DNA of 64,000 bases. It comes from Eutreptiella sp. 'Long Island Sound 2002'. Its lineage: Eukaryota > Protista > Euglenida. The position numbers and the translations under genes were made by a program. Shown here in pieces: positions 1-64,000 of the stretch; the stretch's first letter is position 1; the number at the start of each line of letters is the position of its first letter. The stretch covers positions 5,890,001 to 5,954,000 of the forward strand of contig OZ038378.1 of the NCBI GenBank assembly GCA_964036045.1, given 5' to 3'. The notes below the pieces were generated by a model, which made no database searches, had not been told where the DNA came from, and was given only the letters and a program-made list of their open reading frames with translations.

Positions 1-29
1 AAAACAGATAACCGCCTTCGGACACCGGG

Positions 30-440
30 AGTGTTCCCCAATTCCGTAGACCGTGCACCCAATTGTTTGACACCCTAGAGTGTGTGCAGATCGACACTCT
101 GGCCGGGAAAAGGGGCCCCCATAGGTATGTTGGTTTAGGCAGCTCTAGGGTTTGCCGGCTGCCTTGTTGCAAAGCAGCTCCAATCCCAACAAATGTGTCA
201 AGGTATTATGACGAATGCAGAATATCTCGAAGTTTGCAATCCCTGCCCTGTCCAATTTTGAGGATTCAAAATGAAGAGACCATATCAGGGGTGACTGCCG
301 CCACAGCTGTTTCTCTTTCAACCATTCGATGCAACCATTCGGTGGCCCAAGGAATGCTTTTAGCATATTTCGTGTGATGTTGTCAAACTCTTTTTTATAA
401 TCCACCCCAGTCGGGCTGTGTGGTCCTTTCACAGTCACAA
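30..440 (-). pseudogene. Degenerate non-LTR retrotransposon reverse transcriptase fragment
   Basis: Minus-strand translation gives VDYKKEFDNITRNML (RT D.KAFD-like motif). Across frameshifts it continues with GSHP*YGLFIL (QG.PLSP.LF-like) and SAFVII (decayed YxDD position). Confidence 0.45.
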
Positions 441-459
441 AGTTAAACGAACCTTTTTC

Positions 460-1130
460 TATGGGCTAGGCCATGACACATGACGCAAAAATGAAGCACT
501 TCCCAAAAATGTGTCAAGCACAAGTACGGGCCGGGCCCTGATACATGACCCAAAAAAGGGTCACTCACCGTTCTGAGCGGGCTGTCACGCATGTCCAAAT
601 ACTGCATCACGCACCGGTCTGGACGGGCCGTCACGCATATCCCTGAAATGCGTCCCACACCTATACGAGCCAGGCCGTGACACATGACCCGAAAAAAGTG
701 TCACACACTAGGCTGGGCTGCGACCTGATGCATATCTCCAAAATGCGTCACGCACTGGTTTGAGCTGCGCCATGAGCCCTTTCCCAAAAATGTGTCACGT
801 AAAAGTTTGGGCCAAGCCGTGATACACTTCCAAAAATGGCATGACACACGAGTTCGGGGTGGGCCGTCACACATTTCCGAAAAATGCCTCATGCACAAGT
901 ATGGGCCGGGCCGTTACACATGACCCAAAAATGCGTCGGGCACCAGCATGGGCCGGGCCATCACACAACTTCCAAAAATGTGCCATGGGCCAAGCTGCAC
1001 CGGGCCATGAGACATGACCACAAAATGCGTCACATGCTAGGATGGGCCGGGCCATGACACATTTTACAAAAATGCGCCACATAAAACGCTAGGCAGGGCC
1101 GTGATGCTTTTTCCAAAAAAAAAAGTTGCC
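460..1130. repeat. Degenerate tandem satellite, ~46-bp unit (GGGCCGGGCCRTGACACATGACCCAAAAATGCGTCAC core)
   Basis: Core recurs at about 528, 579, 626, 671, 716, 904, 951 and 1043. Confidence 0.9.
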
Positions 1131-1199
1131 TCATGTACAAGTCTTGGCTGGGCCGTGAGGCATGTCTAGAAATTGCACCACGCACCAGTTTGGGCTGGG

Positions 1200-2530
1200 A
1201 TGTGACCCACCTTTCATGGTTGACCCCCCCGCCCGCCCTCCCCCAGCCCCTCCCCCTTCCCCACGACTACTTCTTTAGGCCTCCTACAACTCCTTCTATG
1301 CGAAGTGGGACCCCTTGGATGACCCCGAGTCCAGCCATATTACCACACACCCTTGCCTGGGCACGGTCTCCAGCTTCTGCGACGTCCAGGGCACCGCCAT
1401 TGTGGATGCCTTGGGTATTGCATGGTGTAATCTGCCCACTTTCAATGCCCCTGCCGTGTGGTTGCAGCTCACGGCGTGCAACGGGGCCTAACTCCACATG
1501 TCCTGCCTAGCTGCCCGGCTGCTCATTGACGGGGAGGCTCCGGAGCTCAACGTGGCAATCTATGGGCCCGTGCAGTGCCCCGGCGCAGCCTACCCTGCCC
1601 CATCGTGTGGCTTGACCGAGCCGACAGCCTCACCGCCCTCATCTCCGTTGCCAACACAGGCTCCACGGTCGATCATTGTGTGTGGGGCATTAGAGGGGAG
1701 GCTTGGGCGGACAGTTTGCACGGCGTCACAAACGTGATGTGCGTCGAGGGCTAGCCCCACTACACCAGCAATCTCACCTCCGCACAACCGCTGTTGGAGG
1801 GGCTACCGCTGTACAAGACGGTGTAATGCTGGGACCAGATCGTTGCTTTCACGGTGTTGAGTGCCGCCCCTAGGCTGAGGAGGTGTGCAGCAAGGCTCAC
1901 GCCCGTCAGGGGGTAGTTTGGGCACTTTCCCACGACGGTAGACGGTAGCAAGTCCCAGTGCCCTGGCTGCAGCCCCACCGCCACATATTACTCCACCAGC
2001 GCTAGGGCAAAGGTGTCAAACCCGGTCCGCATCACCTACATCTTCGGTAGCGACGACAGGGCGGCCGCATGGGACAAGCGGAGCACCAAGGCCCGTGTGG
2101 GTGACGGTCAAGGTGCAGTACCAATCGTTTCACGCCGGCACGAGCAACCACCGCCTATTGATCGACACCAGCCTCCCGATATCCGGCAGTGTCCAGCACA
2201 TGGCACAGCCCCGCTTGAAGTCCCCGTGCATGGGGAACAAAAGTGCGTTGGAGCCGCAAGGGTTCGGCTTCGAGGTCACAGGGTCGTTCATCGCCTCCTA
2301 CTTTGCAGTGGGGCCGGCTGGGGAATCCACGGCGCCGGAGTGGCAGTCCCTCGGTTGGTGCACGTACGAATCGTTGGAGCCCCAGCACCGGGAGCCAGGG
2401 GAGTACCGGTTGCCGGTGCCGGCGACCAAGCGCAGAGCATGTTGGACTTGGTGGTCGACTACAGTGAGCCTCACATGCCGTTGTGGTTGGTTGTCCGCGT
2501 GCCCGTGTAGTTGTAAACCAACCCAAGCCT
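1200..2530 (+). pseudogene. Non-LTR retrotransposon 3' remnant with RNase H-like domain
   Basis: Frameshifted motifs in RNase H order: TVDGSK (~1935-1950), ITYIFGSDDRAAAW (~2030-2070), VTVKVQYQSFHAGTSNHRLLID (~2100-2165; W..KV.SH.G...N..+D-like). Confidence 0.5.
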
Positions 2531-2649
2531 TGATGATCCAGTGCCCCCCCCCCCCCCCCCTCTTTGACCGGCTTCCCGTGGTGCAGTCGCCGAGGCCGAT
2601 GTATATAGATTGCCACGGCACTTGTCATGGGGCGAGCTAGCCACCAGAT

Positions 2650-3950
2650 AGCCAAGCCTCAAATGAGCTGACCCCAACAAGGTTATACACACCCTTTTAG
2701 CATTGTCTTGGAGACTTGGTGCTAGAGATACTTATGCAACCCACTTTCATACCATTGTAATGCTACCATGGGTTGAGAGCTCTTGAAGCTCTCACTGGTA
2801 GAGGGCATCATATACTGCCATACGCAGTGCTGTAAACACTCTTGGAGCAATTCAGGATGCAAGTTTGGTAATGATGGGGAGGACCAAAGGACTTTTGGGA
2901 GGTTTGGAGATGCTAGTCCTCATTGCCCAATCTGCACTGACAAAACCCCTTAGACAATGTATGGGCAGGCGGTCCCATTACATGTTGCATTCATCTTGGT
3001 GGTGGGGCGCAATCATCATTCACACTGTATGAGTTCTTTTGTTCGATTGGGATATGCCATGGACAAATCTAGATGAGATACGGTGTATTCATCTATCACA
3101 AAAGCTACAGTCCAACTCGAAAGTGCAACCTGAAGATAAAGCTATATGTTGGCGGGAGACGCCTGCATACTACATACAGTCTGTCCTGCCAGCCTTGGTC
3201 ACCGTGATCAAGCACTCCTTTGGCTCTCGGTTGCCCTGGTTGTCCTAATGTGTTCTATGTTTGTTTGGGATGTAGAGGTGGTGATACAGTCTTAGAGTCG
3301 TAGCCGGAGTCTTTTCCTGGGAATTGAAACCGCGTACCTCTTGGTGGTATGTGTTTTTTCCGGGGGGGGGGGGGGGCAAAATTCATGTTGATGCTGGCAT
3401 TGACCCCGGTGTCCTTGTAATATGCACAATCTTTGGCAAGCGCTAGCGTCACGGACATCCAACAAACCGACGGCTACGAACGATTTCTTGGGGAAGAAAC
3501 TTCGCTCGGCATGAGAGATGAAGCAAGCAAATTTCTCCGCCATCAGTGTTGTATGGTAGTGTATTTCACGTGTGTGTATGGGTGAGGAATTCATAGGGAA
3601 TCCGGCGGACCCATGGAGTCCTTGCATGGTTTCTTTGGGGATGAGGCCCTAGTAGAAACTTCAACCATGAGGTGCAACATTAGAGGTGGCATGTTGTGGT
3701 ATGCCCGAGGGAGTGAAATGTGCTTGTGACATTGTCACTGACCACCTTCTTTTGGTATTTTGCCGTCGATTCCACTTCGGGTTTCCCAAGATCTAGTCCA
3801 CCAAGCAACAGCATTTGCATCCACAATGTGGGTTATGTGACTGGGTGGGTCTAGAAAAGGGGCTTTTGCAACGGAGCCTTTCTAAAAGTGTAGTCTAATG
3901 AATGGTGGCTCAGAAATTAGGCTACAAAGGTGTATGTTGTAAGTCGTGTA
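2650..3950 (-). pseudogene. Degenerate LINE-type RT remnant
   Basis: Minus strand, in order: SVAKAP (DxAKAF-like, ~3870), GIPQ..MLHLMVE (~3660-3705), LPYNTDG (decayed YADD, ~3545-3565). Many stops and frameshifts. Confidence 0.4.
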
Positions 3951-4379
3951 ATGTTTTTTTTTTGCTGAAAATGTGAGTACAACAAAATCACATTGGTGAG
4001 TACTAGACAACTAGGCCACATTTACCGCAAAAAAAAAACCATTTACGAAAATTTGGTTCTCGCATTTGCAGTGGGGGAAAAATTGCACAACATACCACTT
4101 TTTGGTACTCGTGTTTGCCGCATATATGGTTAGAGTCTGCCACGGCAAACCGCCGACACCCTCGCGCGATAGGTTCGTCCGTGCTCCCTCCCGGAATGCC
4201 ACACCTGTGGGAGATGGATGCCCTCCAAGGGGCTTGGGCACCCGTCAACCACATATACACGGTGGCCCAAGAGGATTGACATGAGGAATTCTCTCCTGCA
4301 TGCGTACGGCCGACACGTGTGCTGGGTCACAATTCAGGCCTAGTACCTCACAGGGGGTTGACCGGCGTGGTGGGCGCAG

Positions 4380-7030
4380 AAAAAGCCGCCATCTGCCATG
4401 GGGCCTTACGGTTGAAACATCTGGGAGCCGCGGTCCTTGCCAGCCTGCCTAATGCAGTGGTTGGCTGCGCTCTTGGATCTGGTTGAGACCACGGGCCGCT
4501 CGCTGGCGCAATTGGTATCCGGTGGTTTTCTTTCAATCAGGTACCACACCTGCCAATGTGGTCCTCCTCTTCAATTCAGTCCACAGTTGCAATGTGTCTC
4601 CGTGTCCAATAAGTACAATGCGCCTCAATGCGCAATTGGCAGAGGACTACACTACCCTCATCGCCAAGGAGGGCCTCTCTGGCCCCTTGAACATGATGCC
4701 ATTGACGGTCCTCTCGGTGGTCTACTGTATGTGGGTGGGGGTGCGCCCGGAGGAGTGATCAAGGAGGATGAGACTTGGTTGCACCCCCTTGGCCTTTGGG
4801 TTCTGCCTTGCGTGTGGGGGGCTAGATGGCGCAGTGGTGACCTAGCTACTGTTGGGGCTCTGTTGCTAAGAGGATGGAAACTAGCAGGGATGGGCGTCAA
4901 CTAAAAGCAATGTTTCGACCTCATTCCCCCAAGTGGTTGTCCTCTGCGTGGCGACAGAGCTGAGAATGCCCCCCGCCCCCCCCGGTTTGTAGGGCCCGGG
5001 GTGCCATGTACTAGCATCTCAAGCAAGCCTTCACGCTCGCGGGAGGCCTCGGCTAGTGGGGGCACGCGACTAATGGCATTTTGCAAGGCTGCCCCCTCTC
5101 CGCCATCCTCGTCAATGTATTGACGGGGATATGGAAGGAGGAGATCGACTCCATGGTCGCCGTGTGTCTGTACATACGCATGCCCTGCTACCAGCGCGCT
5201 GGTTGCTGCCGAGGGACAACCTGGACGAGCGGGTGGGAGTGGTCTCACAGCCCACACGCCCCAGCTTGACGGCGTTGGGAGCCTAGGGGTACGCCGATGA
5301 CACCCAGGTGGTGGCTCTAGGCATGCCCCAACTACCGCGCACGGTCCCGCCAACACAGCGGTGGTTGCGGCTCACAAGGCAGGTAGTGAATGCGGACAAG
5401 TTGGCGTCATTCGTGGAGGAGTCTAACGACCCGACCCCGTGGACCCGACCTGCTGGGCAAGACCATACCGCGTGGCCAAGAGTTCAAACAGCTTGGAATG
5501 GGCATATGCATTGGGCGGCGGCGTGGGGTGGGGCCGGTGCTTGCTGCACTTGCCAACATTCACACATCGGATAACCCCTTGTCCATCACTTAATCGCATG
5601 TCCGTCATTTATTTCCCCCTTTGTGTCAAACATTTGTTCCCCCCCCATTGCCCTTCTTGTGTTTCCCCCTAGGGAAGCCTTAAGCTCGGCGCGTGCCGCC
5701 TCCTTCAGCCCATGGAGGCATGCCTCCCTGTCTAGCACGCAGATGAGCCCGTCAAACAAATTAGCGCGCCTTGCCTATAGTTCCCACAACGCGCGGTGGC
5801 TAAGGCCGTCACATAGCCTGTGTTGTATCTGCGGCCATATGGGCTGCATCGGTGCCCCTTCATTAGCAGGCACAAGATGGCCTCCTTTGCCGATGACGTC
5901 CGTGATGCGCCCCATATGGCCTGTAGCGGCCACGTCCCCAAGCCCCGGAACCTTGCCTCCTCCATGTCGACAAGGAAGACTCCGGGGTGCTAATGACGGA
6001 CAAGGGGAAAATGATAGATAAGGAGGCAATGACGAACATGGGAAAAATGACGACGAGTGGGGAAACGACGGAATGGAAAATGACGGAGAGGGTGGAAATG
6101 ACAAACATGGGGGAAGCAACAGACACATGGGATGACGGACGGGGAAATGACGGGCATTGTGTGCTTTGGCATTTTCCTGTTGAGGCGCCCAGCACCTACC
6201 GCTGGGCGTTTTGCTGCAATTGTCAGGGTGGGGAGATTGCGTGAGGGGCTGGCATACAACCCCTTTGGCCGGACAATGAATTGAGCACAAGTTTTGAGAA
6301 GACGGTGTTGCGGGGGTATTGCTGTGAAAACGGGGAGGGCTAGGGTGGGTGGGGGTGGGGAAGGGGCATTGGAAGGGGGAGTGTGCCTGTTGGGGTGTGT
6401 GCAGGTGTGGCGGCAAGGCATGGCTCGGTCCACTGCATTGCCCCGTCTTACCCAGACATCCTCCTTGGTACACAATGAGAGTGCCATGGTGCGCCCCACC
6501 TCCCCCCCGCGCATTGAGCATGACAAGCACAAACTTGGGCTTGCCTGCCTGGTGTGGACATGTGGTGACCCGAGTACCCTAGGAGTGTTCGGTGGCGCAA
6601 GGATAAGGGCACTGGAGGCGAAGCTGCCTGCGAAAGCGGGTCGCCATGCGCGGTGCAGGTGCTCGGGGTTGTTGGCGAAGGAGGTGGATCCGGCGTCAAA
6701 ATTGCCGCATTGCAACCGCCGGTCCAAGCACATGTGCAACAAAGCAGAAAGCACAACAAAAGCTTGGCCTTGTGTTGTGTAGCTCCCATGCCCCCTTGAC
6801 TGGTTGCCTGCGTTGGTTGGTTGCCTGCGTTGTGCAGTGTGTGGAGAACAACGACACCCAAACTATAGGAGCTAGATAACACCCCTATGGGCACCCTAGG
6901 ATGCATAACGTCAAGGCCCGCGAGCACCCGTGCTTACTCAACAGTGTCCTCGAGAGGAACGGCTATCATGGTGGGTGTAAACGTGAAACAGCACCTGCCC
7001 CGAACGCGAGATGACCCACTGCCTTCCATC
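4380..7030 (+). mobile_element. Decayed non-LTR retrotransposon pol (RT followed by RNase H-like region), interrupted by small insertions
   Basis: MPLTVLSVVYCMW (~4695-4735), MGVN*KQCFDLIP (~4890-4930), NGILQGCPLSAILVNV (~5072-5120), GYADDTQ (TAC GCC GAT GAC at 5290-5301), VVNADK and EFKQLGMGI (~5380-5510), and VNVKQH near 6975-6990. Confidence 0.85.
5990..6170. repeat. Purine-rich minisatellite (GGGAAAATGACG-type units)
   Basis: Repeated GGAAA(A)TGAC motifs inside the RT element. Confidence 0.8.
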
Positions 7031-7289
7031 TTGACAGGCGAAATTCCCAAAGGGGGGGGGTGCGACATGCGGTCTTTGACGCAGCCATGTACATAGTGCG
7101 CACACAGTGCGAAGTTTTGTATGCGGGCAACTATCTCAACCGTGGCTTCGACCCTTCAACAAGGGTTTGTCGTTCCATGATAGGGTTTTTCCTTAGCTTC
7201 TCATGCATTCGGCATATGACACATTTGAATTATTATACATGTTCCCCATTTTCACCCATTTGTACCCGTTTTCAAACGCTTGCACGCTG

Positions 7290-7500
7290 CAGTGCCGCCC
7301 CTCGAGGTGGCGTGACGGATTCCCATGCTTTGGTGTGGCCCATTGAGGTGGGGTGATGCACTCGCATGCTTTGGCGTGGCCCCTTGAGTTGGGGTTAACG
7401 ACTCCCACGCTTCGGTGTGGGTCCTTGAGTTAGGGTTCAGGACTCCCACACTTGGGTGTGGCCCCTCGAGATGGGGTTAAGGACTCCCGGGCCCCCACAG
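7290..7500. repeat. Tandem repeat, ~41-42-bp unit, ~5 copies
   Basis: CCA(T/C)GCTT(T/C)GG(T/C)GTGG(C/G)(C/T)CC-type core at ~7323, 7365, 7406 and 7447. Units contain TTGGGGTT/TTAGGGTT. Confidence 0.85.
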
Positions 7501-7569
7501 CTGGGGTCTCGGTCTACTTCTCGCTCTAGCTTGTCGGTAGTACCACTACCAACATATCCCAACCACAAG

Positions 7570-7615
7570 CAAAACCCAAACCCAAACCCAAACCTAGGCC
7601 CAAACCAACCGCTAA
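7570..7615. repeat. Short (CCCAAA)n telomere-like tract
   Basis: AAACCCAAACCCAAACCCAAACCTAGGCCCAAACC. Confidence 0.7.
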
Positions 7616-7989
7616 ACTTGTTGAAACAGAAGAAGGAGACGAATCACTGACGGAAAAAGAGATGCACACCAAGTTAGATAATTAAATCATAACATATTTC
7701 ATATGTGTGCACAATAACATGGCACACCCCATCACCCCAACCCCAAACATGTTGATTGGTGGATTGATCGGTGTTCTGCAAAGAGCTCCAAGGAGCCTCA
7801 AACAATATACACACAACTCGCTAGGGGGAATGTTTGCCCGGCGCGTGCCCTGCGCGCTACTTTTCGATTAAGTATCCCGACTTTAGCCCCAGATTTTACA
7901 CTCTTATGGAGAAGCCCCCCAAGTAGACCACGTTGCATTGCACACGTTCCCTACAAAGCACGTGGCATAATAAAGCAATATCAGTGAAT

Positions 7990-8830
7990 TCAGCAACTCC
8001 AACTGTCATCTGTATTGTACTCATCAAACAACATTGGTCCCACAAGTGTGGGTGTCAATACATTCAGTAGAATAGTGCTCCTTACACTCATCACAAACTT
8101 CGACGGTGGAGCGCTTCTGGCAGCACAACACACACACTTCTGCCTCATCCTCTGCCTCATCTTGCGTGCCACAACCGAGCAAACGGCTGCTCAATGCGTG
8201 CCCTATAGCACCCGTGCACGTCATTGTAACATTGTTGGCGGGGTGTCAAAGCGCCATTCTTTCTTCCAATGAATGGCACAATGACATGAATGCGGCCTTT
8301 ATAAGCACCATCATGGCCCCCAACTTCGAAATCAAAGAAATCACCTTGGGCACGAGAAGGTCCATACCCATCCCAACTCTCTGCAAAACATCTGCTGATG
8401 TCCTGGGGGCCAAGGGGCAAATCCATATAATGTTGCCCCACATATCAACGGCAACAGTCCACGGGTGGGGCACGGGTCACAAAAGATGCCCGGTGAATCC
8501 CCCCTGAACCAATCAACCGCACCGGTGTTCACTTTGTTACGGCGGAGGATTTGTATATAAAGCATGGCAACGAAGGGTTGTTGTGCCGGGAGGACCTCTT
8601 CCGATACCTCTTTTTTGTGGAGCAGAATCCAAGTTGGGACAACTATGCCTACATGTCTAATTCAAACTCAAAAATATGTGATCTTACGCCGGTAACGCCG
8701 GCGGATGTTACGATTTGATATCAACGTGGTCCGTTGCGAAGACGCCAACACTTCTTTGATTATGAAGCAGGTAATCACGGTGGCGCTTACCAGGGTCGCT
8801 TGCAGAATGCTGTACTCTGAGGGGATGTTT
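7990..8830 (-). pseudogene. DDE_Tnp_4 (PIF/Harbinger-IS5/ISL2EU-like) transposase pseudogene with C-terminal Cys/His finger
   Basis: WTVAVDMWGNIIWICPLAPRTSAD, then a frameshift to GHDGAYKGRIHVIVPF..LTPRQQCYNDVHGCYRARIEQPFARL. This fits the family pattern D..Y...P....T..Q..YN..H...R..+E..F..L. It is followed by CVLCCQKRSTVEVCDECKEHYSTECIDTHTC. Confidence 0.75.
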
Positions 8831-9632
8831 GTCTAGCGGCGACCACAGCATGCTTGGCGTGCTACCTTTGTGCCAAGTATCTTATTTCTAGCCCCAAGTT
8901 TATCCTCACGTAGGGAGTCAACTTGATAATATATTTCAATGGGTTCTAGACAACAAAACATTGTACCTATGTGGCGGATCCCGCAAATGCTGTCCGATTC
9001 TAGGAGGGGAATCCTGTTGGCTCCATCATGTATTCGGTCTGTCCATTGACTGGACCGTTGGGAGCGTGTATAACTATGCTATGTGGGTGAAGGGGAAGGG
9101 ATGGGTGGAGATTGATGTTGAACGATCCGGGGCTATGGAGCGGCAGCTATATCTGAAATACTGGAGGGCCATTCACAACAAAGACCGCCAGGCAAAGAAT
9201 CTGACATCGGTGGGGGGCTGTGTATCGAAACCCTTGCTGAAGGTCGGGGACCGGTACATGGTGGTTGTGTTGTGTATCCTTCACCTGCTGATGTGTGTGG
9301 GGAAGTATTTGATGGGTTTCATTAGGAGTGGGGCAAAAAAGCTCAAGCCGGCTAGACGAAAGAAGATTAATGCTGTACTGAAGCGCTCCAAGACAGGGAT
9401 GACCGAGGGAGGTGTCGGTGCCTTGGATGGCGAGGAGACATGGAACCTTCTGAAAGCATGGGCTAAATTATCCAAACTCCTCCGTGTGGACGTCAAGACC
9501 CATAAGGTAGTGACAGGGATATACACCTTGCTATGCAACATGTATAGCACCATATTCAATCCAAAAGTCCTCAAACGCCGTAAGATAGCAAGGCGCTTCC
9601 ATGCAGCCATCATGCCAAATGTGCGCTCGTTG

Positions 9633-11668
9633 TGGGAGGCGCGCGCTCGCGATTTTTTCGCGCTTGGCAAAGGTGATAAGACGCCAGTTGCTCACAATAA
9701 TTTCCAATGGCAAGCGGAATTACCCAATCCTTTCAAAGTATGCAAAAAACGAATTTGCGGATGACCCGAGGGGTCCAGCCCGTCTTCAGGAGCTATCGGC
9801 CGCTTGACGCGGGGTATCCGTCTTTCTGCTGCAGCTGAGGACACCGCCGATTACCGAAAGCCAGCCCAACTATGTTACACAAACAGCGCTTCAACTGGGT
9901 GCACTTCCGTTGATTTTGAGAAAGATCAAGCGCCGACATGGAGATCAATCAAGATCCGCATTGCCTGCGTGCCAGCGCCGAAAGACTCAAAAAGAGCTTC
10001 CGTTCTCCGTTTTAATGTTTTCAGAAGCCTGTCTGTCTCAACAGCCGCCGGATTTGGATACAACGAGTTCCCTGATAAGTTGACTCGCAATGCCTGCCCG
10101 CCAGCGCCGTGTGACTCAAGATGAGCTTCCGTTCACCGTCTTTCCAATGTTCGAAGCCTGTTGCCTCAACCGCCGCCGAATTTTGATAAAACAAGTTCCC
10201 TGGTAAACAAATGACTCGCAAGGACTGCCCGCCAGCGCCGTGTGACTCAAGATGAGCTTCCGTTCACCGTCTTCCGATGTTCGAAGCCTGTCTGCCTCAA
10301 CCGCCGCCGGATTTTGATAAAACAAGTTCCCTGATAAACAAATGAGCCGGAAGGACTGCCCGCCAGCGCCGTGTGACTCAAGATGAGCTTCCGTTCATCG
10401 TCTTCCGATGTTCGAAGCCTGTCTGCCTCAACCGGCGCCGGATTACGATAAAACAAGCTCCCTGACAAACAAATGACTCGCAAGGCCTGCATGCCAGCGC
10501 CGTGTGACTGAATATGAGCTTCCGTTCAACGCCTTTCCAATATTCGAAGCCTGTCTGCCACGACCGCCGCCGGTTAGTGACGAGACGAGCTCCCTGATGA
10601 ACAATTGACTCGTTCCCCGAAGCGCGTGCTACAGCACACCACTGCGGCCAGTAGCAACAGCCTCTACTAAAATGAAAACAACAACGCAGCCCGTTCCTAT
10701 GCGTCGCTCTGTCCCAGGTGCTTATTGATGATCAACAACTCCATCCGCCAGCGCCCAAGATGACAGCCACCGAGTTTGACAGCGCTGCAGTACACCATTG
10801 CAGCCAGGCATGAACGTGGACTGCCTCCAAAGCCTACATCGACCATCCTTCCGAGCACTCCACTTACGCTGCACCATGTCCAGTCCTTCTCTCTGAAGAA
10901 CTGATGACCAAGCAACTCAAGAAGTGTTTAAACTACCGCCGACTGTCCACTGCATCTACTTCTGATCTAAATCTGAATCTGAATTTTGACTTAACACCAG
11001 AGCCCTGCCCTTTGGCTGGCAGCCCTTTAAATACGTCCTGGAGCCCACAAGAATATCCAGGTTTGCCCTCTTTTTGATCGCTATGACACCATGAATACGT
11101 TTTCAGCCTCTATATAACTTATGACAACTCAGACACATGGGTTTCTCTCCTGACACGAACTCAGGTCCCCTGACGCCACACCTTGCAGATGTTTTTGAAT
11201 AACAATGCATTCTAATTTTCCACTATCTTTTCGCTGCTGTGGAGTATGGCCGACCCAGGGGCAGGAAACCCGGCTAACCACCGGGGCAATACACCCCATA
11301 GTAGGCCCAGAAACACAAAAGCAAACCACAAGTTTTCCACCGCCCCTCCAGCAGTTGACTGCATGGAAACAAACATGGAAAAACACACAGAAAGAAAAAC
11401 ACAGCCTGCACTCCCCAGTGCACCTGCATTTTTCTGTGCGAGCTGAACCCAGCCCCCTGCTTACAACAAGCCTCAGTGCAACCAATTCATCACCAAAACC
11501 TACCAATCAATCTACACCAAGAAACCATCAGAGCCATCTTTTTCGCTTTCCTAGGCGAACCGCCTCCGTGATATATTCTGTACTCCAAGTAGTGTACATA
11601 TTCTCACGAGGTCTTCCTTTGGGGGACGTCAGCCCCAGAACAAGTTGATGCGGTTAAGAACATTCAAA
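9633..11668 (+). mobile_element. 2,036-bp non-autonomous retroposon-like insertion with 16-bp target-site duplication
   Basis: AAATGTGCGCTCGTTG occurs at 9617-9632 and 11669-11684. A short A run precedes the second copy, and the host frame is restored on excision. Confidence 0.85.
9960..10620. repeat. Tandem array of 131-bp monomers, ~5 copies, no spacers
   Basis: GCCAGCGCCG(TGT/AAA)GACT starts at 9970, 10100, 10231, 10362 and 10493. Confidence 0.95.
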
Positions 11669-12049
11669 AAATGTGCGCTCGTTGCATTTCCTGTGGTCGC
11701 AAAAGGATGCGTGCCGCGTTATCGAAAATATCAAGCCATGGGGGTTGGCCATGTTTTCCGGGGCTGTAGTGCAATCGATGAATGCCGTTCTTCAGGACAT
11801 CTTTCTTGTCGCCTCAGCACGGGGAGGTGGGTGTGGGACAAAGGTTGAAGGGGAACTACGGTTGTCGCGCCAAGCAATGACACGGGCATTCGTGTACAAG
11901 GGATTGCCGCGGTGGATTGGACGGGAGAATGGAACACCCATTCATATTCAGCAGCTTGTCCAAACAATGCGGGATTTCCAAGTAGACTTGGAGTAGGTGT
12001 GCCCCCCCTCCCCATCACCACTGCCATGAGTGAAACAGCCTGCTTTCAC

Positions 12050-13600
12050 CGTTGCTGGTAGTGAAATTGTCCACTTTCACCATTTGAACCGTTGAAACTT
12101 GAAGGTGAAACTTGCACAACAACCTGCTTGTTGCAATTGCATGATGCCATTCCATCCTAGTTTGTTTTCTCTAGGGTCACTCTCAGTCATGTCAAACATC
12201 CTCAAGAATTTGGATCCGAGCTTAGTTCGTTTCAAGCAATCCCTTCACGCCGGAGGCATGCCGGCTGTGCCACACATGCAGCCCCTTGTTGTAATGACAC
12301 AACCACAACCAAAAGTTGAAGGCATGTTTCCCCTTCATTCACACATTCTCCAACGCCAATGGCTGCACGCTGAGGGCGCCCTTGCACGTGATAAACCCAA
12401 GTGGTCCTGGCTCAACGGCATCACGGTGAAGTGTCTGTTCCGGCGATGTCTGGCACTATGGATGCGGCGTGAAGTCCAATATGATCTGCAAGTGAACGCT
12501 CACTCCTCCTAGTCAACAAAGGCATTCGGGCTAACTGAGTCGGCCAATGTCAAGGCTTTGTGCATCGGCAAGAAGACAGACCCCACGTTCCGAATGACCT
12601 GTCAGGAGTGACGCTATTTTCAGCCGTGGGGACTTTGATGGAGTGGGGCACGCGGAAGCCACGGATGAGTTGTACTGGTGCGGGCAACGGTACTGGCTGT
12701 GGGCCCAGATTCTCTTCTTCCGATTTCAATACCCACGTGGCTGGTTTGATGCAAATGCAAGTTTGCCGGCATACAAACAAGGTCCCGCATCATTGCTGAC
12801 CCATGGTGCCACCATTTCTAGTGGCTATAAAAGGACGAATAGCAACAGGAGGTCATCTACCGCTAGCGACTGCATCAGCGCCGGCCACAGCCATGGGAAT
12901 GGCTTCCCCTCGCCTGCATGATGCTAGCAGCACACCTGACCATGCTGAGTGCTCAGAGGTAACAACCCCATTTGTTGTGTGTCTCCACAGTGAAACGGCG
13001 GTGAAACTGCGATGCCGAGGGGTTAAACAAAATGTATTTCACCAGTGCAAGGCATGGTTTCACAAGTGAAAGTGCTACATGTGATGTTGTGTTCGTTGTT
13101 CTCTCGTGTCACACAACCATCGAATCGGCAGCAGGAGTGACATGGTCGTTAATGATGAGCGAGGGTGTGGTGTTCTAGAGGCTAGCCAGTGGCCTGCGAT
13201 GGGCGTGACGAAGTGGCTGGCATAGAACGGCCACACGGCTGCTGGAAAAGAGATGAAATCGCGCTTGCATTGAGAATTGACCAAAGCCCTCAATCAATTG
13301 GGGGGAATGGGATCAGCAAGGGCCAAGCTGCAAGGGCGGCTTGGCTTGGGGCAGGCAAGGACTTCTGCAAAGAAGTGTAAAGAAGACGAATGATGCACAA
13401 TTAAGACATGTCCAATGCCCCGATGACCTGGCTACCGACGAGTGCATACACAAGACCTTGGATCGGCATACATCCTTGGTGCGCACATGTTTGATCATCG
13501 CTGGACTCTATTGAGTACGATGGCCAGACATTGAAGCTTTGCTATTTCCCACTTCAGCTGGGTGCCACAACCACCATCCACGGTGTGCGGGGTGCACTTG
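12050..13600 (-). pseudogene. Degenerate LINE-type RT remnant
   Basis: Minus strand: GIMQ (~12920), QSLAVDDLLL (~12845-12875, catalytic xDD position) and PGPLGF (GGLG-like, ~12395-12410). Confidence 0.4.
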
Positions 13601-14217
13601 GAGTACCGGTGCCAGCATCGTCGGTAGCGTGCCTTGTTGTGGTTGCAAGTGGAGCACCGTGTTTGCTCCATGATTGATATATGGCATCGTGATGGGCGGG
13701 AACACCTTGAATTGGGTAGCTTTTCTTTCAGGAGACGGTTGCGTACAACACCACCAGACTGCAAGTTGATGTTCACCCCACCACAATGGGTTGGCATTGC
13801 GGGTGGTGTGGGTTCCGACGTCAGGCGTACCGTTGTACCGGTTCCCCCCAATCGCATCTGTATGAGCAGCGAGGATGGACGATGAGACACGATGGGTGAA
13901 TAAACCACAGCCTTGGCTATGCATGGTTCACCATGGTGCACAACGGTAAATCCATGTGGAATGGCATGGTTGCACGTGTATTGCGTGCGTACCTGTGTCC
14001 TGTTTGTCATGCCTGCAGCACTCACCTACTGCCGCAATTGGCTGATGGAAACGGATGGGGGAGGGGGAGAGGCCGAAGGTGCGAATGCAGGTACAAGATG
14101 GGGAGATGGAGAGCAAGCAGATCAAAATCCATGATGAGGGTGCTGTATGTGAAGCCTTGGGAAGCGGCCTAGCGCCAACGAGAAGAATTGCGCGGTGACG
14201 TCCATCGTGTTGCTTAC

Positions 14218-14465
14218 TGTGACGGGTTATGCCCATCCTTGGGTCACCCGCAGCCGCAGGCAGATTTAGGCTTAGGTCGCGATCGCGCGCGGTGCTGAAA
14301 TTCAGGATTTTTAATCAAGAGAAACTGAGATTGTATAGTGCAATTACTGTGTATTATCGCAGGGTATTCTGTTATGAGAGACGGATGAACAATTTCGAAA
14401 CACTGGGAATTATTCAAGATCATTGGTGCAGTGCTGTCCGTGTCGAGGGATATTGGAGATAGAGA
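14218..14465 (+). repeat. 5' direct repeat/LTR (shared 248 bp; full LTR may extend to TGTGACA at 14549-14555)
   Basis: Identical to 17283-17530 except one substitution (AAACACTGGG vs AAACTCTGGG). Confidence 0.95.
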
Positions 14466-14572
14466 ACTCGGTGTGATTTCGTGGTCCTGAATACAAGAGT
14501 TTCGCTGTTCATCTAGGACAGCATTGCGAGAGTTCGTTCCTGGAGTGCTGTGACAGTGAGAGTCCGACGGAG

Positions 14573-15049
14573 ATGCCTGCTACAGTGTATGCTCGTGGTC
14601 TCGCTACGGAGTTGGAGAAGTGTGAAGTTCGACGAATCGTGAACCATGAAGAGAGAAAACAAGCTCGCCAAAAACTTCGCAACGAGAGGTACGCAAGGGC
14701 GTGTGCAAATCTCCTGCCGCCACATTACAAAAGTGTTCACGTTCATGGTCTGAGTGTGGAAGAACAATGGGAATGCGGTTGCGGAGGTGTTCAACAGGCG
14801 CAGGCCATTCAGGCTGATGAAGAGAGCGAGGAGGCCGCCATTCGTGCGGCCAACAGTGAAAAGGAGTCTGCTTGCTCTGCGGCAGCAGGGCACGAAGCCC
14901 AACTGAAGAAGAAGATCCGTCGCGGCGGCTACGGAGCCCGCCGGTGTCAGAGAACAGAAAATCATTCAAGCAAAAATTCTGACCTGAACTTCGTCAGAGA
15001 ACAGAGTCTCAGAGTGCACCCTGAGAGTGCCCAGGCGTGCACCTCGTGA
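14573..15049 (+). CDS. Hypothetical 158-aa protein of the LTR-like element (charged, Ala/Glu-rich; gag position)
   Basis: Intact ATG-started ORF 17 bp after the putative LTR end. No CCHC knuckle or known domain recognised. Confidence 0.5.
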   Translation: MPATVYARGLATELEKCEVRRIVNHEERKQARQKLRNERYARACANLLPPHYKSVHVHGLSVEEQWECGCGGVQQAQAIQADEESEEAAIRAANSEKESACSAAAGHEAQLKKKIRRGGYGARRCQRTENHSSKNSDLNFVREQSLRVHPESAQACTS

Positions 15050-15080
15050 GTGCCCGGGCGTGCACCTCAGGAGTGTCCAA
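15010..15080. repeat. 23-bp tandem repeat (GAGTGCCCRGGCGTGCACCTC)
   Basis: Units at ~15025 and 15048 plus partial flanking copies; spans the ORF stop. Confidence 0.8.
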
Positions 15081-15094
15081 GAAGATCAGTTCAC

Positions 15095-15310
15095 TCAAGC
15101 GCGCTGGCGAAGGCGCTAAAGGTGTGCACGTAGGCGAGAAAGGCAGCGCGGCATTGCTGATCGCTGGCGCCGCTGCAGGAGAGCGCTGACAGTGAGCGCT
15201 GATGCGGAGTGCAGCGCTGCAGGCAAGCGCTTTTGGTCAGCGCTGCGTGCAAGCGCTGAATGACAGCGCACACAACAAGCGCTGCAGGAGAGCGCTGCTG
15301 GAGTCAAAGC
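15095..15310. repeat. Cluster of palindromic AGCGCT/GCGC motifs
   Basis: Many AGCGCT hexamers packed into ~220 bp. Confidence 0.8.
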
Positions 15311-17282
15311 AGTGAAGGAGAGAGGGGCCGGGTTGTGGCAAGGAAGATAAACATAAAGGTTGTGTAGTGTCTTGCGTGTGTTCGTGCACGCTTGCGCAGT
15401 GGAAAGCCACAGAGGTGGCAGTTTTCACTGCATAACCGGGTTTCAGGCTCAGCTCATTCTCAGTTCGTGTCAGATTCATTACCACAATCACTGCTAGGAC
15501 CATCGTAGCACTGGACAGCTCTCTGGGTTGACGCGCGCCTCCCCTGAGCCTCGTGCTTGGGCTGGAAGGCTGTCAGCGCGTTTGCCTTTGTGTGTGTTTT
15601 TTTTTCCAGTGTTTGTCAAGTTTTATTTTTTGTGGCTGAATCTAGCCCAAATGAGCTTGATGGGAAAAACGGGTTTGACACCAAGCACCTTAGGCGCTCA
15701 AAAAGCACTGTTTTTGTGCTCAGTGGCTCACACTGATGTGCAGCCTTGCTTCAGTTTTTTGAATCTGAGGCCTCAGGCCCAGTTTTACACTGGCATGATT
15801 TTGAGCATTTTGCTCAGGAGATGTCAACCCAATTTTGGCTTGTTTTGCTGACAAGAGGAATATTTTTCAAAAAACTTCTGAATTTTTTTTCAGAGTCACA
15901 GTGTGGCTCTTGCTTGTTTCTTAACTCTTTGCTCCTGTTTCAGAGCTAGAGCACGCCTGTGCATCTGCCGGTGCTCTGCTCCCATATCTAATCTATGGGT
16001 AAACTGATTATATTTTTTTTTGTACCCTCCCCACCCACTGTCCCAGTTTGGGACTCATATACTCTGCCACTGCACAGTTTCGTTGCAGAGCCACTGCTCC
16101 TGCAGTGACTCCAGCCCCCCCACTGAGGGCATGCGTGCCTCAGTGGGCACCTACACTCTGGGCCAGGGTGTAGGGGAAAATTCTTCTTTGTTATTTTTTT
16201 TACAAGAGAATTTTGGGGTGCAGGTTTTGCCTGAGGGCAGCACCCCACGGTGGGAGGGGGGAGAGGCCACAACAACATATGTGCTGCAGGCCCGTGTACT
16301 GTTTACTTGCAATTTTTTCTGGGGACGCTCAGGAATTTTTTTACTAATGTATGCACGTGTGCACACTTGCGCATGTGTTTGTTGCATTGTATGCATGCAG
16401 GTTCGTTTGCCCTAACCTTCTGATTTTCTTACCCTTTCTCCTTTGCTTCCCTGTTTCCAGGTCAGTGAGATACGATGGGGATCAATTTTCAGATGTCGAC
16501 ATATCAAAAATACTTTTGGATGAGTCCAGCCAATTCAGGTCTGTGTTCTCGTTTCTGCACCAGCCCCCCCCATACGTCAGCGCTCCTATTTTGTTTCTCT
16601 GTCCTCTGCCTCAGAGTGATGGAGAGAGTGCTACTCAAGATGCTCAGAAGTAATTTAATTTTATATATTACTCAAGGCCGCAGCAGAAGTTTTTTGTATA
16701 TTACCAATAAGGGTCTCTATACCCTCTTGGGCAGTCAGTGTGTATTCACTTTCTTTTTTTGTGCCCTGTTGTTGCTGCTTTTGTGCCTGTTTGTCAATTT
16801 TTTTTTCACACTTCTGAGCAGGGTTTTTTTGGTGCAGGAAATTTTTTTTGGACCAGACAGATGGCATGGACGATAAGTAGAATCACGTAGAGCTGTTTTG
16901 GATTTCAGTTTTTTGGAGAACTGCCCCCCTGAGTTTTAGGCCAGGAGTTTAGAGCAGGATTTTGCTTAGGTGAACTTCTGTTTGCAAACTTTTAGTGCTT
17001 TCTCAGGAATTTTTTCCCATAGTCAGCTGGGTTTTTAGGTGGCAGTGAAACCCCCCCACTCGGAATGGTGTGTGGAGGTACCCGAAAAAAGGTAGAGAGG
17101 CCTTAGTTCAGGACTTCGGGCCTTGGGAGGGATATTGTACATTATCTTGAAGCAGTTTTGCATTTCTGTCGCGATTGGTAATCAATTTTTGGAAAATTTT
17201 TTGCATAAGGCTGTGCATACCCCTGGGTTTCTGTCAGCCCTTGCAGGTGGCCTGGTGGCTGCGGCAAGGGCTTGGCGGGGGG

Positions 17283-17530
17283 TGTGACGGGTTATGCCCA
17301 TCCTTGGGTCACCCGCAGCCGCAGGCAGATTTAGGCTTAGGTCGCGATCGCGCGCGGTGCTGAAATTCAGGATTTTTAATCAAGAGAAACTGAGATTGTA
17401 TAGTGCAATTACTGTGTATTATCGCAGGGTATTCTGTTATGAGAGACGGATGAACAATTTCGAAACTCTGGGAATTATTCAAGATCATTGGTGCAGTGCT
17501 GTCCGTGTCGAGGGATATTGGAGATAGAGA
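17283..17530 (+). repeat. 3' direct repeat/LTR, truncated after 248 bp
   Basis: Matches 14218-14465. It diverges after ...GATAGAGA and runs straight into the long ORF. Confidence 0.95.
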
Positions 17531-18952
17531 CTCCCCAGTCTGGATCAGGACGAGCAGATCGAGAGGCGCACGTGGCGTGTCCCTGCGGGCTACGCAGCTG
17601 TGGGCGCGGTTCGCACCATCATCAAGCTTATCTTTGATGATGGCATCATGGCCGTTTGCCCCGCAAGAGGCATCATTGCCAACCTGACGATGGACCTCAA
17701 CAGGCTCAAGGAGGACCCAATTGCATACCACCCCGCTGCTGCCTACTGCAAGACAGTGCGCAAGCAGCTTGACTCGGCTCCATACAAGGACGCGCTCCCC
17801 CACCTTGCCCAGTACCTGAGCTCCACTGGGAAGCTGCCCACGCTCCTTGCGAGCCCTGCCATGAGGATTGCCATCTCTACAGGCACCACGGCGAGCTGGA
17901 AGGCTCTGTGCGACTCCCTTGCCACAACTGGCGCCACGGATGATCCGAAGGAGACCAAGAAGAAGATCGCAGACGCCGGGGTCAAGGTCCACACTGTTTT
18001 TTATATCAGATTGTTTCACCGTTGCGAAGACAATTTCCAAATGGCTCTTCTGCCCTTCAGTGTGCTTGGCCTGTCCGCCCTCTCTGTCGCGGAACCCGGT
18101 GACACCGCGGAAACTTTACTCGTGAAAGTGCTCGGTGACATCAACAACGGCCTGGAGAAGTTGGGCTGGACTCACCTTTCGGACAGGGGCCTGTCTGAAG
18201 CTGAATTCATCCAAATTCACCCTGTGTGGTACAAGCCAAAGGACGCCGCCCTCACCATCAGGGCTGGTGCGACAGCCAAGGGCGCATTCGCCACGAACCA
18301 GGCCCTGTTCACTCTCGATGCTGGCACCCCAATTGCGATGCAGATTGCCGCAGACTTCCCAGCTGTGCTCAAGGGGCTGATGGCCCGTGAGCCCCTCTGC
18401 GATGAGGCGCTTCTGACTGAGCTCGCATATGGCGCGTGCTTCATCAGGGCATACCTCGTCAAAACAGGCTGCGTCGACAGGGAGTTCGAAGTTGTTGAGA
18501 CTGACCCACCCGATGACGCGGTCATCAGGGCTGCCTTATGGGCCAGAGACCGAAAGCCACCCGCCACTGCAGCGGTCGGCCTCCTGATCCACCACTGCAA
18601 ACTGAAGCATGCTAGCAACCATGCGGTTGGAGGTAGCATGCTGCCAGTCGCTGTGCTCACTGCGTATGCACGGGCGGTCGGCATGCCAGAGCAAACCTTT
18701 AAAGGTGCCCCTAAGAAGGTGCGCAAGGCTGCCACCAGTGCCGTTTACATGAGTGTTCATGCGTTCTCAACGCTCGGTGCGCTTATGCTGGCCCACAACT
18801 CCACTCTACGGGCCGACGCGGAGATGAGGGTCATCGGCCCGCTCACACTTACCATCCATCATCTTGGCTCCCTCACGGCAACATGCAGCCACACACCCTC
18901 TCCGTCGCTCAGCCCTCTAATCACCGCCACCGTGTCCCCCCAACGCCATTGA
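17528..18952 (+). CDS. Stop-free frame, putative negative-strand RNA virus (qinvirus/Chunqiuviricetes-like) nucleocapsid EVE; N-terminus truncated, last ~30 codons read into a neighbouring element
   Basis: Frame is open from 17528 (RLPSLDQDEQIERRTWRV...) and the first in-frame ATG is at 17648. It has GC3-rich codons and no introns or stops, unlike all flanking remnants. C-terminal motifs FIRAYLVKTGCVDREFEVVET, LLIHHCKLKHASNHAVGG and VYMSVHAFSTLGAL resemble, from recall, qin-like N motifs (K+NW..NHH.G; H..ST..L). The ORF is certain; the viral identity is tentative. Confidence 0.55.
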   Translation, partial: RLPSLDQDEQIERRTWRVPAGYAAVGAVRTIIKLIFDDGIMAVCPARGIIANLTMDLNRLKEDPIAYHPAAAYCKTVRKQLDSAPYKDALPHLAQYLSSTGKLPTLLASPAMRIAISTGTTASWKALCDSLATTGATDDPKETKKKIADAGVKVHTVFYIRLFHRCEDNFQMALLPFSVLGLSALSVAEPGDTAETLLVKVLGDINNGLEKLGWTHLSDRGLSEAEFIQIHPVWYKPKDAALTIRAGATAKGAFATNQALFTLDAGTPIAMQIAADFPAVLKGLMAREPLCDEALLTELAYGACFIRAYLVKTGCVDREFEVVETDPPDDAVIRAALWARDRKPPATAAVGLLIHHCKLKHASNHAVGGSMLPVAVLTAYARAVGMPEQTFKGAPKKVRKAATSAVYMSVHAFSTLGALMLAHNSTLRADAEMRVIGPLTLTIHHLGSLTATCSHTPSPSLSPLITATVSPQRH

Positions 18953-19370
18953 ACCCCTCACAACCCCAGCTTGACCCCAACCCCCATCACTCCCGCGCGC
19001 CCCCTCTTCCAAAGGACAGCATGGGGCCCCCTCCCGCACTGAACACACTTCTTGCCGCCTCTGACCATGCAAACTTGCAAAGCATCTTGTAGCCACAGCC
19101 ACACCCGCACTCACTCCCGCTTCCGCTCCCTTCCCAAGTCCACTTGAGCGAGATACCGAGGCGGGGATGTCCTGCGACATCCAACAGCCAAATGGGTTGC
19201 AGTCTCTGGGGCCGGCCCTGAAATGCCCTGGAGTGCAAATGAGCATCATAGTGGCGGTGCAAGAATTGTATGGGGATGTGGCTGGCGCTCGGTGTTCCGC
19301 TAAGGAAGTAGGCTCCTCCTGACCAATGACGCCGCAGGGCAGGCCATCCGCGGCGCCATTCAGCATTAGT
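18860..19370 (-). pseudogene. Non-LTR retroelement fragment abutting the 3' end of the long ORF
   Basis: Composition shifts abruptly to C-rich at ~18855. The minus-strand translation (ATMMLICTPGHFRAGPRDCNPFG) resembles the decayed post-RT/RNase H family seen at 1.2-2.5 and 6.4-7 kb. Confidence 0.4.
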
Positions 19371-19899
19371 AGCTCGCGATGGCCCTTAGGCTGCCGCTGG
19401 CTGAAATCTTGCGGAACCTGCCCATGACTCTATAACTAAAAACAGTTGGGCCACCGTTGATCAAACTCGGACCCAAGAGGGTGGGCGCGTGCGCGTGAGC
19501 CGCGGGGATCAGTTACAATGGCTTCTCCACCTTTTGCTTTCCTCCGTAATTACGGCCCTATAAGACATATCCACATCTATTGTCCCGTAATTTCATTCCC
19601 TATGGTTGAAATGCTAACAGCAAGGGAGACTACCGCAATACGCCTCTTCGTCAAACCACAACTTCTTGATTCACCGTCACGCTCATCTTCCACATTACGT
19701 CGAAAATGGATCAAACTGCGTGTACCATTCCCACAACAGATATTGGTTCCGCCATGAAGGTATTTTCACCCAAAGTCCCTGTGTGCGCTCTCAGCAGCTC
19801 AATGAGTGTCCACTACCAAATGAAATTGGACTCCAACAAGACATTGGACATTCCGTTGATGCAGCAACGATGTCTCAGGCACAAGACTTGGAGAAATTC

Positions 19900-20260
19900 T
19901 CTCGCAGGAGCTACGGGACTCCAAGAACACTCTACGACTCACAGCCAACAACCACACATGCCGTTTATCAACCAGCGAACGGAATTGGAATATCCTTGCC
20001 TTGGATAAAAGAAACAAACTTCGTGAAGACTTACCGGACTTCCGTAACCCTCCGTGATGGGCGGATTATCACTACTGAATGGGGTCAACCGTCAGCGTCG
20101 TTATCGGTTCATGCAGCATCAAAGCCTCAGGTACAATATTCGGAAAAATTTTCCAACTAGGAGCTACGGGACGTCTGCAACACTCTACGACTCACAGTCA
20201 ACAAGCACATGTCGTTTATGAACCGCCGAATTGAATTGGATTATCAGTGCTTTAGATGAA
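19900..20260 (+). repeat. Diverged direct duplication, ~254-bp period
   Basis: GGAGCTACGGGAC...AACACTCTACGACTCACAG occurs at ~19907 and ~20161. Confidence 0.8.
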
Positions 20261-20459
20261 TGATATAAACTCTGAGAGGACGTACCGTACTTTTTGTAGC
20301 CCTCCATGACCTGTACCACCACAACTGCTCATGGCATATGTCAATTGGCTCAAGACGGTGAATCATCATGCAACAACGCACCATCTCTGCATTCATCGTC
20401 GAACTGAAATATCTATAAAGTTTCTCCTTTGGAGTGCCCGCACCGAACTACAGCCAAAC

Positions 20460-21560
20460 TTCAAAACGATGTTCATCCATGTTCATGTGTTATTGGATCT
20501 ATGTGCTGCACAACACATCAAAAGCATGTTAATTTTGTTTTTCATCCATTTACCTCTCCCATTTCATGCACCATCCCCTTTTATCCATTTCCCTTATTTC
20601 CCCATTTTGATCGTTGTTATTGGCCACATTACAACTATCCCTCTGCTCTTTTGCCATGCACCACCTTCCCTTCAAAACGATCTTCATCCATGTTCATGTG
20701 TTATTCCATGCACATCAAAGCATGTTAGTCTTGTTTTTCATCCAATCCCCCTCGTGCATCCATTTATCCTTTTCTTATCCCTTTCTCTTGTTTCCCTACT
20801 TTGATCTTTGTTATTGGCCACTTTAGTTTGCTACTTGGCCATACAAAACTGGGCTGTATTTCATAATGTGTGTTTTCTTCCATCCCATCCTTGGCCATGC
20901 ACAATTTACCCATCAAAAAGTTTGTCCTTAATTTCTCCCTCATATTTCATGCACCATCCATCCATCCCTTTTTTATGCATTTCATTTATTTCCCGATTTT
21001 GATCGTTGTTACTTGCCACTTTAGTTTGCTACTTTGGGTGCTCCTTTGCCATACACCATCTCGCCGTTGCTCACGCTGTGTGTTTTCTTCCATCCCATCC
21101 TTGGCCATGCACAATTTACCCATCAAAACGTTTGTCCTGAATTTCTCCCTCATATTTCATGCACCATCCATCCATCCCTTTTTTATGCATTTCATTTATT
21201 TCCCGATTTTGATCGTTGTTACTTGCCACTTTAGTTTGCTACTTTGGGTGCTCCTTTGCCATACACCATCTCGCCGTTGCTCACGTTGTGTGTTTTCTTC
21301 CATCCCATCCTTTGCCATGCACATTTTACCCATCAAAAAGTTTTTCATTCATTTCTCCTTCCCATGCCATGCACCATTCATCCATCCAAAGCATGTGCAT
21401 CTTCCTCATGTGTTTTTTATTCCTTCCCCACTTTACCATGCACGATCTACCAATCAAAAAATATTTTCATCAGTTATTTCATTCTTGCACATCACATAAC
21501 ATCAAAACCATCTTCCTTTAGGCTTTCATCTATTTTTTTGTCATTTCTCGTATTTCCATG
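20460..21560. repeat. Pyrimidine-rich satellite with 210-bp higher-order unit
   Basis: CATCCCATCCTT(G/T)GCCATGCACA at 20881, 21091 and 21301, with more degenerate subunits upstream. Confidence 0.92.
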
Positions 21561-21699
21561 CTTCCGTATTTGATCAAAAGGTGTGGCACCTGATCTCTTT
21601 GTCTTTTTGCGTGTTGAATTTGGGCACACGCAACACCTCATTTCTCACGGTTCACCGTTGCCTAGGTTTTTACATAGCAATGTACCGGCATCATGACCA

Positions 21700-23830
21700 T
21701 TTCAAACTCAATGACGAGGCAACATGTTGCAAATGAGGCCAAGGAGAAGACACCGGATGAGTCCATTCCACGGAACCACAGATGGAACGCATTCAATGGA
21801 CGTCTGAATTCGCTCACGTATGATCGCTTTTGTACATGTTCTACAATATCTTGATCATTGTCATTGTCCAAGTACGAATACTCAACAAAGTGTACCGTTC
21901 GTACGGGGGGCATTGAAATGGGCTTGAACCGGGAAAATGCTGTCGCAGGTAGTGTTCTTCCAACGTGCACCACTTCTGCCTTAGCGTGGGGCTTGGCATC
22001 CCGGAAATACAAGCAGTTTATGCCACGCACGGAGAAACTAACCATCTCCGCTCTATCAGAGAGAACCGCAAAACAATGCGTGCAATGATATCCGTATCGG
22101 CATGCATGGCCATAGGTGCACCACAAGGATGCAACTCTGTACTGTCCGTCCTCCAACACCATGTCGTATTGGACCAGAACTAAGGTGATAGGAGGAATGA
22201 ATACTGGACTTGTGCCAAACTCACTGCATTGATGCAGACATGAAACACCTTGAATCGTGCCTCTAGGAACCCGTGCCTCTGCACAAAGTTGTGAAAAAAG
22301 TTTTGCCGTGCAACATTTGACCTTCCGCGATCAGTTTTTGACCCCCTTTGGTGGACTTTTATCAGATTACATTTGAAATACTCAAGAGGGATGGCATCTT
22401 GGATGTCTTGCACCTTGTCAACTGGCCACTCTTGCACAATGCAATGGCCATTGAAATGCTGTTGTTTACTACCTGGGTCAACGCATAGTTGGTGAGAAGA
22501 CCCCGTAGAGCTGCTTTAATGTTCACAAAGTGTGACACATGAACTTTGAAATCTTTGTGCTTCCAAATCACAAAGGGTGGCACACACCATTTGGTTATTG
22601 CACCAGTTTGACAGTGTTACATAGACAAAGTAGAGTGTCGAGCACTTGTCCGAATTAATGCTCAACAAGTTTTTCAAGTTTTCCGAGTGCTGCGTGCACT
22701 TGTTATCCGTGGTAAACACTTCGGTTTGGAATGCAAGACACCACATCTTGATGCGGTCGCCACCCAACCAATTCTGCAAGAAGGCTACCGATCCGATTGC
22801 CCATGCATATGTGTGTAATAGGCTATCCCACAACTCTGCAGCAACGTCGCGATCAACTTGTCAATGAACATTGCAAAAATCACCCAAAAATGTCGGATAT
22901 GTCACGTTTGTGTTGTCAAGGTCAACATCAATGCAATCTTTCTCACCGTTGCCAACATTGGCACCCACTATTGTAGATTCATGCTCAACAGCGATGCAAT
23001 CGTTGTTACCCTGACACATATTGCCGCCCGATGGTGTTGCGTCGTCAAAAGACTCAATGTCAGATCCAACGAAGTATTATCGGCAATTTTTATGCGGATT
23101 GACCAAAAGAGGAACTAAGCACAGAAAATGCGTTATTACCACGGGAAAGACATTTGAGACCCTGTTCAACACAACCAACGCAGCGCCTGTAAACATCGCC
23201 ACCGGTGCCACTGCAACACCACCTAACCAGTTTTGCCAAATCCATTCGTATGCAAGGGCCGGCTCATTCCATTCCATCAACCCCTGACCGAGCAATTATG
23301 AAACACAAGTTGTCAGTATTTGCTTGCAAGCTGAACTTGTTTGGAGCTAATCCAAAACAGCCTAACCAAACAGCCACCATCATGGGCTTGCCACTCCATC
23401 ACCCAACGTGCATCACCTTTTCAAATTCGGGCACTAAACGACTTGCAATTGATTGCTTTCCTTTGTTACGGATAATGTTGACAGGCTTGCGAATGTCATC
23501 CACACTCATTGCGCAGTCACTATACTCTTTTGTAAACCATTCACAAAAAGTAGCTGCTTTGGTTGCCCGAAATGCATGAACCACCTGTTGCTCACGGAAG
23601 CCATCCTGTAGCATGGTGTACCGCAACAGATGTGTTGATATCGTGTTGCTGATGTGTGTGCGCCCATTGTGCGATCCATTATTGTACTCAAGTACCGACA
23701 AGCTTCCCCATTTGAGGACAATCATGCAACCACACAATTCATCCCCGTCCTCCGGTCTCATTGATTTGGAGTGTCTTTTGGAAACAAGGGGTACTTGTTT
23801 GGAACTCTTTTTATCTTGCCGCAATTGGCC
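21700..23830 (-). pseudogene. Mutator-like (MULE) transposase pseudogene with WRKY/GCM1-type N-terminal motif and SWIM finger
   Basis: In order: LCGCMIVLKW..YNNGSHNG (~23660-23740), AYEWIWQNWL...SNVFPVVITHFLCLVPLLVN (VFP..H..C..H+..N-like, ~23095-23255), FLQNWLGG..MWCLAF..TTDNKCTQHSE (~22710-22790) and YRVASLWCTYG..YGYHCTHCFAV (SWIM, ~22065-22145). Confidence 0.7.
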
Positions 23831-24029
23831 AGTCAGTGAACACTACTATATCATCCGGCCTTTAGAAGAACACCTTTGCAGAGGTAGGCCAAGTATTTTC
23901 ATGTCACGGAAATGCGGAATGACTCGCTCATAGCTACCGAACGTAGCCCGAACGTGCTCATCAATATCGTCCGTCATGACTTCTGTCGGCTGCTCCTTCA
24001 CTTGTACGCCAATGAGGGATTTTTTTCCA

Positions 24030-25440
24030 CTATGCATGGCAGCCCTGCTGGTCCCAAAGCGGCAGAAGCGTCTGCACCAAAGCGACGGAGACCTCGGGTC
24101 CCAAGGTGGCGGAGGCCCTTGCCCCAAAGCGGTAGGGGCCCTGGTGGTCCCAAGTTGGCAGAGCCCCTGCCGTGCATATGTCGCTCATCGTACCACCTTT
24201 GCCGCACTTGCAAACATCCAAAACATCCTTTTTTTCTTTCGACTGCTGGGGAGTCACTATGCATCAGCTTTCGTGAGCCAAAGACTTTGGAGGGTATGCC
24301 CTTCTGCCGGCCCTCATCTGGCTTATGGTCCAAGCACGGCTGCCGGTGATGGTCCATCTTTCTGATTTCTGTGTCTTCCCCTCAGCCCCAGTCTGACATT
24401 TCAACCGTTGGTGTGATGGTATAGGCCTTGTCATGAAAGCACATTTCTTGCCTGTGCTGCAACTGGCCTCATTGCGCAAGCCATGGCAGCCACGGTACTT
24501 CCTGGCCTGAAGTTGCCAAGCCTTTTCTTAGGCCCGCACGTTCGCAGTAGATCGGTTAACGGTAGAAAACATCCACTCTCTGCCCGTGTGGCATTGTGCC
24601 ATCTTCTAGAATAAGCATCATAGAACCTATGTGGCCCCGCGACTTGTGCGAAAAGGCACACTAACAATAGATTAGCTGTTTGACCCACAACACCGCATTT
24701 TGCCAGCCTTTACCAAACTCGGGGGAAACACGTGGATCCTAATTTATCACACCGCCCTCCTAAAGTGTCAACAGGAAATTATCAATGACTGGTCCAGACC
24801 CACAGCCTGGGTGAATGGAAAGGCAAAGTCTATGACTTTGCAACACATTGCGCCTTCGCCGTGTATCACCTACAAGCAGGATGAAGATGTTTGGTCTGCG
24901 TTTTGGAACTGCTGTTACCCACCGGTCCTCTCTGATTTTGTCTACACGGTGTTGTGGTCTAAACTTAAAGTCCAGCAGCGGCTTTTGCCCATCTCTCGCG
25001 CAAAGAAATTTCCCCTCTGCTACACAAAAATAGAATCGATCACGCATGACACTATTGTAAGTTTTTCCCACACGTCTATGTGTTGATGTCAAAAGCCGTT
25101 GGGCAAGACACCGCCACTTGGACACTAGGAAAATTAGAAGCCACGAAAACAATAGATTCTATAATATTGTGGAATGCGCAGAAGGCACGGTGGGGGGGGT
25201 GAGGTGTGCAGCTCATTGTTTCCACATCCCCACCCTTGGCGCGTTTTTGTGCGCCTGGATCAATAATATCCAGGACTTGGTACAGTGGGAGCCCCTGGGG
25301 CACGTTGCAGAGCCGTTGTTGCAATTCACGCATTTTGTACAGGAGTATCGTGAGACTGAGGTCCTGGCTGCCCCTACCCTGTCCTGGTGGGGCCAGAATG
25401 GCCCTACGTTGCCCCCCTCAAAAAAGAAAAAATAATCTGA
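24030..25440 (+). mobile_element. 3' end of a LINE-like element (zf-RVT region and A-rich tail)
   Basis: VWSAFWNCCYPPVLSDFVYTVLWSKLKVQQRLLPISRAKKFPLCYTKIESITH (zf-RVT-like, 24890-25050) and AAAAAGAAAAAATAA at ~25420-25436. Confidence 0.6.
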
Positions 25441-27322
25441 TTATGCCGAAGTAGCTGGGCACGTAGTCAACAAAACTTGTGACATGGAAAATGAAGGTTG
25501 GACCACGGGTATAAGGATGGCTCTGCAAAACTGGACCCGTGTGCTGGCCTCATTAGAGGCTACGGAGCCTGTATCCCTGCAGTCACCTTGGAACTCTGTG
25601 GCTTCCTGCCTGTAGATGAGCCACATACTAATTGCTGTTAGTGTAGCGTAGCGGAGGTAATGGAAGTTCTGCCACCAGGGCCCGAGCTCAACCACTCCCC
25701 ATACCTGCTCTTGATGCTCCCACCCCCCTCCTACTCCCTCCCCAGTCTTTTCGTATTTTTGTGCGTATTGGGGGGGGGGGGGGGGCTAAGGCGATCCATG
25801 AGTACCACGGTTAACGAAGGGGCTTGGGACTGGACGCGTCTCAAAGATGACAGTCCCGTGGTAAAATCAAATGCCTGGAGTCACCTACTACAAACATCTT
25901 GGATGGCTCTCATGGTCCCCCTACAGCACAGAACCGAGGTGGTCATGGTCGGTGTGGCCGGGTGGGGCCCCAAGGGGGGGGGGGGGGCTCGGGGCTTACA
26001 CATATGGCTCGGGGGTATCACAAGGCCCTGGGTATCTCCTTCCAGTCACTACACCGGGGTAACCGGCGTGCCAACAGCCCCTTCCGGGGAATGATTGGGA
26101 GCACAACCCCCACCGTTTTCATTCAGGGAAGCCATGGAAGAGGTAAAGAACACCACTGAGGCCGTCACAAAGCAGTACGAGTAGGCCGAGCAAGACCAGG
26201 CGTTGAAGGCTCAGCCATGTGCTCACAAGCCCGGCCCCCAGGAGGCATGTGCTTGATTGGTTTGTGCCCGGTGGTTGGGCCGCGGCTGAAGGAGAGGGAC
26301 GCTGCGCGGTAGTGCCACGAACGTTGGTGCTGGTTGGGAAAGCGGTTGGTGACAGTTGGGAAATCGGTTGGGGAGCTGGAGGCGGCGGTTACAAACACGT
26401 TGCAGCCGCAGTCGGAGTTGGAAGGACACGGTTGGTGCAGAACTGACAGTTGCTGTTGCCGGGGGGGGGGGGGGGCAGCCAGCCGCGCCAGGCTTGCCTT
26501 GGCCCTACCTCCAGCCACCAGGGGGGGGCAGCACGGCCTGATCCTTGCATGCAACCCCCCTTCCGCCCCTTGAGGGGATTTTGAAAGATAGCGGGCTCGG
26601 TGGTGTGAGGGGCAGGACGATAGTTGGTCTCACTTGGGCCGCGAAGCCGTCTGGAAAATTTCGGAGGTCAGCATTGGGCACTGGCCCTTTTTGAGTACAC
26701 CACCAGTATATTGTCGACAGTCAGACCCACAGCAGGTGGGCCACCAGTTAGCCGGCGCTTGTATTGAGCAACCGCAGTGGAACTGAAGGTAGAACCATAA
26801 CCTAGGTCTTGCAGCAGGCGGCAGCCTCCTATGCTGCGACAAAACACGGCAATACCGCTTGACTAATTTGCTAAAAACTCCCGTTGGAACTCATGACATG
26901 CAACGATCCCCGTGTGTGGGTCCGGGGGAGCAGTCAAAACCACACGATATGGCCGGTTGACATTTGAGATAGCTGAATGGGCCGCACATAAAGGCATGAA
27001 GTTTTCGGAAATGGGAAATTGTAGATGAACAAGTGTTGGGACGGCATTCATTAGGTTGTTTGCAGCATTGTTGTCCTATGCGGCTCATGATGGAGGAGGA
27101 GCAAAAGGCCAAAGTGCAGCAAAGGGGCTTCAGACAAGGTTCTTAGGCAAGCTCGGGATGTGGCCGGCTTTAGAACCATGTCAGGTAGAACATGCTGTCG
27201 GATTCCCATGGTTATTTCGCTGCCAATTCTCATTATGATTCTTTGATTTCCGCTTTCTTATGAACAGAGCTTTGCCATGAGCACATGCAAACACTTTTTC
27301 CTTCCAAGCCCAGAGCGCATGC

Positions 27323-28194
27323 ATGTCAGCACTGCAGAGGACGCTATTTTGCGGAATTCGCTGTGCTATTTGTGTAGTGACGCTTCACGTCAATCTGCTC
27401 GTTAGTTTTTGTTGTCCCGCACTTAGCGACTTGTCGAGGTATGCAGTATTGGATATCTTCAAGGACCATTTCCTTGGCCACATAACAGCATCAGTCACGG
27501 ACAACATCATGTTAATGCCGAAGTTTAAGTTGCACATCAAAGTTGAACAAGGGCAATTGAAGAATCACATTGGTAAGATGCGGGATTTACGACAGCAATG
27601 ACAAATTATGATCAACTCTTGCGACACCACTACCGTGAGACCAAGGCGATGAGGGTCCAAACAATGCAGCCAGGGGTGTCCTTACCGGGGAAAAAAAAGT
27701 GTTCCGGTACCAGTTCTCCCAAAAAACCCCGCGGGCACTCCATGTGCTCAACCATGGTTGGTGGCAGTTGGCGGTTGGCGGTTGGTGGCGGTTGGCGGTT
27801 GGCGGTTGGCAGTTGGCAACTGGCGGTTGGTGGCGGTTGGTGGTGGTTGGCGGCGGTTGGTGGCTGGCGGTTGGTGGTTGGAGGCGGTTGGCAGTGGTTG
27901 ACAGTTGGCGGTTGGTCGCCGCTGGCGGTTGGTGGCGGTTGGTGGTTGGCGGTTGGTGGCGGTTGGCAGTTGATGGGAGTTGGCGGTTGGCGGTTGGTGG
28001 TCCCTTGGGGGGGTCCTTAAGGGCTGTCCTTAGCCAAAAAAAAAATCGCCCCTTAAGGACCCCCCTGAATGCAGCATCAAATTCATCTAGACAAAGAAGC
28101 ACATAGGCTCGAGAAAGAAGACCAGATTGCAGTTGATTCACTGACGGCCAACATCATCTCCTCAAGCCGAAATGTATTTAGCGAGACATGCACG
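27323..28194 (+). pseudogene. Decayed coiled-coil-like ORF interrupted by the MITE
   Basis: Excising the MITE plus one TSD gives the continuous frame MTNYDQLLRHHYRETKAMRVQTMQ|HQIHLDKEAHRLEKEDQIAVDSLTANIISSS. Confidence 0.5.
27671..28067. mobile_element. 397-bp hAT-type MITE with 8-bp TSD and internal GGCGGTT/GGTGG minisatellite
   Basis: TSD AATGCAGC at 27663-27670 and 28068-28075. Imperfect TIRs CAGGGGTGTCCTTACCGGGG / CCCCTTAAGGACCCCCCTG. Confidence 0.9.
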
Positions 28195-29299
28195 GGTAAT
28201 CATTGATGATTCCAGTGCACAGAGTGGAGAAGCACAACTGTTGCAGGGGTGATCAACTTGATGTGTAGTGGAAAAATATACAACACAAGTTATTTGAAAA
28301 AGTTGAGGTGAGGGCTATGAGCTTGAAACGCCGAAGGTTCCTGCGAGACATCTGCACATGATGGTGATCAGAGGCCCTACAATTAATGACCCACTGCTAA
28401 GTTCCGAAGCAGAAGCACTTGCCGCACAAGACTCCAGCTGCTATATTGGTTTGTGCGGCATGGCCCGGTGCATTAATGTACTGAGCAGCACCAGCTTTGG
28501 CAGCATCGAACAGAGAATTGAACAAGACAAGTATGATGCAGCGACGGAGGCCCCCGCACCAATGCGGCACAGGCCTCGGTCGTCCCAAAGTGGCGGAGTC
28601 CCCCGTTGTTGGCCGTCTACTAGGGAAGCATCATCGGCTAGATGTCAAACGGGTTTTGCCCGATGTGTGTCTGTGTGCGTGCGTGGGTGTGTCTGTCTTT
28701 GTTTGCTGGCCCGAATGTGTGTGTTGCAATGTAGCACACAATTTCCGGGGATGAGTTCGTTGCGTTGTGTGTTGTGTGTTGTACTTCGCAAAGGTGCCCA
28801 AATAAAAGTGTGGTGAAGGTGTACTAGACCAGTGTTTTTAGGTCTGCTCCCATTGTGACTGCGCCACCCATACGGAGGACATTGTCAACGTGTGGTGTTC
28901 ATTGCAAGTACGCTTATGCACTCTAGATGCTCAAGCAGCAATAGAGGCATCAAGGACTAGGCTCCTGAGGGATACGTCGGAGTCACGTCCCCAAGGGGGC
29001 CCCTTGGACCACATGGGGTGTTTTGTGAGTTTAAGGTTTCGTGCTGCGTGTGGTAACCTCACAAAGCTGCAACCTCTTGGGGGTTTGGTCCATTCCTATG
29101 TGCAGTTTCCACATAGCTTCAAGAAGCACAACGGTTGCTTAGAAACAAAAAGGTCATAGCCGATGGGGGCAATTTCTTTTTGTATTGAGTTTCATCCTTG
29201 CTCTACTATCTAACATCTTGCGTTGCCGCCGGGGTAAGGGAGGGCTCAAATAACTTTTTGAGGTGTTCGTTGGTCATGTTGGGTTACCTGGAGTTAATT

Positions 29300-30050
29300 T
29301 TCTAGTTGGTCTGTGTGGTGACTTGAGGGTTTATAATTTGGCCTCAGACAATAAACAATGCATGTATGCAGCCAGCTTATGTGAGGATGATGAGTCAAAA
29401 GCAGCCGTCAAGTTGTGTAGCACAGCCGCTTTGGTGATGTAAAAAAACGTGATGTAGAGAGATGGAGGCTCGCCCTCGTCCAACCTCACTCCGCTGGATG
29501 CAAAAGAGAGGAATTTGGCACGGCAGCCAATCATAGGAGCGTGCGCATTTTGTTTTGGTGCAACTCCAGGCGCCCAGTGATGATCATCCACAATGGCCGG
29601 AGTAGTAAACACGCACCAGGGAACGAATCCAACATAGCCCTCGTGCGCCTGGAGCAAGGTGATCCGTGGAGACGCGCTTGATACCAGGCCGCCAACCATA
29701 GTGCTGTTCCCGGGCTCAATGATGTTCAACACATTGTTGTTGTGAACATGCATCACATGCCTGTCCAGTCGGTAACAGGGCGCAAACTTCTGTGGGGATT
29801 TGGGCCACTTCCGCAAAGAGATAAAGTTTCAATTTTCCTTCAATGCAACAGCCGTGCAGTCTCCCGGTTTTGCCGATCCAAAAATCCCTGAATGATTGAG
29901 GCCGCTTGCATTCCGTATTCCGCCTCGTGTGCCTACATAGTAAACCATTTGGAATGTCTAAGCAACTGGCTAGAACAAGCATGGAAATGACCCTCGAGCT
30001 CACCAGCGGTCACAGCAATCACCAAAAACAACCCCCTGCCCTTTCAGCCG
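29300..30050 (-). pseudogene. Decayed unknown coding sequence with Cys/His motifs (possible transposon DNA-binding region)
   Basis: CDACSQQQCVEHH and IGCRAKF...VLHN in adjacent frames. Confidence 0.3.
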
Positions 30051-33000
30051 CAGAAGCTACCCATGCAACAACCTACATAATGCATCACATTTTTTTGAGT
30101 TTTCTAGATAGTTACGGTGAATGTAAACACGCGTATGGCACAAGTTGCCAATGCCCGGTTCTGTCCAAGAACCTTTGTCCGAGGCACGGATATCTGTGGT
30201 GTCATGCAACATTTGCCGGTTGCTTTGAAATAGCCACACACCCGGCGCAGTCTGTTTTGCATTATCGCGCGAAGCACCCTAGCTTGGACAACCCCAAGAC
30301 CGGGTGGAAACCAGCTTTAGCGCCATGGGGAGTAATAATGGCAATTGACATCCGCCTAGGTTCAACAGCGGTTCGTGTGCACGCGCATCCAATGCAATGA
30401 ATGCAAAATGGGACCTTAAGCTGGGTATCTCGCTACTGGGTTTTTGGGGCTATTAGTACGAGACAGATTGCGAACACCCACCTGAGCGCCTTGTGCAATG
30501 TGCTTCAATTCATCAGAACTTGGGCGGGCCGGTTGCTTTCTGCGGTGGCATGGCTTCAAGTTGCCATTTTCTCTTCATGCCCCCCCCCCCCCCCCCACAC
30601 CCACACAGGTGGTATGTTGATGCATGATATGCACCATTGTCAAGGTGCTGGTTTGCACAAAATGGGACCCAACGTCGTTGGTGCAATGGATTGGATTAAT
30701 TTGGAGGTATCTGCCAAAGGAACCGTCAATTACAATTAGCGACCTCAATAACCGGCCGCTTAGGCATGGCATACAGAACATGAACGCGTATGCATCTCGG
30801 CACGTTCCGCATCCCGTGCCCTGCGATTGTGGGTGCGTTGATCGGTCTATGAACCGGCCCACACTTTCGGAACATAGCGTGCGTATGCAAGAAAGAGCTG
30901 CACACCCCGAGGCATGGGGCTTGCTGGTTTTCGGACTTACAGCTGTAGAAAACCTTCAAATTCTAGACAGATTACCAAACCTAACGGGGTATGGACAGTT
31001 CTCTATTGGCCCCAGGCCCTTTGGCTGCCACAACCACGTTGTCCCGCAAATGTTGCAACGCGATAGTGTAAATGGCAGTGCTCCAATGTATAATACCAGC
31101 GGACATGCGTTGGAGTGGATCCAGGGCATGCAACCTGCTGGGGAGCTTGTTGCATGACCCAAAAGAGTGCAGATGAGAGCTATGTGCGCTAAAGGACCCC
31201 ATGCGGGTATGGCTTGCTGACGGCGCCACAGAACCCGACGAGCAATGACAACGTTGTCCTAGGTAAGGCTAAACTCAACCATAGATATAAGTTTGGTCCT
31301 GCTAATGGACCCCAAACCCTTGCGCGTTGCCCTTCTTGCATGTTGCCCTTCTTGCACGGTCAAGGTGCCTACACGTCTTATGCACACTCTAGATCTCTTC
31401 CGAGTGGCAGGCGTGATGGCTCGTAACCTAGCCGGCTACCTCACGCATGTGAACGATAACAACGCTGGGATGTGTAGCGTTGAAATTCTCTTCATAATCC
31501 CCCCCACGCATCCCCCCCCCCCCCACCAAACACACGGCCCAAATTATTGCACCCACTCACCCAACCCTTGAAGACTACATGTCACAAAAACAACGGGCAG
31601 CCGATGGACGATGTGTTCTACGAAACCGGTGAAAGCACATGCGGCCGCTCATGGTCGAGTTTTTGAAATCAGGGGTTGTGCTACGACTGCAATGGGGCTC
31701 CACAAGACCCCCACAGCTACTCTAGACTTCTCTTCACCTATAAGGTACATTAGTGCCATGCGACTTTTTTCATTCACGGGCCACATTGAGTATGATCGGT
31801 TCACGCAAGTTTCATGCAAGTTTCCACGTACGTCGGATTATGTTTGCGGCTTGGGGTGTAACTCCACTCACAGAGGAACATTGCAAGTTGGGACCAGCGC
31901 CAGCTATAGTAGAAACGACACAACACGCCAGGGTTTCTATCAACCAACCTCAAAAATCCCCTGAGACAGGGTATCGGTAATTTGCACCACTCGACAACGC
32001 ACATGAGTAGTGCACTGAAAGTCAGAAAGGGTTAACAACCGTTGGAATTCCAAGTGGCCCATCCGGGCGACGTTCAATACACTGGCTTATTGATGCTTTT
32101 TTCCGTCGACTCTCTGAGGATAGCCTGGAGCACGGTAAGTGGTCCTTCGCGCATAAAACATGATCGCTATGGTGAATGCAACTAGGGAATAATGTAAATT
32201 GTCGGTCTACCAGAGAACATACAAAATCATACAAAATAGCCCAACCGGTTGACCTTGCACAGTCCCTTGGATGTCGGCCGGCCTTCCAACAGCCCTGTGC
32301 ACGGTGCGTGGCACAACACGCACCAACACCATTTTCGCTCACACAGATTATTTTTGGTGTAGGAGAACATGCATTCGCTTCACGAGGAGTTGCACATCAC
32401 GGGTAATACATAGCTTTTGGTTGTAAGTCACGTACGGACAAAAGTAGCGGTCGTGCGGATGAGAGCAATGTTCGGTTCCTTCGGTAGAGTATCGGTTTTA
32501 GCAAGTTTTAGCATGCCTTTCACGTTGCGGGTACCAAGTTCAAAAGTTCCTAGAGTCGTCTTTGTTTGCTCGCTGCGGTAAGACAGGAGTGGACATGGGA
32601 AGGTACACCGGGCAGAACCTGATTCCGGGCCGACCTACATAGGACAAACCACCATCTCACCCCTGTAGCGACTCCGTGAGCATGGTACTTGTACCAATGC
32701 AAGGGCCGAGTATTGCCGTTTTCATGACACGTTACGACGCACAAGCGCTGCCGAATACACCTCCTTACCCTTCCAGTACGTCGTACATGCGGTACAAGGT
32801 TGCTGAGTCGTGGGGGTTTGGCTTCGGTGAATCATGGCATACAGAAGCATAACACGCAATGGAGTACGTCACTTCCACTGTGTTGTGTGTGAGGCCCCAT
32901 GGACTAACCTCAATAGGGGGTTGGTGTCATCAAGCGGAAACGGGACACTGTCTTGAACCGGCCGAGCCAAGAATCCAAGATTCATGTGTCGCAAAGTGCG

Positions 33001-33599
33001 GTGCGCGCACTATGTGTACAGCCGCAGCCACCTAGGGCTAGTCGTTGATTCCTCCGAGAAGAAGGGCCTACCAGGACATTGCGACTTATTGAAGCAGTGT
33101 TGACCGCAAAGCGTGGCTTCAGGCTCATGCCCGGCACACCGAACTGCAATGATGTAGGAGTCGCACAACCACTACACAGACATGTGAATGTAGCTTCTTG
33201 TACCTATGACAGCGGCTGGAATTGGCATGATGCATTTTGCGAAGGATTTCAACAAGTTGGATAGGGATGTGTAGAATGCCACGAGCACGGATGCCAAGCG
33301 TCAAAGGGCTCTATACACAGACGAGTGCAGGCTCACATACATACAGTTGGACACACAACAGGTGATTGCACTCAGAAAAAAAGGCCAACAATTGGTCAAA
33401 TGCATCCCCGTGCAATTGGTGTGCACAAAACTTGAATCTTAGCCTCAAAAACACCAACCCACAACAAGGTTGAGGTATAGACAAAAAGGGCAATTTGCAT
33501 TTGGACCCTGTTGTGCCGTGCCTTTCAGCAACATTACGTCTCAAATGTTGCATAATTATTGCACATTGATGTTTGCAATTTCTAGGCCCCCACCTGTGT

Positions 33600-35830
33600 C
33601 CGGGGGTGTTCGGTCCGTTCCCATTTTTTTGTCCCTACAGACAGGAGGCTTTGTCCGTACGCGCAAATTTTTCGTCCGTACGGACAAGGTCCAACCACCT
33701 TATCCGTATCCCACCACTTCCGTTAGGAGAAAGAGCAAGTCAAGGCGTGTGGTGCACCGCATCACTTGAGCCGAACGGTTGCCATCGCATGCCACGAAGT
33801 TCAAGACCGGCATAGGGCGTCAGGTCAGGGGAAAGTTGGCACCGGTACACAGGGTTGTCGGGGGACAAGTACCACTCATACACATTCGCGGGGATGGCAA
33901 GGGGTATGTTCAAAATATCAAGCAAGGCCGACAAATTGTCGAGCATTAGATGGGTCGTTGCTCATGTGACCGGCTCAAGTGGCAAATTGGTGGTAGCGTA
34001 GAGCGTAAGACTACGTAGTCAAACGTTCCCCAAACGATGTGAGTAACACGCCACATTGCAAAAGCACGCGGGAAGGTATGGATGGGCAAGGGTATGGATG
34101 TAGCCCGTGGCTCATGACATGCCAAAGTCTAGTGCAACGGCTTCTCCGAAATAAGAAGCCAAAGGGAAGCTTTCGGAGACTCCCGGTCGTCGAGCACACT
34201 GTTAGAGCACTCAATAGCTTCAAAACATAGCCAAAGTTTACTTTGAAATGGTAAAAGGCGATGGGGACGTGTGACTGTGTCTAGCAGACGGAGAGGTACA
34301 TAAATGTCGTTGGACAAGATGGGGTGCAGCGTGCGATGAGCCAAACACGCAGAGAGTGCCGGGCTTACCCTCAAGGCAGCACATGGGAACAACGGATTCC
34401 ATTAGCTCACGTGAGAAATCCGGCTCATAATGGATGGTGCCACCACTAGTGGCAAAAGGAGGCTTAATACAACGTAGAAGAGAAACAGAACGGGCGGCAA
34501 TAGGGTTTGGTCTCGGAAGGTGCAAGGGGCCGCTACCAGCACTCAGTAGCGCTTGTGGAGGCCACAAAATTGCTTTACCAACTTTCCGGGGTTAGCTCCT
34601 AGGACGGAAGGCGGCATACGGGCCCCTTTGAGAACAGCGGTCCGCCCGGAGGTTACGGCGTCAACATTGGTTCAAGCCTCGCCTTTTGGCGATCATCTCG
34701 CTCCCCAAGCACGCACCAAGCTAGTGGGATGTCCTGTCGCACTTCGTTAGGTTTCACTCGCAGAGAACGGCCTCAAGGATATCATTTTGCAATGTTGCTT
34801 CGGCGCGCTGCTCCCTGAGTGGCTTCCCTTGTAACAACCATTTGGCGGAGGCCGAGTTGCACGTCTTGGGCTCTTGGGTGTCCGGTGGGTCCCGTCCTTT
34901 AGTAGAAGCAAAGTAGGTTTCTAAGCGTTGCGTGCCATGTCGCGTCCGAAATCCACCCGTGAATTGGCAGCGGTGCGGGAACACGCTGTCCGAAAATGCT
35001 GCCCAAGTTCCTCCATGCCATGAAATTTTAGAAGCCATGCTACCGAAATAGGTTGGAAAAAGACTTTTGATTTCTTCAGCGTCGCTTCCGATGATTTGTC
35101 GCAATCAACCTAACCACATTTTAGGAGCGCTACTCCCAAAAGGATTGTCCCCTGCCTCCAAACTCTTAAGTGGAGAGGACAAAGTATTTCGTTCCTCTTT
35201 TTGCTTCCTTTTTTTTGCCTGACCAGCAGCCCAGAACTCAGTCGGAAAAGTAGTCTGCAAAGCCTCGGTGGAGCGGCTAACTGAATATTTGCTACAAGCA
35301 AATCGGGGCTTCATTGCATACTTTGTTTTATTCATCAGTGGTGTTTTTGAATTTTGGATGGAAGGCAACCTCATGTGCCATGGTATAGAAATCAAAATGA
35401 AAATCAACGTGCGTGTGCGGAGGGCCTTTTCTTTTGTCCTGCTTAGCGATTTGGTTTGAAACCGCGTCAAAAAAGGTTTCAGATTGTTTTTTTGCATGCA
35501 CATGAGATTCGAACCATTGGGTCGGAGTTTCAATCGGAAAATCACATTCAATTTCTTTTTGCATCGCTAGGAATGACTGGAGCGTTTGCCTACCATCTCG
35601 GCTAGAAAATCGAAAGTATGCTCACTAACAACACTGGGAATGGTGCCAAGATTTTTGTCTTCGATACAAAAAGTCCGTGCTTTGCTTTTGAGCGACATGT
35701 GGTGTAGAGTCCGCGGTGTTGTACAGGGAAACATGCTTGTCAAAGGACCCCTGCAGCGAAGTAACGGTGGTGAATTGCGAGGTTTTCCATTCAAGGAGGC
35801 TAGAGAGCTCGGCATTGACGGTGGCAAAAT
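33600..35830 (-). pseudogene. Possible Penelope-like RT remnant
   Basis: FCIEDKNLGTI (DKxxG motif, ~35635-35670) and a later LMLDNLSALL..NVY..YAGLELR (RY+DD / FLDL-like, ~33800-33950). Heavily decayed. Confidence 0.35.
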
Positions 35831-36559
35831 CTTGTTCGAAACCTTGGATGCGCTCTACAACTGGTTGTAGGGATTTAACTTGGCTTTGTAGAGTGCGGAT
35901 GTCTTAGAAATGTGTAGAAAACGAAGACCAATGATCCTCGAATTCCGTAAGAAGGGCCATGTGCTTCCCTTTTTCCGCTACTAATGTGCCGGGGATGGAT
36001 GCAATCTCGATACACGTGACCACAGATACCACACCAATGACGCATTGGTCTTTTCGATTGGCCCCCGGAAATCATGTAGTGGCGCGCCTTCAACAATGCA
36101 CTTGGCAGTACACTAGTCATCGACACCGTACTGGAGGCACCAAATAGCCATAGTGGCCTTTCTCTCCGGGTCGTGTGATCCCCATATTAGGGCATAACAT
36201 GATAGCTCACGCACGTGGTGTTTATCGGATCCGCAAAGCAAGCAGACCGAACATCCGCAATCATGTCATGTCCAAGGGCTAGGTTGAGGACACATGGAAT
36301 CCTTTGACTTGTTTGCGGTGGCAGCAAAGACAACTTTGGAGCTCAAGGATGGCAAGCTCGGGGCGCTCTTCCTCTTGAAGATGCGTGTCACGGCGGAGTG
36401 TTGGCCTGTGCGGAAAGGGACCACATGCGCGAACGAGACATGCAAAGGACTGGTGCCCACGGTCAACAGAGGGACCGGGGTAACGGGCTAGACGGCGATT
36501 CCCTCCCACTTTCCTGCCACTTCTAGGGAGGGGGGAGGGGGGGGGTTTTGGGGGCCGGC

Positions 36560-37090
36560 AAGAGGGGGGGGGGTCCTGTATCCCAACATATTTAGCTTAA
36601 AATGACCGCCTCCTCACGCCCATGATTTTGCGGTATATCTTTCACGGTGAAAGAAATGCCAATTTTGTGTCGTGTACCCGCGCATCCCACATCCATTGGA
36701 GCCAATATGGAGATCTCCTTGAGGGCCGAGCCCACACGCATGCTATGCTACATAACCCCTGAATTCTCGGGGGTCCCCACGAAAGGAGGCAAAATCACAA
36801 TGGGCTGCCTAAACCGTGGGTTCTCGGGGGCCCAGAGGTGGGAAGAAAGGCTACATAACCTTTGCATTCTCAGGGGTCCTCATCTAAGGGGACCAATTCA
36901 GGAGTGGCTGCCTAACCCCTACCTTCTCGGGGCCCACAATTGGGCGGAAATGCTACATAACCCCTGCACACCTCAGCGATCCCCAACAGAGGGGACAAAA
37001 TCAGAAGTGGTTGCCTAACCCTTGCCTTCTCCGGGGCCCACAAGTGGGTGGAAATGCTACATAACCCTTGCAATCACGGGATTGAAATGT
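36560..37090 (+). repeat. Short element: unique head followed by ~54-bp satellite units
   Basis: After a G-rich tract, CTACATAACCC..TTCTCGGGG units start at ~36740. Same motif as the large arrays from 40.3 kb onward. Confidence 0.75.
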
Positions 37091-37559
37091 CTACATAACT
37101 CCAACCTTGCAACGTAGTTTCATGATGAGGGTTGGCAAACAAAGGGGAAAAAGTAGCTTGACGCCTTTTGCCCTGTGGCGCATATTTGACAGCCCCGGGA
37201 ATTCAACCTCAGACCTTCTAAATGCAACTTTTTTGGTTCCCCTTGCCTATGGAGAAACCTCCATAAATGCATTCGGTGGGCTGCAGCAAGGACGGCTAGT
37301 GCCCTGCTAGAAATTTACGTAAATCTCATGGACCATAGCGACTAGAGGGGGAGAAGTGTTGCCGATTGTCAGTAGCCTGAGACCTTCCATCCACTATTAC
37401 TCTTGTTAGTTGCTTCAACGTCCGCAACGGTGCAATATGGATGATACATATGACAGCAATGCGTCGCACATTGAGTGTGTTGCCGGGGGGGGGGGGGTGA
37501 CAAAATTTGGATCTGCTTAGAACAATGGTGAGAGCGCTTTTATGATCTTTTTTTACTTC

Positions 37560-38560
37560 CTTTGTTCCACAACATCATGGAGTTCGAAGCGTTCTTTAAT
37601 GACTTTTACTGCATAGCAGACGAAGTATGGGCACATGTAACGGGGGCGGCAACACGGGGATACGTGTATCTTCAAAACAAAATCATAATGTTTATGGAAT
37701 TGGAAAGCAACATACCATGGGGCTCGGTAGTGCTACTCGAAATGACACCGTGTAGGCTGAGATAGGACATCAACTACCGGTGCCTGGCATGTGACCTAAC
37801 GTACTGGATCTACACCCTACAAGTACTGCTTATGAATGTGGATGACATTCGCAGTATGTAGCTCTTCAAATGCAGTACTACCGCTTCCGTCATGTCTAAA
37901 GGCCAAGGGGACAACCATGTATGCCACAGATGTCCCATGCTCGGGGTCGTGGCGGCATGTCCCATGCTCGGGGTCGTCGCGGATTGCTTGTCCATGGCAC
38001 GGATGTCCGCAGTGTCTAGCAATATGTGCCCATGGGTTTCCGGCTACAACGTGTGTGCACAACACCCAGTGGTGCCGGCCACCGGAATTGTGCGTAGGTT
38101 TCATGCAGAGGGACATTTACTATGGCAAGCAAGCATGCAATTTGTCACTTCTGTTCCGGTTCCTCACAAGCATGCAGGACAAACGCACATGCTTGCGTGG
38201 AGACATCCTCTCCCGTTCAAAGCTAGTGTAACGTATGCTGCACACCATGTATCGTTTTGTGTGACATTAACCTGTATTGGACGTCTGTTGGTGGCTTGCT
38301 TTCAAGCACCTCGCACAACTAGAGAACATAGTTCTTGACCATAGACTCTCAAGGACAGGGCTACAACATTGCGTTAACGGACACAAAATCGACAACATCT
38401 TCTGTTTCAAGAATTGCATTCCGCCAGGTTGGAAGTCATCAATGTGTGTGACGACATTGACGATCTTGGGGAGTTGTGCTAGAGTTCGGCATAACATGGT
38501 TAGGAACTACTTCAATGTTGTGGTTTATTCCGTGCATCCCTGCTGGCAATAGTGAAGTGT
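37560..38560 (-). pseudogene. Penelope-like RT remnant (copy 1)
   Basis: Minus-strand order LAQLPKI (~38470), LDTADIRAM (~38000), LHTANVIHIHKQYL*GV (~37810-37860; N.F.F.G.YY.Q..G-like) and PWYV (~37715). Confidence 0.5.
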
Positions 38561-38829
38561 CGCATGCGGAATTCGATAGCAAGGGCTTAGCTCAGATCCT
38601 CTTTTTGTAGCAAATGTGCGCTATATCGAGGAAGACAACAAATGTGGTCCGTGCTTCATTCTTCTCAGCTTACACCTAAAGGCAACGTGCAGAGAACCGG
38701 GTATCAAATATGAAACAAAAGCAGTTTCTGGTCCCTCATGCCATTCGCCTACCCCTTACGCCACCCCCCCAAATGTAGGTGTGGCGCCGCCCCCTCGAAA
38801 GACTATGGGGCAAGTGCAAGGGTGGAGTA

Positions 38830-39110
38830 CACTACTAAAGTGCGCCATGCTATTGTTGTGCTGTGATGTACTACTGTTGTTGCTGTTCTATGTTACTGCA
38901 GTGTTGTGCTATTCTACTTTTGTGCAAGTATTGTGATATTGATGTGCTAGTGATGTGATGTGTTGTGCTAATGATGCACTGCGCAATGATACTATTATGA
39001 TGTGATGTGCTACTCCAGTGTTGTGTTGTACTACTTCTCTACCGTGCTATGGTACCACTATTGATGTTCTGCGCTATTGTTCAGATGTACTATGCTACTG
39101 TTGTGCACCA
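38830..39110. repeat. Low-complexity TG/TA-rich tract (duplicated at 52830-53090)
   Basis: Repeated TGTGCTA/TGATG/CTACT words. Confidence 0.8.
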
Positions 39111-40299
39111 CAAGCCATTTGCATCGTTGCGGTGGCCGAATTGGAAAATAACCTTTCCTTGCGCGCCATTGGTTCCAATGGTAATTTTTCTTGATATTCT
39201 TTTCGATATGGCAACTATAACCAACATTTTATAGTGAACGAGCACGAAGCTGTCCATCACAATAATCCGTGCACAAGCCAACCTATTCCTCATTGTTCAT
39301 GTACTTTCAGAAAGAACAACGTCCCATGGGCAGTCATGACATGCCGTGCGCGTCTGTTGACTTTACCTTTTGATAGCACCATTGTATTTGTTACATGCAC
39401 AACACCATCTCCTTGCACAACATAACCCTACTTGCCAAGCAGAATGATCAGGGGCAACAAGAATTTTCGGCATTTATGCCGCGTTTGCTTTTGAACCTGT
39501 TGTCAACATTCCGGGTTGGTTTTTTATTAAGATCCATAAGAAAACATGCAAATGGTGTAGTATTTGTTGGCTGTGCACTACACATGCTTTTTTGTTTCGT
39601 TTGACAAAAGAACTGTCTTTGGAACACATTTTGCATTTCTTGGTTGCAAGTTTGAGCCCCGTGTGTTGTTTCCATGGTTGCAATCAAGCTGGTTGTTTGA
39701 TGTTGCACGGGTTGTTGAGCCATCTGTTACTATTCATTATGGCTGTTGCAAAAGGGAAAAAATCCCAAAACACCGCTGGTTTTTGTGCCCAGGTGATCGC
39801 AAGCGTAGAAACCTTGCATGATGCCATTGGATTTCCTTCCACGTTGTATGCCTTTGTTGCACATAATGCACAATAATGCACAACTACAATACTCTTCTCA
39901 CACTACTTCTCAATCCTAACACTTCAACATCTTTTTTCAAAAAAGAAACAGCACTTTGGAGTCGCCAACACTACCACTCCACCTTTCCACTCACCCTTGG
40001 TTCCGTGAACCATTTGTGCCACTGGTGTACGTGTGGGTCTATACATAGGACTATGCCACATTCATTGCACATTGCATGACCTATCTATACTTCCTTAGCA
40101 GGGCCGTCATTACATTCTACTTTCCCCCCATCTAGCTTGACCTTGGGTCCTGCTTGTTCAAAAACCCTTAACATCCTGGAGAGCACCGTAGGGGTCCAAG
40201 GCGTCTAGTTCACATACGTGTTCTCCGCACACCCAAGGTGGACTATAAGCAAATTAACTACACAGAGAGTACTTTCTCGGCGGTGTTGCTACCGCTGCC

Positions 40300-43200
40300 A
40301 TCGCACAGTCCCTAGGGTGGGGCAAATCAAAGGGGCCACATCACCGCTCCTGCCACCACCCCCAACTTTGGGGAACCTCGGAAGGCAACGGTGATGCTCC
40401 CATCTTCTTCCCTTCCCACTTTGGGGCCGCCAATGAGGGAGGGGTTGTGTTGCCCCTATGTTTCTTTTACAATCACAAGGCCCTTGCGAGGTTGGGATTA
40501 TATAGGTTCTTGGATTCCTCTTGAGTTTGGGGAACCTTAGGGGCCAAAGAAGCTACATTACCCTTGTCTTCTTGGGCCCTGGGCAGTGAAGAGAAATGCC
40601 ACTAGCTACGTGCCAAACCCCACGTTCTTAAGTTGCCCAAAATGGAATGGAATGGATGTGGCGGAATACCCATTGCGGTCTACAAGGTGTCCAACATGGA
40701 GAAGAATGGAACTAGCTGCACAACCTGTACAATCTCGGGGTCCCCAGGTCGGGGAGGAATGCACGTCGCAACAACTCAAGGTGCCCATACTCAGGAGGAA
40801 GAGGTGGTGGCGAAAGAACCATGGCATTCTCAACGTACACAAAGTGGAGAGGAAGCAAAATGGCTACATAATTGTTGCCTTCTCGGGGTCCCCAAAACGG
40901 GGAGCAAGTGAATGGGCTATATAACCCTTGCCATATGGGCGTCGGCGATGCGGGCACGAAGGAAAGTGTGTACACAAAGCCCACCTTGTTAGCGTTCCTA
41001 ACACCGCTAACACCCAAAGTGGAAGAACTAAACAACGGATGAAAATTTGTTGCCTTGTTAGGGTGCCGAAAGCAAGGAGAAATCGCAGTGGCTATAATCA
41101 TTGATGCCTTGGGCTCTTGAGCATTGGGGGGAACGAAGGTTGCTACGTGGGGCTTGCCTTCCCGATTCCCCAAAGTGGGGAGGAATCACGGCACAACGAC
41201 TGCTTTCTGCGGGTCCCCATAGAGAGGACAACGAGAAAACAGGTTAGCTTTGGCCAGCAAGACTCCATCACCGGGGATGTCTTGGACCTGGCAGGGTCTT
41301 TGTGACCCTTTATGTGGGCTCAAGGTGGAGGAGCGGCCGGGGGGGCTGCACGAAGGCCGCCACCGCCGCAGCTTCCTCACCTCCGTCCAACAGGGAGGGC
41401 ATCTTTTGGGCAGGGGGACCATTTTCAGTCAATCGGGTCCTCAAGGGGATGGAATGAGTGATGAGAATATGAGAGTCGAAGCAACGACGTGCTTATTGCT
41501 CGGCGTGTCGGTCCTTTGGCATTTTCTTCCGGACCCACTAAAAGGGAGTGGCACCAAGTTTGCAAAGTCGTCCATGGTTTTGTTTGTTCATTAGGAAATC
41601 CTGTTCGCGAAAAAGACACACGTTGTATTCTGTTGTTAGTCTCCATGGGCCACCCCAGGCCCAGTGCGGCGTGCATGTGCAAGTGGTGCATGCCGCAGTG
41701 TGTGTGCTGTGCCCATGGCCTATCTTCCGCGGGGGGGGGGGGGCTACTCTACTAGAGTGTTTCACTGCCATACTGCCCCCTGTGTCCAAAGTGCAGCATG
41801 CACGCATGCCACAGTGATTCTAGAGGCTGACAACTATCCAAGCTATCCCTCCTCTTGCGAGAAGAGCGCCATTGTCAAAAAAACATGAGGTGTTGTTTTT
41901 TTCAACCTTTGGAAACATGGAATGTGGCGGTTCTGGACAAGAATTTTCCCGTTCTAGGGGGGCTTGAGAGTGGGGGAGGGAGGTCAACGCATCATCCCTT
42001 GACAGCGATCGCCATTCTTCCCATACCATTTGGGCGGAGTGTGCATTGGTCGTTGTGTGTTGACCCCCCGTTTTGGGGCGGCTGCAATCCCCTGTTTAGA
42101 GAGGTTGGGCCGGGCGAGCATGTGTGGGGCGATGTGCTGTGCACGTGCCTCAAAGCAGCTGTGCACCTATCTGGGATGAAAGGGTGTCTACTCAAGGGTG
42201 GGGTACCCCACACCCCATTCCGATTTTCCCCCTTCCAATCGTTGGGCACTCCATCCCCTTCCTCCGGTGCCGTGCTACAAGCGCCCTACATCTAGAGACC
42301 CCATTTTTCTCGGGACCAAAGTCTTCCTTGTTGCTGCATGGCCACGGGTCATTGGGTGAACGGGGGTGCAGCTCCCTTTGGCAAGTGGCGGAATAACTCA
42401 TGGCTTTTGGAGGTACACATAGTGGAGAGGAAGGAAAGGGGCTACAAAAACTTGTTCCTTCTTGGGCTCCCCATCGCAGGGAGGAATTCAATAGGATGCA
42501 TCACCCGTGCCTTCTCGGGCCCCTAAACTACAGAGGATTCAAGGTGAGTACATCAATGCACAACAATCTTGTTGCGATGTACCGATTCAACATACTAGTA
42601 ACTATAATGACCCAGTGCTCAACAAAATCGACCCCAGCCGACGACAGCGTGCCCTGGCTAGACCTCCCCGATGTTGCCGCGGAGCTGCCGGGGGTATGGG
42701 CTTCGGACACCGGCAATGTCTATGCCTCTGTGTCCAACCCATCAGCCGGCGATGCCTCCGACCCACGCTCCACCCGTGCTCAGTTGCTCCAGCGGGCAAT
42801 TAAGCTCCGTAGCAGGGTCATCAAAAGTGGGGATTGTATCAAGATCTGCTCCGCATTGCAACTGGCGGCAACTAGTGCACATATATTCAAGATAGAAATA
42901 CATACAGGTGTTTTTCAATGTCTCTGCCATTTTGCAATAGATCTTTGTAGAATGATGTCACTCACAGAGAAACTTTGCACGGTAATCGAAGAGATCTTGC
43001 CGTGGGCTTCCCTTGCAGCCGTTCCCTAAATTTTGCTTCATGTTGCTAATGTGGCTAAGATTTCGTGCTGCAAACACTTCCTCCCGTTTGGTTTCCCCGC
43101 AGGTGATGGCGGGGCTTGTGGAAGGCGAATAAGGAGGAGACGATTGACGGGTGCAAAATGGAGCAATAGACACGTGAGCTGGTTCCAGCATTCCATGTTC

Positions 43201-46200
43201 TTTGTCGTAGGTACACAAAAAAATGTCTGCAATGCATCACGTAGTGTATGCAAAACTGCCGTGCATTATGTAGTCAGTTTGATTCTTAAAAGGCGGCGAT
43301 GATGAATCCGATGTACATTTATAATGGCGAGATGTGCACCCCCATCTCCTTAGGGTTGCAGCTACTGTTGGCCGCCTTCTTGGGGTCACCATGGTGGGGA
43401 CACTCAAAAATGGTGATATAATGGTTGCCTTGTCCGGCCGCCCAAAGAAAAGAGGAATCACAATGACAATTATCACCCTGGCCATCGTGAAGTCCCAAAG
43501 GTTGGGAGGAATGAAGAATCCTACATAACCTCTGCCTTTTGAGTTCCCCAAAACGGGGAGGAATGCAGGTCGCTATATACTCCTTGCGTTCCTAGGGTCA
43601 CCAAAGTGGGTGGCGTATTATTCCATGCCTTCTCAAGGTACCCAAGGTGGAGAGGAATCAAAGTGGTTGCATAACCCCTGCCCTCCGGGGGTCTCCAAAA
43701 GGGGCAGGAGTTCAATTGGCTACATCTCTACTGCCTTCTCAGCCTCCCCAACGTCCACAAAGAGCACAGGAATCCTTTGCTTTCTCGCCTTTCTACCACT
43801 ACAGAGTATCAAATACAATACATCACTATAGCGGTCGCACGGTAACGGCTTTTGGAAGCAATGAAGTGGCTACACCACCGTTGCCTTTTGAATGTCCCCA
43901 AAGTGGGAACAAGGGCAATTGGCTACTCAAACCTTGGCTTCTCGGGGTAAGTACAATGGCCACCAATAGAAACGCCTAAATCACTCCTAGCTTGGGTGCT
44001 TCCAAAAAACACGGATCGAATTCCTTGTGCACATGAGCCCCGCACTCACAACTTACACAAAGGAATCAAACCCGCTACGCACCCATCGCCTTCACATGGC
44101 AATGAAATTGGGGAGCAATGAAATCAGCGAATATTCCACGCAACAGTTCATTCTTTGGGTCCCAAAAGTGGCGAGGAATTGAGAGTGTCTACAGCACGAC
44201 GGTCTTCTAAGATCCACAAGAAAGAAAGAAAAGTGCTATGCACCACGTATCTTCTCTAGGTTCCTGTTTCCGGTGTGACTTTTGGGGTACTTGAAGTGCG
44301 AGTACTGAACATCGCGACGTAAACCGTGTTCACTGAAGCCCCCCTACCTCTTGAGGAATCAAAGTGACCACATCACACCTGCCTTCTCTTCCTTCCTCGG
44401 GTCCCCAGAGTGGGAAGGAACGAAAATTGCTATAGCACCAGTACCTTGCGAATTCTCCAACATGGGAGGGGAGATGTCGAAGCCGCGTGGTTCACATTTG
44501 TGTTCTTGGGGTGCGCAAGTGGACCGCAACCAAATTGGTCACACAACCACTACCTTCTCGGGGTCATCGGTACCGCGGTCTTCTCAGATTCCCCAAAGTG
44601 GGGTAAATCAAAATGGCGTGCCTTCTCCGGTCCCCATAAGTGAAGAGGAATCAAACAGGCGCAATGTTCCTTCCTTTCTAGGGTGCCGATGATGACGCCG
44701 GAATTAAAATACCAAAAAAATGCGCCATCACGGCACACCCAATGTGGGAGGGAAAGGAGCGACATCATCGCTGCCTTCCCAAGGTCCCCAAGGTGGGCAG
44801 TATAATGCAATTAATGCAATTGGCTACTAGTTCTCGGGGTCCCCACAGTGGGAAGGATCTGATGTGGCAAAACAACCATTCGGTTCTCAACGTGCCCCAC
44901 ATGCGTACAGCGCGCGTCCCGCGTTCAAAACTACTTGCACCAAGGAGGTGACAGGACATGCTAGAATGACGGAGCAAGCAAAGTTATCTTTTGTAGGCAC
45001 TGTGGAGGACAAGTTGTGCGGCCAATCCTGCCCGCACACCGTGCCCAAGGCATCACGTGCACAATTGCAGGCAAACATGTGTGGGCCTCCCATGCGCACC
45101 CCTCTTGGCACTTCCGCGGGCAGTCTGCCCTGCTCTTGTGCAACTGCCTTCATAGGCACTTTAACGTGTAAAGGAGCATGTACACTTACGCACAACCGTA
45201 CACGCAATGTGCATTGCAATTTCGCATGGGTCTTTAGCCGCAAAAAGGGCACCAAAATTGCAACAATCATTTATCAGAGTGTTGCGCACTTGTGCAGAAC
45301 CCAAGATTACAACATTGCTTGTTACGATTATCGGGCCGGCCCAGAGGGACATTTGTGCAACATAGAGAGCAGCTAACCAAACTAGCCGCACAAGCGTTGT
45401 CTTCTGCGTGTCCCCAAATTGAGGGGGAGTGCAAATAGCTACATAACCACTGCCTTCTTGGGTTCGCGATCGTGGGGGGGGAGTGAAGGTGGCGAAATGG
45501 CCATTGCCTTTGGAAGTTTTGCAAAGGAGAGAAGAATTAAAATAGCGGCATAACCGTTACCTCCCGGGGTGGGAAGGAGTGCAATCGGGGACGCCGTGCT
45601 TGCCTTCTCGGGGGCTCAAAGTGGGCACATAACTCCCGAGCCATGATAATTGCCATTACCATTGCCTTCCTCGGATACCCAAAATGAGGAAACTCGACAA
45701 TGGCTGCACATTAGTTGGTTTGTCACGGTGCGCAAAGCAAGGTGGAATTGCAGCGCCCATCGTCATTGTTGCCTTCTCGGGGCACCAAGTATTGGGAGGA
45801 ATGAAGGGTGCTACATAACCGCTGCCTTCTCCGTTCCCCAACTCGGGGAGGAATGCAAGTCGGTAAATAACAATTGCATTATGTGGGTCACTACTCTACG
45901 ACACCGGGACGAGGATGAGGACCAACTATTCCCTTGGGAACACAACACTGTTGAAAGAGGACCTCTCAGAGTTTCCCTATGTAGTGGGCAGTTCTATTCG
46001 CTCAGTACGGATGTCGAAGATTGGCACAATATGCAAGGTCGAGGATGTGGGTACCGGGGAGAAGATCATTGCACAGGCAAGTGCATGTGCCGGAGGAATA
46101 ATCCATGCCTTCTAAAAGTACACAAAGTGGAGGGAAATCAACGTAGCTACATAACCCCAACCCTTTTAGGGTCGCCGAAGCGTGGAGGAAGTTCAATTTG

Positions 46201-49200
46201 CTACATCACACCTACCTTCTCTACGTCCCCAATGTGAGGAGGAATCAAAGCGGCCACATCTCCCTTGCCTTGTGGGCGTCCGCAAAGGGAAGGGATATCA
46301 AAGTGCTTACATGAGATTGGCTTTCGCGGCGTTCCTAAAATGTGTAGGAACCAAAGAACCTACATCACACTTGCCTTTGCAGTGCAGCTAATTTTGACGA
46401 GATTGAAAGCGGCTGCACCAAGCTTGTGTTCCCAAAATCCCAAAAGTGGGGAGCACTGAAAGTGGCTACTCAAACGCTGGCCTCTCGGAGTAGGTAGACC
46501 AGTGACAAATTAACTAGTTGTGTCACCCCTAGCTTGCGAGCGTCCGAAAAATGAACATGAAATTGGCTCTATACATCAACGCAGCCTTCATCAGACACCC
46601 GAAAGCAAACTGGCTACGTACGCTTTGCCTACCCATGGGAATGAGAGTGGCAAGCATACGGACATGCCAAAGGATGGTGAAGAAGCCGATGCTCATGACC
46701 CGCGCCCGCTGTTGCCTATCCGCCACTGCGTCCACCCCCTCCGTGCCCCGAGGGCCCAACATGCAGCCCACCGCCCCGCCTGTGACCACACCCCAAACGG
46801 AGAAGGTGGCCGTGGAACCGGGGTTGGTGGCGCACTAGAGAGTGTTACTCTGTAGTCCGCAAAAACAAAAGAACTTTCTAACCTCCCTTAAAATGTGTTT
46901 GTGAGACCAAACGTTTTCTACTCCTAAACAATAAATGGTAAGCCCTACCACCCCTCGTGTGGGGGACTAGAACACCGATGGAGGTCACAATATGGGTGGG
47001 AGTGTGCCCCAAATGGGCAGGAGGGTGGCGGCCGATGTTGGATGGAGGAGACAATGAATCCGATGCATCGGAGGTTCGGTTACATTGGTGAAACCCCCGC
47101 TTACCTCTTTGGAACCCCAAAATGAGGAGGAATTAAAGTGGCTACGTCAAGATGGGCTCCCGGGATCCATAGACTAGGAAAGAATCTCCACGGCTGAAGA
47201 CCCCCTTTCTCCAAGTTACCACTACCAGTGTATTATTGGGGTCGCCGAAGTGGGGGTACACAATATGGCTAATTAACGAGGGTTGGTATTAAGTACTCGT
47301 GTCGTGTAGACGAATCAAACTGGGTACATCACAACTGCCTTGTCGGGGTCCCCAACGTGAGGAGGAATCAAAATGGCAAGATCACAAGCATGAAATCATA
47401 GTCCGCAGAATGGGAAGGGATGAAAGTAGCTACATCACGGCTAGCTTCTGTGGCTGCCAACTTGTACATTGGGCAAAGAACCGCCGCCGTTGGGAGGTCC
47501 AAAACATTGAGGATTCATATTAGCTATATGGCTACATAACCCCTGCCCTTCGAGGGTCGGCTCAATGGGGAGGACTCAATTTTCCTACATCGCCGCTACG
47601 CTCTTGCGCTCCCCAACGTGGGGAGGAATCAAGGCGAATAAATCACCGATGTCCGCTCGTGGTGGCCAAAGTTGGTAGCGGCAACATCATCAATGCCTGC
47701 GCTGGCCACTGAAGTCAAGGTTGATTTATATTGGCCACGCCACCGGTGCCTTCTTGACGTCCTAGTATCTAGGTCCATGCCCTTGGTATCGTAGTGGTGC
47801 ATAACCCCGGACTTTTTAGGGTGCACAAAGTGGGGAGGAGTCAATACGGTTGCATAACCACTGCCGTTTATGGTACCATGAATTGGGTAGGAATCAAGGT
47901 AGCTACATCACCCTTCCCTTCTCACGCTGCCCAATTCAAGGGTGATTTATATTGGCTACATCACCTGCACCTTCCGCAGGTCTGAAAGTGGGGAGGAATC
48001 AAAGTGGCAACCTCACATCCGCCGTTCCAACATGGGGAGGGAATCAAGCGGAAATGTCAAAAGATGATTTTCTCAGGATCGTCAAAGCTAGAGAGCAGTC
48101 AAACTAATTGCATAACCCTACCCTCTAGGGGACGACACTACTGCCACCTTGTCTTGGGGCCCAAACTGCGATGAATCACATTTGCCTCATCACCCCTACC
48201 TTCGTGATTTTTCAAAGTCGAAGACCAATCAAAGTGGCCTGGCCGGATCGGTACCCAAACTGAATAGGAATCAAAGTGCTTACATAACCCAAACTTTCCG
48301 GGTCCTTCAGAGTGCAAAGGAAGCAAAGTTGCCACAGAAACCCTGCCTTCTCGGGGTCCACAAAGTGTGAGGGAAAAGAGGAGGCTGCATCATCGTTGCC
48401 TTCGCAAGTACCCAAAAAGGGGGAGGAAACAAGGTGACCACATCAGCCTACCTTATCTGGGCCCCCAAAGTGGGAGGAATGCAAGTGACTACATGATTCC
48501 CAAACTGAGGTGGAAAGAATAGAAGTGGCGGAAAGCCATTGCCTTCTCAACATACCCAAAATGGAGAGGAATCAAAGTGGCTGTTGAGGGGCCAAGTACG
48601 GAAGAAATCAACCGGTGACATCACCCCTGCCTTCTTGCGGTCCAAAATATGGGGAGGAACCAAGGTACCCGCACCTCCTCCAGGTTCCTGCAACCAATGC
48701 CTTCTTGGGCCGCAGAAAGCGCAAGGACTTGAAAATGGCTACATGTCTATGCATTGGCGAGGTCCAAAAGCAAGGAGGAACCCCTGTTGGCGGCACAACC
48801 GCTACCTTCTCTGGGTCCCTAAAGTGGGGAGGAATGCAGGTGGCGACACAACCCTTGCCTAATTGTGGTCCCCAAAGTGGAAGGATATGGACGTGGCGGA
48901 ACAACCTATGTGTTCTGTAGGTACCCGAAGTGAAGAGGAATCATGGTGGCTTCATGAGCCACTCCTACTCGTCCTGAAAATGGAGAGCAATTCAATAGTC
49001 TACGTACATAGCCACTATCTTCTCGGCGTCCCTAGGGTGGTCATAGTCAAAGTGTATACATAAAAGCCACTTTATGAGTGTGCCCACTACCGCCGCTTTC
49101 TTCGGACATGCAAAGCCTGACGCAAAGTGGGAGAACTCAAGAGTGGATGTATATTTGTTGCCTTGTCGCGGTGCTAAAAGCAAGGAAGAGTGGCAATGCC

Positions 49201-49790
49201 TATAATCACCCGTTGCCTTGGGCTCTTGAGTGTTGCAGGGAATGAAGGTTGCTTCATACCCCTTGCCTTCTGCAATCCCCAAAGTGGGGAGGAATCGGGG
49301 CATAACCCGTGCTTGCTGCACGTCCCCATAGAGGGTTCGACGAGAAGTGGCGGATTCATCCATGGCTTCTCAAGATACGCAAAGTGGAGAGGAAACAAAG
49401 TGGCTACAAAAACCCTTGCCTTCTCGGGTCCCGAATCTGCGGAGGAGTCAAGGTGGGCACATACCCCCCCCCCCCCCGTCCTAAGGGGTGCAGCTGTCGT
49501 TGGCTGCCTTCTTGCGGTCACCATGGTGGGGAGACTCACAAATGGCTATATGATGGTTGCTTTGACCAACTGCCCAAAGAAAGGAGCAACAACAGTGTCA
49601 ATTATCACTGCGGCCATCGCGAGGTCCCAGAGGTGGGAAGGAATGAAGGTTCCTACATGGCCTCTGCCTTCTTAGTTCCCCAAACCGCGGAGGAATGCAG
49701 GTCGCTACATACTCCTTGCGTTCCCGGGGTCACCCTATTGGGGACAAAGAGAAGTGACGGATTCATCCATGCCTTCTCAAGTGCAGGCTA
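40300..49790 (+). repeat. Unidirectional degenerate ~54-bp satellite array with interspersed unique inserts
   Basis: Approximate consensus TGGCTACATAACCCCTGCCTTCTCGGGGTCCCCAAAGTGGGGAGGAATCAAAG recurs throughout on the same strand. Confidence 0.93.
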
Positions 49791-49959
49791 CTGGAAATGT
49801 AGGTAAATCTCATGGACCATAGAGACTAGAGGGGGAGCAGTGTGACCGATTGTCAGTAACCTGAGACCTTCCATCCACTATTATTCTTGTTACTTGCTCC
49901 AGCGTCCCAAATGGTGCAATATGCATGATACATATGACAACAATGTGTCGCACATTTGG

Positions 49960-52420
49960 ACCCCGGGATGGCCCCTGTGGTTTGCAACCTGGTAGGGTAC
50001 ATATCTCCCGAGATCACTTGCTTGCGCACAAGGGGTTCCGTGGCATAGGCTCCGTGATGCATGTTGACTAATTAAGCCGTTGGCAGTTGGAACAGCTCAA
50101 AGAGCTGGGACTACCGTTGGAACCTAGGGGGGGAAATCATGCCAGATACGGGAAAGGGGGGGGGGGGTCAAAGCACGTAGGGTGCCGGCTCTGGTGCGTT
50201 GTGCCGTGTTTTGATGAATGTAAATAAATGCGGCATGGACAGGACAAACTAACTTGTTTGCACACACCCATTCTTCAGGGTTTCAAGTGGAAGATGTTCC
50301 CCACAAATGCCATTGTAAACAATGGGGTCACCACGCACGAAAACGGATTCCAGGTCGCCCACAATCACCAACGAACATTTTCAAAATTGATTGGCGCCCC
50401 ATCCCTTACTCCCCCAGCAATGGAAGGTGGTAGACAATGTATTAAGCACGAGATCCAATATGAAAAAATGCAACCACTGGCCGTATCCGGTCTATTTTCT
50501 GAGCCGCCATCAAATGTGGCATCGAGGTTTGCCAATAGCTTAGCATAACGTAGTGCAACTACATGTCATGCCGCACGTGGGTGACGATTGGAGCATCAAC
50601 TTGCGTGCAATATGCCACAGAAGACTCTGCCGTGCAACTCTCCCACGGCACACTTCTAATTGGGCACCATTCATATAGAGCCTTGGGGGCAATGACCCGC
50701 AACCGAGGAGACGTATAATGTGCATGGTCCGCTTTGAATTACATATTGGCTTTTAAACATCCAAACAAAACGTACAAAGGTGAGCTGAAAGAGATCAAAG
50801 GATGTGGGACCATCGTACCGCGCATGGGTGTTCGCCACTTGAGGGCTATATGTAAACACCAAGGCTTACCCCAAGTGTTCGCTACAAAGCTGCGAATCAA
50901 CACATCCCGCACGCGGTCCCGCATGAGGCTACACGTGTGGTGTGGTGCGCGCACATTTTTCAACAATGCCCCGGGGAACATTTGGAGGGAGCAGCGAGGC
51001 ACACCACGCCCCGATTGACGGACGATTGTGTATCATGGCGGAAACCGAGTGCACCCACAACTCAATGTCTCAAAAGCACATGCAAAATTGTGTATGCAAA
51101 GCAGCTTTGGTGACATAAAGTTGTGGTTGAGGAAATCACGGACCATTTCATTACATTGCAGGCCATAGACGAAACACCAATGATAAACGGTCGGGCCAAC
51201 CATGCACGTATACACTACAAGGAGCATAAGATATAATGGCATGGATTGGGTTTAAAGCGCATATAGCCCAACATGCCGCGCACGCTTGTCAAACTCATTC
51301 GAAAATTCAGAAAAGCTTTGTACGTGGATAGACAAGACACACAATGCCTTGTATTGCAAAGGGGGGGGGGGGGATTGGATGTGCTTAGAACAATGGTGAG
51401 AGCGCTTTTATGACATATTCTTACTTCCTTTGTTCCACAACATCATGGAGTTCGAAGCGTTCTATAATGACTTTTACGGCATAGCAGACGAAGTATGGGC
51501 ACATGTAACGGGGGCGGCAACACGGGGATACATGTATCTTCAAAACAAAATCATAATGTTTATGGAATTGGAAAGCAACATACCATGGGGCTCGGTAGTG
51601 CTACTCGAAATGACACCGTGTAGGCTGAGATAGGACATCAACTACCGGTGCCTGGCATGTGACCTAACGTACTGGATCTACACCCTACAAGTACTGCCTA
51701 TGAACGTGGATGACATTCGCAGTATGTAGCTCTTCAAATGCAGTACTACCGCTTCCGTCATGTCTAAAGGCCAAGGGGACAACCATGTATGCCACAGATG
51801 TCCCATGCTCGGGGTCGTGGCGGCATGTCCCATGCTCGGGGTCGTCGCGGATTGCTTGTCCATGGCACGGATGTCCACACTATCTAGCAATATGTGCCCA
51901 TGGGTTTCCGGCTACAACGTGTGTGCACAACACCCAGTGGTGCCGGCCACCGGAATTGTGCGTAGGTTTCATGCAGAGGGACATTCACTATGGCAAGCAT
52001 GGATGGAATTTGTCATTTATGTTCTGGTTCCTCACAAGCATGCAAGACAAACGCACATGCTTGCGTGGAGACATCCTCTCCCATTCAAAGCTAGTGTAAC
52101 GTATGCTGCATACCGTGTATCTTTTTGTGGGACATCAACCTGTATTGGACGTCTGTTGGTGGCTTGCTTTCAAGCACCTCGCACAACTGCAGAACATAGT
52201 TCTTGACCATAGACTCTCAAGGACAGGGCTACAACATTGCGCTAACGGACACAAAATCGACAGCATCTTCTATTTCAAGAATTGCATTCCGCCAGGTTGG
52301 AAGTCATCAATGTGTGTGACGACATTGACGATCTTGGGGAGTTGTGCTAGAGTTAAGCATAACATGGTTAGGAACTACTTCAATGTTGTCGTTTATTCCG
52401 TGCATCCCTGCTGGCAATAG
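49960..52420 (-). pseudogene. Penelope-like RT remnant (copy 2, retains a further ~1.4 kb absent from copy 1)
   Basis: Same motifs at 51420-52420, plus GYMRFKPNPCHY (Y.KPT thumb-like) near 51235-51270. No convincing GIY-YIG seen. Confidence 0.45.
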
Positions 52421-54289
52421 TGAAGTGTCGCATGCGGAATTCGATAGCAAGGGCTCAGCTTGTTGTAACGCTTCATGACCACCGAGCTGGAAGGCTTTGA
52501 AATTGTAATTTCAAATTGCCCCTCACAAAATCCTCCTTTTGCAGCCAATGTGGGCAATATCAAGGAATACAACAAATGTGGTCTGTGCTTCATTTGTGTC
52601 ACCTCACACCTCAAGGTAACGTGCAGAGAACCGGGTATCAAATGTGAAACAAAAGCAGTTTTTGGTCCCTCATGCCATTCGCCTACCTGCCCTTCACTGA
52701 AGCTCTTTCATACTCTTAACCCTTGCCCCCCCCCCCCCCCCCTCACGCCACCCCCCCAATGCAGGTGCGGTGCCGCCCCCTCGAAAGACTATGGGGCAAG
52801 TGCACGGGTGGAGTACACTACTAAAGTGCGCCATGCTATTGTTGTGCTGTGATGTGCTACTGTTGGCGTTGTTATATGTTACTGCGGTGTTGTGCTATTC
52901 TACTTTTGTGCAAGTATTGTGATATTGATGTGCTATTGATGTGATGTGTTGTGCTAATGATGCACTGCGCAATGATACTATTATGATGTGATGTGCTACT
53001 CCAGTGTTGTGTTGTACTACTTCTCTACCGTGCTATGGTACTACTATTGATGTTCTGCGCTATTGTTCAGATGTGCTATGCTAATGTTGTGCACCACACG
53101 CCATTTGCATCGTTGCGGTGGCCGAATTGGAAAATAACCTTTCCTTGCGCGCCATTGGTTCCAATGGTAATTTTTCTTGATATTCTTTTCGATATGGTAA
53201 CTATGACCAATATTTTATAGTGAACGAGCAGAAGGTGTCCATCACAATAATCCATGCACAAGCCAACCTATTCCTCATTCTTAATGTACTTTCAGAAAGA
53301 ACAACGTCCCATGGGCTTTCATGACATGCCGTGCGCGTCTGTTGACTTCACCTATTGATAGCACCATTGTATCTGGTACATGCACAACACCATCTCCTTG
53401 CACAACATAACCCTACTTGCCAAGCAGAATGATCAGGGGCAACAAGAATTTTCGGCATTTATGCCGCGTTTGCTTTTGAACCTGTTGTCAACATTCCGGG
53501 TTGGTTTTTTATTAAGATCCATAAGAAAACATGCAAATGGTGTAGTATTTGTTGGCTGTGCACTACACATGCTTTTTTGTTTCGTTTGACAAAAGAACTG
53601 TCTTTGGAACACATTTTGCATTTCTTTGTTGCAAGTTTGAGCCCCGTGTGTTGTTTCCATGGTTGCAATCAAGCTGGTTGTTTGATGTTGCACAGGTTGT
53701 TGAGCCATCTGTTACTATTCATTATGGCTGTTGCAAAAGGGAAAAAATCCCAAAACACCGCTGGTTTTTGTGCCCAGGTGATCGCAAGCGTAGAAACCTT
53801 GCATGATGCCATTGGATTTCCTTCCACGTTGTATGCCTTTGTTGCACATAATGCACAATAATGCACAACTACAATACTCCTCTCACACTACTTCTCAATC
53901 CTAACACTTCAACATCTTTTTTCAAAAAAGAAACAGCACTTTGGAGTCGCCAACACTACCACTCCACCTTTCCACTCACCCTTGGTTCCGTGAACCATTT
54001 GTGCCATTGGTGTACGTGTGGGTCTATACATAGGACTATGCCACATTCATTGCACATTGCATGACCTATCTATACTTCCTTAGTAGGGCCGTCATTACAT
54101 TCTACTTTCCCCCCATCTAGCTTGACCTTGGGTCCTGCTTGTTCAAAAACCCTTAACATCCTGGAGAGCACCGTAGGGGTCCAAAGCGTCTAGTTCACAT
54201 ACGTGTTCTCCGCACACCCAAGGTGGACTATAAGCAAATTAACTACACAGAGAGTACTTTCTCGGCGGTGTTGCTACCGCTGCCATCGC

Positions 54290-57200
54290 ACAGTCCCTAG
54301 GGTGGGGCAAATCAAAGGGGCCACATCACCGCTCCTGCCACCACCCCCAACTTTGGGGAACCTCGGAAGGCAACGGTGATGCTCCCATCTTCTTCCCTTC
54401 CCACTTTGGGGCCGCCAATGAGGGAGGGGTTGTGTTGCCCCTATGTTTCTTTTACCATCACAAGGCCCTCGCGAAGTTGGGATTATATAGGTTCTTGGAT
54501 TCCTCTTGAGTTTGGGGAACCTTAGGGGCCAAAGAAGCTACATTACCCTTGTCTTCTCGGGCCCTGTGCAGTGAAAGAGAAATGCCACTAGCTACACGCC
54601 AAACCCCACGTTCTTAAGTTGCCCAAAATGGAATGGAATGGATGTGGCGGAATACCCATTGCGGTCTACAAGGTGTCCAACATGGAGAAGAATGGAACTA
54701 GCTGCACAACCTGTACAATCTCGGGGTCCCCAGGTCGAGGAGGAATGCAGGTTGCAACAACTCAAGGTGCCCATACTCAGGAGGAAGAGGTGGTGGCGAA
54801 AGAACCATTGCATTCTCAACGTACACAAAGTGGAGAGGAAGCAAAATGGCTACATAATTGTTGCCTTCTCGGGGTCCCCAAAACGGGGAGCAAGTGAATG
54901 GGCTATATAACCCTTGCCATATGGGGGTCGGCGATGCGGGCACGAAGGAAAGTGTGTACACAAAGCCCACCTTGTTAGCGTTCCTAACACCGCTAACACC
55001 CAAAGTGGAAGAACTAAACAACGGATGAAAATTTGTTGCCTTGTCAGGGTGCCGAAAGCAAGGAGAAATCGCAGTGGCTATAATCATTGATGGCTTGGGC
55101 TCTTGAGCATTGGGGGGAACGAAGGTTGCTACGTGCTTGCCTTCCCGATTCCCCAAAGTGGGGAGGAATCACGGCACAACGACTGCTTTCTGCGGGTCCC
55201 CATAGAGAGGACAACGAGAAAAAAGGTTAGCTTTGGCCAGCAAGACTCCATCACCGGGGATGTCTTGGACCTGGCAGGGTCTTTGTGACCCTTTATGTGG
55301 GCTCAAGGTGGAGGAGCGGCCGGGGGGGCTGCACGAAGGCCGCCACCGCCGCAGCTTCCTCACCTCCCTCCAACAGGGAGGGCATCTTTTGGGCAGGGGG
55401 ACCATTTTCAGTCAATCGGGTCCTCAAGGGGATAGAATGAGTGATGAGAATATGAGAGTCGAAGCAACGACGTGCTTATTGCTCAGCGTGTCGGTCTTTT
55501 GGCATTTTCTTCCGGACCCACTAAAAGAGAGGGGCACCAAATTTGCAAAGTCGTCCATGGTTTTGTTTGTTCATTAGGAAATGCTGTTCGCGAAAAAGAC
55601 GCACGTTGTATTCGGTTGTTAGTCTCCATGGGCCACCCCAGGCCCAGTGCGGCGTGCATGTGCAAGTGGTGCATGCCGCAGTGTGTGTGCTGTGCCCATG
55701 GCCTATCTTCCGGGGGGGGGGGGGCTACTCTACTAGAGTGTTTCACTGCCATACTGCCCCCTGTGTCCAAAGTGCAGCATGCACGCATGCCACAGTGATT
55801 CTAGAGGCTGACAACTATCCAAGCTATCCCTCCTCTTGCGAGAAGAGCGCCATTGTCAAAAAAACATGAGGTGTTGTTTTTTTCAACCTTTGGAAACATG
55901 GAATGTGGCGGTTCTGGACAAGAATTTTCCCGTTCTAGGGGGGCTTGAGAGTGGGGGAGGGAGGTCAACGCATCATCCCTTGACAGCGATCGCCATTCTT
56001 CCCATACCATTCGGGCGGAGTGTGAATTGGTCGTTGTGTGTTGACCCCCCGTTTTGGGGCGGCTGCAATCCCCTGTTTAGAGAGGTTGAGCCGGGCGGGC
56101 ATGTGCGGGGCAATGTGTTGTGCACGTGCCTCAAAGCAGCTGTGCACCTATCTGGGATGAAAGGGTGTCTGCTCAAGGGTGGGGTACCCCACACCCCATT
56201 CTGATTTCCCCCCTTCCAATCGTTGGGCACTCCATCCCCTTCCTCCGGTGCCGTGCTACAAGCGCCCTACATCTAGAGACCCAATTTTTCTCGGGACCAA
56301 AGTCTTCCTTGTTGCTGCATGGCCACGGGTCATTGGGTGAACGGGGGTGCAGCTCCCTTTGGCAAGTGGCGGAATAACTCATGGCTTTTGGAGGTACACA
56401 TAGTGGAGAGGAAGGAAAGGGGCTACAAAAACTTGTTCCTTCTTGGGCTCCCCATCGTAGAGAGGAATTCAAAAGGATACATCACCCCTGCCTTCTCGGG
56501 CCCCTAAAGTATAGAGGATTCAAGGTGAGTACATCAATGCACAACAATCTTGTTGCGATGTACCGATTCAACATACTAGTAACTATAATGACCTAGTGCT
56601 CAACAAAATCGACCCCAGCCGACGACATCATGCCCTGGCTAGACCTCCCCGATGTTGCCGCGGAGCTGCCGGGGGTATGGGCTTCGGACACCGGCAGTGT
56701 CTATGCTTTTGTGTCCAACCTATCGGCCGGCAATGAGATCAGGTGGTTCCTGATGGTTTTGTTCAGGCGAAGAATTAGCCCAGAAGGCGAAGCCCAGAAA
56801 GCCCAGAAAGCTGTGTCAGGTTAATCAATGCAGCAGCCAAGCGCGCAAAGGGGGCTGGTGCACAAGGTACTATGGCGGCCTGGTTTGGTGCCGCGAGCGC
56901 CGAAAGTATGTTTTGTGCCATTGAGGGGTGGTTAGTTCGGCTACAGCAGTTGACAGAATTGAGTCCCACCCAATGTGGACCGGAGTACGTTGAATGGGAC
57001 CGAAGGTTTACGCTCAGGCGCTGGGTGCGCACATGTGCGAGAGCATAGCATACTTCCTGCTCGCATCCATGCTGCAGATGTCCAGCAAAGGAGCCGAAGC
57101 CGAAGCCGGAGCCGAAGCCGGAGGCGAAGCCGAAGCCGGAGGCGAAAGTTATGCTGGGTACGGAGGAGTTCCTGGAGGAATGGGGAATGTTGAGAGGTTG

Positions 57201-60200
57201 TTATTATTTTGCCCAATAAAATGCTCCCGTGTGCGCGCCTGCTGGTGGTGGGGTTGGGGGTAGTGCGGCATTGCGTGGCAGTGGTCTGGGGCTGGGTCAA
57301 TTTGGTGACAGCGGCTGCAGTGAAGCAGGTGAAGATAGTGCCACTTGGCCGATACCTTGCCTCCACCCCACGCTCCACCCGTGCTCAGTTGCTCCAGCGG
57401 GCAATTGAGCTCCGTAGCAGGGTCATCAAAAGTGGGGATTGTATCAAGATCTGCTCCGCATTGCAACTGGCGGCAACTAGTGCACATATATTCAAGATAG
57501 AAATACATACAAGTGTATTTCAATGTCTCTGCCATTTTGCAATAGATCTTTGTAGAATGATGTCACTCACAGAGAAACTTTGGACAGTAATCGAAGAGAT
57601 CTTGCCCGTACTTTTGGTATCGTGGGCTTCCCTTGCAGCCGTTCCCTAAATTTTGCTTCATGTTGCTAATGTGGCTAAGATTTCGTGCTGCAAACACTTC
57701 CTCCCGTTTGGTTTCCCCGCAGGTGATGGCGCGGGTTGTGGAAGGCGAATAAGGAGGAGACGATTGACGGGTAGTTTCAAGACGTAGATTCTGGTGATGA
57801 TGTGAAGGACGTTGGCAAGGGCCCTGTGTTTATTGGTTTTTCTGCTTCTAGATATGCATTCTTGGAGAGTGAAGGCAAGGTCTGTGTGCAGCGCAGATGC
57901 CTTCAGTTGTAGGATGGGCATGGTTCCCAGCTTGAGTTCCCTGTCTGCCTTATCCTGCCCCCCCCCCCTTTGGAACCCCCATTCTGCAATGGAGTATGGC
58001 ATTCGTTGGTTCACGGGCACCAGGGAGTTTCAGTCAGTTTTATTGTCACCCGGTCTAAGTGAAGAAAAACCCGTCACAAAAACCCAGGGTCTCCTGGGGG
58101 GGGTCCCCCCCACAGCCCCCCCCATCCCCCCCCCCCCCCGTGCAAAATGGAGCAATAGACACGTGAGCTGGTTCCAGCATTTCATGTTCTTTGTCGTAGG
58201 TACACAAAAAAATGTCTGCAATGCATCACGTAGTGTATGCAAAACTGCCGTGCATTATGTAGTCAGTTCGATTCTTAAAAGGCGACGATGATGAGTCCGA
58301 TGTACATTTATAATGGGAGATGTGCACCCCCATCTCCTTAGGGTTGCAGCTACTGTTGGCCGCCTTCTTGGGGTCACCATGGTGGGGACACTCAAAAATG
58401 GTGATATAATGGTTGCCTTGTCCGGCCGCCCAAAGAAACGAGGAATCACAATGACAATTATCACCCTGGCCATCGTGAAGTCCCAAAGGTTGGGAGGAAT
58501 GAAGAATCCTACATAACCTCTGCCTTTTGAGTTCCCCAAAACGGGGAGGAATGCAGGTCGCTATATACTCCTTGCGTTCCTAGGGTCACCAAAGTGGGTG
58601 GCGTATTATTCCATGCCTTCTCAAGGTACCCAAGGTGGAGAGGAATCAAAGTGGTTGCATAACCCCTGCCCTCCGGGGGTCTCCAAAAGCGGCAGGAGTT
58701 CAATTGGCTACATCTCTACTGCCTTCTCAGCCTCCCCAACGTCCACAAAGAGCACAGGAATCCTTTGCTTTCTCGCCTTTCTACCACTACAGAGTATCAA
58801 ATACAATACATCACTATAGCGGTCGCACGGTAACGGCTTTTGGAAGCAATGAAGTGGCTACACCACCGTTGCCTTTTGAATGTCCCCAAAGTGGGGACAA
58901 GGGCAATTGGCTACTCAAACCTTGGCTTCTCGGGGTAAGTACAATGGCCACCAATAGAAACGCCTAAATCACTCCTAGCTTGGGTGCTTCCAAAAAACAC
59001 GGATCGAATTCCTTGTGCACATGAGCCCCGCACTCACAACTTACACAAAGGAATCAAACCCGCTACGCACCCATCGCCTTCACATGGCAATGAAATTGGG
59101 GAGCAATGAAATCAGCGAATATTCCACGCAACACTTCATTCTTTGGGTCCCAAAAGTGGCGAGGAATTGAGAGTGTCTACAGCACGACGGTCTTCGAAGA
59201 TCCACAAGAAAGAAAGAAAACTGCTATGCACCACGTATCTTCTCTAGGTTCCTGTTTCCGGTGTGACTTTTGGGGTACTTGAAGTGCGAGTACTGAACAT
59301 CGCAACGTATACCGTGTTCACTGAAGCCCCCCTACCTCTTGAGGAATCAAAGTGACCACATCACACCTGCCTTCTCTTCCTTCTTCGGGTCCCCAGAGTG
59401 GGAAGGAACGAAAATTGCTATAGCACCACTACCTTGCGAATTCTCCAACATGGGAGGGGAGATGTCGAAGCCGCGTGGTTCACATTTGTGTTCTTGGGGT
59501 GCGCAAGTGGACCGCAACCAAATTGGTCACACAACCACTACCTTCTCGGGGTCATCGGTACCGCGGTCTTCTCAGATTCCCCAAAGTGGGGTAAATCAAA
59601 ATGGCCTGCCTTCTCCGGTCCCCATAAGTGAAGAGGAATCAAACATGCGCAATGTTCCTTCCTTTCTAGGGTGCCGATGATGACGCGGGAATTAAAATAC
59701 CAAAAAAAATGCGCCCTCACGGCACACCCAATGTGGGAGGGAAAGGAGCGACATCATCGCTGCCTTCCCAAGGTCCCTAAGGTGGGCAGTATAATGCAAT
59801 TAATGCAATTGGCTACCTAAGTCCTACTAGTTCTCGGGGTCCCCACAGTGGGAAGGATATGATGTGGCAAAACAACCATTCGGTTCTCAACGTGCCCCAC
59901 ATGCGTACAGCGCGCGTCCCGCGTCCAAAACTACTTGCACCAAGGAGGTGACAGGGCATGCTAGAATGACGGAGCAAGCAAAACAAAAGGCATGGATCGA
60001 GCCATAGAAAATGCCCGTCCTGCCTCTCCCCGGCATGCACCCGGACCCACCATGCATGGAACGGGACCTACATCTCCATGAGGCCGACCACATGTGGCCC
60101 GAATGCACACAACCACATGTTATCGTTTGTAGGCACTGTTGAGGGCAAGTTGTGCGGCCAATCCTGCCCGCACACCGTGCCCAAGGCATCACGTGCACCT

Positions 60201-63200
60201 TTGCAGGCAAACATGTGTGGGCCTCCCACGCGCACCCCTCTTGGCACTTCCGCGGGTAGTCTGCCCTACTCTTGTGCAACCGCCTTCACAGGCACTTTAA
60301 CGTGTAAAGGAGCATGTACACTTACGCACAACCGTACACGCAATGTGCACTGCAATGTGGCATGGGTCTTTACCCGCAAAAGGGGCACCAAAATTGCAAC
60401 AATCATTTATCAGAGTGTTGCGCACTTGTGCAGAACCCAAGATTACAACATTGCTTGTTACGATTATCGGGCCGGCCCAAAGGGACATTTGTGCAACATA
60501 GAGAGCAGCTAACCAAACTAGCCCCCACGCCATGATAATTGCCATTACCATTGCCTTCCTCGGATACCCAAAATGAGGAAACTCGACAATGGCTGCACAT
60601 TAGTTGGTTTGTCACGGTGCGCAAAGCAAGGAGGAATTGTAGCGCCCATCGTCACTGTTGCCTTCTCGGGGTACCAAGTATTGGGAGGAATGAAGGTTGC
60701 TACATAACCGCTGCCTTCTCCGTTCCCCAACTCGGGGAGGAATGCAAGTCGGTAAATAACAATTGCATTATGTGGGTCACTACTCTACGCCACCGGGACG
60801 AGGATGAGGACCAACTATTCCCTTGGGAACACAACACTGTTGAAAGAGGACCTCTCAGAGTTTCCCTATGTAGTGGGCAGTTCTATTCGCTCAGTACGGA
60901 TGTCGAAGATTGGTACAATATGCAAGGTCGAGGATGTGGGTACCGGGGAGAAGATCATTGCACATGCAAGTGCATGTGCCGGAGGAATAATCCATGCCTT
61001 CTAAAAGTACACAAAGTGGAGGGAAATCAACGTAGCTACATAACCCCAACCTTTTTAGGGTCGCCGAAGCGTGGAGGAAGTTCAATTTGCTACATCACAC
61101 CTACCTTCTCTACGTCCCCAATGTGAGGAGGAATCAAAGCGGCCACATCTCCCTTGCCTTGTGGGCGTCCGCAAAGGGAAGGGATATCAAAGTGCTTACA
61201 TGAGATTGGCTTTCGCGGCGTTCCTAAAATGTGTAGGAACCAAAGAACCTACATCACACTTGCCTTTGCAGTGCAGCTAATTTTGACGAGATTGAAAGCG
61301 GCTGCACCAAGCTTGTGTTCCCAACATCCCCAAAGTGGGGAGCACTGAAAGTGGCTACTCAAACGCTGGCCTCTCGGAGTAGGTAGACCGGTGACAAATT
61401 AACTAGTTGTTCCATCCCTAGCTTGCGAGCGTCCGAAAAATGGGCATGAAATTGGCTCTATACATCAACGCAGCCTTCATAAGACACCCGAAAGCAACTG
61501 GCTACGTAAGCTTTGCCTACCCATGGGAATGAGAGTGGCAGGCATACGGACATGCCACAGGATGGTGAAGAAGCCGATGCTCATGACCCGCGCCCGCTTG
61601 CTGCCTATCCGCCACTGCGTCCACCCCCGGAGAGCCACGAGTCCTGCCCCTCCGCGCCCCGAGGGCCCAACATGCAGCCCACCGCCCCGCCTGCCACCAC
61701 ACCCCAAACGGAGAAGGTGGCCGTGGAACCGGGGTTGGTGGCGCACTAGAGAGTGTTACTCTGTAGTCCGCAAAAACAAAAGAACTTTCTAACCTCCCTT
61801 GAAATGTGTTTGTGAGACCAAATGTTTTCTACTCCTAAACAATAAATGGTAAGCCCTACCACCCCTTCGTGTGGGGGACTAGAACAAGGATGGAGGTCAC
61901 AATGGGCTCCCGAGATCGATAGACTAGGAAAGAATCTCCACGGCTGAAGACCCCCTTTCTCCAAGTTACCACTACCAGTGTATTATTGGGGTCGCCGAAG
62001 TGGGGGTACACAATATGGCTAATTAACGAGGGTTCGTATTAAGTACTCGTGTCGTGTAGACGAATCAAAGTGGGTACATCACAACTGCCTTGTCGGGGTC
62101 CCCAACGTGAGGAGGAATCAAAATGGCAAGATCACAAGCATGAAATCATAGTCCGCAGAATGGGAAGGGATGAAAGTAGCTACATCACGGCTAGCTTCTG
62201 TGGCTGCCAACTTGTACATTGGGCAAAGAACCGCCGCCTTTGGGAGGTCCAAAACACTGAGGATTCATAGTAGCTATATGGCTACATAACCCCTGCCCTT
62301 CGAGGGTCGGCTCAATGGGGAGGACTCAATTTTCCTACATCGCCGCTACGCTCTTGCGCTCCCCAACGTGGGGAGGAATCAAGGCGAATAAATCACCGAT
62401 GTCCGCTCGTGGTGGCCAAAGTTGGTAGCGGCAACATCATCAATGCCTGCGCTGGCCACCAAAGTCAAGGTTGATTTATATTGGCCACGCCACCGGTGCC
62501 TTCTTGACGTCCTAGTATCTAGGTCCATGCCCTTGGTATCGTAGTGGTGCATAACCCCGGACTTTTTAGGGTGCACAAAGTGGGGAGGAGTCAATACGGT
62601 TGCATAACCACTGCCGTTTACCGTACCCTGAATTGGGTAGGAATCAAGGTAGCTACATCACCCTTCCCTTCTCACGCTGCCCAATTCAAGGGTGATTTAT
62701 ATTGGCTACATCACCCGCACCTTCCGCAGGTCTGAAAGTGGGGAGGAATCAAAGTGGCAACCTCACATCCGCCGTTCCAACATGGGGAGGGAATCACGCG
62801 GAAATGTCAAAAGATGATTTTCTCAAGATCATCAAAGTTGGAGAGCAGTCAAACTAATTGCATAACCCTACCCTCTAGGGGACGACACTACTGCCACCTT
62901 GTCTTGGGGCCCAAACTGCGATGAATCACATTTGCCTCATCACCCCTACCTTCGTGATTTTTCAAAGTCGAAGACCAATCAAAGTGGCCGGATCGGTACC
63001 CAAACTGAATAGGAATCAAAGTGCTTACACAAGCCTAACTTTCTGGGCCCTTCAGAGTGCAAAGGAAGCAAAGTTGCCACAGAAACCCTGCCTTCTCGGG
63101 GTCCACAAAGTGTGAGGGAAAAGAGGAGGCTGCATCATCGTTGCCTTTGCAAGTACCCAAAAAGGGGGAGGAAACAAGGTGACCACATCAGCCTACCTTA

Positions 63201-64000
63201 TTTAAGCCCCCAAAGTGGGAGGAATGCAAGTGACTACATGATTCCCAAACTGAGGTGGAAAGAATGGAAGTGGCGGAAAGCCATTGCCTTCTCAACATAC
63301 CCAAAATGGAGAGGAATCAAAGTGGCTGTTGAGGGGCCAAGTACGGAAGAAATCAACCGGTGACATCACCCCTGCCTTCTCGCGGTCCAGAATGTGGGGA
63401 GGAACCAATGTACCCGCACCTCCTCCAGGTTCCCGCAACCAATGCCTTCTTGGGCCGCAGAAAGCGCAAGGACTTGAAAATGGCTACATGTCTATGCATT
63501 GGCGAGGTCCAAAAGCAAGGAGGAACCCCTGTTGGCGGCACAACCGCTACCTTCTCTGGGTCCCTAAAGTGGGGAGGAATGCAGGTGGTGACACAACCCT
63601 TGCCTGATTGCGGCCCCCAAGTTGGAAGGATATGGACGTGGCGGAACAACCTATGCGTTCTGTAGGTACCCGAAGTGAAGAGGAATCATGGTGGCTTTAT
63701 GAGCCACTCCTACTAGTCCTGAAAATGGAGAGCAATTCAATAGTCTACGTACATAGCCACTATCTTCTCGGCGTTCCTAGGGTGGTCATATTCAAAGTGT
63801 ATACATAAAAGCCACTTTATGAGTGTTCCCACTACCGCCGCTTTCTTCGGACATGCAAAGCCTGACGCAAAGTGGGAGAACTCAAGAGTGGATGTATATT
63901 TGTTGCCTTGTCGCGGTGCTAAAAGCAAGGAACAATGGCAATACCTATAATCACCCGTTGCCTTGGGCTCTTGAGTGTTGCGGGGAATGAAGGTTGCTTC
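54290..64000 (+). repeat. Duplicate copy of the ~54-bp satellite array
   Basis: Colinear with 40300-49255. Confidence 0.93.
57090..57148. repeat. (GCCGAA/GCCGGA/GGCGAA)n hexamer repeat
   Basis: GAGCCGAAGCCGAAGCCGGAGCCGAAGCCGGAGGCGAAGCC; reads as a Pro/Ala/Ser linker on the minus strand. Confidence 0.85.

Follow-up and report, generated by a model that had tools for sequence, protein, structure and literature searches.

The LTR Element

Within the window, that is, the whole 64,000-nucleotide stretch of DNA that was analysed, a unit occupying positions 14218-18847 starts with TGTGA, ends with TCACA and carries the 5-bp duplication CTTAC on both sides. It joins a long terminal repeat (LTR) element to 1317 nt of a qinvirus-like nucleocapsid (N) gene, which is fused to a 248-bp LTR copy. 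The element portion comprises the following features:

14213..14217, plus strand: left target-site duplication, CTTAC (from the window assembly only, outside the read-compared stretch)
14218..14555, plus strand: 5' LTR, starting TGTGAC, with a candidate end ...TGTGACA at 14555 that would give 338 bp
14573..15049, plus strand: 158-aa ORF just past the candidate LTR end, with no family or homologue found
15367..17273, plus strand: non-coding internal region common to a high-copy family, without gag/pol domain
17283..17530, plus strand: 3' LTR, first 248 nt only, the last ~90 nt being replaced

The two LTR copies (14218-14465 and 17283-17530) are identical over exactly 248 bp save for one mismatch (A at 14402, T at 17467), and the second lies immediately 3' of GGCGGGGGG (17274-17282), a polypurine tract (PPT) such as characterizes LTR retrotransposons. 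The initial annotation had described this PPT followed by an LTR copy ending after 248 bp, and apart from the mismatch its reading holds. The same is true of the letters of the possible microhomology at the junction (past nt 248 the 5' LTR reads AGAGA-ACTC and the viral junction AGAGA-CTC), of the open frame that starts where the LTR stops, with an upstream TAG (17525-17527) falling within the 3' LTR copy, and of the absence of the remaining LTR sequence downstream of the ORF, as found by self-BLAST of the window. Truncation of the 3' LTR, also proposed there, is borne out by family copies that extend beyond LTR nt 248: one contig of run X3, with a depth of 17.6 versus 2 on the ORF, links 17504 to 14440. 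Both LTR copies carry a T (17437/14372) where other family contigs have an A, showing that they belong to a single insertion event.

The terminal direct repeat thus defined starts with TGTGAC and spans 248 bp, the natural LTR end at 14555 being a candidate. In 4/4 DNA-like runs, bin 14440-14615 exceeds the next bin in depth by a factor of 1.3-1.6, a weak sign, depth being no copy number. GTCACA at 15895-15900 was also considered as an LTR end and was placed below 14555. LTR nt 1-248 likely correspond to U3-R, and our guess is that the R/U5 boundary falls at nt 248. No TGG-type primer-binding site follows any of the four ACA candidates in 14466-14620. Copia elements use half-tRNA primer sites, which are resembled by GGGTTATG just inside the LTR start; this reading was dropped because GGGTTATG lies within the LTR.

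The scanned ORFs of 14218-17282 gave no Pfam match to gag or pol (RT, RNase H, integrase), and judging by its reading frames the element is non-autonomous. No longer homologue of the 158-aa ORF was found, which is weak evidence, and Rfam (13000-21000) and ARAGORN searches returned nothing. RNA contigs of 2.5-2.9 kb related to the internal region 15367-17273 occur in 4/4 RNA-type runs. A scan of JGI metagenomes with the LTR pattern gave no locus, and hence full LTR copies were not seen.

A Permuted Qinvirus-like N Gene

The frame that opens at the end of the LTR copy (17528-18952) runs for 474 codons without a stop, with an in-frame ATG at 17648. It covers three viral segments and then leaves the virus:

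17531..17990, plus strand: C-terminal half of N (profile 240-390), beginning CTCCCC, which the minus strand reads as a G-rich run of purines
17991..18040, plus strand: AT-rich linker of ~50 nt, in which the internal join of the permutation would lie
18041..18847, plus strand: N-terminal part of N with its own ATG (profile 6-228 plus 12 codons), ending TCACA
18848..18852, plus strand: right target-site duplication, CTTAC
18853..18952, plus strand: host flank, into which the frame continues to a chance stop (residues 441-474, including the duplication, are non-viral)

The viral-like character ascribed to the frame at the outset is upheld by homologues, profile and fold, all of which point to a qinvirus-like N. 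The ORF product has 16 homologues, mostly on contigs of 1.5-2.1 kb, and matches both halves of the homologue family (full-sequence E 6.7e-71). The fold evidence comes from homologue P0009 (phmmer E 4.5e-12 and 29% identity to the ORF product), whose model reached a pLDDT of 73.6, the ORF product's own single-sequence model having a pLDDT of only 36.6. P0009 has seven Foldseek matches at E<=0.001, of which four are named qin-like viruses, one is listed under Qinviridae, one is a qinvirus by general knowledge and one is unnamed. The next match (E 0.049) is non-significant. These predicted structures show the fold of the ORF family to be that of qinvirus N. Foldseek against the PDB gave 0 matches at E<=0.001, and in the comparison with solved N structures of Haploviricotina, paramyxo/pneumovirus N proteins occupied the top four VIA rows at values below the reliable range (Z 4.6-5.6, rmsd 4.8-6.2, 193-231 aligned). 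Sequence searches of the PDB found nothing significant, no Pfam family scored above cut-off for the ORF, its 16 homologues or 100 other frames of the window, and the Atlas yielded only sub-0.9 leads. Scans of IMG/VR (P0001, P0016, P0012) and of JGI metagenomes (alignment A4) returned no locus, and natural segment ends were not seen. The insert has no linked RdRp or L segment.

The initial annotation had taken the ORF as colinear. Set against the homologue profile, its order is instead C-terminal half, likely 5' UTR, N-terminal half: residues 2-150 correspond to profile 240-390 (E 1.6e-40) and residues 195-428 to profile 6-228 (E 2.7e-33). The spacing between a conserved His and a conserved Pro, summed over both outer ends, is 47, compared with 44-52 in 11/11 full-length homologues. 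In homologue coordinates the outer ends therefore abut, and by this alignment the N gene is circularly permuted. The linker is likely the viral 5' UTR, and homologue P0003 begins at the Met directly after it. The gene's own start is accordingly ATG 18041, and not ATG 17648, for which the LTR had been proposed to serve as promoter. The C-terminal half breaks off ~25-35 codons before its end and has no stop, leaving 63 residues after a marker Ser where 11/11 full-length homologues have 74-148.

The viral part stops at 18847 and not at the frame end, 18952, to which it had been extended; the flanking duplication had been missed. CA+CTTAC occurs a single time within 14466-30000, at the boundary predicted by homology. 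The chance of finding it in a 45-nt window is 0.003, and 4e-5 together with TCACA; without the homology constraint, CA+CTTAC appears in 27% and TCACA+CTTAC in 0.6% of 3.5 kb shuffles. CTTAC lies within the 4-6 bp of LTR retrotransposon target-site duplications, and TCACA at the insert end is TGTGA, the LTR start, in inverted form. With TGTGA/TCACA at the ends of the unit and CTTAC on its flanks, the viral piece is therefore the right end of the element. A non-retroviral endogenous viral element (EVE) made by a retroelement should consist of virus-derived sequence in the host genome that adjoins both retroelement and host flank, and this arrangement is seen here.

Contigs from 8 of the 21 listed sequencing runs were compared with the locus; three estuary studies among them may be one campaign. 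The passage from insert through right CTTAC to host flank is continuous, with 0 differences, in DNA-type contigs of X1, X3 and X4, from which the assembly itself may derive. At the LTR/viral junction DNA-type contigs enter the LTR by at most 30 letters, one short of the bridging standard. The junction is spanned with 0 differences by RNA contigs in three of the four RNA-type runs (X5, X6, X9), the contig of the fourth (X10, an RNA run by guess only) having only 14 LTR letters there. Contigs of run X8 cover the LTR family and not the insert or right flank, a gap in contigs that proves nothing. No empty insertion site was seen.

RNA from the Locus

Contigs in 4/4 RNA-type runs cover the insert with 0 differences, all of them ending at 18711 with 8-14 unplaced letters, and they reach neither the multi-copy 14440-15319 nor the flank beyond 18711. 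In X5 the loose end matches the published euglenid spliced leader, which ends in a T run plus CG (PMC3621762), and it sits at a minus-strand AG; the leader letters are displayed for this one contig of four, the contigs of X6, X9 and X10 sharing its end point. Two features follow from this:

18711..18730, minus strand: likely spliced-leader acceptor, pyrimidine tract plus AG (pyrimidine score level with the best among 77 YAG sites)
17384..18710, minus strand: likely antisense spliced-leader-capped RNA, crossing the viral insert into the LTR

Given the leader match at a minus-strand AG, the RNA is likely antisense and not the LTR-promoted sense mRNA envisaged in the initial annotation, although contigs carry no strand and a sense transcript from the locus is thus possible. 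Within the putative antisense RNA, a shadow frame of 155 codons starts at ATG 18684, the corresponding stop-to-stop frame (18217-18744) having no Pfam match, and no spliced-leader gene was found in the window. The RNA is probably incidental, reflecting read-through to a cryptic acceptor; otherwise it may be a source of antiviral small RNAs. Reading the 18711 end as a plus-strand poly(A) site is unlikely and was ranked below the antisense reading, since it leaves unexplained a non-templated G that the leader predicts.

Origin of the Chimera

We put at about 0.7 the probability that the locus is a single-copy EVE in which a non-coding LTR element has a permuted qinvirus-like N gene as its right end, likely through template switching of a retrotransposon reverse transcriptase (RT) and insertion by integrase. 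A template-switch origin had been proposed from the start, and this part fits and is strengthened by the target-site duplication and the shared LTR variant; the role of the LTR as promoter did not stand. On the minus strand, both viral ends resemble the element's own PPT and LTR start. Purine hexamers with at least five G occupy 4 of the 1317 minus-strand positions and TGTGA 1 of 1317, and a G-rich hexamer and TGTGA sit at the two ends of the insert. This suggests PPT-like priming, one RT lap, a jump to element RNA and integrase insertion.

In the proposed sequence of events, DNA synthesis would have been primed inside the N gene at the PPT-like purine run, so that the new strand started with TGTGA, an integrase-ready end. 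RT would then have copied to the 5' end of the segment, jumped near the C-terminal coding end and continued to its own starting point, completing one lap of 1317 nt. There it would have changed template to element RNA, landing on LTR nt 248, which may be where that RNA ends at its 3' side, over a microhomology of 1 nt (exact) or 4 nt (slipped). With the primer site of the element left unused, copying would have reached the RNA 5' end; an intact 5' LTR would then have been rebuilt by a second transfer, via R, before integrase inserted the molecule. All five steps are reconstructed, and their order is not readable from a single locus.

The alternative that survives best, though unlikely, starts from a closed circle of viral sequence (cDNA or a defective RNA), which would have been linearized and joined to the LTR element by recombination ahead of insertion by integrase. 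An opened circle yields an exact unit-length permutation, insects show circular viral DNA that stems from defective genomes and forms chimeras with LTRs (PMC5857290), and a C-terminal tail shorter than in 11/11 homologues looks like a deletion product. A circle alone, however, does not explain an opening point at a PPT-like run beside TGTGA, and once PPT-like priming is added it merges with template switching. The products would be the same, with the permutation older than the capture.

It is very unlikely that the N segment of the source virus was naturally circular with an endless frame, the insert being one full lap. The 439 whole codons without a stop and the in-frame internal join agree with it, as does P0003, for which a contig of 1581 nt encodes an N-terminal piece of 166 aa. 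Such a join is expected by chance at about 1/3 x 0.35, is not required by template switching, and is a coincidence partly selected, the long open frame having drawn attention. Moreover, 11/11 full-length homologues have the normal order and the longer tails, and described qinvirus small segments have ordinary ORFs (PMC10496375, PMC11108086). Still less probable is that DNA repair placed viral cDNA into a resident 3' LTR whose remainder was deleted: an intact 5' LTR, a cut 3' LTR and a short microhomology would suit this, but the position of CA+CTTAC precisely at the viral boundary would have to be a coincidence, in addition to the inverted TCACA. Least credible, and largely refuted, is a host gene interrupted by the LTR (an alternative the initial annotation had named) or an assembly error: the lack of a Pfam family, a 90%-cluster word search that returned only the protein itself and the 13-18 kb contigs on which some homologues lie are outweighed by the qinvirus N fold, the permuted order and a junction spanned by RNA contigs from three separately filed runs.

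Relation to Known Systems

The family fold is common to the small-segment N of Qinviridae (Sanxia, Shahe and Wenzhou qinvirus-like viruses, LeppyrQLV1 and Obscuromonas qin-like S1), whose size, near 400-450 aa, is that of the homologue family and whose segments of 1.6-2.2 kb compare with the homologue contigs given above. The copy described here differs in being host DNA, permuted, and devoid of C-terminal tail, stop and linked RdRp. The confirmed hosts of qin-like viruses are euglenozoans (trypanosomatids). The host of the present copy is likely a euglenid, and the locus suggests that qinviruses infect euglenids too; in a 2021 review no verified virus was on record from this group (PMC8061765).

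In the literature searched, no precedent was found for the permutation, the mimic end or the euglenid host, whereas capture by this route has been described in animals. LCMV-IAP recombinants are the precedent for joining a non-retroviral RNA virus to an LTR element (PMC3205384), FHV-LTR chimeras carry discontinuous viral pieces (PMC5857290), and copy-choice has been described in mosquito cells (PMC6797480). Like the present insert, LCMV-IAP and the insect vDNA/cvDNA-LTR chimeras have junctions in the LTR and discontinuous pieces, and their copy-choice origin is the likely one here as well. They are mostly transient or somatic products of animals, whereas this insert is inherited, keeps both integration ends and the target-site duplication, and has one end supplied by the virus through a PPT/att look-alike, the viral piece being permuted over one unit length. 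In Bursaphelenchus xylophilus, eBxnv-1 is likewise a single-copy, expressed RNA-virus gene in an LTR element, and RT copy-choice has been invoked for it (PMC5177903). Unlike the present insert, it is enclosed by both LTRs of a Bel/Pao element that has pol, and its source is the RdRp of a plus-strand virus; neither a permutation nor an antisense leader was found in the portion of its account consulted. Protist EVEs (tombus-like in Leptomonas and Blastocrithidia, qin-like RdRp in Bigelowiella natans) are also fixed in the nuclear genome, and the parts of their accounts consulted mention neither fusion to an LTR nor a permutation nor a trans-spliced antisense RNA.

Retrotransposon capture of RNA-virus sequences is usually inferred from nearness to LTRs. 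This locus preserves a putative site of priming, three points of template switching and the two ends used in integration, which makes a stepwise mechanism testable. It suggests a rule, checkable in other EVEs, by which viral PPT/att look-alikes decide which fragments integrate. The boldest reading, namely that the viral look-alike provided both an integrase-ready end and a one-lap copy, that the capped antisense RNA confers heritable RNAi immunity and that this is the first euglenid RNA-virus record, is tentative and, taken as a whole, rather doubtful. The antisense transcript might nonetheless give inherited antiviral protection, and as a natural antisense RNA it offers a test case for EVE-based antiviral memory outside animals; Dicer-like and Argonaute components are present in Euglena gracilis (PMC8230907).

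Structure and integration of the composite element

Retrotransposon-mediated capture of a virus has left a real, unusually complete fossil at this locus, with the following layout:

14218–18847, whole unit, opening with the 5' LTR
17283–17530, truncated 3' LTR copy (248 bp)
17531–18847, viral insert (1317 nt)
17528–18952, plus strand, open frame, viral up to 18847

Self-BLAST returned a single 248-bp repeat (14218–14465 versus 17283–17530, one mismatch) and no further LTR sequence downstream of the insert. The initial annotation, which had described a PPT-like run, an LTR copy ending abruptly after 248 bp and no remainder beyond the ORF, is borne out; the in-LTR TAG, the open frame of 474 codons and the AGAGA-ACTC (5' LTR) versus AGAGA-CTC (junction) difference were likewise recovered. 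A contig from sequencing run X3 links 17504 to 14440 (depth 17.6 there versus 2 on the ORF), meaning that family copies extend beyond nt 248 and that the copy is truncated, contrary to a natural family end at 248 bp. RNA contigs span the junction without differences in three of the four RNA-type runs compared, which confirms it and rules out an assembly error; DNA-type contigs extend here no further than 30 letters into LTR sequence.

There is good evidence that the unit was inserted in a single integration event. The five bases preceding the 5' LTR, CTTAC, are repeated immediately after 18847, where CA+CTTAC has its sole occurrence between 14466 and 30000, and the unit begins with TGTGA and ends with TCACA. 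Unconstrained by position, CA+CTTAC appears in 27% of 3.5-kb shuffles (0.6% for the TCACA version), whereas its chance at a boundary set independently by homology is about 0.003, or 4e-5 with TCACA. Moreover, at 17437/14372 both LTR copies have T, in contrast to the A of other family contigs, as expected if a single cDNA gave rise to both. Gag/pol is absent from the element, which must have relied on enzymes of another element. Position 14555 is a candidate LTR end, and no PBS could be recognised.

A circularly permuted, qinvirus-like nucleocapsid gene

Pfam, PDB and word-indexed sequence searches with the viral frame were all empty, and a full HMMER scan yielded 16 homologues besides the frame protein itself, mostly of 400–525 aa and encoded on 1.5–2.1 kb contigs. 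A structure model of one of them, P0009 (25-row alignment; pLDDT 73.6), gave seven Foldseek matches to viral structures at E<=0.001: four named qin-like viruses, one entry listed under Qinviridae, one nameless, and Xinzhou nematode virus 3, which we take to be a qinvirus. Solved structures gave just weak paramyxovirus/pneumovirus N matches. By this modelled likeness, 17531–18847 is assigned as a qinvirus-like nucleocapsid (N) gene; the family of the source virus would rest on its RdRp.

On a 17-homologue profile, residues 2–150 align to positions 240–390 and residues 195–428 to positions 6–228. The gene itself starts at ATG 18041, where the homologue P0003 (47% identical) begins. In homologue coordinates the outer ends abut, the N-terminal part, which stops at codon 440 (nt 18847), meeting the C-terminal part where it starts at nt 17531: added up across both ends, the conserved His-to-Pro spacing is 47, compared with 44–52 in full-length homologues (11/11) and 55 in the fragment P0007. 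The C-terminal half adjoins an AT-rich linker of ~50 nt, likely the viral 5' UTR. Even with this linker counted, the tail after the marker Ser has 63 residues, versus 74–96 (n=10) and 148 (n=1) in homologues; the insert thus lacks the genuine tail and stop. Confidence in the permutation and the qinvirus-like identity taken jointly is high.

The closest relatives, P0003, P0007 and P0010 (36–47% identity), are fragments on 1.6–7.3 kb contigs, two with apparently frameshifted ends, and may represent additional endogenous copies carried by related hosts. Three other family members (P0016, P0029, P0031) lie on 12.9–18.2 kb contigs, as unsegmented relatives or other endogenous copies.

Proposed capture pathway

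On the minus strand, the right end of the insert starts with TGTGAG and the left end closes on a run of G-rich purines (...GGGGAG); in the element itself the order is GGCGGGGGG then TGTGAC. Since the two ends are neighbours in the virus, the point at which the viral piece opened is, in sequence, a look-alike of a PPT plus LTR start. Within the insert's minus strand, purine hexamers of this kind are found at 4 of 1317 positions and TGTGA at one.

General knowledge of LTR reverse transcription suggests the following steps, whose detailed order is held with moderate confidence. DNA synthesis would have been primed at this look-alike, producing an integrase-ready end; the enzyme would have copied up to the 5' end of the segment, jumped to a point close to where C-terminal coding ends and halted at its own starting point after one lap. 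A template switch to element RNA at LTR nt 248 would have followed. If the primer site of the element went unused, copying could have run on to the 5' end of this RNA, a second transfer via R giving the intact 5' LTR that is observed. The main rival is a pre-formed circle as the source of the permuted piece.

Virus–LTR recombination is on record for LCMV-IAP (PMC3205384), Drosophila and mosquito vDNA (PMC5857290, PMC6797480) and a nematode EVE (PMC5177903). Retrotransposon-mediated capture is thus known; neither a permuted EVE nor a PPT-mimic end nor a euglenid EVE turned up in listings of the open-access literature, which is not proof of absence. Confirmed qinvirus hosts are trypanosomatids only (PMC10496375, PMC11108086), the structure of qinvirus N places it with Haploviricotina (PMC10888975), Bigelowiella is reported to carry a qin-like RdRp EVE (10.1101/2021.05.09.443335), a 2021 review knew of no verified euglenid virus (PMC8061765) and E. 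gracilis possesses RNAi components (PMC8230907).

RNA from the locus

Contigs of eight of the 21 listed runs were compared with the window, the four RNA-type runs being three estuary metatranscriptomes (perhaps from a single campaign) plus a run taken as RNA by guess. All four contain the insert without differences, every contig ending at 18711 with 8–14 unplaced letters, and none covers the multi-copy 14440–15319 or the flank beyond 18711, a pattern that speaks against carried-over DNA. The unplaced letters, displayed for run X5 alone, read on the minus strand as adapter, T run, C, then G at 18711, and equal the 3' end of the published Eutreptiella/Euglena spliced leader (PMC3621762), which makes a euglenid the likely host. 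The site is a minus-strand AG whose pyrimidine tract tied best among 77 candidates. This leader-like end indicates that the RNA is likely antisense to the viral mRNA, with good confidence in antisense trans-splicing, and leaves the LTR-driven sense transcript envisaged by the initial annotation without support. The antisense RNA has a 155-codon frame that seems to merely shadow the N frame. Incidental read-through is a somewhat more likely explanation of this RNA than an antiviral role, and confidence in any function, putative antiviral role included, is low.

In the AT-rich linker (17995–18009, 31 nt upstream of ATG 18041), a T tract on the plus strand leads into AG and could be a sense acceptor; no contig end was seen at this site. 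A subfamily related to the element at 15367–17300 is abundant in all four RNA-type runs (2.5–2.9 kb contigs, depth 24–210), departing after 17300 to a different LTR and extending up to ~230 nt inside it.

Other features of the window

A ~14-kb direct duplication (97–100% identity; e.g. 37507 versus 51375, 41730 versus 55711), packed with a diverged ~53-bp satellite, occupies 36900–64000. A weak zf-RVT match at 24676–25086 (E 0.0028, under the cut-off) is likely a decayed non-LTR retrotransposon. Tandem arrays lie at 497–1186, 9957–10612, 20459–21458 and 27731–28021, with periods of ~47, 131 and 210 bp plus a short GGTTGGC-type repeat.

Follow-up and report, generated by a model that had tools for sequence, protein, structure and literature searches.

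What is the 474-codon stop-free frame at positions 17528-18952 (plus strand), how did it come to lie where it does, and is it used? The frame stands in a window of 64 kb (the whole stretch of DNA that was analysed), and an earlier note, made from the letters alone, had taken it for an intact frame resembling the gene of a qinvirus-like nucleocapsid (N) protein, a candidate endogenous viral element (EVE), recent or selected. Our main reading, to which we give a probability of about 0.8, is that a circularly permuted and clipped copy of a qin-like N gene is fused to a cut host 3′ LTR, that an LTR integrase likely inserted this copy and the LTR element in one piece, and that the copy is likely read as an antisense, leader-spliced RNA and not as protein. 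The virus-derived frame of the earlier note is retained here; that note made no mention of a permutation, of a chimera between virus and LTR element flanked by a target-site duplication, or of an antisense transcript with a trans-spliced leader.

The open frame and its viral family

The frame is the longest undamaged one in the window, as had been claimed for it: the second-longest has 290 codons, and in 30 shuffles in 1-kb blocks the longest frames reached 167-248 codons. The GC3-rich character described before is also found, with a GC3 of 0.69 over codons 1-441 (0.74 for codons 1-152, 0.47 for codons 153-171 and 0.67 for codons 172-441), the low value belonging to an AT-rich 19-codon stretch in the middle of the frame (GC 0.37). 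The frame is real and coding-like, with this short patch of non-coding-like character. It is virus-derived, yet it is not an intact gene: besides the AT-rich stretch, its 5′ end has no ATG, its halves are swapped and about 30 C-terminal residues of N are absent. Nor does the viral part extend to 18860, where it had been thought to end; it stops at 18847.

Elsewhere in the window, the 290-codon frame (8892-9764) has no Pfam match and looks like a decayed transposon gene, and a decayed LINE-type fragment (24676-25086) gives a weak zf-RVT match (E = 0.0028, under the curated cut-off). Diverged tandem repeats with periods of ~250, 210 and 130 bp occupy 19852-21387 and 9957-10612, and 37476-49255 and 51350-64000 form a segmental duplication of ~12 kb with 94-98% identity, interrupted by insertions.

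An exhaustive search of 1.84 billion representative proteins with the window protein returned 17 proteins, namely the window's own protein and 16 relatives (P0003-P0018), which together make up a family of environmental, qin-like N proteins that has neither a name nor a Pfam model. Ten of the 16 were looked up; none has an informative name, and they lie on short contigs of 0.9-2.1 kb, a length that fits a small viral segment (1.6-1.9 kb in qinvirids, PMC10721934) and is no proof of one. P0003, the closest relative (48% identical), and P0007 may mark close kin of the source virus, or may be other EVEs. A family alignment and profile were made from the 11 full-length relatives (407-525 aa), leaving out five fragments, and this profile matches the frame twice (E = 2.7e-56). 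The NH..G motif and later H singled out in the earlier note are invariant columns in all 11 (N171, H172, G176 and H214 of P0009).

Other sequence searches were negative. Pfam gave no significant match for the frame (best E = 0.05) or for 13 relatives, a PDB sequence search with the frame protein gave no match, word-indexed protein searches gave nothing beyond the window protein itself or query inputs, and the ESM Atlas gave no match above 0.85. The rest of the 64-kb window holds no second N-like piece. The search for homologues and a linked polymerase gene that the earlier note had proposed yielded the 16 protein relatives, and no related locus or viral contig in IMG/VR and the JGI metagenomes.

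The connection to named viruses comes from the predicted fold of relative P0009 (pLDDT = 74.7). Foldseek of this model against predicted viral structures gave seven matches at E ≤ 0.001 (9e-9 to 3e-6, all with probability 1.0), all seven being small-segment proteins, and the next row is a yue-like protein at E = 9e-3. Four of the seven carry "qin" in their names and one is unnamed; the other two are Beihai sesarmid crab virus 4 and Xinzhou nematode virus 3, the latter of which we take to be a qinvirid. The former is called Qinviridae in a published figure legend. The sequence identity of P0009 to named qinvirus proteins is only ~17%. Against solved structures, VIA placed the N proteins of mumps, parainfluenza 3 and Sendai viruses at the top (Z = 5.8, 5.5 and 5.2), with mononegaviral N in 10 of 50 rows, although Z scores below 8 are weak and under the safe level of the tool. 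Foldseek of the same model against the PDB gave nothing at E ≤ 0.001, and its top 13 rows contain three mononegaviral N chains at E = 0.8-1.4. The ICTV profile (PMC10721934) states a structural relationship between the N proteins of qinvirids and those of paramyxovirids. A single-sequence fold of the window's own protein reached a pLDDT of 35, which is unfolded-grade and weak evidence either way. With the modelled fold of the family (P0009) matching that of qinvirid nucleocapsids, and the window tied to the family by the profile match, a qin-like nucleocapsid origin of the frame, as first proposed in the earlier note, is supported at the level of predicted structure, the name being reached through P0009 and so one step removed.

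Permutation, the LTR element and a proposed route of insertion

The two profile matches lie in swapped order, and the frame reads as the C-terminal part of N, a 50-nt AT-rich spacer and the N-terminal part of N. Frame residues 3-156 correspond to profile positions 244-399 of 427 (17531-17990, plus strand; domain E = 7.6e-35) and residues 195-421 to positions 5-224 (domain E = 5.3e-21), and profile-profile comparisons agree. The C-terminal part lacks ~30 terminal codons and the stop, with 136 residues after a conserved P as compared with 164-238 in 11 relatives. The N-terminal part comprises 269 codons from a natural Met (18041-18847, plus strand); this Met aligns with the start of P0003, and in both proteins 36 residues lead from it to a conserved NG. 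The spacer (17991-18040, plus strand) probably corresponds to the untranslated 5′ end of the virus's N RNA. It contains a T-tract followed by AG, 33 nt before the Met, which is a candidate sense-strand acceptor, and in none of the four RNA runs does a contig break there. The first five letters of the spacer (17991-17995), ACACT, are also those with which the published euglenid leader begins, a match too short for a call of either cap borrowing or a viral terminus. At the far end, the frame continues for 34 codons through host DNA (plus strand) after the right-hand CTTAC described below, up to the stop at 18952.

The outer ends of the viral insert would fit together. Two conserved anchors straddle the break, with 29 residues at the end of the window's copy and 17-18 at its start, that is 46-47 in all, and the same spacing measures 43-54 residues in 13 of 13 relatives that span the break. 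The outer ends therefore abut within 0-7 codons, and the insert is accordingly one turn of a circle that contains the 5′ untranslated stretch together with the greater part of the N gene, minus ~30 C-terminal codons. A gap of the size of a primer-binding site at the permutation point fits P0007 (54 residues), the closest of the relatives spanning the break, and a zero gap fits the other 12 equally, so that the two circular routes given below cannot be told apart. The chance of an open frame across the internal join is ~12% (35% without a stop × 1/3 for phase) and selection is therefore not needed to explain it; the open frame is explained by the youth of the insert rather than by selection.

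The insert forms the right-hand end of a 4.6-kb unit, TGTGA...TCACA, that lies between two copies of CTTAC. The left copy (14213-14217, plus strand) is followed by the start of a 5′ LTR (14218-14465, plus strand), which begins with TGTGA and is identical in 247 of 248 bases to 17283-17530. The latter (plus strand) is the 3′ LTR, which breaks off after 248 bp; there the virus-derived DNA begins, with a 4-base microhomology (ACTC) and a 1-base offset at the join. Between the two (14466-17282, plus strand) are the remaining 5′ LTR and the non-coding interior of a repeated LTR element; the 3′ end of the 5′ LTR is not fixed, with 15900 as the best candidate, the sole candidate primer site after it is GTCACA then TGG at 15895-15906, and a purine tract (17274-17282) stands directly before the 3′ LTR. 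On the right, the viral sequence itself ends in an integrase attachment-like end (18838-18847, plus strand), CCCGCTCACA, one base off CCCGTCACA, the inverse of the LTR start, and the second CTTAC (18848-18852, plus strand) follows directly after 18847. The 10-mer TCACACTTAC occurs once in the 64-kb window, with a chance of ~5e-5 in a 60-nt zone, and CTTAC occurs once in 17531-19400.

Ends of the type TG...CA, flanked by a duplication of 5 bp, are characteristic of insertion by LTR integrases. The unit has inverted TG...CA ends, a target-site duplication within the 4-6 bp range, the purine tract and direct repeats at both ends, the 3′ repeat being cut at 248 bp; from the TGTGA/TCACA ends and the CTTAC duplication we infer that element and opened viral circle went in together, as a single chimeric cDNA. 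Of the abrupt mobile-element junctions reported earlier on both sides of the frame, the left one holds, and the right one is a target-site duplication in single-copy DNA and not a high-copy element.

The element is likely non-autonomous. Its interior has no recognisable gag/pol genes, and Pfam gave no match for the one 190-codon frame there; as the element is repeated and without recognisable genes, its enzymes would come from an autonomous relative. In run X4 the summed depth of the interior is 596-14,945, compared with 29-48 in unique DNA. The stretch 15627-17300 belongs to a very high-copy family, and 15014-15310 contains tandem units of 23 and 13 nt. A relative of the element, ~94% identical and with a different LTR, appears as 1.8-2.8 kb contigs in the RNA runs X5, X7 and X9, which indicates that the element family is transcribed. 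An 18-nt LTR pattern found five loci, none similar beyond 20 bases, and no second full element to confirm the 5-bp duplication; no empty insertion site was present among the joints listed in the runs compared, and Rfam gave no match in 13000-21000.

Eight of the 17 sequencing runs listed were compared with the window, namely DNA-like X1, X3 and X4, X15, and RNA or likely-RNA X5, X7, X9 and X12; their contigs show presence only. X1, possibly the window's own source, covers 17501-20488 in one contig with 0 differences (depth 48.8). In X3 and X4 the insert is likewise covered, again with 0 differences and at the depth of unique DNA, and X15, at a depth of ~3, covers neither the insert nor the right flank and is hence uninformative. 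RNA contigs of other studies show 0 differences over 1,328 (X5) and 1,209 (X7) bases. X4 splits the insert into two contigs at 18563-18589, where 22 letters before 18585 do not match the window; a sample-specific change or an assembly effect is possible. Virus-derived sequence is joined to host DNA at genomic depth, and the 0 differences and near-identical LTRs (1 difference in 248 bp) point to a recent event. An endogenous and recent insertion is supported, in line with that part of the earlier description; a selected N gene finds no support, the copy being permuted and clipped, and the dN/dS comparison proposed for it has no variation to work on, since the covering runs show 0 differences.

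For the origin of the locus we propose the following sequence of events. During an infection, the reverse transcriptase of the element family would have copied the N RNA, and the copy would have passed through a circular form in which codon ~420 became joined to the 5′ untranslated end, either as a DNA circle or by a jump from the 5′ end of the RNA to its 3′ part. The circle would have been opened once, at a site mimicking an LTR end, and its other end joined to the broken 3′ LTR at the 4-base microhomology. Integrase, acting on the genuine LTR end at the left and on the mimic at the right, would then have made the 5-bp duplication.

The microhomology at the left join and the absence of the rest of the 3′ LTR would also suit the repair of a break, by which the viral copy entered an LTR element already in place, the remainder of the 3′ LTR was deleted and the look of integrase action is accidental. 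However, this account leaves a TCACA end and a matching CTTAC 4.6 kb apart to chance (~5e-5), and we regard it as very improbable. The possibility of an assembly chimera or contaminating viral sequence, which the earlier note had named as fatal to its own proposal, might draw on X1 being possibly the sample behind the window and on the two X4 contigs with their non-matching letters, but both junction regions lie, with 0 differences, on a single contig of X1, the RNA contigs of other studies (X5, X7 and X9) cross from viral sequence into the LTR, and the DNA depth is the same as that of the unique flanks. It is already largely refuted, and we give it next to no credence. Insertion of element and viral circle as one unit by the integrase is the reading that we carry forward.

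A probable antisense transcript and possible functions

RNA contigs point to an antisense RNA (17384-18710, minus strand) with a euglenid spliced leader at 18710 that reaches at least into the 3′ LTR. The RNA runs carry four study codes, two of them from wild estuaries and possibly from one campaign. Contigs end at 18711 in all four RNA or likely-RNA runs, and none of the four has depth beyond 18711 in the single-copy flank, which argues against DNA carry-over; in the other direction the contigs extend into the LTR to 17384 (X5), 17503 (X7) and 17517 (X9). The extra letters at 18711 in X5 and X9 are G and 7-8 A (8-9 letters), and on the minus strand these and the C at 18711 equal the 3′ end of the Eutreptiella leader published in PMC3621762. 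In X12, 22 extra letters match the leader with one change, which is also used in a published leader primer, and they may be primer-derived; X7 has five extra letters, and the leader match is displayed in three of the four runs only.

The site of leader addition is an AG preceded by a pyrimidine tract (18711-18722, minus strand; 8 of 10 pyrimidines), the native match being short in X5 and X9, and this acceptor ranks tied second of the 138 minus-strand AGs in 17531-19400. As the contigs carry no strand information, the strand rests on the leader letters, and by these the 17384-18710 RNA is most likely trans-spliced and antisense to N, its orientation agreeing with the antisense transcription of mosquito-type EVE loci. 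The leader marks the host as a euglenid, the type of host that had been suspected. A reading of the ends at 18711 as sense poly(A) was rejected, given a non-templated G before the A run and ends on the same base in three runs, on the acceptor AG. The four RNA runs gave no sign of a sense mRNA: none of them has a contig over the final 240 bases of the sense frame (18712-18952), and no RNA contig showed a colinear viral order. The antisense RNA has its first AUG 26 nt past the leader, and this opens a frame of 155 codons (18217-18684, minus strand). Of 1000 synonymous shuffles, 37 reach 155 codons from the first AUG and 429 contain a frame of this kind at any position, and the frame is probably incidental.

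As to function, we lean towards a young unselected insertion with the antisense RNA as a by-product. The antisense RNA adds weight to a small-RNA idea, by which the locus would be a working antiviral memory: the RNA, by itself or as a duplex with sense RNA driven by the LTR promoter, would be processed to small RNAs able to silence the virus, which would be the reason for the spread of the insertion. It would be complementary to the N mRNA over ~1.2 kb and is found in cultures and wild estuary samples with 0 differences, and two reports describe antisense EVE piRNAs that restrict virus in mosquito cells (PMC6797480) and control of virus by Dicer and Argonaute in Leishmania guyanensis (bioRxiv 10.64898/2026.08.09.743808). 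However, sense RNA and a cognate virus were not seen in the runs and metagenomes examined, cryptic acceptors are expected wherever a pyrimidine tract and AG occur, and zero variation is also consistent with a single widespread lineage that carries a young insertion, which makes such a memory possible and the lesser prospect. More speculative is the whole picture of a euglenid with heritable, sequence-specific immunity to a qin-like virus, in which a non-autonomous LTR element would have captured circular viral cDNA, integrase would have opened it at an LTR mimic, and a trans-spliced, stable antisense RNA would feed silencing and would have spread through wild populations.

The earlier note had also thought of the locus as a source of N protein, which finds no support in a permuted and clipped gene and an antisense RNA that stops inside the frame. 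One may still imagine a domesticated protein, with LTR-driven sense RNA giving a permuted or truncated N (303 residues from Met 18041) that would block viral nucleocapsid assembly; the frame is open across the internal join, the T-tract and AG stand 33 nt before the Met, and the LTR promoter region is just upstream. Yet none of the four RNA runs has a contig that covers 18712-18952 or breaks at the spacer acceptor, the frame would be open across the spacer by chance in ~12% of cases, and the unfolded-grade single-sequence model is weak evidence either way. With neither sense RNA nor variation for dN/dS seen, a domesticated N is unlikely.

Comparison with known systems

To our knowledge, nearly all known qinviruses come from samples of mixed invertebrates. 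Two hosts are confirmed, both trypanosomatids (PMC10496375, PMC11108086), and infection of euglenids was not verified according to a 2021 review (PMC8061765). Our literature search, with most subscription papers and supplementary EVE tables outside it, found no negative-strand RNA virus or EVE of euglenids and no report of permuted EVEs; the accessible parts of PMC9651163, PMC6955108 and PMC10888975 contain no prior case. The locus provides good evidence that qin-like viruses infect euglenids, and a nuclear copy that ties such a virus to a euglenid-type alga bears on the true hosts of qinviruses.

The fold and length class of the window family are shared with the small-segment N of Qinviridae (Muvirales), such as that of Sanxia qinvirus-like virus 1. 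The window differs in being a DNA copy in a host genome with swapped halves and a clipped C-terminus, known here from this copy alone, with no polymerase segment found. An endogenous qinvirus-like sequence has likewise been described in Camponotus floridanus (PMC6540820), where it is a polymerase fragment in an insect, with no permutation or transcript reported in the accessible text. RNA-virus fragments are also fixed in euglenozoan genomes, as in Leptomonas and Blastocrithidia, where tombus-like EVEs similarly adjoin a mobile element (TATE), and in Euglena gracilis with its pisuviri-like EVE (PMC9599419); a polymerase-like EVE is described for Bigelowiella (bioRxiv 10.1101/2021.05.09.443335). 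These EVEs of Euglenozoa come from positive-strand-type polymerase genes, whereas the window has a negative-strand nucleocapsid gene with an LTR-integrase signature.

A parallel to the capture route is found in insects, where viral RNA is described as recombining with LTR elements in reverse transcription, giving linear and circular DNA that is integrated and yields virus-restricting antisense small RNAs (PMC6797480, PMC5857290). The LTR-virus chimeras and antisense EVEs of Aedes and Drosophila share with the window the recombination with an LTR element, the integration and the antisense transcription (PMC6797480), and circular viral DNA is an intermediate there (PMC5857290), as proposed here. 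At the window locus, capture and antisense RNA are either directly seen or strongly indicated. The window differs from the insect EVEs in that its host is a euglenid-type protist and its RNA appears to be leader trans-spliced, and with the antisense RNA, the question of immunity through EVEs in non-animal hosts can be put directly to the test in an alga that can be cultured. It differs also in that a single event has kept its two ends, its duplication and a permutation of exactly one turn, so that one capture is preserved almost untouched, and with it a probable route by which a non-retroviral gene enters a germ line through a circular intermediate.
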